Assembly (NCBI GenBank): GCA_041498975.1
Contig: JBGQJI010000010.1
Location: 1-31,610, forward strand
Length of the DNA: 31,610 nt
Origin: Candidatus Methylomirabilis sp.
Lineage (GTDB): Bacteria > Methylomirabilota > Methylomirabilia > Methylomirabilales > Methylomirabilaceae
Reading direction: 5' to 3'
Shown here: positions 1 to 31,610 of the stretch, in pieces
Layout: the number at the start of each line of letters is the position of its first letter
How positions within the stretch are numbered: the first letter of the stretch is position 1
Translations under genes and position numbers: made by a program
The notes under the pieces: generated by a model
Seen by the model: only the letters and a program-made list of their open reading frames with translations
Database searches by the model: none
What the model was told of the DNA's origin: nothing

Positions 1-400
1 CCTGTTCAGCAAGAAATTGAAGGTCCAGAAATTAAATGAGCGTCTCAAGCAAGGGTTACCCGCCATTCCAATCGATGAGCTCACAGTCGAGCCCAAGGAA
101 TACGAGAAATATTTGACAACGGCCTACAAGGCTGAGAAGTTTCCCAAGCCCAAAAATATCCTGGGGTTTGCGAAAAGTTTGCCGGTCCCCGAAATGGAAA
201 AATTGATGCTGACCAATATCGACATAAGGGACGATGACCTGAGATCGCTTGCTTCTCAACGGGCTATGAAAGTCAAAGGCACGATCTTGAAATCCGGAAA
301 GATAGAGCCGGAACGACTATTCATCGTTGAGCCAAAGTCTCTTGCACCTGAACGACGAGAAAACGTAAAGGATAGCCGCGTCGATTTTAAGATAACATAG
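1..400 (+). CDS. DUF748-family protein, C-terminal part (5' truncated by window edge)
   Basis: Motifs KFPKPKNILGFAKSLPVPEMEKLML, LRSLASQRA..VK and terminal SRVDFKI resemble DUF748 C-termini; the frame is open to the window edge. Confidence 0.7.
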   Translation, partial: LFSKKLKVQKLNERLKQGLPAIPIDELTVEPKEYEKYLTTAYKAEKFPKPKNILGFAKSLPVPEMEKLMLTNIDIRDDDLRSLASQRAMKVKGTILKSGKIEPERLFIVEPKSLAPERRENVKDSRVDFKIT

Positions 401-826
401 CGCGCTCCCCTTCGGTCACCACACGAGCCACCAAGGCTTCTGCGGCAACGAACCCATCTCGGTCGGCAGGCTCAACCCTCCTCGCCCACCCGGAGAGTAT
501 TCCACCATTGTGGAGTTTGCGTCGGCACCGCTGTGCTTCATCTGGAGAATCGTGGTGACACGCCCAATGGCTCGCAAACAATGAGGGGTGAGGCAGTGAA
601 GAGACCCCCAAGAATCCGGCCGGTTTGGAAGAGTAACGCTGTAGTTGTCTTGACCCTTATGATCGATATTCGAGGTTGAAATCTTCATGGGGCCTGCTAT
701 GATATTTAGCCAGCGTGCCTTCGATAATTCTGCAGGGCCCGGCGATGGGGAAGTGACAATGTCCAGTTCCGTTTCTGTTCCCCATGGACAGACTGGGGCT
801 GCGGTTCAACCCGAAAGGAGGGTGGA

Positions 827-1684
827 GTGATACGATTGCTTACCTCCGTGATGCTGGCAGTGCTGGTGGCCAGCCCAACGCTTGGCGCCGAGCTGGAGAG
901 CACACTGAAAAAGGTCAAGGAAACGAACAGCATCGTCATCGGCTACCGCGAGGCCTCACGCCCCTTCTCCTTCGTGGGCGATGACGGAAAACCTGTAGGG
1001 TACTCCATCGACTTGTGCTTGCGGATTGTCGCGGGCGTTCAGCAGCAGCTTGGCCTGAACGACCTGCAGGTCAAGTGGGTGCCGGTGACCCCTGAGAACC
1101 GTATTCCCCTGCTGGTCAAAGGCGCGATCGACATCGAGTGCGGATCGACAACGAACAGCCTCTCCCGACAGGAGCAAGTGGATTTCAGCAATATGATCTT
1201 CGTGGACGGGGGAAGCCTACTCGTGAAGGCGGATTCCGGCATTCGTGGCATCGGCGATCTGGGCGGAAAGCGCGTTGGCGTGATTCCGGGCACGACGACC
1301 GAGAAGGCCCTGGCGGCCTCCCTCCAGAAGCGCTATCTGAACGCCAAGCTCATCAAGGTGAAGGACCACAATGAGGGCCTCGCGTTGATCGAGAGCGGCG
1401 AAGCCGATGCCTACGCCTCGGATGAGGTTATCCTCGTCGGGTTGGCGCTGACTGCTAAGGACCCTGCGAAGCTGAGGCTCGGGGAGCAGTATTTCTCCTA
1501 TGAGCCCTACGGACTCATGCTCCGGCGAGGCGATCCAGACTTCCGCCTCGCCGTCAATCGCGTGCTGTCGCGCCTGTATCGGTCTGATCAGATCTTCGAG
1601 ATCTTCGGAAAGTGGTTCGGAAACCTGGGGAAGCCGAGTGGTCTTCTCCAGGCGATGTATATCCTGCACGGTCTGCCCGAGTAG
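827..1684 (+). CDS. Amino acid (Glu/Asp-type) ABC transporter periplasmic binding protein, GltI-like
   Basis: Signal peptide; motifs GYREASRPFSF, NRIPLLVKGAIDIECGSTT, GTTTE, EPYGLMLRRGD; SD GGAGG/GGAG upstream. Confidence 0.9.
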   Translation: MIRLLTSVMLAVLVASPTLGAELESTLKKVKETNSIVIGYREASRPFSFVGDDGKPVGYSIDLCLRIVAGVQQQLGLNDLQVKWVPVTPENRIPLLVKGAIDIECGSTTNSLSRQEQVDFSNMIFVDGGSLLVKADSGIRGIGDLGGKRVGVIPGTTTEKALAASLQKRYLNAKLIKVKDHNEGLALIESGEADAYASDEVILVGLALTAKDPAKLRLGEQYFSYEPYGLMLRRGDPDFRLAVNRVLSRLYRSDQIFEIFGKWFGNLGKPSGLLQAMYILHGLPE

Positions 1685-1884
1685 CGACCGACGGCGGAAG
1701 GCGTCCTCTGGGGACGCGCGTGTCCCGATCCTCGGTGCTCGGCCCCTCCCAAGGGAGCGAAGCGGAAGACGTCTTTCGAACCGGAACCGCAAAGCCGGTT
1801 CAGGGAAGAACTGACATGCTGCCGGGGGCGTCGAGCCTCAACCCTGACACCCTAATAACCTGCCAACCTCAAAGGAGAGGAAAG

Positions 1885-2628
1885 ATGAGCAGGAAGAACA
1901 CGAACAGCAAGAATGGCGTACATACCCTTGCCGTACTTGGGGCAGCCGTGGTTATAGCCGTGCTCGCGGCCGGAGGTCTCGTCGTCGGTCCCGCGCCCAC
2001 GTTCGCCGACGACACGCAGGACGCTCAGCAACTGGTCGAGAAGGCAAGGTTCACGTTCGAGAATTTCGCCAACGACCCGAACATGAGCGCCCTCCGCGAC
2101 CTCGTCAAGACCGCCAAGGGCGTCTACATCGCCCCCCAGGTCCTCCGAGGCGCCTTCATCATCGGGGCCTCTGGCGGCAGCGGGGTGCTGCTGGCGCGCG
2201 ATGAGAAGGCGGGCGGATGGGGCGGGCCGGCCTTCTACACGATCGGGGAGGCGAGCTTCGGCCTGCAGATCGGAGGCGAGGCCTCGGAGGTGGTGCTCCT
2301 GGCGATGACCGAGCGGGGTGTGTCGAAGCTGCTGTCCACCAGCGTCAAGCTGGGGGCCGACGTCAGCATCGCGGCTGGGCCCGTCGGGGCCGGCGTGCGC
2401 GGAGAGACCGCCGGGCTGAGCGCGGACATCGTCAGCTTCGCGCGCTCCAAAGGACTCTATGCCGGCATCTCGCTCGAGGGCGCCGTCGTGGCGACCCGTG
2501 ATGGGCTGAACAAGGCCTACTACGGCAAGGCGGTCACCCCCACCGACATCCTCATCCGCCGCGAAGTGTCGAACTCACAGGCCGACCGACTCATCCAAGC
2601 GGTCGCCGAGATGTCTGGCCGAAAGTGA
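1885..2628 (+). CDS. Lipid-binding SYLF (Ysc84/DUF500) domain protein, exported
   Basis: Start moved to ATG 1885 after SD AAGGAGAGG; signal peptide; motifs GASGGSGVL, SFGLQIGGE, AAGPVG, SKGLYAGISLEGA. Confidence 0.9.
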   Translation: MSRKNTNSKNGVHTLAVLGAAVVIAVLAAGGLVVGPAPTFADDTQDAQQLVEKARFTFENFANDPNMSALRDLVKTAKGVYIAPQVLRGAFIIGASGGSGVLLARDEKAGGWGGPAFYTIGEASFGLQIGGEASEVVLLAMTERGVSKLLSTSVKLGADVSIAAGPVGAGVRGETAGLSADIVSFARSKGLYAGISLEGAVVATRDGLNKAYYGKAVTPTDILIRREVSNSQADRLIQAVAEMSGRK

Positions 2629-2705
2629 TCGGGTCATCGACTTTTCGCGGCGATCCAGCCTTGCATCTGGACCAGATCAACTCGTGGGTCGGCCCCTACA
2701 AGTCA

Positions 2706-2907
2706 GTGTACGGAGCATGAATGAGGCGACACCTGAGCCCAGGCCGCACAGTCCGGGGGAGAGTCCGATGGTGGGCGGCGGCCCGCCCTTCTCGGTGAGG
2801 CCCGCGGGGAGGGCCGGGGCGTCGCTGACGTTCCTGCAAGTACCTTGGCCTTCCTCGCGAACGAAGCGGGGGGGGCGGAGGCGTCATCTATTTCCCGCTC
2901 CGCTTAG
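2706..2907. mobile_element. IS630-type MITE, long copy (~202 bp)
   Basis: Both ends match the reverse complement of the element at 27303-27408 (GTGTACGGAGCATGAATGAGGCG... and ...TTCCCGCTCCGCTTAG followed by TA); carries ~95 bp of extra internal sequence. Confidence 0.7.
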
Positions 2908-3035
2908 TAAGAGGTGGGCGTCTCGTCCGGGTGGGTGAGACGGAACGCAGCAATTACGAGGCGCCGCGCCCCGCACCCGCAGGGCAACTGCCCTGACAAA
3001 GCCCGATTCCGCGCCAGGATTGCGTTCCTTGCTCC

Positions 3036-3749
3036 CTACTTGGCAAAGACCTCCTTGAGGAGGTCGGTGACTCGCGCCATCGGGTCCGTCCGGATCTTGC
3101 GCTCCTCCTCGGCCACGACATAAAACAGGCCATCGAGGGCCTTCGTCACGACATACTGGTCGATGTCAAGCGCCTCGCTCTTTACAAACGGGACCGCCTT
3201 GGCGAGACCGACCAGCTCCTTGTACTGCCGGGCCACGCCGACCTCGTCCATCGTCTGCCCAACGACTGGCCCGAACGCAGCGACGAGCTTGTCGCTGCTC
3301 CTGGCCTTGAAATACTGCGTCGCCGCGGTGTCGCCACCGGTCAGTATCTTTCTGGCATCGTCGAAATTCATCTCCCCGATGGTGTCCCAGAAGATCTGTT
3401 TGGCAAATGGAGCCGCCCGTTCGGCGGCCCGGTTCATACTCAGGACGAACTCGTCAACCTGCTGGCCGTACCCAACCAGCCGCAGCCCTTTCTCCAGGGT
3501 TTGGAGCTTCTCCGGCATCAGGATCTTGATGGCCTGGTTCCGGAAGTAGCCGTCAAGCCGCCCTGTTACGCCGACCGCGTTGTCGGTACCGACCTGCAGC
3601 GCCTCTTTCAAGCCCGAGGCGATTCTCGCCTCGCTCAACTCGGTCGGCTGCCCCACACCCAGCCCCTTGAAGATCCAGTCGAGCTGTGCTGATGCAGGTG
3701 CGGCGCCTGCTAACACGATCAGGCAGGCTGTGAGTGCTTGAACCATCAT
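3036..3749 (-). CDS. DUF4197 domain protein, exported
   Basis: Motifs GLKEALQVG, SMNRAAERA, ALDGLFYVVAEEERKIRTDP..RVTDLLKEVF; SD AAGGAG before ATG 3749. Confidence 0.9.
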   Translation of the reverse strand: MMVQALTACLIVLAGAAPASAQLDWIFKGLGVGQPTELSEARIASGLKEALQVGTDNAVGVTGRLDGYFRNQAIKILMPEKLQTLEKGLRLVGYGQQVDEFVLSMNRAAERAAPFAKQIFWDTIGEMNFDDARKILTGGDTAATQYFKARSSDKLVAAFGPVVGQTMDEVGVARQYKELVGLAKAVPFVKSEALDIDQYVVTKALDGLFYVVAEEERKIRTDPMARVTDLLKEVFAK

Positions 3750-3814
3750 GGCCAACTCCTTTCATGATTGGTCACTTGTTGATCGCTTCATCGGCGGGAA
3801 TCTCACTCATGACA

Positions 3815-4663
3815 TTATTCGGCCAGAAACCGGCTGACCTCCCTGAGCGCCTCGGGGTGGGAGGCGAAAAGGATCGTATAATGATTGGCTCCGGCCACGG
3901 TCACAAGGCGCGCGTCCGGGATCGCGCTCGCCAATCGCTCTCCTTCCTCCAGCGTCATGATAGCATCGCTATTCGTCAGGAGCCCTGCGGGAGCCTGAAG
4001 GATAAGTGTAGGGAGCGCAATCTTCGTGTGATAGTCGCTCAGCGGCAAAGGAAGCAGGGTTTCGGCATCAGCCTCAACCACGTCGCGCGAGACGCGCGAT
4101 CGCGCCGCCCCTCCTGGGAGTGTCTCCGCATCGTAGCGGAAGTAGCGGTCGAGGTAGTGGTTCCAGTGTCCCGCGAGCATCGGCAGCGCCTTCATGCGGG
4201 CAAGGTAGTCGTCGAGCGACGGGAAAACCATGCCAAGGCGGTCAAGGGCGGGACGGATTGCGGAGGTGACGTCAGGCCGAAGGTCGTGTCCCCCATCCAC
4301 CAGTACGAGTCTGCGAATTCGATGAGGGTAGGTTGCGGCCATGAGCACCCCGATCATCGCCCCGAGGGAATGACCGATGTAGGAAATGGCCTCGAGCCCG
4401 AGGGCGTCGATCACCCGATCCAGGTCTCGCGGGTAGCACAACGGGTCTCGGTGGACCTCGACCGGATAGGCGGGCGGCTTGTTGGACCCGCCACGGCCAC
4501 GAAGATCCAGGGCGATCACGCGATAGCCAGGCGCCAGGTGCTCGGCCCAGCGGTCCCAGGCATGACAGTTGCCGGTGACGCCATGGATGCAGAGGACCGG
4601 GGGGCCATCGCCGGCCCACTCGTGATAGGCCAGGCGTGTTCCGTTCACAACAACGTATGGCAT
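3815..4663 (-). CDS. Alpha/beta fold hydrolase
   Basis: HG oxyanion motif, DLRGRGGS, nucleophile elbow GHSLG, C-terminal His (GANHY). Confidence 0.9.
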   Translation of the reverse strand: MPYVVVNGTRLAYHEWAGDGPPVLCIHGVTGNCHAWDRWAEHLAPGYRVIALDLRGRGGSNKPPAYPVEVHRDPLCYPRDLDRVIDALGLEAISYIGHSLGAMIGVLMAATYPHRIRRLVLVDGGHDLRPDVTSAIRPALDRLGMVFPSLDDYLARMKALPMLAGHWNHYLDRYFRYDAETLPGGAARSRVSRDVVEADAETLLPLPLSDYHTKIALPTLILQAPAGLLTNSDAIMTLEEGERLASAIPDARLVTVAGANHYTILFASHPEALREVSRFLAE

Positions 4664-4766
4664 AGGTCGATCCTGAAGTCCGTCCAGCGTAAACTCATTC
4701 TAGCAGTCCGTCGGAGTGGTTGCCTAGGCTGAACTCTCCGTCGAGGTTGGAAATGCGCAGTTGACG

Positions 4767-4855
4767 CCCCCTCACCCGCGCGCTCTCCCCCAAAGAGGGG
4801 CAAGGGGTGTTAGAAAGAGCTCTCTCCCTGCTAGGGAGAGGGTCCGGGTGAGGGT
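4767..4855. repeat. REP-like palindromic element (CCCCTCACCC.../...GGGTGAGGG family)
   Basis: Inverted ends CCCTCACCCG / CGGGTGAGGG with internal CTCTCCC-GGGAGAG hairpins; related copy at 11454-11519. Confidence 0.7.
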
Positions 4856-4859
4856 TACG

Positions 4860-4888
4860 TTGACTGCCCTCATACGAGTAGCTATGAT
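4860..4888 (+). promoter_or_regulatory. Sigma70-type promoter for the monooxygenase-kdsB unit
   Basis: TTGACT-N17-TATGAT. Confidence 0.6.
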
Positions 4889-4939
4889 AGGGGGCAATCC
4901 GATCTGGCAATACATGATTATCCTTCACGGAGGGGAACG

Positions 4940-5245
4940 ATGATTGTCGTGGCCAACAGGATTCCCGTAGCGAAAGGGTACGAGAAGGAGTTTGAAAAGC
5001 GATTTGAGCGCCGCTTCGGCGCCGTGGATCATATGCCGGGGTTCATCCGAAACGAGATCTTGCGACCCATTACGGGCGAATACTATATTGTGATGACTCA
5101 CTGGGAGAGCAAGGCGGCGTTTGAGGCCTGGACCCAGAGCGAAGAGTTCAAGCAGGCTCACGCCAACCGGCCGCCTAAGGAGATGTTTGCCGGCCCCAAC
5201 GTCTTTGAAATGCACGAAGTCATCCAGGTGGCAGAGAAGAAGTAG
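4940..5245 (+). CDS. Antibiotic biosynthesis monooxygenase family, IsdG/HmoA-like heme-degrading monooxygenase
   Basis: N7 (VANRI), FEKRF..R, PGF, WES..AFEAWTQSEEFKQAH: the Asn/Trp/His triad pattern of IsdG-like proteins. Confidence 0.8.
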   Translation: MIVVANRIPVAKGYEKEFEKRFERRFGAVDHMPGFIRNEILRPITGEYYIVMTHWESKAAFEAWTQSEEFKQAHANRPPKEMFAGPNVFEMHEVIQVAEKK

Positions 5246-5266
5246 GAGCGTGTCGGCGGGATCCCA

Positions 5267-6028
5267 ATGCAGCGCCATGAGAAGCAGGTGATCATCGGGA
5301 TCATCCCGGCGAGGCTCAATTCGACGAGGTTGCCGGGCAAGGTGCTCAGGCCGATCTGTGGCCGGCCGATGCTGCATCACGTATTCGCGCGCGCCAGCCG
5401 ATGCGAGCTTCTCGGAGATCTGGTTGTCGCGACAGATTCGAAAGAGGTGCATGACTCTTGCTCGCAGAACCAGATCAAGGTCCGCATGACCTCGAGCCAC
5501 CATGCTTCAGGCACAGATAGGATCCATGAAGTCATGCAGACCCTGCCCGCGGACATCTATGTCAACATCCAGGGCGATGAGCCGATGATCAGGCCGGATC
5601 ACCTGCAGGCCCTCTTAGACCTGTTCCTGAAGGACCCTTCCACCCAGGTCACCACGCTGAAAACCCCCATTGGTTCTGTAGAGGCCCAGAACCCTAACTG
5701 CGTGAAGGTGGTGACGGATAAGGACGGCAAGGCCCTCTACTTTTCGCGCTCCCCGATTCCTTACCATCGGGACCAGACGCAGAGCGCTACATACTTCAAG
5801 CACCTCGGCGTGTACGCGTACACACGCTCGGCACTCGATCGCTTCCACCGGCTGCCGCCATCACGGCTGGAACAGGCCGAGAAGCTCGAGCAGCTTCGCT
5901 TCCTGGAGCAAGGAATTCCGATCCGCGTAGCCGAGACCGCTTATGACACCATCGGGGTGGACACCGAAGACGATCTGCGGCGGGTCGAGCGATTTTTCCA
6001 GGGAATTGATCCCTCAGAGCGGGCCTGA
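5267..6028 (+). CDS. kdsB: 3-deoxy-manno-octulosonate cytidylyltransferase
   Basis: IPARLNSTRLPGK, SGTDRI, VNIQGDEP, ALYFSRSPIPY, LEQAEKLEQLRFLE, GVDTEDDL. Confidence 0.95.
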   Translation: MQRHEKQVIIGIIPARLNSTRLPGKVLRPICGRPMLHHVFARASRCELLGDLVVATDSKEVHDSCSQNQIKVRMTSSHHASGTDRIHEVMQTLPADIYVNIQGDEPMIRPDHLQALLDLFLKDPSTQVTTLKTPIGSVEAQNPNCVKVVTDKDGKALYFSRSPIPYHRDQTQSATYFKHLGVYAYTRSALDRFHRLPPSRLEQAEKLEQLRFLEQGIPIRVAETAYDTIGVDTEDDLRRVERFFQGIDPSERA

Positions 6029-6074
6029 TCACCATTTGCTTCTGGTTCTTTTCCTCCGGATGACCTCACAGCGT

Positions 6075-6112
6075 AGATTGCTTCGTCCCCTTCGCTTCGC
6101 TCTGGGCTTCGG
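6075..6112. repeat. Partial (right-half) copy of the GTCATTGCGAG palindromic element
   Basis: AGATTGCTTCGTCCCCTTCG is identical to 10787-10806. Confidence 0.6.
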
Positions 6113-6126
6113 CTAACCCGCTGCAC

Positions 6127-6540
6127 TTACTCGCCCATCACCTTGATGAGCGCCCGCTTTTTCCGCTGGCCATCGAACTCAGCGTAATACACCTGCTGCC
6201 AGGGCCCCAGATCCAACCGGCCGTCGGTCACCGGGACGATGACCTGGTGGTGCATCAGCAGGTTCTTCAGGTGGGCATCGCCATTGGTCTCACCGGTCTG
6301 GTGGTGTCGGTAGTCCTCGCGGTAGGGAGCCAGCCGCTCGAGCCACTCATCGATATCCCGGATCAGCCCATCCTCCGCATCGTTGACATAGACAGACGCG
6401 GTGATGTGCATCGCCGAGACCAGAATCATCCCATCACGGATCCCGCTCTTCTTGAGTGCCGCCTCCACCTCCCCGGTGATGTTGATGTAGTCGTGGTGCT
6501 TCTTGGTATTGAAGGTTAAATACTCCGTGTGGAATTTCAT
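6127..6540 (-). CDS. yjbQ: YjbQ / UPF0047 family (secondary thiamine-phosphate synthase) protein
   Basis: [41 protein letters not shown]. Confidence 0.9.
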
Positions 6541-6638
6541 GCGCCCACCTCCATCCTAGTCTTCCAATGACCCTTTATCTGGCAGGTCCCGAGAAGCCGG
6601 CCCTCCAGAATGCCCTGGCTGCCGGAGGAATAATCGGT

Positions 6639-6675
6639 TTGACTTGCTGAAATGGTTACAGTATGCTGTATGCTG
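6639..6675 (+). promoter_or_regulatory. vapBC promoter with probable autoregulatory operator
   Basis: TTGACT-N17-TATGCT; near-palindrome TACAG-TATG-CTGTA (6657-6670) and tandem TATGCTG overlap the -10 box. Confidence 0.6.
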
Positions 6676-6699
6676 TAGTCGATATCAAAGGAGGGGCAC

Positions 6700-6948
6700 G
6701 TGGCAGTCACGCAACATCGTACTCAACTCTACCTCGACGAGACACACTACCGTTACCTCATCGATCAGGCAGAGCGGGAAGGCATCAGCATTGCCGAGGT
6801 CGTTCGTCGGCTGATCGATGAGAAAATCGGCCTCGCCCATGCTCGCCGAAAGTCCAGGTTCCTCGAGGTTTGCCTCGATGGCTTTAGTACCGGTAGAAAG
6901 GACGGATCCAGCCGTCACGACGATTACATCTACCGAGGCAAGCGGTGA
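6700..6948 (+). CDS. vapB: CopG/ribbon-helix-helix antitoxin (VapB)
   Basis: RTQLYL beta-strand, GISIAEVVRRLID helix, SSRHDDYIY tail; GTGA overlap with the PIN toxin gene. Confidence 0.85.
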   Translation: MAVTQHRTQLYLDETHYRYLIDQAEREGISIAEVVRRLIDEKIGLAHARRKSRFLEVCLDGFSTGRKDGSSRHDDYIYRGKR

Positions 6949-7361
6949 GGCCCGCTGGCGGCCCCATCTTCATTGATACCAGCGCTATCATCGCTGCCAG
7001 AGATGCCCGGGACGCCAATCATGAAGCCGCCATTGAATATCTTCGCGAGGTCAAAGCACAAAGGCGCCGGTTCATTGTCACACACTTTGTCTTCGCCGAG
7101 GTTCACGCTTATTTCTGCCGGGACCACAAGGTGGCAATCAGGCTAGGCGAATTGCTTCTACACGATCCCCTCTTTCAGTACGTGCGAGTCACCGCGGCTG
7201 AGGAACATGAGGCCTGGGGAGTGGCCAAACGCTATGGCGACAAGGCGTTCTCTTTCGTGGACTGCACGAGCTTCGTAGTCATGCAACGGCGAAAGCTACA
7301 AGAGGTCTTTGCCTTCGACGATCACTTTCGCCAGTACGGTCGTTTCGTTGTGCGGCCCTGA
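6945..7361 (+). CDS. vapC: PIN-domain toxin (VapC)
   Basis: IFIDTSA, VFAEV, FSFVDCTSF, FAFDDHF acidic PIN residues. Confidence 0.9.
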   Translation: MRPAGGPIFIDTSAIIAARDARDANHEAAIEYLREVKAQRRRFIVTHFVFAEVHAYFCRDHKVAIRLGELLLHDPLFQYVRVTAAEEHEAWGVAKRYGDKAFSFVDCTSFVVMQRRKLQEVFAFDDHFRQYGRFVVRP

Positions 7362-7420
7362 CGGCGATGCAGCAACAGGCCTAAGGGGATTCACCCGTAG
7401 TCCGGTGAACTGTAAGCCCG

Positions 7421-8188
7421 CTACGACAGCCAGCCGATGAAGCTTAGCTGGCTGCCGGTCCTCCCCTCTTTCCGGTAGGAAAAATACTCTTCGACGTGGC
7501 AGGCCGTACAAGGGCCGACCTCGACTATCTGCTGTCGGGGAACGCCGGCTCCGGCGAGCTGCTCGCCGTTAAGCGCCCGCAGATCGAGCCGACCCTTTGC
7601 GCCCTCCTGTCTCCAGGCGCCCTTGAGCGCCTCTGCCCAGTTTACGGTGATCTGTTTCGCGACTTCCATTCCCACTTCGTAGCAGCACGGGCCGATCGAA
7701 GGTCCCATCGCCACATGAAGCGCAGAGGGATCGATCCGGAACTCCTCCGTCATCCGGATGACCGCCCTGGCAGCGATGCCGGCAGCCGTCCCACGCCAGC
7801 CGGCATGCACCGCCCCGACGACTTTTCGATCCGGCTCCACGAAGAGTAAAGGGACGCAGTCGGCCGCCATGATCCCCAGGAAGAGCCTTGGCACATCCGT
7901 CATGAGCCCATCTCCAACGCCGGCCCGCTTCCCGGTTCCGTCGGAGACCCTCAGGATCGTGTCGCCATGGACTTGATCGGCTGTAATGACATTGACCTCG
8001 CTCAACCCCATGGCGACCTTGAGTTCGCACCAGTTCTGCTTCACCGTGTGGACATCGTCGCCATTATTATATGAGACGTTCAGGGAGGCATAGGGGGGCT
8101 GGCTCCTGCCGCCACGCCGGCCGAGGAAGCCATGGACCAAGCCATCGAAACGATCCCACTGTGGGACCTCCAGACGCAGAATACTCAT
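7421..8188 (-). CDS. pgeF: PgeF/YfiH family (peptidoglycan editing factor / purine nucleoside phosphorylase-like)
   Basis: QVHG, GDGLMT, AADCVP, HAGWRG, GPSIGPCCYEVG, CTAC...FSYR. Confidence 0.92.
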   Translation of the reverse strand: MSILRLEVPQWDRFDGLVHGFLGRRGGRSQPPYASLNVSYNNGDDVHTVKQNWCELKVAMGLSEVNVITADQVHGDTILRVSDGTGKRAGVGDGLMTDVPRLFLGIMAADCVPLLFVEPDRKVVGAVHAGWRGTAAGIAARAVIRMTEEFRIDPSALHVAMGPSIGPCCYEVGMEVAKQITVNWAEALKGAWRQEGAKGRLDLRALNGEQLAGAGVPRQQIVEVGPCTACHVEEYFSYRKEGRTGSQLSFIGWLS

Positions 8189-8197
8189 GTCGAGCGT

Positions 8198-8226
8198 ATT
8201 CTAGGAGATTAGCAAAAAGGTGTCAA
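8198..8226 (-). promoter_or_regulatory. Sigma70 promoter of pgeF
   Basis: Minus strand TTGACA-N17-TAGAAT, ending 10 nt before the start codon. Confidence 0.65.
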
Positions 8227-8263
8227 ACACGGCGAGTGGCGTGAGCGTGCAGAATCGCCAGGA

Positions 8264-8292
8264 TTGTCAGCCATCGGCCTGCATAGTATAAT
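8264..8292 (+). promoter_or_regulatory. Near-consensus sigma70 promoter
   Basis: TTGTCA-N17-TATAAT. Confidence 0.75.
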
Positions 8293-8298
8293 GACAGC

Positions 8299-8511
8299 GA
8301 GTGATCAGGTAGGTTAGGCGCAATCCGAAATTGACGGGCCTGCGATGTCTGGCTAGCCAGCGGGTGGCGTGGTGGGCGGGCGCCCACCCACGCCTTCGGC
8401 GCGGGTACCCGGCCCGCAGCGGAAGGGCCCCACTGGGGGATGGGTGGAGCGAGGACGACGGGGGCTGATCACCGCGACAGGACCCGCTGGCCGCGCTACT
8501 CACCCCGCTGG
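8299..8511 (+). ncRNA. Candidate structured ncRNA or cis-regulatory leader (family not recognised)
   Basis: Starts at the predicted TSS; closing helix GTGATCAG/CTGATCAC, several internal GC-rich hairpins, long-range GCCAGCGGGT/ACCCGCTGGC pairing; no credible ORF. Confidence 0.45.
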
Positions 8512-8562
8512 ATATTTTCGGATCGGGGTTAGGTCGCTCATGGGCCACAGGAAGGTCGGCGA

Positions 8563-9144
8563 ATGCTTGAAGAAAATCGATCGGCGTTGAAAGAGTGGGC
8601 GGTGGTGGCGAGGGCCCTCGGGACCGGTCGCCAGACGCTGTTGCTCAGAAAGGGGGGGATCCACGAGCGGCGGGGAGAGTTCGAGGTGGAGCACCCCGAG
8701 TTCTTCATCTTCCCGACCTATCTCCATCAGAATCCACAGGACCTCCTTCCCGAGTTCGACGAAGAGCTCGCCTGGAGCGAGGCAGCCCGACCGGACGCTG
8801 GCTTGGTCTCGATCGACTATTACGCCTTGGTGAAAGAGGTGTTCCACGTGAGCGACCTGGGGCTGCTGAAGCCGCTCGAAAGGGAGCACATCCTATCGTG
8901 GTCCGCCGTAGAGCAGCGGTTTTTCTACAAAGGCCGTCCCGGTCTCCACGTCGTAGTTGTCAGAGTATACAAGCTCCCGCAGACCCTCACCATCCTCAAC
9001 ACGCGGCTCTACGATGGCTGTGTCTCCTGGGTCGAGCTCGATCGGCCGCTTCCTACAGCCGGCAGTCAGCCGGTCTTGCCGGAGATTGAGTTCGGTCATC
9101 GGCTGGAGGCGATTCGCCACGTCCTGACCCCGGTCACCGCGTGA
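8563..9144 (+). CDS. DUF1802 family protein
   Basis: ALKEWAVV..AL..GRQTLLLRKGGIHE, FPTYLHQ, YDGCVSWVEL. Confidence 0.88.
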   Translation: MLEENRSALKEWAVVARALGTGRQTLLLRKGGIHERRGEFEVEHPEFFIFPTYLHQNPQDLLPEFDEELAWSEAARPDAGLVSIDYYALVKEVFHVSDLGLLKPLEREHILSWSAVEQRFFYKGRPGLHVVVVRVYKLPQTLTILNTRLYDGCVSWVELDRPLPTAGSQPVLPEIEFGHRLEAIRHVLTPVTA

Positions 9145-9151
9145 CGGTCGC

Positions 9152-9547
9152 ATGCCGATGAAGCAGGCCCTCCTCATCGTCGATCACGGCAGTCGCCGCG
9201 AGGAATCGAACGATCTCCTCCGCGATATCGCGGGGATGATGCAGGAGCGCTTTGGCTTTAGCATCGTGCATTACGCCCATATGGAGCTGGGCAACCCGAC
9301 CATCGAGCAAGGGTTCGATGCCTGCGTCGCCGATGGGGCTGAGGAGGTCATCATCCATCCCTATTTCCTCGGGCCGGGGCGCCATGTTACCAGCGACATC
9401 CCGGACCTCGTCAAGCAGGCGGCCGACCGCCACCCAGGAATCGCCTTCCGGATCACAGAGCCGCTGGGCGTCCATCCGAAGATCGGAGAGGTGATCCTGG
9501 AACGGATTGCCCAGTCAGAGGTCACCGCTCGCAAGTCTGCCAAATGA
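9152..9547 (+). CDS. Small CbiX/SirB-type class II chelatase domain protein
   Basis: IVDHGSRR, AHMEL..PTI, HPYFLGPGRHVTSDIP, EPLGVHP. Confidence 0.88.
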   Translation: MPMKQALLIVDHGSRREESNDLLRDIAGMMQERFGFSIVHYAHMELGNPTIEQGFDACVADGAEEVIIHPYFLGPGRHVTSDIPDLVKQAADRHPGIAFRITEPLGVHPKIGEVILERIAQSEVTARKSAK

Positions 9548-10716
9548 TCAAGCGTGACCGCCTGAAGGCCCTGTTGCTGGACCTCATCCGGATCGACAGC
9601 GTCTCCCGGAGAGAGCGCTTGATCGCGCTCCGCCTGAAGCAGGAGCTGGAGTCCATAGGTGCCGAGGTCCGGATCGACGATGCCGGCGAGAAGGTTGGCG
9701 GCAACGTCGGCAACCTGATCGCCCGGCTCCCTGGGACGGCCGCGGCGGCGGCGCCCTTTCTCCTTTCCGCCCATATGGACACCGTGGTCCCCGGAGAGGG
9801 AGTTCAGCCGGTGATTGAAGGGGAGATCATCAGGAGCGATGGCACAACAGTCCTGGGCGGGGACGACAAGTCCGGCCTGGCGATCATCTGTGAGGTTGTC
9901 AGGAGTCTTGTCGAGCATAAGATCCCACGCGGTGATTTGGAGGTGGTCTTCACCATCTGTGAAGAGGTCGGGCTGCTGGGCGCCAAACACCTGGACACCG
10001 CACAACTGAAGGCACGCCGAGGGTTGGTCCTGGATAGCGAGGATGTGGGCTGTCTGTTCACGCGGGCGCCCGCCGCCGATCGAATGGAATTCCGAATCCA
10101 CGGTCTCGAGGCCCACGCCGGCGTCTGCCCGGAGCAAGGGATCAGCGCCATCCGCGTCGCAAGCCAAGCGATCGCAGGGATGCGGCTCGGTCGGATCGAT
10201 CACGAAACCACGGCCAACGTCGGGCTCATCCAGGGAGGCCTCGCCACGAACATCGTCCCTCCGATGGTCCTGGTCAAGGCCGAAGCGCGAAGCCACGATG
10301 AGGGCAAGCTCAGGGCCCAGACCGAACATATGCGGCGGTGTTTCGAAGAGGCCGCAGCGGCCGCTCAGGTTAAGCTGAACGGGGTCCTGCACATCGCCCG
10401 GGTGGAGGCGCAGGTCCAGCGAGACTACCCGAGGATGGTGGTATCAGACAGCGCTCCCATCGTCCGGCTGGTGGCGGAGGCGGCGAACGCCCTCGGATAT
10501 CAGGTCAAGACCATGGCCACTGGCGGCGGCTGTGATGCCAATATCTTCAACGGCAGCGGGATCGAATCGGCCAACCTCGGCACGGGCATGCAGGCGATCC
10601 ACACCCTTAAAGAGTCGCTGAACGTCCAGGAGCTGTGCAAGGCTGCGGAGATCGTGTTCGAGGCCGTTCGTCTGAACGCTGCACGGAAGGCGAGCTATAG
10701 CGAACGCATCAAATAG
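9544..10716 (+). CDS. M20B family metallopeptidase (peptidase T-like)
   Basis: SAHMDTV, LGGDDKSG, CEEVGLLG, AHAG, GGGCDAN, GTGMQAIHT; ATGA overlap with the cbiX-like gene. Confidence 0.9.
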   Translation: MIKRDRLKALLLDLIRIDSVSRRERLIALRLKQELESIGAEVRIDDAGEKVGGNVGNLIARLPGTAAAAAPFLLSAHMDTVVPGEGVQPVIEGEIIRSDGTTVLGGDDKSGLAIICEVVRSLVEHKIPRGDLEVVFTICEEVGLLGAKHLDTAQLKARRGLVLDSEDVGCLFTRAPAADRMEFRIHGLEAHAGVCPEQGISAIRVASQAIAGMRLGRIDHETTANVGLIQGGLATNIVPPMVLVKAEARSHDEGKLRAQTEHMRRCFEEAAAAAQVKLNGVLHIARVEAQVQRDYPRMVVSDSAPIVRLVAEAANALGYQVKTMATGGGCDANIFNGSGIESANLGTGMQAIHTLKESLNVQELCKAAEIVFEAVRLNAARKASYSERIK

Positions 10717-10725
10717 TGTTACTTT

Positions 10726-10832
10726 TGTCATTGCGAGCGACCAATGGGACTGTGGCAATGTCGCCTTTCTGGCTTAGGTCACAGCGAGATTGCTTCGTCC
10801 CCTTCGACTTGCTCAGGGTCCTCGCAATGACA
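10726..10832. repeat. Palindromic element, GTCATTGCGAG...CTCGCAATGAC family (complete copy without heptamer cargo)
   Basis: 12-bp terminal inverted repeats TGTCATTGCGAG / CTCGCAATGACA; internal GCAAT/ATTGC pairing. Confidence 0.8.
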
Positions 10833-10857
10833 TTTCCATTCTCTCGTTTGGATTAGC

Positions 10858-11403
10858 ATGGCCAAGGAAGGCACACACGATCACGGCCACCTTCACGCCC
10901 CCGACGCACCTTTCCGATATTGCCCGAGGTGTGGGGAGGGACTAAAACCAAGGCGAATGAAACCGGATGGGCCGGAGCTTCGGGCCTGTCCAAGCTGCTC
11001 ATTCGTCCATTACCATGACCCGAAGGTCGCCACCGGCACCCTGTTTACGCTCGATGGCGGTATCGTCCTCGTCCAGCGGGCGATCCCGCCCTCGTACGGC
11101 AAGTGGGTGTTTCCCGGCGGCTTCGTCGATAGAGGCGAGCGGTTGGAGGCCGCTGCGATCCGCGAGACCCGGGAAGAGGTCAACCTGGACGTCAGGATCG
11201 ACCGGCTCCTGAACGTCTATTCCTATGAGGATTCAGCAGTGGTGATCGTCGCGTATGCCGCCCATGTGGTGGGCGGGGAGCTTCAGGCGAAGGACGAAGC
11301 CCTCGATGTGAAGGTGTTCCATCCGGCACAGATTCCCTGGGAAGAGCTGGCGTTCCGCAGCACGCAGGACGCGATACGAGAATACATAGCCCATTACTTT
11401 TGA
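10858..11403 (+). CDS. NUDIX hydrolase with N-terminal zinc ribbon
   Basis: CPRCG...CPSC; Nudix box GGFVDRGERLEAAAIRETREEVNL. Confidence 0.92.
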   Translation: MAKEGTHDHGHLHAPDAPFRYCPRCGEGLKPRRMKPDGPELRACPSCSFVHYHDPKVATGTLFTLDGGIVLVQRAIPPSYGKWVFPGGFVDRGERLEAAAIRETREEVNLDVRIDRLLNVYSYEDSAVVIVAYAAHVVGGELQAKDEALDVKVFHPAQIPWEELAFRSTQDAIREYIAHYF

Positions 11404-11453
11404 CACGGAAGCCCCCTATGCACCTCGGCAGCATAATTCGCGAACCGACTTGA

Positions 11454-11519
11454 CCCCCTCGCCCGCACCCTCTCGCTCAAGGGAGAGGGTCCAGCCCTGA
11501 TCCCCCTCGCCCCCGGGGG
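11454..11519. repeat. REP-like palindromic element, second copy
   Basis: CCCCTCGCCCGCACCCTCTCGCTCAAGGGAGAGGG resembles 4767-4808. Confidence 0.6.
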
Positions 11520-11572
11520 TGTATAGACTGGGGACACAGGCAGTGAGGCCAGGGAAGAGAGGAGACGTGGCG

Positions 11573-12301
11573 ATGGCGGAGCAGGTGGAAAAAAACGATG
11601 ACACGCTGGCGACTTCGACGGTGCACTACACGAGCGGCGACATCCAGATGGCTGCCTACCTGGCCCGGCCGAAAGCCAAGGGGATGTACCCCGGCCTGAT
11701 TGTGATCCAGGAATGGTGGGGGCTGAACGAGCACATCAAGGATATTGCGCGGCGCTTCGCGCGCGAGGGGTACCTCGCGTTGGCGCCCGACCTTTACTCC
11801 TGCCTCGGTCACAAGGTCACGGCCGACCCGAACGAGGCCGGCCGGTTGATGAGCTCGTTGAAGCCAGAACAAGCCCTCAAGGACCTTCAGGCCACCCTTG
11901 CGTACCTCAAGACTATCGAAGGCGTCGCACCCGAACGGCTGGGCATCATCGGGTTCTGCATGGGCGGGACCTATGCCCTGCTCCTGCCTTGCCACACGCG
12001 GGAGATCAAGGCGGCAGCGCCCTTCTACGGCCAGGTCCCATCGCCGGCCGACCCGGTCAGGAACCTGGCCTGCCCAATCCTCTACATCTACGGCGACGCG
12101 GACGGCTGGATCACCATGGCCGACGTCAATCGACTCCAGGAGGGGATGAAGCGGTACGGAAAGGCCGGAGAGGTGAAGATCTATTCCGGAGCGCCCCATG
12201 CCTTCTTCAACAACACCAGGAAAGACGTCTATCGCCCGGCCGACGCGAAGGACGCCTGGACCCACGTACTGAAGTTTTTCGCGGGTCACCTGAAAAGTTA
12301 G
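11573..12301 (+). CDS. Dienelactone hydrolase family protein
   Basis: IQEWWGLN, ALAPDLY, GFCMGG nucleophile, GDAD, APHAF; start moved to ATG 11573 after SD GAGGAG. Confidence 0.92.
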   Translation: MAEQVEKNDDTLATSTVHYTSGDIQMAAYLARPKAKGMYPGLIVIQEWWGLNEHIKDIARRFAREGYLALAPDLYSCLGHKVTADPNEAGRLMSSLKPEQALKDLQATLAYLKTIEGVAPERLGIIGFCMGGTYALLLPCHTREIKAAAPFYGQVPSPADPVRNLACPILYIYGDADGWITMADVNRLQEGMKRYGKAGEVKIYSGAPHAFFNNTRKDVYRPADAKDAWTHVLKFFAGHLKS

Positions 12302-12335
12302 GCGATCGTTTCGCAGATAGTGCACAAAGAAGGCT

Positions 12336-12495
12336 GTCATTGCGAGCGACTGCGCTTCGCAGTTCCAGGTTCCGGGTTCCAGGTTCTGCGTTACTTAAAA
12401 CTTGGAATTCGGCACTTGGAACCTCGAACCTTGTTGAGATTGCGGAGCCTGCCCTGAGGATACCCGAAGGGGTCGCGACGCTCCCTCGCAATGAC
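12336..12495. repeat. Composite palindromic element: GTCATTGCGAG shell with nested heptamer hairpin
   Basis: Terminal IRs GTCATTGCGAG/CTCGCAATGAC; inner GTTCCAG-like repeats followed by GGAACCT-like repeats. Confidence 0.8.
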
Positions 12496-12559
12496 GCCGG
12501 GGGACTTTCGGAGCAATGATAAGAGACGCGGACTTTCTTAACCGCCGAAAGAAGTAGGA

Positions 12560-13423
12560 ATGGCTTCACTGCGTGACACCGGCAAAGATTATTACGCCAT
12601 CCTCGGCGTCCAGGAGGCCGCCACAGAGGAGGAGTTGAAGAAGGCCTATCGACGCCTGGCGCTGCAGTACCACCCCGACAGGAACCCCGGCGATCGCAAG
12701 GCCGAGGAACGGTTTAAGGCAATCAGCGAGGCCTATGCCGTCCTGATGGACCACCAGAAGCGGCGGCAGTACGATTCTTTTCGTCGGGCGCAGGCGACGT
12801 CGGGGCGGGCGACGGGCGGCTTTAGCTACTCTCAGGAAGAGATCTTCCGCGATCTCTTCACCAATCCCGATCTGTCGTCGATCTTTCAGGAAATGAACAA
12901 GGAATTCTCAAGGGCCGGCATCCGTTTCGACGACACCTTTGTTCGCCAGATCTTCCTCGGGGGCCGCGGGTTCGTCTTCGGCGGCGTCTTCATCGGCGCG
13001 CCGATCGGCGTGCTCTGGCGGCGCATGTCCCGTATGGCGGCTGACCGGGGGCCGGGCAGGTCACAGGTCGAAGAGGCGAAAGGTCCTCAATCGCCGGACG
13101 AGGGCAAGCATGGGGGACTACTCTCCACCATCGGCCGTGGGATAAAGGAGGGCTTCAACCTGCTGAAACAGATGGTCTCAGGAGCCGTCACCCCCGAGCG
13201 TGGCGGGCTCAATGTCCGGTATCATCTGACCATCACCCCGCAGGAAGCCGCCTCAGGCGCGCGGAGGCGGGTCGCCTTCATGAGGGGGGATCAGCTCGAG
13301 GAGCTGATCGTCACGATCCCCCCCGAGATCCGATCGGGGACGCGGCTTCGGCTGAAAGGGAAAGGGCTCGAGGGTGCGGGCGGCGCTCGCGGCGATCTCT
13401 ACCTGCGGGTGACAGTCGCGTAA
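12560..13423 (+). CDS. DnaJ/CbpA-like J-domain protein
   Basis: [25 protein letters not shown]; partial C-terminal domain LRLKGKG...GDLYL; no zinc finger. Confidence 0.9.
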
Positions 13424-13489
13424 AGCAGAGAATGCATACCCCCGCACTCTATGAAATGTTACGACGAGCGAATCAGCGGCTTTGCCCGT

Positions 13490-13626
13490 GTCATTGCGAG
13501 GAGCGGAGCGACGAGGCAACCTCAAAGATTTGTAGAGCGCTGATCTCGGAATCTGGAATGAAGAAGAGAAATGTGGGGGGAACGCTTGCGCTGCCTGAAG
13601 AGGGCGCGGCAAGCAGCGCCCCTACA
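13490..13626. repeat. Repeat mosaic: left half of the GTCATTGCGAG element plus a REP-like AGGGCGC..GCGCCCCTACA unit
   Basis: GTCATTGCGAGGAGCGGAGCGACGAGGCAACCTC at 13490; GGGCGCGGCAAGCAGCGCCCCTACA ending at 13626. Confidence 0.6.
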
Positions 13627-13831
13627 AATCCGCAACCTGACTGCGTCACGTCACGTAGGGCCTCCGCAACCGACGCTTTTTCAGCCAGCGGGCGATTTCG
13701 CTTGACACCAGGGAGAAAGATGGGCTACCTAACATTCAGCCTCTTGATGGGGCCTTAGGGGAAAGGCAGGGCCATGTGGCCCGCAAGGGACAAACGAATA
13801 GGTTGGAGTCGGTCGTTTCATCGTCGGATGG

Positions 13832-13875
13832 AAAGGCCCTTCGGGGAGTGATGATAGCCGGAGGGCTTTTGTTTT
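13832..13875 (+). terminator. Intrinsic terminator/attenuator in the leader of the MEDS kinase
   Basis: Stem AAAGGCCCTTCGG / CCGGAGGGCTTTT, 13-nt loop, then TTTTGTTTT; downstream of a TTGACA at 13702. Confidence 0.6.
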
Positions 13876-13923
13876 GGAGATGGTCGCAGGGTTGGTGCAC
13901 CACGAATCAAGGGAGGGGATCTG

Positions 13924-16900
13924 ATGCAGGGTGAGCTAGAGAGGCAGATCGCACTCCTGCGGCCGGGCGACCATCTCTGCCTGATTTACGAAGACGCGCC
14001 GGAGCAGATGAAGGCCATCGTGCCCTTTGTAGAGGCAGGTCTCCGCCGCGGTGAGTGTTGCGTCTACATCGCTGACGATGACACCACTGCTGGAATGGCC
14101 ACCGCACTCGCGGCCTCAGGGGTCGACGTCCCTCGTGAGCTTGAGCGGGGCGCGCTGGTTTTTCTCACCGAACGGGACACGTACCAGCGTGGCGGGGCAT
14201 TCGATCCGGAGGCGATGATCGAGCTCCTTCGCGAGACGCTGGAGCGGGCGCTCGCGAAGGGCTCTGCCGGCCTCAGGGTAACCGGCGAGATGAAATGGGC
14301 GCTTGGGCCGGACGTGGGCTGCGAACGGCTGATCGAGTACGAGGCCAGGCTTAACATGTTTCTACCCGGCACTCGAACGCTCGCCATCTGCCGATACCCC
14401 CGACTTCCGTTCCCGCCGACCGTCCTACGGGATGTCCTGCACACCCATCCCGTAGCCATTCTAGGCGACCAGGTGTGCCGGAATCCGTACTATCGATCGC
14501 CAGACTTGGTCATCGCCCAGGCGTCCGAAGCGGAACGGCTGGACTGGATGATCGCCAACATGAAGCGGGCGCACGCGGCAGAGGAAGCATTACGGCAGAG
14601 CGAAGAGCGTTATCGTTACTTGGTGGAAAACGGCCGAGGGCTCATCTGTACCCACAACCTCGCCGGCACGCTGTTGTCGGTTAACCCAGCCGCAGCCGCT
14701 CTGCTGGGCTACCAGCCGGCTGAACTCGTCGGGAGGAACCTTCTCGAGTTTCTCGCGCCGTCTGTTCGGGGCCTTCTCGGCGATTACCTCGATCGTATTC
14801 GGCGGCAGCCGGCCGACAGCGGCCTCCTGCGGGTCGTGACGAAAGTGGGGGAAGAACGAATCTGGATGTACCGGAACGCTCGGATTGAGGAGCCAGGAAA
14901 AGCGCCTTACGTGCTGGGCCATGCGCAGGATATTACTGAGCTCGAGCGAAAGAATATGGGTCGTCTTGAAGCGGCGCTGTCGCTGCTCAGTGCCACGCTG
15001 GAGTCCACCGCCGACGGCATCCTCGTAGTGGATCAGGCGGGCAAGATCGTGAGCTTTAACCGCAAGTTCGCGGACATGTGGCGTATCCCCGAGACCGTCC
15101 TCGCCGCGCACGACGACTCACGGGCGCTGGACCTTGTCCTCGATCAGCTCGAGGATCCGGAAGGATTTCTCAGGAGGGTGCGCCAACTCTACGACCAACC
15201 GGAGCTCGCGAGCTTTGACGTCCTGAGATTCAAGGATGGGAGAATCTTCGAGCGCTATTCGCAGCCGCAGCGAGTCGGCCCCCGATGCGCGGGAAGAGTA
15301 TGGAGCTTCCGTGACGTCACCGAGCGGAAGCAGCTCGAGGACGCGCTGCGACAGAGCGAACAGGAATTGAACGACTTCTTTGAAAATGCTGTGGTGGGTC
15401 TGCACTGGGTGGGGCCGGATGGGTACATTCTTCGCGCGAATCAGGCAGAGCTGAAATTGTTGGGATACACGCGGGAGGAGTACGTCGGTCACCACATTTC
15501 CGAGTTTCATGCCGATCGAAAAGTGGCTGATGATATCCTCGAACGCTTGACGAGGAACGAGACGTTGCGAAACCATGAAGCCCTCCTTCGGCACAAAGAT
15601 GGTTCCATCAAGCATGTCCTCATCGATTCGAATGTGTTCCGGCGGGATGGCAGATTCGTTCACTCGCGCTGTATCACCCGCGATATCACCGAGCGCATGC
15701 AGGTGGAGGCGGCGCTGCGGAAGAGTGAAGAACGGTATCGGACGCTGTACGAAGACAATCCAACCATGTACTTCACGATGAGTCCAGAGGGCAGAATCCT
15801 ATCCGTCAACCAGTTTGGGGCCGCCCAACTGGGGTACACGTGTGAGGAACTGGTCGGGAGATCGGTCCTTGACGTGATTCACAGTGATGACAGGATCGCG
15901 GCCTGGGACCACCTGAAAGCGTGTGTGGAGCGCCCCGGGCAGGTCGGCCACTGGGAATTCCGGAAGATCCGAAAAGACGGGACCGTGGTGTGGGTGAAAG
16001 AGGTGGCTCACACCGTGAAGAGGACTGACGGGAACCCCATTGTCCTCATTGTCTGCGAAGACGTCACGCAGCTCAAGGAGGCGCAGGCGGCACTCTCCCA
16101 GGTGGCGGCCATTGTGGAGTCTTCCGACGATGCGATCATCGGCAAGACACTGGAAGGCCTCATTATCAGTTGGAATTCCGGCGCGGAGAGGATTTTTGGC
16201 TACCCCCTTGAGGAGGTCAAGGGCCGGCATATCTCCATCCTCGCGCCCCCGGACCGCCGGGACGAAGGGATACGGATCCTTGAAAGAATCAAGCGCGGAG
16301 AGCGCGTTGATCATCATGAAACTGTGCGTGTCAGAAGGGATGGCCGTCAAATTCACGTCTCGCTAACAATCTCCCCGATCAAGGATACGGCTGGCAGGAT
16401 TACAGGCGCCTCGGCTATCACTCGAGACATCACCGAACGCAAGCGGGCGGAGGCGACCCGGCAAGCTCTCTACCAGGCAAGTCTCCAGATCCAGGAACCG
16501 CTGGAGCTTGAGAAGCGGCTCAGTCGCCTCCTTCAGACAGCGAAGACGGTGTTGGAGCTGGATCGCGTCAACATCCTGCTCGCCGATCCGGCGGAACAGT
16601 GGCTGCAGGCAGTGGCCGCCCTGGGGAGTGAGGAGCCTCTTGAGAAAATACGGGTCCGGATTGGGCCGGAGGGGGGCGCTATCGCAGAGGCATACCGCAC
16701 CCAGCAGATGATCGCCTGGGATGGCCGGGCGCCGGTTCCTGCGGGGCTGCGGCTGCATTCGCCCTATGACCAGATTGAGGCCCTCCGCTCCCAGGTCTTC
16801 GCGAACGTGCCACTGATGGTTCGGGGTCGGGCAATCGGGGTCCTGGGGGCCGATCGGAAGCACAGCCGGCGGCCGCTCGATGCGGCCACCTTGGAGCTGC

Positions 16901-17673
16901 TACAGCTCTTTGCCGCGCAGGCCGCCCTCGCCATCGAGCAGGCGCGACTGTTCGAGCAGGTACTGGCCGGGCGCGAGCGTTTGCAGGCCCTCTCCCATCG
17001 GTTAGTGTCGGTGCAGGAAGCCGAGCGCCGCCAGCTCGCCCGCGAACTGCATGACGAGATCGGCCAGATACTGACCGGGATCAAACTCACCCTGGAGATG
17101 AGCGCGCGCCTTCCGGCCGATGCCGTCAAAACCACCATTGGCGAAGCACAACTGCTGGTCAATGAGCTTATGGGGCGAGTTCGCGAGCTGGCGCTCGATC
17201 TGCGGCCCGCGATGCTGGATGATCTTGGTCTTCAATCCACGTTGCTGTGGCACTTCGAGCGGTTCACTGGTCAGACGCACGTGCGAGTGGCCTTCTCACA
17301 TTCCAGATTGGAGGAACGCGCGCCGCCGGAGGTCGAAACGGCCGCCTACCGCATCGTACAAGAAGCGCTAACGAATGTCGCCCGCCACGCCGGCGTGACA
17401 GCGGTGACGGTCCGCGCCTGGGCCGACTCCGACCGGCTGGCCGTGCAGATCGAAGATCGAGGCTGCGGCTTCGACCTCCCGGCCGCCCTGGCCACGCACA
17501 CCACCAGCGGCTTGGCCGGGATGCGGGAGCGGGCCACCTTGTTGGGCGGGAGGTTGACGGTGGAGTCGGCCCCAGGTGAAGGAACCCTTGTGACAGCCGA
17601 ATTCCCTCTGGCGCGTCCAAACTTGGAGCGAAGAGGCAGAGATGGCCGCAACGACAATCGTGCTGGCGGATGA
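13924..17673 (+). CDS. Cytoplasmic sensor histidine kinase: MEDS - 5 PAS - GAF - HisKA_3 - HATPase
   Basis: MEDS motifs (GDHLCLIYE, LRVTGEM.WAL, IEYEARLN, DVLHTHP); repeated PAS/PAC ends (DITE); ERRQLARELHDEIGQ H-box, QEALTNVARHA, GLAGMRER. Confidence 0.92.
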   Translation: MQGELERQIALLRPGDHLCLIYEDAPEQMKAIVPFVEAGLRRGECCVYIADDDTTAGMATALAASGVDVPRELERGALVFLTERDTYQRGGAFDPEAMIELLRETLERALAKGSAGLRVTGEMKWALGPDVGCERLIEYEARLNMFLPGTRTLAICRYPRLPFPPTVLRDVLHTHPVAILGDQVCRNPYYRSPDLVIAQASEAERLDWMIANMKRAHAAEEALRQSEERYRYLVENGRGLICTHNLAGTLLSVNPAAAALLGYQPAELVGRNLLEFLAPSVRGLLGDYLDRIRRQPADSGLLRVVTKVGEERIWMYRNARIEEPGKAPYVLGHAQDITELERKNMGRLEAALSLLSATLESTADGILVVDQAGKIVSFNRKFADMWRIPETVLAAHDDSRALDLVLDQLEDPEGFLRRVRQLYDQPELASFDVLRFKDGRIFERYSQPQRVGPRCAGRVWSFRDVTERKQLEDALRQSEQELNDFFENAVVGLHWVGPDGYILRANQAELKLLGYTREEYVGHHISEFHADRKVADDILERLTRNETLRNHEALLRHKDGSIKHVLIDSNVFRRDGRFVHSRCITRDITERMQVEAALRKSEERYRTLYEDNPTMYFTMSPEGRILSVNQFGAAQLGYTCEELVGRSVLDVIHSDDRIAAWDHLKACVERPGQVGHWEFRKIRKDGTVVWVKEVAHTVKRTDGNPIVLIVCEDVTQLKEAQAALSQVAAIVESSDDAIIGKTLEGLIISWNSGAERIFGYPLEEVKGRHISILAPPDRRDEGIRILERIKRGERVDHHETVRVRRDGRQIHVSLTISPIKDTAGRITGASAITRDITERKRAEATRQALYQASLQIQEPLELEKRLSRLLQTAKTVLELDRVNILLADPAEQWLQAVAALGSEEPLEKIRVRIGPEGGAIAEAYRTQQMIAWDGRAPVPAGLRLHSPYDQIEALRSQVFANVPLMVRGRAIGVLGADRKHSRRPLDAATLELLQLFAAQAALAIEQARLFEQVLAGRERLQALSHRLVSVQEAERRQLARELHDEIGQILTGIKLTLEMSARLPADAVKTTIGEAQLLVNELMGRVRELALDLRPAMLDDLGLQSTLLWHFERFTGQTHVRVAFSHSRLEERAPPEVETAAYRIVQEALTNVARHAGVTAVTVRAWADSDRLAVQIEDRGCGFDLPAALATHTTSGLAGMRERATLLGGRLTVESAPGEGTLVTAEFPLARPNLERRGRDGRNDNRAGG

Positions 17674-18298
17674 CCACCAGGTCGTCCGACAGGGTCTGCG
17701 GGCCCTCCTGGAAACCGAGCCGGACTTTCGACTTATCGGGGAGGCGGGCGATGGTCTGGAGGCGGCTGAACTGATCGAACGTCTACAGCCCGACGTGTTG
17801 GTGCTCGACCTGATGATGTCTGGCTTGAGCGGCCTGGAGGTCACGCGGCTGGCGCGCAAGTGCTCACCCCGAACCCATGTCCTGATCCTCTCGATGCACG
17901 CCGATGAAGCCTATGTGCTGGAGGCTCTGAAAAATGGCGCAGCAGGCTACGTTCTTAAGGATTCCAGCGCAGCCGACCTGGTGCAGGCGGTGCGCGAGGT
18001 GACCGCCGGCCGACGTTACCTCAGCCCGCCGCTTTCAGAGCGCGCCATCGAGCAATATGCACAGAAGGCAGAAGCCGCAGCTCGGGATAGCTATGAAACG
18101 CTGACGACACGCGAGCGGGGAGTGTTGCACCTGGCGGCCGAGGGCAAAACGAACCCCGAGATTGCAGGTCGGCTCGGAATCAGCCCCCGCACGGCTGAGA
18201 CGCATCGGGCCAACCTCATGCGCAAGCTGGGGCTGCACACTCAGACCGACCTGGTCCGCTACGCCATCCGGCGGGGAATCCTCCCCCTGAACGACTGA
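17642..18298 (+). CDS. NarL/FixJ (LuxR-type HTH) response regulator
   Basis: LADDH, VLDLMM, GYVLK, LTTRE...ISPRTAETHRANLMRKLGL; overlaps the kinase 3' end. Confidence 0.95.
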   Translation: MAATTIVLADDHQVVRQGLRALLETEPDFRLIGEAGDGLEAAELIERLQPDVLVLDLMMSGLSGLEVTRLARKCSPRTHVLILSMHADEAYVLEALKNGAAGYVLKDSSAADLVQAVREVTAGRRYLSPPLSERAIEQYAQKAEAAARDSYETLTTRERGVLHLAAEGKTNPEIAGRLGISPRTAETHRANLMRKLGLHTQTDLVRYAIRRGILPLND

Positions 18299-18392
18299 CC
18301 TTTTCCGATCGCCCGGGGTGAGGGCAACCAGCCCCTTGACATTGTGCCCACATAATGGAATAATGACGCTACATTGGAGTGGTGGGGGAGTG

Positions 18393-18621
18393 GCGTCATT
18401 GCGAGCTTTGCAGTCTCGGGTTCGGCTTCGCAGTTCAATGTTCCACGTTCCGCGTTCCAGGCTAAGAGCAGGCCCTACCACACCTTCAACTTGGGTCATG
18501 TAACCTGGAACCTGGCACATGGAACCTGGAACTTTACCAGGCACTTGGAACCTCGAACCTTGTTGAGATTGCGCAGCTTGCCCCGAGCAGCGGCGAGGGG
18601 TCTCGCTCCTCGCAATGACGC
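18393..18621. repeat. Composite palindromic element (larger copy) with nested heptamer hairpins
   Basis: 13-bp IRs GCGTCATTGCGAG / CTCGCAATGACGC; shares GGCACTTGGAACCTCGAACCTTGTTGAGATTGCG exactly with the 12.4 kb copy. Confidence 0.8.
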
Positions 18622-18668
18622 GAGTGAGGGGGACTTTCGAAGCCATAGTAGTTCACTAGGAGAAGAGA

Positions 18669-18938
18669 ATGGTTGCCGTGGGTATCCGGGAGTTAAGAAA
18701 CCGCCTCAGTCAGTATCTCAAGCGAGTGGGAGCCGGGGAACGCGTGGTGGTGACGCACCGAGGTCAGCCGGTCGCCGTCATCTCGCCCCCGCCTATCACT
18801 CCCGCGGACGGGCGAATCGAGGCCATGCTCCGTGACGGTGTGGCGCGGTGGGGAGGAGGCAGACCGCGAGGAGCCATCCGCCCGCCCCGGGTCAAGGGGC
18901 CTTCGGTGGCCCAAGCGGTCATCGAAGATCGACGATGA
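18669..18938 (+). CDS. vapB: Phd/YefM-type antitoxin
   Basis: VGIRELRNRLSQYLKRV..GERVVVTHRGQPVAVI; ATGA overlap with the toxin gene. Confidence 0.9.
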   Translation: MVAVGIRELRNRLSQYLKRVGAGERVVVTHRGQPVAVISPPPITPADGRIEAMLRDGVARWGGGRPRGAIRPPRVKGPSVAQAVIEDRR

Positions 18939-19387
18939 GGCTTTACCTTGATACCAGCGCCCTCGTCAAGCTCTATGTGGACGAAGAGGGATCGCCCCTT
19001 GTCCGAAGCGCGGTCGATCAAGCCAGTCTGATTGCGACTTCGGCGGTCGCCTATGTCGAGGCCCGAGCGGCCTTCGTCAGGCGCCGCCATGAGGGAGGGC
19101 TTCCAGCCAGAGATTACCGAAGGATCATTCGTGATCTCGATGCGGACTGGGCCCGTTACCTGGTAGTGGGTATCACGGACTCGCTCATTCGAGAGGGGGC
19201 CCGTCTCGCGGAGGCTCATCAGCTAAGGGCCTACGATGCGATCCATTTGGGCTGTGCAACAGCCATCCATGGCCGGCTCGCCGAGCCCGTCGTCTTTGCC
19301 TCCTGGGACCTCGTGCTGGAAAAGGCCGCAAAGGATGAAGGGCTTGAGCCATTGCGGTTCCGGAAGCACCCGCCGCGTAATAGCTGA
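18935..19387 (+). CDS. vapC: PIN-domain toxin (VapC)
   Basis: Start moved to ATG 18935: MRLYLDTSALVKLY, YVEA, LRAYDAIHL, FASWD. Confidence 0.9.
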   Translation: MRLYLDTSALVKLYVDEEGSPLVRSAVDQASLIATSAVAYVEARAAFVRRRHEGGLPARDYRRIIRDLDADWARYLVVGITDSLIREGARLAEAHQLRAYDAIHLGCATAIHGRLAEPVVFASWDLVLEKAAKDEGLEPLRFRKHPPRNS

Positions 19388-19522
19388 GGTTATCTCTTAC
19401 CCCCCCCCTGACCCACGGCTCCCCTCCGGCGTTTCCCCTTCCTCCTTTTGACCCCCAAACCGTCCAGTACCCCTTCCCGGCCGGTCCGCCCCGCAAGAAA
19501 TACGGGGTTTCCCTCCTCGAAT

Positions 19523-19567
19523 TCCGTAGGTGTACGGATAGACACGCCCGGCCAAGCCATCTATTCT
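19523..19567 (+). promoter_or_regulatory. Candidate activator site plus promoter
   Basis: Palindrome TCCGTA-N4-TACGGA abutting TAGACA-N17-TATTCT. Confidence 0.45.
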
Positions 19568-19633
19568 CACTCTGCATCTATTTATGCTCCTGGAGTCACT
19601 CTTGTAGCCGAGCGAGGAGGGCCGACAGGAATC

Positions 19634-20107
19634 ATGAACCCCATCTCCGTGCTGCTGGTGGACGACAATTCCACCTTTCTGCAGATCCTTGCACGGTTCT
19701 TGCGAACGCAGTACCAGGACGAGGTCGTCGTCGTCGGTACAGCTGCCGGCGGCAAAGAGGCCCTGAGGACATCACAGGATCTGCAACCGCAAGTGATTCT
19801 GCTCGACCTGGCCATGCCCGATGTGCCGGGCCTGGACGTCATCCCCGTTCTGCGGACCAGGATGCCTGATGTCATCATCATCGCCCTGACCCTCTGGGAC
19901 ACCGACGCCTATCGCGAGGCGGCCCGCGCCGCGGGGGCAGATGCGTTCGTCTCAAAGGCCAGCTTGAGCACCGACCTGCTGCCGGCCATCCGACGCCTGG
20001 TACAGGCTACTCGCCCGCACGGGTCTTGCGGACCAGCGTCCCCTGGCGACACACCCGTGAATCACTTCCCGACCAAGTTGGGCGGCGCAGGATGGGTGGT
20101 CCCGTGA
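19634..20107 (+). CDS. Single-domain response regulator (NarL-type receiver without HTH)
   Basis: SD GAGGAGG upstream; VLLVDDN, LLDLAMP, ALT, AFVSK. Confidence 0.88.
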   Translation: MNPISVLLVDDNSTFLQILARFLRTQYQDEVVVVGTAAGGKEALRTSQDLQPQVILLDLAMPDVPGLDVIPVLRTRMPDVIIIALTLWDTDAYREAARAAGADAFVSKASLSTDLLPAIRRLVQATRPHGSCGPASPGDTPVNHFPTKLGGAGWVVP

Positions 20108-20216
20108 ATACCACGACACGACTGGGGGGCGGGGACCTGAGCCCGGGCCACGGGCTGGGAGGCAGGAGCCAAGCGGCTCCTGCCGTCGCGATGTAAGAGA
20201 CGGAGAGCCGTACTCA

Positions 20217-23200
20217 ATGCTACACCTTCTGCAGAGCGTCATCGGCTCGCAAGGATTCGAGCCGCACGGCTACTGCTTCCTGTGGACGCGACCGCTGTTG
20301 TGGCTCTACGTCATCTCGGATTCGCTGATTACCCTCTCGTACTATTCCATCCCGATCGCCCTCGTCTACTTCGTGCGCAAGAGGCGAGACCTAGCTTTCA
20401 ACTGGATGTTCCTCATGTTCGCGGCGTTCATCATTGCGTGCGGGACGACTCACCTCATGGCGTTGTGGACGATCTGGAATCCCGTGTATTGGCTCGATGG
20501 AGCCGTCAAGGCAATCACGGCAATTGCGTCAGTCATAACAGCGGTGGCGCTCTGGCTGCTCATGCCTAAGGCTCTTGCATTGCCCAGTCCAGCCCAACTG
20601 GAAGCAGCCAATTCGGCGCTTCAAGGGGAGATCATCGAACGGAACCAGGCGCAGGAGGCGTTGCGCAGAGCGCACGAGGAGTTAGAGATACGGGTCCACG
20701 AACGGACCAAGGAGTTGACAAGAATCACCGAAGCATTACAGGCTGAGATCGCCGAGCGCAAGCAAGTGGAGGAGCGACTGGGGCTGCAAGGCGCCGCGCT
20801 TGAAGCCGCCGCGAACGCCATCGTCATGACCGACCGAGAAGGGCAGATAGTTTGGGTCAACCCGGCCTTCACTCGCCTCACCGGCTACACAGCCGAGGAG
20901 GCCTTTGGCCACAACCCTCGCCTCCTCAAATCAGGCAATCATGACCTATCATTCTATGAGAATCTCTGGAACACGATTCTTTCCGGGGAGGTCTGGCACG
21001 GGGAGATCATCAACCGGCGAAAAGATGGGACTCTGTATCACGAGGAGCAGACCATCACCCCCGTTCGCGACGAGCGAGGCGATATTACTCACTTCATCGC
21101 CATCAAACAGGACATCACCGAGCGCAAGCAGAAGGAGAGTGAGCTTCGCAGGACGCATCGAGCGCTTAGGACCCTCAGTGACTGCAATGAGGCACTGGTG
21201 CGCGCGTCCGACGAATCAGACTTGCTGAGGAACATCTGTCAGGTGATTGTGAGGTCCGGCGGATACCATCTGGCTTGGGTGGGCTTCGCGAAGCACGATG
21301 AAGAGAAAACCGTGCGCCCGGTGGCGCACATGGGATACGATAAGGGCTACCTCGAATCGGTGAAAATCACATGGGATGATACTGAACGGGGCCGTGGTCC
21401 CACCGGAACGGCCATCCGGACAGGCAAGCCCTGCGTTGCGAGAAATATCCAGAAGGATCCCGCCTTTGCCCCCTGGCGCGCCGAAGCGATCAAGCGAGGC
21501 TATGCCTCGTCCATTGCCCTTCCCCTGCGGACCAATGGACAGCCGTTCGGAGCGCTGGTGATCCACGCCGAGGAGCCGGATGCGTTCGACTCGGACGAAG
21601 TGGAGCTGCTGGCCGAGATGGCCAGCGACCTCGAGTACGGCATCGCGATGCTTCGCACACGCGCCGAACATGCGCGGGCGGAGGAGGCCCTGCGAGAGAG
21701 CAAGGAGCGCTATCGGGACCTGGTCGAAAATGCAAACGACATCATCTACACCTACGATCTGACGGGCAACTTCACCTCTCTCAACAGGGCCGGCGAAATA
21801 GTCACCGGCTACACCCGGTACGAGGCCCCCGCGATGAATCTGGCCCAGGTGGTCGCCCCGGAATACCTCGACCTCTCCCGCCAGATGCTGTCCCGCAAGC
21901 TCAGGGAAGGCGGGCCGACGACCTACGATCTCGGGATCATCACGAAGGACGGCCGCCGCGTCCTGCTGGAGGTCAGCAACCGGCTGATCTATAAAGAGGG
22001 GAGGCCTGTCGGCGTCCAAGGCATCGCCCGCGACATTACCGACCGAAAGCGAGCGGAACAGGAGATCGAGCGTCTCGCGAAGTTTCCCGCTGAAAATCCA
22101 AGTCCCATCTTACGCATCAATAGCGAAGGCCTGATGCTGTATGCAAATCAGGCAAGCGAGCCGCTCTTGCGAGGGTGGGGGTGGGAGGTTGGGCGCGACG
22201 TACCCCACGCTTGGCGTGACCTGATAACTGAGGCACTCACAAAACAGGAGAAAAGGATCATCGAGGCAGAGTGTGCGGAGCGCGTTTACGAATTCGTTCT
22301 GGCCTCGGTGCCGGATGGCGGCTATGTCAATCTCTATGGAAGGGACATCACCGAGCGGAAGCAGACAGAGGCAACCCGGCGGGCCCTCTACCGGGCGAGC
22401 CTTCATGTCCAGGAACCGCTGACGCTCCAGGAGCGGCTCGACCGGCTTCTGCAGACCGCCCGAGATGTGATAGGGCTTGATCGGCTCAGCATCTTCCTCG
22501 CAGACCCGACAAAGCAGTGGCTGCAAGTGGTGGCCAGTACCAAGCCCGAGGAGGTTGCGCAGGCAGTGTCCATTCCGATCGGGCCCGCCGGTGGCGGCTT
22601 GGCCCAGGCCTACCGCACCCAGCAGATGGTCGTCTGGGATGGCCGCGGGCCGGTGCCCGAGCCGCTCCGCCTGAAGCCCCCCTATGACCAGATCAAGAGC
22701 CTGCGGTCTCGCATCTTCGCCATCTTGCCCCTGGTGGCCCAAGGCCGGACGATTGGCGTGCTGGGATCGCACCAGGCACAGACCCGAAAGCCCTTCGAAC
22801 CCGCCACGCTGGAGCTCCTCCAGCTCTTCGCCGCCCAAGCCGCCCTCGCGATCGAGCAGGCGCGGCTCTATGAGGCGGAGCGCTTGGCCGCCATTCAACT
22901 CGAAGCCACGGTTGAAGCCCGGACCCGAGAGCTCCAGGAGGCCACTCGCCAGGCCGAGGAAGCCTCCCGCCACAAGTCGGAGTTCCTGGCCAACATGTCC
23001 CATGAGCTCCGGACCCCGCTCAACTCGATCCTTGGCTTCTCGGAGCTCTTACAGCAGCACGCGTATGGCCCCCTTAGCGCCAAGCAGGCCCGCTACGTGG
23101 ACCACATCCATCAGAGCGGCGAGCACCTCCTGGCGCTGATCAACGACCTCCTCGACCTCTCGAAGGTGGAGGCGGGGAAGATCGAACTGGAGCCGGAGCC

Positions 23201-23732
23201 CTTCAACCTGCCAGCGGCCTTAGCAGCCGCAGCGACCAAGATCCGCCCCCAGGCCAAGGCGAAGGGGCTGCGGCTCTCGCTTCAGGCGGACGACGCTCCT
23301 TCGACCCTCACCGCAGATCCGCTCCGGTTCAAGCAGATCCTCTACAATCTCCTCTCCAATGCGGTGAAATTCACCCCCGATGGAGGGCGGATTATGGTCA
23401 CCGCCAGGCGCGTGCGGAGTGCGGAGTGCGGAGTGCGGAGTGAGACAGATAGCACCTCGCACCTTGCACCTTGCACCTCGGACGCCGCTGATTTCGTTGA
23501 AATCGGCGTGTCCGACACGGGGATCGGGATTTCGGGCGAGGACTTGCCCAAGCTCTTCCAGGCGTTCACCCAACTGGAGTCCCCGTTCGTAAAGCGACAC
23601 CAGGGGACGGGGCTCGGCCTTGCCCTGACGAAGCAGCTCGTCGAACTGCACGGAGGGACGATCTGGGCCGAGTCCCAGGGCGAGGGCCTGGGAAGCGCCT
23701 TCACGATCCGCCTCCCCTTGGCCCCAGGCTAG
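20217..23732 (+). CDS. Membrane sensor histidine kinase: ETR1-like ethylene-binding domain - PAS - GAF - PAS - PAS - GAF - HisKA - HATPase
   Basis: Three TM helices with ISDSLITLSYYSIP and FIIACGTTH; H-box FLANMSHELRTPLN; NLLSNAVKF, DTGIG, GTGLGL. Confidence 0.92.
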   Translation: MLHLLQSVIGSQGFEPHGYCFLWTRPLLWLYVISDSLITLSYYSIPIALVYFVRKRRDLAFNWMFLMFAAFIIACGTTHLMALWTIWNPVYWLDGAVKAITAIASVITAVALWLLMPKALALPSPAQLEAANSALQGEIIERNQAQEALRRAHEELEIRVHERTKELTRITEALQAEIAERKQVEERLGLQGAALEAAANAIVMTDREGQIVWVNPAFTRLTGYTAEEAFGHNPRLLKSGNHDLSFYENLWNTILSGEVWHGEIINRRKDGTLYHEEQTITPVRDERGDITHFIAIKQDITERKQKESELRRTHRALRTLSDCNEALVRASDESDLLRNICQVIVRSGGYHLAWVGFAKHDEEKTVRPVAHMGYDKGYLESVKITWDDTERGRGPTGTAIRTGKPCVARNIQKDPAFAPWRAEAIKRGYASSIALPLRTNGQPFGALVIHAEEPDAFDSDEVELLAEMASDLEYGIAMLRTRAEHARAEEALRESKERYRDLVENANDIIYTYDLTGNFTSLNRAGEIVTGYTRYEAPAMNLAQVVAPEYLDLSRQMLSRKLREGGPTTYDLGIITKDGRRVLLEVSNRLIYKEGRPVGVQGIARDITDRKRAEQEIERLAKFPAENPSPILRINSEGLMLYANQASEPLLRGWGWEVGRDVPHAWRDLITEALTKQEKRIIEAECAERVYEFVLASVPDGGYVNLYGRDITERKQTEATRRALYRASLHVQEPLTLQERLDRLLQTARDVIGLDRLSIFLADPTKQWLQVVASTKPEEVAQAVSIPIGPAGGGLAQAYRTQQMVVWDGRGPVPEPLRLKPPYDQIKSLRSRIFAILPLVAQGRTIGVLGSHQAQTRKPFEPATLELLQLFAAQAALAIEQARLYEAERLAAIQLEATVEARTRELQEATRQAEEASRHKSEFLANMSHELRTPLNSILGFSELLQQHAYGPLSAKQARYVDHIHQSGEHLLALINDLLDLSKVEAGKIELEPEPFNLPAALAAAATKIRPQAKAKGLRLSLQADDAPSTLTADPLRFKQILYNLLSNAVKFTPDGGRIMVTARRVRSAECGVRSETDSTSHLAPCTSDAADFVEIGVSDTGIGISGEDLPKLFQAFTQLESPFVKRHQGTGLGLALTKQLVELHGGTIWAESQGEGLGSAFTIRLPLAPG
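23412..23479. repeat. Heptamer inverted-repeat hairpin inserted in-frame in the kinase ATPase domain
   Basis: (GTGCGGA)x4, spacer, (GCACCTY)x4; translated as VRSAECGVRSETDSTSHLAPCTS. Confidence 0.8.
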
Positions 23733-23752
23733 TCCTGCAACCCGAGGGACCG

Positions 23753-24157
23753 ATGGCGCGCGGCACGGTCTTGGTGGTGGAGGATCACCCGGTGAACCGA
23801 GAGCTGGTCGTGGATGTCCTCGAGGCGGCGGGGTACACGATTCTTCAGGCGGAAGATGGCAGCGGCCTGCTGGAGCGGGTGAAGGCCACGCGACCCGATC
23901 TCATCATCCTGGACCTCCAACTCCCTGGTGTGGACGGCTTCACGCTGGCCCGGTTGCTCACGGCCGAGCCCGTGACCCAAGGCATCCCGATCCTCGCGAT
24001 CAGCGCGTATGCTGCGCCCCAGGAACAGGCCCAGGCGAAAACAGCCGGCTGCGCAGCCTTCCTGGCCAAGCCCCTTGACACCCGAGGACTTGTCAAGACC
24101 GTCGCCCGTCTCGCCGGGCTGCAAGGGCGGGTGGCGCTGAGGCCGGTATCCAGATGA
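23753..24157 (+). CDS. Single-domain response regulator (DivK/CheY-like)
   Basis: VLVVEDH, IILDLQLP, ISA, FLAKP. Confidence 0.92.
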   Translation: MARGTVLVVEDHPVNRELVVDVLEAAGYTILQAEDGSGLLERVKATRPDLIILDLQLPGVDGFTLARLLTAEPVTQGIPILAISAYAAPQEQAQAKTAGCAAFLAKPLDTRGLVKTVARLAGLQGRVALRPVSR

Positions 24158-24202
24158 AGTGCATGATGATGGAGGACGATTGAGCGCCTTGACGCTTTGC
24201 GC

Positions 24203-24976
24203 TCAACGCGATGGCTTGTCCAGGATCACCCTACCGAGGAAACGGCCTAGCGCATCGACGTAGGCCTTACCGCCAACGAAGTAGAGGTCGTTATGGTGGG
24301 CGTCCTTGATGATGTAGAACTCCTTGGGCTCGGGCGCGGCTTCGAAGACGCGCCGGCCCTGCTGGAGGGGAACGATCTCATCGTATTCGCCATGCACAAT
24401 CAGGACGGGTGCCCTTACCTTTCCGATCTTCGAAAAGGTGTCATACCTGGTCCGGAGGAGCGGCCCGAGCGGAAGGAACGGAAAGCTCGCCTTCGCCATC
24501 TCCGGGATGGACAGGAAGGGCGACTCCAGTATCATTGCAGCACAGCCATGTCGGATCGCCATCTCGACCGCGACGGCGCTGCCGAGCGATTCACCAAGGA
24601 AGACGATCTTCGCAGGATCCAGCTCTTTTCGACCGCGTAAATACCGGATGGCCGCGTTCCCATCGCGATAGGTCCCCTCCTCTGATACCTCGCCTTCGCT
24701 TCTTCCGTACTCACGGTAGTCGAAGATAAAGAGGTTGATCCCCAGGTGATCGCGCCGGAGCTTGATGTTCTCCAGCCGGTGACTGATATTCCCCGCGTTG
24801 CCGTGAAACCAGAGGAACGTGAGCGGCGAGCCGGTCCCGGGAATCCACCAGCCATTGAGCTTGAGGCCATCCTCGGTCGTAAAGTAGACGTCTTCATAGG
24901 CCATGCCCCACTCATGCGGCGTCTCGACGATCGTCTTGTCGGGGAAGAAGATAAGGCGTTTTTCCAGCGGCTCCAC
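24203..24976 (-). CDS. Alpha/beta hydrolase (ABHD13/Bem46-like)
   Basis: FHGNAGN, DYREYGRS, GESLG, HGEYDEIVP, HHND. Confidence 0.9.
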   Translation of the reverse strand: MEPLEKRLIFFPDKTIVETPHEWGMAYEDVYFTTEDGLKLNGWWIPGTGSPLTFLWFHGNAGNISHRLENIKLRRDHLGINLFIFDYREYGRSEGEVSEEGTYRDGNAAIRYLRGRKELDPAKIVFLGESLGSAVAVEMAIRHGCAAMILESPFLSIPEMAKASFPFLPLGPLLRTRYDTFSKIGKVRAPVLIVHGEYDEIVPLQQGRRVFEAAPEPKEFYIIKDAHHNDLYFVGGKAYVDALGRFLGRVILDKPSR

Positions 24977-25059
24977 TCACCCTCCGGCGAGAATCAAGGT
25001 CAGCATGAGAACGGGAGCCGATCGCACCGTCGCCGCCCTCCGGCTGCCGCACACTCTCG

Positions 25060-25476
25060 TCAGAACTTGGTCAAGGCAGCCAGCACCATGAGCACGGCGA
25101 ACGCCACGAGGAGCGCGAGGAGACCTGCAGCCCGACCTTCCCTGCCGCTCGCTTTGAAGGCCTTGAACTGGCGCGAGGCAAGCGGGTCCAGGAGGATCAC
25201 GCCAAGGAGCAGGAGCATCTTGACGCTGAACCATGTCTGGTGGAAGGTGACCCCGGCCGCATGGACCAAGAACAGGCCGGCCAGCAGGGCGAAAAGAAAG
25301 GCGGGAAGCTCCATCCGAAGATGAATCCGCCGCTGCGCCTCGTAGAGCTGGTTTCTTACCGCTTCGTTCATCCCCGAGGTGGTGGAGCCCAGGAGACACA
25401 GTCTGGCCCCCATGCCACCCACCCAGAAGATGACCCCCAAGAGATGGAGCATCTTCGCAATCGTGATTGCCGTCAC
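25060..25476 (-). CDS. CopD/HemJ (UPF0093)-like membrane protein
   Basis: K.LHLLGVIFWVGG, W...K in TM3, four TM segments. Confidence 0.6.
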   Translation of the reverse strand: MTAITIAKMLHLLGVIFWVGGMGARLCLLGSTTSGMNEAVRNQLYEAQRRIHLRMELPAFLFALLAGLFLVHAAGVTFHQTWFSVKMLLLLGVILLDPLASRQFKAFKASGREGRAAGLLALLVAFAVLMVLAALTKF

Positions 25477-25575
25477 AGTTGTCCTCTGTTCATCACATCG
25501 CTAGCCCGAATTCTTCATGTCCACGTCTGGGCAGAGTGTCGGTGTGAGAGGGACGTGAGAGGCCTTAGCCCGGCA

Positions 25576-26013
25576 TCAGGAAGAGGGTGTTTCGCGGATG
25601 GGATCCCAGAGGATCTGGATGTAGTTGCCATCGGGATCCTTGAAGTAGAAGGAGCGGCTTCCGTCCCGGTGGTCTCTAGGCCCGTCGTCGATGCCTATCC
25701 CATGACCCCTGACCTCCTGGGCCAGTCGATCGACCTCCTCCTTCGCGTGGACCCGAAAGCCGAAATGGTGGAGAGATTGCGACGTTTGGGGGCGGTGGCG
25801 GAACGCGGGCACCTCTTCACTTGGGACCTGGATCAAGGCCAGATCATCGTTGCCGCACTCGAGAAAGGCGATCTCGCCCTCGCTTCGCCAGACCGGCCTC
25901 ATCCCGAGGACCTCTGTGTAAAACTTCTCCGAGACAACAAGGTCACTGACTCGGAGGGAGAGATGCCCCATCCGAGCCAGCCGCAATGGGTTGAAACCCA
26001 TGATCTCATTCAC
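25576..26013 (-). CDS. VOC / glyoxalase family protein
   Basis: GHLSLRVSDL..SEKFYTEVLG, LHHFGF, SFYFKDPDGN. Confidence 0.9.
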   Translation of the reverse strand: MNEIMGFNPLRLARMGHLSLRVSDLVVSEKFYTEVLGMRPVWRSEGEIAFLECGNDDLALIQVPSEEVPAFRHRPQTSQSLHHFGFRVHAKEEVDRLAQEVRGHGIGIDDGPRDHRDGSRSFYFKDPDGNYIQILWDPIRETPSS

Positions 26014-26882
26014 TCTACACCAGCCGCCTCATCCTTGGCCGCTGCGGTGGAGGAGGAGATCGAAAACCCCACGATATCCTCGCCACCATCCACCCCGATC
26101 ACGTTTCCCGTCATCCAATAGGTCTCCGGTCGACTCAAGGCGACGAGAGCCACTGCGACGTCCTCAGGGTTGGTGAGGCGGCCCGAGGGATTGAACTGCA
26201 GCGCGGTCTGTTTGATGCTCTCGCTCCCGGGGATCTTCCGGAGCGCCGGAGTATCGGTCACCCCAGCGCGGATGGCGTTCGCCGTGATCCCCAATCGGGC
26301 CAGCTCCAGCGCGAGTTGCCGGATGTGCGACTCCAGAGCGGCCTTAGCCGCCGACACGGCCCCGTAGGCGCCCCAAACCCGCGCCCCACCCGAACTGGTC
26401 ATCGCGAATACCCTTCCACCGCGAATCATCATCTTTCGGAATACCAGCTCTTGCACCCAGTACACGAGACTATGCGCCATCACGTCCAGGGTCATGTCCA
26501 TCTGGGCGGGCGTGATCGCCTCCTTCGAGAAAGGGGCGATGAACGGCTTCAGGGTCCCGAAGGCCAGCGAGTGGAGCATAACCCTCACCGACGAGGCCTC
26601 TCCCCGATCGGCCAGGGTCTTCTCCATCTGATCCAACACCTCGCGTCGCTTCTCTGGATCGGAGGCATTGACGTTGAAGAACGCCGCCTCTCGCCCTGCC
26701 TGCTTGATCCCGGCCACTATCCGCTCCACGTTCGGCATAGTCGTCTTACGGTCCAGGTGCACGCCGAAAATATGCATCCCCCCCGAAGCCAGGGCCAAGG
26801 CAGCCGCCTCGCCGAAGCCGCTGGAGGCGCCCAGGATCAGGGCCCACCCCTGCAGTCCCGGATCGCGCCGTTCTCCTGTCAT
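26010..26882 (-). CDS. SDR oxidoreductase, FabL-like enoyl-ACP reductase
   Basis: LGASSGFG, YGAVSAAK (Y-x6-K), AGVTDTPAL, TGNVIGVDGG; start moved to ATG 26882 after SD GGAGG. Confidence 0.85.
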   Translation of the reverse strand: MTGERRDPGLQGWALILGASSGFGEAAALALASGGMHIFGVHLDRKTTMPNVERIVAGIKQAGREAAFFNVNASDPEKRREVLDQMEKTLADRGEASSVRVMLHSLAFGTLKPFIAPFSKEAITPAQMDMTLDVMAHSLVYWVQELVFRKMMIRGGRVFAMTSSGGARVWGAYGAVSAAKAALESHIRQLALELARLGITANAIRAGVTDTPALRKIPGSESIKQTALQFNPSGRLTNPEDVAVALVALSRPETYWMTGNVIGVDGGEDIVGFSISSSTAAAKDEAAGVE

Positions 26883-27121
26883 GCCTCCCTCCTCATCGCC
26901 TTTCCTTCCACCGCGCACGTGCACACTCAGGACACATTTCGCCGACCACGCCGGGCTCAGAAAAAGAGGGCAGCGCGCCATCCCGGCAGGAGCAGCTTAA
27001 GCTCCTTTTTGTCCTCTGTCAAGCAGGAGCAGCGGTGGTTTCCTGAACCATGCCCCCATGCTATCATTCATCCGATTCGCAATGCTTGTCAGCAGGAGGC
27101 ATATTCGGGGAGGGGTGAGGC

Positions 27122-27670
27122 ATGAGCCGCCGGAAGCTCGTCGTAAAACGTGATGAGTGTGCGCCAGGGGCGCCGATGGAGATCCGGGCCGGCGTCAAGA
27201 ACTGGAAATTCATCTACCCGAATACCGGGGTCCCGTCCAAGACCCTGATCATGGGGATCGTCGAGATCGCGCCGGGACAACACACTCCGCTCCACAGACA
27301 TACTAAGCGGAACGGAAAAAAGGTGACACCTCCGTCCGCCCCTCATCGGACTCTCCCCGGGACTGTGCGGCCCGGGCTCACGTGACGCCTCATTCATGCT
27401 ACGCACAGTAACTGCGAGGAGGTCTACTATGTCCTCGACGGTCACGGCTCCATCCAGTCGGACGGCGAGCGGTTCGATCTTGAGGCAGGGGACGCCGTGT
27501 ACAACCGGGAGAGCTCCGCCCACCGGGTCTTTAATACCGACCAGGCGAAGGCGCTAAGGCTCTTGGTAGTAAGCGGAATCAAGTTCGTCGGCCTGCTCCC
27601 GCAGTGGCCGACGGAGAGCCCCACGAGATCCTGGACCAGGACTGAGCCGTCAGGCATCGAGTTGAGATAG
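27122..27670 (+). pseudogene. Cupin-domain gene interrupted by a MITE
   Basis: Removing 27303-27410 restores PGQHTPLHRH-NCEEVYYVLDG...LEAGDAVY....AHRVFN (cupin motifs 1 and 2); the insert carries an in-frame TGA at 27383. Confidence 0.85.
27303..27408. mobile_element. IS630-type MITE, short copy (106 bp) with TA target-site duplication
   Basis: Flanked by TA at 27301-27302 and 27409-27410; imperfect ~27-bp terminal IRs (CTAAGCGGAACGG... vs CTGTGCGTAGCAT...). Confidence 0.8.
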
Positions 27671-28138
27671 CTCAGCAATTATGGTCCTTGGGTCTGGGCG
27701 GTCGTGCTGGCTTTCGCCGATATACATGGAGCGGACCCTCCCATCGCGGTCGATGAGGAAGGTCGAAGGGCGGGCGGTTCGAAAGGCATCGAGCCCGAAT
27801 AGGTGGTAGACCCCGTACCGCTTGGTGACGGCCCGGTCGGCATCGATGAGCATCGGCAGCGAGAAGCGATGGCCGGTCATGAACTCCCGCACCTTTTCCG
27901 GCCGCTGCGCAACGATCCCGAAGGTGACCGCGCCCATCCTCTGAAATGTCGGCAGATTCTCCTGCAGCCTTCCTAGCTGCTTGAGGCAGTTGGGTCACCA
28001 AGTCCCTCGGAAGAATACCAGCAGCACGGGCTGCCGATTTCGGTAGTCTGACAAGCGAACCTCCCGGCCGTCAAGGGCGGGAAGGCAGAACTCAGGCGCC
28101 GGATCTCCAACTTGAAGGGTGGGGTTGTCTCGCGGCAT
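27650..28138 (-). CDS. Selenocysteine-containing AhpC/TSA (peroxiredoxin-like) redoxin, 162 aa, U48xxC51
   Basis: MPRDNPTLQVGDPAPEFCLP...VLLVFFRGTW-TGA-PNCLKQL continues in frame into the 27650-27937 ORF (ARPSTFLIDRDG); SD GGAG upstream. Confidence 0.88.
27959..27985 (-). promoter_or_regulatory. Bacterial SECIS-like hairpin
   Basis: GCAGC-UAGGAAG-GCUGC stem-loop starting 14 nt after the UGA, with G in the apical loop and a lower CUC/GAG stem. Confidence 0.7.
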
Positions 28139-28209
28139 CAGCGGTGCTCCACTCGAACGGCTCTTCCCGGGCAGGATCGCAGTGCGCCAGATTCACCGGA
28201 AAAATGGGA

Positions 28210-28238
28210 TTGTCAGGACACCCTCAAGACAGTATCAT
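28210..28238 (+). promoter_or_regulatory. Sigma70-type promoter for the CinA-like gene
   Basis: TTGTCA-N17-TATCAT. Confidence 0.55.
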
Positions 28239-28281
28239 ATGACACCTCAACAGGCAGCTCATACCCCCCTGGACGCGCACA

Positions 28282-29010
28282 ATGGCCACAACGGCAGGCA
28301 TTCTGATCATCGGCAACGAGATCCTTTCGGGAAAGGTGCAGGACGCGAACTCGCCATATCTGTGCCGCGAGCTTCGCGCGCTGGGGGTCGAGATCAAACG
28401 GATCTCGGTCATTCCGGATGACATCGACAGCATCGCGGAAGAGGCTGCCACCTTCTCGACCGCCTACGACATCGTGATCACCACTGGCGGGGTCGGGCCA
28501 ACCCACGACGATGTGACCATCCACGGCATTGCGAAGGGGCTCGGCCGGCGGGTGATCAGCCACCCCGATCTCGAGCGGGTGCTTCAAAGACTGTACGGGG
28601 GGAAAGCCAACAGGGTCCACCTTCGGATGGCGCAGGCGCCCGAAGGCGCCGAACTGTTCGGCCAGCCGGATCTGGTCTTTCCGGTGGTGATCGTCAAGAA
28701 CATCTATATCTTTCCAGGGGTCCCGGAGATCCTCCAACAGAAGTTCGAGGGGATCAAAGAACGGTTTCGAGACTCACCGTTCTTCCTCAAAAGAGTGTTC
28801 GTTACCGCCGGGGAAGGCTCGATCGCAGAGCATCTGGACGCCGTCATGCAGGAGTACCCCGCTCTCCTGCTCGGGTCCTACCCCGAGCTGCATAACCCGA
28901 AGTACAAGGTCACGCTCACTCTCGAATCGAAAGACCCTGCCTATCTGGATGAGGCGCTCAGCCGCCTCATCAACCTCCTGCCAGCCTCAGCCGTGGCCAA
29001 GATCGAATAA
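28282..29010 (+). CDS. CinA-like molybdopterin-binding-fold protein (COG1058; ADP-ribose/FAD pyrophosphatase-like)
   Basis: IIGNEILSGKVQDAN, TTGGVGPTHDDVT, FPGVP, GSYP; no C-terminal NMN deamidase domain. Confidence 0.9.
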   Translation: MATTAGILIIGNEILSGKVQDANSPYLCRELRALGVEIKRISVIPDDIDSIAEEAATFSTAYDIVITTGGVGPTHDDVTIHGIAKGLGRRVISHPDLERVLQRLYGGKANRVHLRMAQAPEGAELFGQPDLVFPVVIVKNIYIFPGVPEILQQKFEGIKERFRDSPFFLKRVFVTAGEGSIAEHLDAVMQEYPALLLGSYPELHNPKYKVTLTLESKDPAYLDEALSRLINLLPASAVAKIE

Positions 29011-29024
29011 TCCGACGCTGCCGC

Positions 29025-29164
29025 TCAGCTTTCAGCTTGCAGCCTTCAGCAGTCAGCAAGAGAAGGAAACACAGCGAGCTTGGACTAACCTCGGCTTGAA
29101 TCAGAAACTATATTCCCGCCAATGGTTGTTGTGGCTGAAAGCTGATGGCTGATCGCTGAACGCT
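29025..29164. repeat. Heptamer inverted-repeat hairpin between convergent genes
   Basis: (TCAGCNN)-like x5, then (GCTGANN)x4. Confidence 0.75.
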
Positions 29165-29172
29165 CGTCCCCA

Positions 29173-30957
29173 CTATGCCAGAGGTTGGTACTGAAGCTCG
29201 TAGAGGCGGCTGTAAAAGCCGCCACGGGCCAGCAGCGCCTTGTGGGTCCCTTCCTCCCGGATGCGCCCCTTGTGCAGGACGATGATCCGGTCAACGAACT
29301 GGATGGTGGAAAGGCGATGGGCGATGATCAGGGCAGTGCGTCCCCGGAGCAGCTCCTCCAAGGCATTCTGGATCAGCAACTCCGTTGCGGTGTCTACCGC
29401 ACTGGTCGCCTCGTCCAGGATCAGAATCGGGGCGTCGAACGCCAGGGCCCTGGCGAAGGAGAGGAGCTGACGCTCCCCCTGGGACAGGGTGGAGCCGCGC
29501 TCCTGGACAGCCGCTTGGAACCCACCGGGAAGCCTGTCGATGAAGCTCTGCGCGTGAACCCGGCGGGCCGCCTCGGCCACTCCCTCCTGTGAGATACCGG
29601 GATCACCGAGGCTGATGTTGCGGGCGACATCTCCGGAGAAGAGAAAGACATCCTGCAGCACCAACCCGAGGTGGCGACGTAACGTCCGCTTGTCCCACTC
29701 CCGCACGTCGATCCCATCGATGCGAATGCTCCCGCGCTCGACGTCGTAGAAGCGACAGAGAGCCGAGATCATCGAGGTCTTGCCGGCCCCCGTCGCGCCC
29801 ACCAGCGCGACCTTTTCGCCCGGCGCCACGCGGAAGGAAATCCCCTTCAGAACCGGCTCTCCCGGCACATACGAGAGCCAGACGTCCTTGAACTCGATCT
29901 CGCCGCGCACGTGGGCGGGTTGGATGGGTGTGGCCGGGTCGGCGAGCGACTGCTGCACATCAAGCAGCGTGAAGACCCGCTCGCTGGAGGCCATTGCCGC
30001 CTGCAGGATGTTGTACTTCTCCGCCAGGTCGCGGATCGGCGTGAACAGGCGATGCACGTACTGGATGAACGCGATCACGACGCCGGGGAGGATCCGTTCG
30101 TCGAGAATCATCGCGCCGCCGTACCAGAGCACCAAGCCGACGGTAACCGCGCTGAAGAGTTCGATCGACGGGAAGAAGACGGCGTTATAATGGATGCTCT
30201 TGAGCAGCGCGTCCCGGTGCTGGGTGTTGATCTCTTTGAACTTACGGAAGTGGCGCCCCTCCTGGCCGAAGGCCTGGACGGTGGCCATGCCGGAGATATT
30301 CTCCTGGAGGTACGCGTTCATCCGGGCCAGGATCCTTCGGCTTTCGCGATAGTTCTCCCGCGCCCGCTTGCGATAAGCGGTCGTCGCCCGGAGCATGAAC
30401 GGAAAGGTGGCGAAAGAGATCAGCGCCAGGCGCCAGTCCAGGGCGAACATCGCGGCACCGACACCAACCAGGGTGAGGAGATCGCCCAGCAAGGCGACCA
30501 CCCCGGACCCGAACAGCTCATTCAGGGTCTCCACATCGTTGATGACCCTGGTCATGAGACGACCGACCGGGTTCTTGTCGAAGAAGGCGAGGTTTTGTCG
30601 CTGGAGGTGGGCGAAGAGCTGTGTCCTGAGGTCATGCATGGCCCACTGGCCGGTATACTGCATGGTGTAGCTCTGGGCATATTGGGACAGGAATCCCAGG
30701 AGGACGCTTGCCAGGTAGGCCAGGGCCGCGATGTTGAGACCGCGAAGGTCGCGGGCCGCGATGTAGGTGTCCACGGCAACCTTGATGATGTATGGTCCGA
30801 CCAGTTGCAGCCCGGTGGTCAGAAACAGGAGCAGAAGGGAGACCAGAGACCAGAGCCAATACGGTCGGAGATAGGTCAGCAGCCGCCGGATGAGCCGGGC
30901 ATCGTAGGCCTTCCCCAGGACCTCGTCGTCCTGATGATCCTGCTGTTCTCTCATCAC
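29173..30957 (-). CDS. ABC exporter, fused TMD-NBD (heterodimer subunit B)
   Basis: Walker A GATGAGKT, degenerate signature LSQGERQ, Walker B ILDEATS, IAHRLST. Confidence 0.95.
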   Translation of the reverse strand: MMREQQDHQDDEVLGKAYDARLIRRLLTYLRPYWLWSLVSLLLLFLTTGLQLVGPYIIKVAVDTYIAARDLRGLNIAALAYLASVLLGFLSQYAQSYTMQYTGQWAMHDLRTQLFAHLQRQNLAFFDKNPVGRLMTRVINDVETLNELFGSGVVALLGDLLTLVGVGAAMFALDWRLALISFATFPFMLRATTAYRKRARENYRESRRILARMNAYLQENISGMATVQAFGQEGRHFRKFKEINTQHRDALLKSIHYNAVFFPSIELFSAVTVGLVLWYGGAMILDERILPGVVIAFIQYVHRLFTPIRDLAEKYNILQAAMASSERVFTLLDVQQSLADPATPIQPAHVRGEIEFKDVWLSYVPGEPVLKGISFRVAPGEKVALVGATGAGKTSMISALCRFYDVERGSIRIDGIDVREWDKRTLRRHLGLVLQDVFLFSGDVARNISLGDPGISQEGVAEAARRVHAQSFIDRLPGGFQAAVQERGSTLSQGERQLLSFARALAFDAPILILDEATSAVDTATELLIQNALEELLRGRTALIIAHRLSTIQFVDRIIVLHKGRIREEGTHKALLARGGFYSRLYELQYQPLA

Positions 30958-31610
30958 CCGGCGCCCCCGTTGTCCGTCAAGGTCTCCAGCTCCCTGGCCA
31001 GGAGCTGACGCCGATAGAGTCGGTAGTAGTGGCCCTTCAGGGCTAGAAGCTCTTCATGGCTGCCGCGTTCGACGATGCGGCCATCATGTAGATAGATGAT
31101 CTGGTCAGCGTCCTTCACCGTGGAGATCCGATGTGAGATCAGGATCGCGGTCCGTCCTTTCATGAACCCCTTCAACTGCTCGAGGATGCGCTCCTCGGTC
31201 TCGGTGTCAACGCTCGAAAAGGCGTCGTCCAGGATCAGGATGGGGGGGTTCTTGATGATAGCCCGGGCCAGCGCTGTCCGCTGCTTCTGGCCGCCCGAGA
31301 GCCGGACGCCCCGCTCTCCCAGTAAGGTGTCAAACTGATGGGTGAACTCCCGGATGCTGGGCAGGAGCTGCGCGAGATCGGCCGCCGTTTCCACGTCCTC
31401 GGCCGTGGAGTCTGACGTACCGAAGAGGATGTTCTCTCTGATCGTATCAGAGAAGAGGAAAATGTCCTGGGAGACGAAGCCGATCGCCCGCTTCAGGGTC
31501 TGGAGGGAAATCTTCGGGAGCGGGATGTCGTCGATGCAGATGGTTCCCGGCGGAGCCTCGAACAGCCGAGGGAGGAGGTTGACCAGCGTGCTCTTCCCGG
31601 CGCCGGTCTC
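30954..31610 (-). CDS. ABC exporter, heterodimer subunit A (5' truncated by window edge)
   Basis: Frame is open to the edge: ETGAGKST, SQD, LSGGQKQR, degenerate Walker B ILDDAFS, ISHRIST. Confidence 0.93.
   Translation of the reverse strand, partial: ETGAGKSTLVNLLPRLFEAPPGTICIDDIPLPKISLQTLKRAIGFVSQDIFLFSDTIRENILFGTSDSTAEDVETAADLAQLLPSIREFTHQFDTLLGERGVRLSGGQKQRTALARAIIKNPPILILDDAFSSVDTETEERILEQLKGFMKGRTAILISHRISTVKDADQIIYLHDGRIVERGSHEELLALKGHYYRLYRRQLLARELETLTDNGGAG

Follow-up and report, generated by a model that had tools for sequence, protein, structure and literature searches.

The window, by which we mean the whole 31,610-nt stretch of DNA analyzed here, comes from a member of NC10/Methylomirabilota, a clade that includes methane oxidizers. 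Between positions 13924 and 24157 it carries five signaling genes on the + strand: a MEDS kinase (P0002, 1249 aa; 13924–17673), a NarL/LuxR-type response regulator (17642–18298), a stand-alone receiver of 157 aa without an output domain (19634–20107), an ETR1_N kinase (P0001, 1171 aa; 20217–23732) and a single-domain receiver of 134 aa (23753–24157). Pfam searches confirm the genes at the coordinates and in the order given in a preliminary description of this DNA, as well as its domain calls, with domain matches far above chance. The genes of the MEDS kinase and the NarL-type regulator overlap by 32 nt, and the intergenic gaps along the 17642–24157 region are 370, 246, 109 and 20 nt, the last lying between the ETR1_N kinase and the receiver 3' of it. 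G+C content is even over the island (0.62–0.67 in genes, 0.61 in the window).

The MEDS kinase has the Pfam architecture MEDS-5xPAS-GAF-X-HisKA_3-HATPase_c. Its MEDS domain (residues 16–176; 13969–14451, + strand) matches PF14417 over profile positions 1–161 of 161, scoring 158 bits (cutoff 29.8; E = 1.9e-46). The five PAS stretches are followed by GAF-X (residues 829–1011; 16408–16956, + strand), where Pfam places a GAF at residues 861–1004 and which sits immediately N-terminal of the DHp helix. The translation contains the H-box and ATP-binding motifs, and no 19-residue window reaches a Kyte-Doolittle value of 1.6, so the kinase is predicted to be cytoplasmic with no membrane segment. A near-identical copy in NCBI from a second assembly (P0122) differs at 2 of 1249 residues.

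The MEDS family was reportedly defined by Anantharaman and Aravind in 2005, and its role in hydrocarbon sensing is a contextual prediction. An AF2 model of the P0002 domain (pLDDT 93.9) has FlaH and KaiC as its best Foldseek matches (TM ~0.6), and a Walker A motif was not found in this domain, which models as an inactivated KaiC fold; the available text of PMC5847659 labels a MEDS-type domain 'iKaiC'. Residues R118, E140 and H175 are invariant across 59 sequences. Over 90% of its length, the domain has 32.4% identity to EtnR2 of Mycolicibacterium chubuense NBB4 (MYCCH_RS29050), with which it shares the His/Cys/Arg/Glu core, including H17, C19, C46, C156 and H175; its identity to a homologue on a Nocardioides JS614 plasmid is 35.6%. 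However, its best plasmid matches are haloarchaeal proteins without hydrocarbon context (38–43% identity), so the EtnR2 match is family-level only. A match to the RsbA anti-sigma regulator family was obtained as well.

In the portions of the literature available, EtnR2 consists of MEDS alone and has a DNA-binding partner of the CdaR/PucR type in an alkene catabolic cluster, and EtnR2 plus EtnR1 switch a promoter on with ethylene oxide, not ethylene. The window domain, unlike EtnR2, is part of a PAS-GAF-HisKA_3 kinase, and neither such a partner nor catabolic genes occur in the window. DcmR, another family member, is described as a one-component repressor with an HTH, unlike the window kinase, and dichloromethane or C1 genes are lacking from the window. 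MEDS-bearing kinases of archaea, such as MA2082 of Methanosarcina acetivorans, and of other bacteria share the cytoplasmic MEDS-PAS/GAF arrangement in the literature available. Among 93 relatives found with an N-terminal MEDS head, most have a HisKA transmitter, from which P0002 differs in having HisKA_3 and a NarL partner; none of these kinases has a known ligand.

The NarL-type regulator combines a Response_reg (REC) domain with a GerE HTH and retains the acidic pocket and the acceptor Asp, Ser and Lys in its translation. Its best NCBIfam matches are MctR and NarL, both under cutoff. The first two genes, with their overlap, resemble the NarX/NarL class (HisKA_3 with REC-GerE) in transmitter and regulator families, although all NCBIfam equivalog scores are under cutoff and the input consists of MEDS, PAS and GAF rather than a periplasmic nitrate sensor.

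The interval 3' of the regulator contains a Phd/YefM-PIN pair, a promoter-like site and a palindromic element that are absent from the preliminary description. The antitoxin gene (89 aa; 18669–18938, + strand) matches PF02604 (E = 8e-11) and TIGR01552 (41.9 bits, cutoff 20.8). An ATGA overlap joins it to the gene for a PIN-domain (VapC-like) toxin (150 aa; 18935–19387, + strand; PF01850, E = 1.3e-9), whose start codon was checked. An ORF of 153 aa at 18374–18835 was rejected as spurious, as it has no Pfam match and the true antitoxin gene lies in another frame. The sigma-70-like promoter site (18336–18364, + strand; TTGACA, 17 nt, TG-n-AATAAT) agrees with 11 of 12 consensus positions and has an extended -10; it is a candidate by consensus alone, and the region contains 4 promoter-like sites against a shuffle mean of 2.2. 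Terminator-like sites in the region number 6, no more than in shuffles (mean 6.7), so read-through between the flanking gene groups is possible. The palindromic element occurs twice in the window. Copy B (18390–18625, no strand assigned), ~235 nt long, carries the terminal inverted repeat GCGTCATTGCGAG and internal GTTCC and GGAACC heptad runs, and copy A (~12333–12500) aligns with it. Match counts for the element are 13 against 0.73 expected and 4 against 0.15, and the RNA fold z-score of copy B is -2.1; no Rfam family matched the element. A second PIN module in the window (6945–7361), together with the second element copy, indicates that accessory DNA is scattered through the contig.

The ETR1_N kinase has the architecture ETR1_N-PAS-GAF-PAS-(PAS-like)-GAF-X-HisKA-HATPase_c. 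Its ETR1_N domain (residues 27–122; 20295–20582, + strand; PF25487) scores 139 bits (cutoff 27; E = 4.6e-41) over profile positions 2–97 of 97. In a Kyte-Doolittle scan, helices II and III are flagged and the peak value for helix I is 1.47. The roles of the copper- and ethylene-site Asp, Cys, His and Lys in ETR1 are given in the available text of PMC10266040. D35, Y42, I45, C75, H79 and K98 do not vary among 15 relatives, and P46 is present in at least 90% of them; I72 is not among the residues listed as conserved in that set. All eight, P46 and I72 included, are found in 147–150 of the 150 nearest cluster representatives, where the counts for the Asp, Cys, His and Lys are 147, 150, 150 and 149, respectively. 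The closest relatives of P0001 are NC10 kinases of 740–749 aa with the arrangement ETR1_N-PAS-GAF-X-HisKA (64–66% identity, ~40% of the query).

Binding of ethylene by a bacterial homologue is described in the available text of PMC11819568, and taken with that of PMC10266040, the ETR1_N-type domains of both SynEtr1 (Synechocystis) and AzoEtr1 (Azospirillum brasilense) bind it. Judged by its residues, P0001 is a credible candidate for a bacterial ethylene receptor of this kind. It shares with them, as far as the available accounts go, an N-terminal three-helix domain that carries the residues for copper and ethylene, PAS-type domains and a histidine kinase, and the locus also resembles theirs in that phosphotransfer there runs to a receiver protein from a nearby gene. 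The differences are considerable. P0001 has 1171 aa compared with 525 aa for AzoEtr1, contains two PAS domains, a PAS-like stretch and two GAF domains including GAF-X, and is flanked by two receiver-only proteins. Its host is an NC10 bacterium and its ethylene binding is predicted, whereas the SynEtr1 and AzoEtr1 hosts are a cyanobacterium and a plant associate. On these partly available sources, both input domains have published links to C2 hydrocarbons, to ethylene through SynEtr1 and AzoEtr1 and to ethylene oxide through EtnR2, and these links are more specific than those to small hydrocarbons given in the preliminary description.

Both receivers flanking P0001 lack an output domain. The true start of the upstream one is likely the ATG at 19634 within the ORF 19448–20107, and its phospho-acceptor residues are present in the translation. 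A perfect 10-bp hairpin (20161–20184, + strand), with no T-run 3' of it, sits in the 109-nt gap 5' of the kinase. The downstream receiver was earlier called 'DivK-like', which stands only as a generic likeness: its NCBIfam matches are to PleD, PhoB, EpsW and DivK types, all under cutoff, with DVU0259_DivK at 59.8 bits against 160. Elsewhere, a same-strand receiver ORF adjoins the ETR1_N kinase in 31 of 41 other loci, 5 of the 41 have fused hybrids, and one (L013) has the Pfam order receiver, ETR1_N kinase, receiver. The receivers in these loci are only ~30–34% identical to those in the window, so the pattern is analogous and does not imply orthology.

The two kinases have GAF-X in common. The module of P0001 (residues 708–886; 22338–22874, + strand) is 64% identical over 178 aa to that of the MEDS kinase, and its PDB sequence relative is 3oov, a GAF domain from a putative chemotaxis protein (E = 2.2e-20). 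GAF-X recurs at 53–68% identity in 27 of 214 fetched proteins, 4 with ETR1_N heads, 8 with MEDS and 15 with others. One of them (P0037) is a MEDS-GAF-GAF-X-HisKA kinase whose GAF-X is 53% identical to that of P0001 and which matches P0001 at 54% identity over 39% of the length of P0001. GAF-X is a lineage-specific module reused by many NC10 kinases under differing input heads.

The pairing of MEDS with ETR1_N was not recovered in other genomes. The comparison set comprised 80 fetched loci, with flanks of up to 10 kb, including 41 with ETR1_N that come from other phyla, mostly Acidobacteriota, with no close relative of the host carrying an ETR1_N kinase among them. MEDS is absent from all 80, the window serving as positive control (1.3e-88), and from the 150 nearest ETR1_N cluster representatives; none of the 214 fetched proteins has both heads. 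A further kinase catalytic domain occurs in the flanks of 30 of the 41 loci, and nothing here places the kinase-kinase adjacency in the window above chance. The one Methylomirabilota locus in the set (L001) packs several kinase and regulator genes into ~8 kb. Linkage in a second NC10 genome is hinted at by two proteins of another NC10 MAG, namely P0126, to which the MEDS kinase is most closely related over its full length, and P0008, a relative of P0001 that shares its unusual HATPase insertion but has no ETR1_N head as annotated: for both, the longest contig is given as 58,067 bases.

We consider it probable that the locus comprises two self-contained two-component cassettes that are adjacent but not a dedicated pair. 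The domain content, conserved residues, fold class, gene spacing and lack of the pairing elsewhere are results of the analysis, and for ligands, phosphotransfer partners and transcription units we infer the following scheme. In cassette 1 (13924–18298), the inactivated-KaiC-type MEDS domain, five PAS and GAF would control the HisKA_3 transmitter of a soluble kinase, which would pass its signal to the translationally coupled NarL-type regulator for transcriptional output. In cassette 2 (19634–24157), the three-helix ETR1_N domain of a membrane kinase would most likely bind ethylene through its Cu(I) site and signal through the PAS and GAF domains to the HisKA transmitter. This in turn would phosphorylate the receiver-only protein on one or both sides of the kinase gene, and these proteins would serve as a phosphate sink or act by contacts with proteins, not by DNA binding. 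The gap houses the Phd/PIN pair, a promoter-like site belonging to it and the repeated palindromic element, and the true common part of the kinases is the GAF-X before the phospho-acceptor helix, which this lineage pairs with many heads. Counting against two cassettes, all genes of the interval are co-oriented, with no convincing terminator between them.

The preliminary description had instead proposed an integrated circuit. In a specific form, the membrane ETR1_N kinase would sense ethylene and the cytoplasmic MEDS kinase epoxyethane or another electrophile, produced by a copper monooxygenase co-oxidizing ethylene, with signals converging at the receivers or GAF-X. We regard this as quite improbable, and nothing found demonstrates one joint circuit. 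The response of EtnR2 and EtnR1 to ethylene oxide (detection limit 0.2 μM, in the literature available) argues for it, as do the identity of the window MEDS to EtnR2 and to the Nocardioides homologue, the invariant core residues it shares with EtnR2, and the available account of Methylohalobius crimeensis, a methanotroph that consumes ethylene when growing on methane and whose epoxyethane cluster includes a MEDS-HTH regulator. The NC10 host, co-oriented genes, common GAF-X, which might route one signal into both kinases, and 58,067-base contig hint also fit. However, haloarchaeal proteins are closer than EtnR2, the RsbA family matches too, and the literature available gives no MEDS domain with a demonstrated bound ligand. 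The window lacks an EtnR1/CdaR-type partner as well as any monooxygenase, CoM, C1, alkene or epoxide gene, and KdsB is only 75–77% identical to named Methylomirabilis proteins, which leaves the genus, and hence the host's possession of pMMO, uncertain. The kinases also belong to different DHp and phosphotransfer families (HisKA_3 with NarL, HisKA with receiver-only proteins), the toxin-antitoxin pair, promoter-like site and repeat element separate them, and the pairing is missing from the other ETR1_N loci.

Unlikely, too, is a role of the many NC10 ETR1_N kinases in copper or gas homeostasis instead of sensing a plant-type signal, the domain reporting copper availability, redox state or another small pi-ligand through Cu(I). 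The Cu(I) site does define the domain (PMC10266040, available text), which seems broader than plant association explains (6792 cluster representatives at E <= 1e-10) and heads varied NC10 kinases (740–749 aa, 942-aa hybrids and 1171 aa here) and an ETR1_N-GGDEF-EAL protein in a Methylovulum MAG (L079). Yet all ethylene-binding residues are kept, not the copper ligands alone, both assayed bacterial homologues bind ethylene, and our analysis gave no sign of another ligand. There is also a small chance that the adjacency is a functionally meaningless, recent strain-specific rearrangement, in which insertion of the toxin-antitoxin pair and the repeat element joined or split unrelated genes and even the GAF-X input is not functionally shared. 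The second PIN module, the second element copy and the presence of GAF-X in many other kinases agree with this, but the even G+C, the near-identical MEDS kinase in a second assembly and the contig hint, which speaks against a purely strain-specific order, do not.

Also counting against two self-contained cassettes, the upstream receiver could serve the HisKA_3 kinase as a branch or sink. It is NarL-like, with MctR and NarL receivers as its best NCBIfam matches, and is 31.5% identical to the receiver of the NarL-type regulator.

The five genes listed in the preliminary description of this locus, two sensor kinases and three regulators, were all confirmed by Pfam and all lie on the + strand. The MEDS kinase (1249 aa; 13924-17673, +) consists of an N-terminal MEDS domain (residues 16-176), five PAS stretches, one GAF, HisKA_3 and HATPase_c, and is predicted from its sequence to be cytoplasmic, lacking a hydrophobic segment. 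Its gene overlaps by 32 nt that of a NarL-type regulator with REC and GerE domains (17642-18298, +), and this adjoining pair of a HisKA_3 and HATPase_c kinase with a REC and GerE regulator has the composition of a HisKA_3/NarL-type two-component system. The second cassette centers on the ETR1_N kinase (1171 aa; 20217-23732, +), in which Pfam identifies ETR1_N (residues 27-122), PAS, GAF, PAS, a weak PAS-like stretch, a second GAF, HisKA and HATPase_c. A receiver-only protein, also identified by Pfam, is encoded 20 nt 3' of this kinase (23753-24157, +). The third receiver lies upstream in an ORF spanning 19448-20107 (+), where the domain begins at residue 68 of the ORF and translation from the ATG at 19634 gives a protein of 157 aa. 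Reading of the translations shows that the acidic pocket, acceptor Asp, Thr/Ser and Lys are kept in all three receivers, and the H-box and ATP-binding motifs in both kinases. Among named proteins, those nearest to either kinase belong to candidate division NC10, Ca. Methylomirabilis or Methylomirabilales, and with the KdsB comparison below they place the host within NC10. In the 109 nt that separate the ETR1_N kinase from the receiver upstream of it, a perfect hairpin of 10 bp closes a 4-nt loop (20161-20184), with no T-run after it.

The ETR1_N domain matches PF25487 over profile positions 2-97 of 97 with 139.4 bits (cutoff 27). In an alignment with 14-15 relatives, Asp 35, Tyr 42, Ile 45, Cys 75, His 79 and Lys 98 are invariant. 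Of 8916 cluster representatives, the nearest 150 all keep Cys 75 and His 79; Asp 35 is kept in 147 of them, Lys 98 in 149, and Tyr 42 and Ile 45 likewise in 147-150. The domain thus retains both the Cu(I)-ligand pair of helix II (Cys 75/His 79) and the Asp of helix I with the Lys of helix III (Asp 35/Lys 98). We take ETR1 numbering to convert to that of the ETR1_N kinase by adding 10, or 7 for the Lys. According to passages of PMC10266040, Cys 65 and His 69 of ETR1, separated by one turn of helix II, hold Cu(I), Asp 25 is required for copper and ethylene binding, and Lys 91 is coupled to Asp 25. Excerpts of PMC11819568 describe ethylene binding and kinase signaling by a proteobacterial homologue, and a radioligand ethylene-binding assay using residues 1-130 of AzoEtr1. 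The residues kept, their roles in ETR1 and the existence of an ethylene-binding bacterial homologue make ethylene the most likely ligand of the ETR1_N kinase. A search of PDB sequences gave no match for the ETR1_N part. Of the three N-terminal transmembrane helices expected of the family, a Kyte-Doolittle scan (threshold 1.6) flags segments within residues 58-86 and 93-124, and helix I (~26-52) peaks below the threshold, at 1.47.

The ETR1_N family is large, with 6792 cluster representatives at E ≤ 1e-10. The closest relatives of the window protein are NC10 proteins of 740-749 aa with the arrangement ETR1_N-PAS-GAF-HisKA (64-66% identity), relative to which the window kinase carries an inserted GAF-PAS-PAS-like block. 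The presence of several ETR1_N kinase architectures in NC10 could interest specialists. The HATPase_c domain of the window kinase also contains a Ser/Cys/Asp-rich insertion (residues ~1072-1110; window ~23430-23550). The same insertion motif recurs in one relative (P0008), whose C terminus looks frameshifted. Elsewhere, a Methylovulum MAG, from a gammaproteobacterial methanotroph, encodes an ETR1_N-PAS-GAF-PAS-GGDEF-EAL protein (comparison locus L079, 9974-13834); thus, in this methane oxidizer an ethylene-binding-type head is coupled to c-di-GMP turnover as well.

The MEDS domain matches PF14417 over the full profile (positions 1-161 of 161; 158.3 bits, cutoff 29.8), and its AlphaFold (AF2) model, built from 59 sequences, has a pLDDT of 93.9. 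The nearest solved folds found by Foldseek are FlaH (4yds, E 5.8e-7) and KaiC CI, with TM scores of ~0.6. There is no Walker A motif in the domain. Model, fold search and motif reading together identify an inactivated KaiC/RecA-like fold that lacks a P-loop, and a passage of PMC5847659 labels MEDS as 'iKaiC'. A search of PDB sequences returned no match for the MEDS part and no ligand-bound structure. Sensing of hydrocarbon derivatives by MEDS is a contextual prediction. The check for C1 and alkene genes proposed in the preliminary description found no C1, alkene or epoxide genes within the window, which is the whole contig, and the flanks hold only housekeeping genes, so that a genomic tie between MEDS and C1 or hydrocarbon-derivative metabolism is absent from them.

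The strongest functional data found for MEDS concern EtnR2, a MEDS-only protein. In a preprint (10.1101/2024.02.19.581074), EtnR2 together with EtnR1 is reported to switch a promoter on when ethylene oxide, though not when ethylene, is supplied, and a passage of PMC11507031 describes a methanotroph whose epoxyethane cluster includes a MEDS-HTH gene. By tblastn against plasmids, the window MEDS is 32.4% identical to EtnR2 (MYCCH_RS29050) over 90% of its length, 35.6% identical to a homologue from Nocardioides JS614 and 29% identical to a Xanthobacter Py2 protein, whereas the best plasmid matches are haloarchaeal, with 38-43% identity. MEDS also matches the RsbA anti-sigma family. Given the haloarchaeal best matches and the RsbA match, the likeness to EtnR2 indicates family membership rather than a ligand. 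The two systems also differ in layout. In the NBB4 locus, EtnR1 and EtnR2 comprise a stand-alone MEDS beside a CdaR/PucR-type HTH partner in an alkene/CoM cluster, whereas the MEDS of the window forms part of a kinase, with neither such a partner nor such a cluster present. The core common to the window MEDS and EtnR2 comprises His 17, Cys 19, Cys 46, Arg 118, Glu 122, Trp 125, Glu 140, Cys 156 and His 175. Its His and Cys members (His 17, Cys 19, Cys 46, Cys 156 and His 175) are invariant across the window domain, EtnR2 and two Nocardioides JS614 proteins (positions noted: window 13969-14451; comparison locus L081, 6956-7552). These residues could bind a metal or react with electrophiles such as epoxides.

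Both kinases share a GAF module, here GAF-X, located directly before the phospho-acceptor helix (16408-16956, +, in the MEDS kinase and 22338-22874, +, in the ETR1_N kinase by sequence comparison). The two copies are 64% identical over 178 residues. GAF-X is sharply divided from generic GAFs, with 53-68% identity within the class versus at most 33% outside it. A solved relative is 3oov. A GAF-X query of the ESM Atlas was uninformative, returning generic GAF clusters alone, all below 0.9. Of the 214 fetched proteins, 27 carry the module: 4 with an ETR1_N head, 8 with a MEDS head and 15 with other heads. For instance, a MEDS-GAF-GAF-X-HisKA kinase (P0037) has a GAF-X with 53% identity to the module of the ETR1_N kinase, and the two proteins are 54% identical over 39% of the latter. 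Since GAF-X is found in many NC10 kinases, under ETR1_N, MEDS and other heads, the lineage combines varied input domains with one shared chassis. Many of its kinases, these two among them, may be gated by the same cytoplasmic signal. Such a GAF-transmitter chassis under varied sensory heads is a clean natural case of input-domain swapping, and one from which sensor engineering could learn.

The preliminary description overlooked a toxin-antitoxin pair, a promoter-like site and a palindromic element between the NarL-type regulator and the next receiver. A Phd/YefM antitoxin gene (18669-18938, +; PF02604, with TIGR01552 above cutoff) is followed by a PIN toxin gene (18935-19387, +; PF01850) that overlaps it by ATGA. 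As predicted from sequence, the pair has the type II toxin-antitoxin layout, with a small antitoxin gene directly upstream and overlapping. A 153-aa ORF (18374-18835) was rejected as a gene, having no family match and overlapping the antitoxin gene in another frame. The best sigma-70-like site of the region (18336-18364, +) agrees at 11 of 12 positions and has an extended -10. Just beyond it lies a nested palindrome (18390-18625) with a perfect 13-nt terminal inverted repeat (GCGTCATTGCGAG, complement CTCGCAATGACGC), heptad runs of GTTCC and GGAACC, and a conserved GGGGGACTTTCG immediately 3' of the element. The same element is found at about 12333-12500, relative to which the copy at 18390-18625 has ~53 extra central bases; the element is intergenic. 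A third copy proposed at 13488 was rejected, as the match is limited to the 13-nt terminal motif. The element looks MITE- or REP-like and has an RNA fold z-score of -2.1; Rfam found no family at gathering score anywhere in the window, the element included. G+C is even across the island, with no mark of foreign origin. With the toxin-antitoxin genes, promoter-like site and palindrome filling the gap, the cassettes stand ~1.3 kb apart, separated by accessory DNA with a promoter-like site of its own.

The locus had been proposed as a gas-sensing island whose two kinases might form an integrated circuit (13924-24157). The domain identities and the published ties to C2 hydrocarbons hold well, but the integrated circuit is not supported by the spacing, by the phosphotransfer families (HisKA_3 versus HisKA) or by the comparative context, which is drawn from other phyla rather than from close relatives. 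For this comparison, a single genome scan with the ETR1_N kinase alignment yielded 80 loci, to which local profiles were applied. One of the two scan patterns was a PAS motif, and consequently 39 of these loci lack ETR1_N; the profiles find ETR1_N ORFs in the remaining 41, all from other phyla, with no close NC10 relative carrying an ETR1_N kinase in the sample. MEDS is absent from all 80 loci, including these 41, while the window as a positive control scores 1.3e-88; co-location of MEDS and ethylene-binding-domain kinases across genomes was therefore not found in this sample. MEDS is likewise absent from the 150 nearest ETR1_N representatives, and none of the 214 fetched proteins contains both heads. 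The one Methylomirabilota locus returned (L001) has neither head. At 1704-9500, several genes for kinases and regulators, one of them a REC-HD-GYP-type protein, stand in series and are followed by a T2SSE ATPase fused to a receiver.

The evidence instead favors independent cassettes. A receiver ORF adjoins the kinase on the same strand in 31 of the 41 ETR1_N loci, and one locus (L013) has the same order by Pfam, receiver, ETR1_N kinase, receiver; the second cassette thus appears to be a recurring unit on its own. Fused hybrids account for 5 of the 41 loci, and a second kinase near the ETR1_N kinase is the rule (30/41). Orthology of the window receivers with those beside ETR1_N kinases elsewhere was not established, at ~30-34% identity. 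One hint points the other way, toward linkage: the full-length protein closest to the MEDS kinase (P0126) and the ETR1_N kinase relative P0008, whose annotated start lies after the ETR1_N head and which shares the odd HATPase insertion, are each listed with 58,067 bases as the longest contig. Both kinases belong to already known families, and if the cassettes are independent, the locus is an ordinary one that adds an NC10 example to the MEDS kinases and to the large bacterial family of ethylene-binding-domain kinases. Methane monooxygenases co-oxidize ethylene as a co-substrate. It is conceivable, though we consider it very improbable, that an NC10 methane oxidizer here sets side by side a membrane ETR1_N/Cu(I) sensor of ethylene and a cytoplasmic MEDS sensor that would detect the co-oxidation product epoxyethane through its Cys/His core, both gated by GAF-X. 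The cell would then gauge a competing substrate of its copper monooxygenase together with the toxic product. This would be the first case of paired gas sensors for a substrate and its product, and would give ethylene receptors a first physiological role in methanotrophs. A full-text literature search found no link of ethylene receptors to Methylomirabilis, NC10 or methanotrophs; PMC11507031 reports at least one methanotroph in which a detoxification cluster is turned on by the epoxide of ethylene.

Elsewhere on the contig, a small ORF that weakly matches a ribbon-helix-helix family (E 0.0065) lies ahead of a second PIN-domain gene (6945-7361), and the two are probably a second VapBC-type pair (6700-7361). 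ORFs of 287, 268 and 108 aa in 11477-12560 and 13432-13758 have no Pfam or NCBIfam match and are probably not genes; one of these stretches overlaps the palindromic element. Among the flanking genes, KdsB (5267-6028) is 75-77% identical to Ca. Methylomirabilis oxyfera/NC10 proteins and 83% identical to metagenomic proteins.

Follow-up and report, generated by a model that had tools for sequence, protein, structure and literature searches.

A predicted ETR1-type ethylene-binding domain on a multi-sensor histidine kinase from a sediment relative of Methylomirabilis

Analysis of the window, the entire 31,610-nucleotide stretch of DNA considered here, revealed a histidine kinase whose residues 1 to about 125 are, as judged from their sequence, a genuine and fully intact ETR1-type ethylene-binding domain. 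The host comes from sediment and is a relative of Methylomirabilis (NC10), which depends on nitrite to oxidise methane. Cu(I)-dependent ethylene sensing by the kinase appears likely, and we hold with fairly high confidence the reading as a whole: a dimeric, membrane-anchored NC10 sensor histidine kinase with an ETR1-type domain that would work by the Cu(I)/ethylene mechanism. The gene and the features of its N-terminal membrane part are as follows.

20217..23732, + strand, multi-sensor histidine kinase (open reading frame, 1171 aa, without a receiver domain)
20256..20285, + strand, N-terminal motif F14-x-P-H17-G-x-C20-x-L-W23, outside the Pfam model
20289..20381, + strand, membrane helix 1, residues 25-55, with D35, Y42, I45 and P46 (AlphaFold2)
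20400..20477, + strand, membrane helix 2, residues 62-87, with I72, C75 and H79 (AlphaFold2, hydropathy)
20487..20579, + strand, membrane helix 3, residues 91-121, with K98 (AlphaFold2)

The ethylene-binding domain and its conservation

A sequence-only reading had placed an ETR1-type binding domain at 20256..20591, which corresponds to codons 14-125 of the + strand frame 20217-23732. This assignment was borne out by the Pfam family ETR1_N (PF25487), which matched residues 27-122 over profile positions 2-97 of 97 (E 4.6e-41, 139.4 bits); a six-frame search of the genome with the same profile gave 145.2 bits. Because the match scored 139.4 bits against a curated cut-off of 27, chance is ruled far out as its source. 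Direct counting located H17, G18, C20, L22, W23, D35, Y42, I45, P46, I72, C75, H79 and K98, so all seven binding residues and the N-terminal PHGxC.LW motif named in that reading are present. The only cysteines in residues 1-135 are C20 and C75. The three transmembrane helices it proposed were recovered both as hydropathy peaks, centred near residues 41, 66-78 and 101-115, and as helices 25-55, 62-87 and 91-121 of an AlphaFold2 model (mean pLDDT 81.5, 52-sequence alignment). The model places C75 and H79 in the second of the three predicted membrane helices, the topology that had been anticipated. One turn apart in helix 2, these two residues are the predicted Cu(I) ligands. The loop at residues 54-58 (RKRRD) ahead of helix 2 is suggested to be cytoplasmic by the positive-inside rule; this basic loop and the cytoplasmic kinase would together place the C-terminus of the domain in the cytoplasm, and the motif F14-W23 is probably periplasmic. 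A search of PDB sequences with the domain for solved ETR1_N structures gave 0 matches at E values up to 1. All the sequence marks of the ETR1 type are combined in the domain: a match to the family profile, three helices, Cys and His as the copper pair in helix 2, the Asp-Lys pair and the seven residues required for binding.

In ETR1 itself, Y32 was reportedly among the residues that Wang et al. in 2006 found to be needed for ethylene binding. Residues I35, P36, I62, C65 and H69 are described as required for binding (PMC6586836), as are D25 and C65 (PMC10266040, PMC11819568), and the receptor is reported to carry one copper per monomer, with Cys65 and His69 as ligands and coupling between Asp25 and Lys91 (PMC10266040). 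Analysis of the aligned relatives revealed that the key residues were kept in 117-120 of 120 rows, query included, and in 251-256 of the 256 relatives pooled from two relative searches. In the domain alignment, 40 of 141 columns were invariant across phyla.

The N-terminal motif followed the same pattern. H17 and C20 were present in all 256 nearest relatives and in the Azospirillum receptor AzoEtr1, and both were missing from ETR1_N copies without the helix-2 cysteine; one phylum sample, which listed high-scoring matches only, held no divergent copies in which loss of both could be followed. The single N-terminal cysteine of cyanobacterial receptors has been put forward as a possible dimer disulfide (PMC6682694). 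The PHGxC motif probably makes an inter-subunit disulfide or aids copper loading, and motif strings of this type were not found in the literature text searched. Were His17-x-x-Cys20 a copper entry site, this would explain the loss of the motif exactly where the helix-2 cysteine is lost, and the pattern suggests a copper-loading step that can be tested. The same co-occurrence of H17/C20 with the helix-2 cysteine could be taken to mean that the domain reports copper supply, with occupancy of C75/H79, fed through periplasmic H17/C20, switching the kinase; methanotroph physiology does centre on copper. We consider this very unlikely, however, as copper is described as a fixed cofactor in the characterised members, and Y42, I45, P46 and I72, which serve ethylene rather than copper binding, are conserved as well.

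Cytoplasmic modules and kinase core

The preferred reading, an ethylene-sensing kinase, extends to a large cytoplasmic part. Starting from the ethylene-binding domain, the protein continues with a probable coiled-coil linker and then, by Pfam and NCBIfam searches, with PAS, GAF, PAS, a weak PAS-like stretch, GAF, HisKA and HATPase.

20589..20786, + strand, helical linker, residues 125-190, between the membrane domain and PAS 1
20793..21116, + strand, PAS 1, residues 193-300, related to the flavin-binding PAS domains of MmoS and NifL (Pfam PAS)
21207..21632, + strand, GAF 1, residues 331-472 (Pfam GAF_2)
21693..22067, + strand, PAS 2, residues 493-617 (best stretch of NCBIfam TIGR00229)
22197..22370, + strand, possible degenerate PAS, residues 661-718 (weak; PAS_7 at 20.3 bits, below the cut-off of 27)
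22425..22853, + strand, GAF 2, residues 737-879 (Pfam GAF, E 3.3e-33)
22974..23723, + strand, kinase core, HisKA 920-987 and HATPase_c 1034-1169 (Pfam E 9.9e-24 and 2e-25)

The linker is probably a coiled coil: it reads as heptad-like and charged, and the AlphaFold2 helix 125-140, at the C-terminal end of the modelled part, lies within it. Alongside the NCBIfam match to PAS 2, Pfam PAS gave two stretches. Comparison with solved structures gave only weak relatives for GAF 1 (E 8e-4 or worse), and 3oov_A as the top relative of GAF 2 (E 1.4e-20). For PAS 1 the top solved relatives were 3ewk_A (E 1.9e-39), 9qq6_A (1.3e-23) and 2gj3_A (1.4e-20); 3EWK and 2GJ3 are described as FAD-binding PAS domains, the former from Methylococcus MmoS and the latter from NifL (PMC9668731). 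When the four MmoS flavin-pocket residues named in that source were mapped on PAS 1, T and N were kept, R was replaced by K and H by P. Unlike the kinase here, MmoS of Methylococcus capsulatus is without a membrane ethylene-binding domain. The catalytic boxes of the kinase core are intact, with H929 as phospho-acceptor in the H-box, the N-box at 1045, G1 at 1100, F at 1114 and G2 at 1130; the 1171-aa protein therefore carries the H-box histidine and the N, G1, F and G2 boxes that define the HisKA class.

Analysis of related kinases revealed a stable membrane domain joined to variable cytoplasmic parts. Three NC10/Methylomirabilota kinases of about 740 aa (P0002, P0005, P0014) were 74-77% identical over residues 1-308/323 and 64-66% identical over residues 700/709-1170 of the kinase here, which has about 385 extra residues (about 324-708, comprising GAF, PAS and PAS-like) between the matching blocks. 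Two 942-aa hybrid kinases from the same genus (P0006, P0010) combine a fused receiver with three PAS domains and lie in other neighbourhoods. All five carry ETR1_N. This gain and loss of cytoplasmic modules among close relatives that retain the membrane domain, together with the five or six cytoplasmic sensor modules of the protein, would fit a membrane domain that is an anchor or dimerisation module only, the real inputs being the cytoplasmic PAS and GAF domains. A mere anchor would not, however, hold the 40 of 141 invariant columns across phyla; the exact ligand-binding set is also kept, and drifting copies do lose ligand-binding residues. We regard a purely anchoring role as extremely doubtful.

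The order of domains was examined in assembled sequencing runs. Contigs of four runs bridged 19400-22996, 19400-22171, 21100-22708 and 19400-22634 with the same domain order, and broke at conserved kinase motifs (22967-23024, 23412-23441), where depth was high. Because of these breaks, the link between kinase core and sensor part rests only on short overlaps and on this assembly.

Flanking regulators, distribution and host

The kinase gene is flanked by two genes for single-domain response regulators.

19634..20107, + strand, upstream single-domain response regulator (Pfam Response_reg, E 1.4e-21)
23753..24157, + strand, downstream single-domain response regulator, 134 aa (Pfam Response_reg, E 1.9e-26)

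The upstream regulator is 157 aa long if its start is MNPIS (the mechanical open reading frame begins at TTG, 19448), has D58 as its probable receiver aspartate and is separated from the kinase by a 109-nt gap. The downstream regulator begins 20 nt past the kinase stop, and its receiver aspartate is probably D54. A homologue of the upstream regulator (53.6% identity) occupies the same position in related loci L009/L003, and Pfam identified receiver-only genes immediately upstream of the closest relatives (loci L009 and L012-L014). A tblastn search at E values of 1e-5 and 0.01 found a homologue ahead of the kinase in 1 of 74 related loci with room upstream, a test that was underpowered, having missed the L012-L014 receiver genes later confirmed by Pfam. 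As judged solely from adjacency, the kinase probably signals to these flanking regulators. In a promoter and terminator scan, sites were no commoner than in shuffles (2 versus 1.2; 4 versus 4.8), so no operon claim is based on that scan. Base composition gave no sign of a foreign island, with an even GC of 0.57-0.65. A neighbouring kinase carries the sole MEDS domain in the genome; the idea of a conserved MEDS/ethylene kinase pair was set aside, as searches of five further genomes of the genus with an ethylene-type kinase did not detect the MEDS family.

Under the proposed mechanism, C75 and H79 would hold one Cu(I) per monomer, with D35 orienting H79, and the copper would bind ethylene. The D35-K98 contact would relay the change to helix 3 and then to the helical linker, while the cytoplasmic array of a flavin-type PAS, two GAFs and the remaining PAS domains would add redox or metabolite inputs. 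The net signal would set autophosphorylation of H929 and transfer to D54 of the downstream regulator, D58 of the upstream one, or both. Since neither regulator has an output domain, they would act through protein contacts. Distribution of the kinase gene in the genus is patchy (5 of the 19 other genomes carry it), and the neighbouring genes vary from genome to genome; the context is therefore silent on the output.

The domain family is widespread. ETR1_N had 8855 cluster representatives in the protein library searched, spread over many phyla that are not plant-associated. Curated in Pfam and with bacterial members in the thousands, it is already large and catalogued, and such kinases are listed in surveys cited by ethylene-receptor papers; the find is sound and not surprising. 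At least half of the window's sampled words were present in 15 runs, from sediment metagenomes, and there were no RNA datasets among the sequencing runs listed as carrying the stretch. Neither pmoA and pmoB nor ComA (coenzyme M) was found in this 84.9%-complete genome. The literature search found no paper combining an ethylene receptor with NC10, and among the papers listed for Methylomirabilis with ethylene, or for an ethylene receptor with a methanotroph, titles and abstract openings contained no such receptor.

This distribution bears on the ligand, which the sequence-only reading had left as ethylene or another small alkene or gas. The same Cu(I) site could natively sense another small pi-acceptor (a short alkene, acetylene, CO or NO), with ethylene as a laboratory ligand. 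Such a ligand would be favoured by a host lineage without plant association, by the presence of the stretch in sediment metagenomes and by the occurrence of the domain in many phyla not associated with plants. NO is an intermediate of Methylomirabilis metabolism, and the response of plant ethylene receptors to propylene, CO and acetylene is weak. The residues on which ethylene binding by ETR1 and AzoEtr1 depends are all kept, however, cyanobacterial receptors of the same branch are reported to answer ethylene at very low levels (PMC6682694), and ethylene is reported at ppmv levels in flooded soils and sediments (PMC11507031). On balance a different native ligand seems improbable to us.

With ethylene as the preferred ligand, a role for the kinase in its host can be outlined. 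Ethylene is reported to be toxic to methanotrophs (PMC11507031). Because methane monooxygenase unavoidably makes toxic epoxyethane from ethylene, sensing of ppb-ppm ethylene in sediment would allow adjustment before damage. We offer tentatively, and as rather unlikely in its combined form, the proposal that the kinase is a nitrite-dependent methanotroph's ethylene alarm and that copper enters bacterial ethylene-binding domains, or is handed off to them, at His17-x-x-Cys20. The only three bacterial systems tested according to the literature consulted (Synechocystis, Geitlerinema, Azospirillum) come from organisms that are either phototrophic or associated with plants. With a fully canonical receptor in a sediment lineage of methane oxidisers, ethylene sensing would reach an organism to which the gas is a poison and not a signal from a host (PMC11507031). 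The kinase provides a concrete gene for testing in enrichment cultures.

Comparison with characterised receptors

The sequence-only reading held that bacterial homologues had been characterised in few organisms, in agreement with the literature consulted, which gives SynEtr1, two Geitlerinema proteins and AzoEtr1. Arabidopsis ETR1/ERS1, SynEtr1 (Slr1212) and GeiEtr1/2 belong to the same Pfam family as the domain here. They have in common with it the Cys/His copper pair, the Asp-Lys pair and the seven binding residues (via AzoEtr1 and the literature), and GAF and kinase modules after the membrane domain. The N-terminus of plant receptors is shorter and carries two cysteines, against one in bacterial receptors (PMC6682694). 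SynEtr1 adds a bilin photoreceptor GAF; in contrast, the GAFs here had no such match in solved-structure searches.

The closest characterised relative is also bacterial: AzoEtr1 of Azospirillum brasilense Sp7, for which ethylene binding has been demonstrated. Its gene was recovered at L089:3001-4578 and encodes 525 aa, matching the published length (PMC11819568). The domain aligned to AzoEtr1 without gaps and in the same numbering, with 79 of 139 residues identical (57%). According to its paper, AzoEtr1 has all seven ETR1 ethylene-binding residues, and ETR1 C65, D25, H69 and K91 correspond to AzoEtr1 C75, D35, H79 and K98 (PMC11819568). Through this ungapped alignment the constant +10 offset claimed for the seven residues relative to ETR1 was verified transitively. 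The suggested equivalence of K98 to ETR1 K91 also held, at an offset of +7 rather than +10 because the loop between helices 2 and 3 is three residues shorter here than in ETR1.

The two bacterial proteins share D35, Y42, I45, P46, I72, C75, H79, K98 and the N-terminal PHGxC, a PAS after the binding domain followed by a HisKA/HATPase kinase, and a receiver-only regulator of about 135 aa immediately downstream. The downstream regulator here was 33% identical to the 135-aa output-less regulator reported directly downstream of AzoEtr1 (PMC11819568). Beyond the binding domain, similarity between the two kinases is only generic: AzoEtr1 has 525 aa, whereas the kinase here has 1171 aa and includes an additional PAS of predicted flavin type, two GAFs and further PAS modules. 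Unlike AzoEtr1, it has a second receiver-only gene upstream, and its host is a sediment NC10-type bacterium rather than a root coloniser. Residues 1-130 of AzoEtr1 are reported to bind 14C-ethylene saturably, and its D35A and C75A mutants to give no complementation (PMC11819568); because the alignment is ungapped, these constructs and mutants (1-130, D35A, C75A) transfer directly to the kinase described here.

An intact ETR1-type domain and its validated reference

The stretch 20256-20591 comprises codons 14-125 of a 3516-nt ORF (20217-23732, + strand) encoding a 1171-aa ethylene-type kinase. GGAGAG lies 9-14 nt 5' of the ATG, and homologues begin at the same position (96/120 with M in column 1). 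The Pfam profile ETR1_N (PF25487, 'Ethylene receptor 1-like, N-terminal domain') aligned to residues 27-122 along positions 2-97 of its 97 (E 4.6e-41); because this match is full-profile and its score of 139.4 bits far exceeds the cut-off of 27 bits, the identity of the domain is beyond chance. It was the single ETR1_N match in the window's genome (2.68 Mb, 84.9% complete). Direct counting recovered every residue named in the sequence-only reading, namely D35, Y42, I45, P46, I72, C75, H79 and K98, as well as the N-terminal F14-x-P-H-G-x-C-x-L-W23. The three transmembrane helices it had proposed also held: hydropathy revealed three hydrophobic stretches within residues 1-135 and none in the remainder of the kinase, and an AlphaFold2 model (52 homologues, mean pLDDT 81.5) placed helices at 25-55, 62-87 and 91-121, with a further helix starting at residue 125. 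C75 and H79, the predicted Cu(I) ligands, thus both lie in the second helix, as that reading required. The basic loop RKRRD (54-58) and the cytoplasmic kinase point to an orientation with the N-terminus out and the C-terminus in. These data confirm an intact ETR1-type domain.

AzoEtr1, the ethylene receptor of Azospirillum brasilense Sp7, served as the validated bacterial reference, through which equivalences to ETR1 were reached transitively. Its gene was located by a tblastn search of plasmid records; the ORF (L089:3001-4578) encodes 525 aa, in agreement with the published length (PMC11819568). Alignment with the window's domain was ungapped and in the same numbering, with 79 identities over 139 residues. 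AzoEtr1(1-130) displays saturable 14C-ethylene binding, its D35A and C75A mutants do not complement, and ETR1 C65, D25, H69 and K91 correspond by alignment to AzoEtr1 C75, D35, H79 and K98 (PMC11819568). In ETR1, I35, P36, I62, C65 and H69 are described as essential (PMC6586836), and roles are given for Asp25 and Lys91 (PMC10266040). Because the alignment to AzoEtr1 is ungapped and these ETR1 equivalences are published, the proposed +10 offset to ETR1 stands, as does the guess that K98 is ETR1 K91. Tyr32 of ETR1 is reportedly needed for ethylene binding as well. Homology supports an ethylene-receptor-type interpretation of the domain; binding of a ligand and of copper, pairing of the kinase with a regulator, and its output are inferred.

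Architecture and neighbourhood of the kinase

Beyond the membrane domain, the 1171-aa protein contains the following modules and no receiver domain; the catalytic boxes were all intact.

Domains of the ethylene-type kinase
After the membrane domain, before PAS 1: helical linker
Residues 193-300 (window 20793-21116, + strand): PAS 1
Residues 331-472: GAF 1
Residues 493-617: PAS 2
Residues 661-718: weak PAS-like stretch, score below cut-off
Residues 737-879: GAF 2
Residues 920-987: HisKA
Residues 1034-1169: HATPase_c

The nearest relatives of PAS 1 were the PAS of Methylococcus MmoS, which binds FAD (3ewk_A, E 1.9e-39), and NifL. With two of the four named MmoS flavin-pocket residues identical (our mapping), PAS 1 is a likely candidate for flavin binding. 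The kinase combines this predicted redox input (20793-21116) with an ethylene-type input in one protein.

The nearest proteins were NC10/Methylomirabilota kinases of ~740 aa, which match the window's protein only in flanking blocks (residues 1-308/323 at 74-77% and 700/709-1170 at 64-66%); relative to them, the window's protein therefore contains an insert of ~385 aa, made up of GAF, PAS and PAS-like modules. An assembly chimera was rejected as the source of this insert: single contigs from four runs, which may come from one campaign, bridge 19400-22996, 19400-22171, 21100-22708 and 19400-22634. Contigs of all four runs share eight single-base differences from the window at 20849-20974, pointing to a slight divergence of the common strain in those samples from the window in the linker and the start of PAS 1.

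Neighbouring features of the window
6945-7361: second PIN gene
7421-8188, - strand: Cu-oxidase_4 (laccase-like, YfiH family) gene, 12 kb upstream of the kinase
13924-18298: 1249-aa kinase (MEDS, five PAS, GAF, HisKA_3, HATPase) with an overlapping LuxR-type response regulator
18669-18938: Phd/YefM antitoxin, between the LuxR regulator and the upstream receiver
18935 (probable start): PIN toxin overlapping the antitoxin stop; the pair spans 18669-19387

The ethylene-type kinase is flanked by receiver-only genes, one 109 nt upstream of it and one 20 nt downstream, the downstream arrangement being the same as that of AzoEtr1. In Binatia-type relatives, a 118-aa receiver directly precedes a 520-aa AzoEtr1-like kinase. 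One other genome of the genus (locus L003) carries a LuxR regulator, a receiver and an ethylene-type kinase in that order, the kinase having a different set of middle domains again; locus L009, which may be the same contig, has this order too. The Phd/PIN pair looks like an insertion, since it is missing from the corresponding place in both. Three other genus genomes encode ETR1_N kinases of 817 to 942 aa in unrelated neighbourhoods, and in the one analysed with Pfam (942 aa) a receiver is fused to the kinase.

Occurrence in a methane-oxidising genus

The closest records were titled Candidatus Methylomirabilis, Methylomirabilota or candidate division NC10, and the window sequence occurs in sediment metagenomes (15 runs with at least half of its sampled words). 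The pmoA gene was present in 5/5 near-complete genomes searched in the genus (G006, G008, G010, G012, G018). The window's own genome, 84.9% complete, yielded neither pmoA nor pmoB, which at this completeness does not establish absence; the pmo operon is either unassembled there or lost in this member. Methanotrophs are poisoned by ethylene, since its co-oxidation by methane monooxygenase yields epoxyethane, and 3-50 ppmv of it inhibits soil methane oxidation (PMC11507031). This toxicity adds some interest to a receptor in a methanotroph genus; judged from titles and abstract openings, no paper was found tying an ethylene receptor to NC10 or methanotrophs. The Methylohalobius epoxyethane cluster includes a MEDS regulator (PMC11507031). 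The MEDS kinase/LuxR-type unit lies ~2 kb upstream of the ethylene-type unit and holds the sole MEDS domain of the window's genome; none was found in five other genus genomes having an ethylene-type kinase.

N-terminal motif and distribution of the domain

The N-terminal segment with H17 and C20 falls outside the ETR1_N model; both residues were kept in 256/256 nearest relatives and in AzoEtr1. Ten further ETR1_N copies of the same phylum fell into two groups: six have Q, D or A in place of the helix-2 Cys (position 75) and lack H17 and C20, and four have the Cys together with both residues. In a set of 81 relatives of a Cys-less copy, C75 and the N-terminal segment were missing from 73, and C75, H17 and C20 were all present in the remaining 8. 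This co-occurrence is suggestive rather than a test, because the Cys-less copies represent just about two clades. Among the kinases of L094-L099 and L104:251-2593 (- strand; proteins P0258-P0330), a Rokubacteria-type clade has Asp or Gln at position 75, Cys replaces Y42, Ala replaces P46 and the N-terminal segment is missing, while D35 and H79 are retained and K98 mostly so; its metal site or ligand may be altered. In a second small Cys-less clade (L098, L099) this position is Ala. The motif strings were not found in the literature searched; for cyanobacterial receptors, a single N-terminal Cys is discussed as a possible dimer disulfide (PMC6682694).

At E 0.001 or better, ETR1_N was identified in 1710 proteins of 644-2050 aa among 2072 candidates, and in 8855 cluster representatives at 50% identity (6732 at 1e-10, 2438 at 1e-30). 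Matches over the cut-off occurred in 7/41 related genomes and in 15/201 genomes of the phylum sample (4/61 genera at E 0.001 or better). Genome G206, whose record with locus L047 is titled Actinomycetota, had 11 matches; in its phylum 116/401 sampled genomes were over the cut-off, many with 7-9 matches and up to 11 copies per genome. Reviews and PMC11819568 already state predicted ethylene-binding domains with diverse outputs for many bacteria. Given this literature and the wide distribution of the domain, the window's kinase adds to an already known kind of protein.
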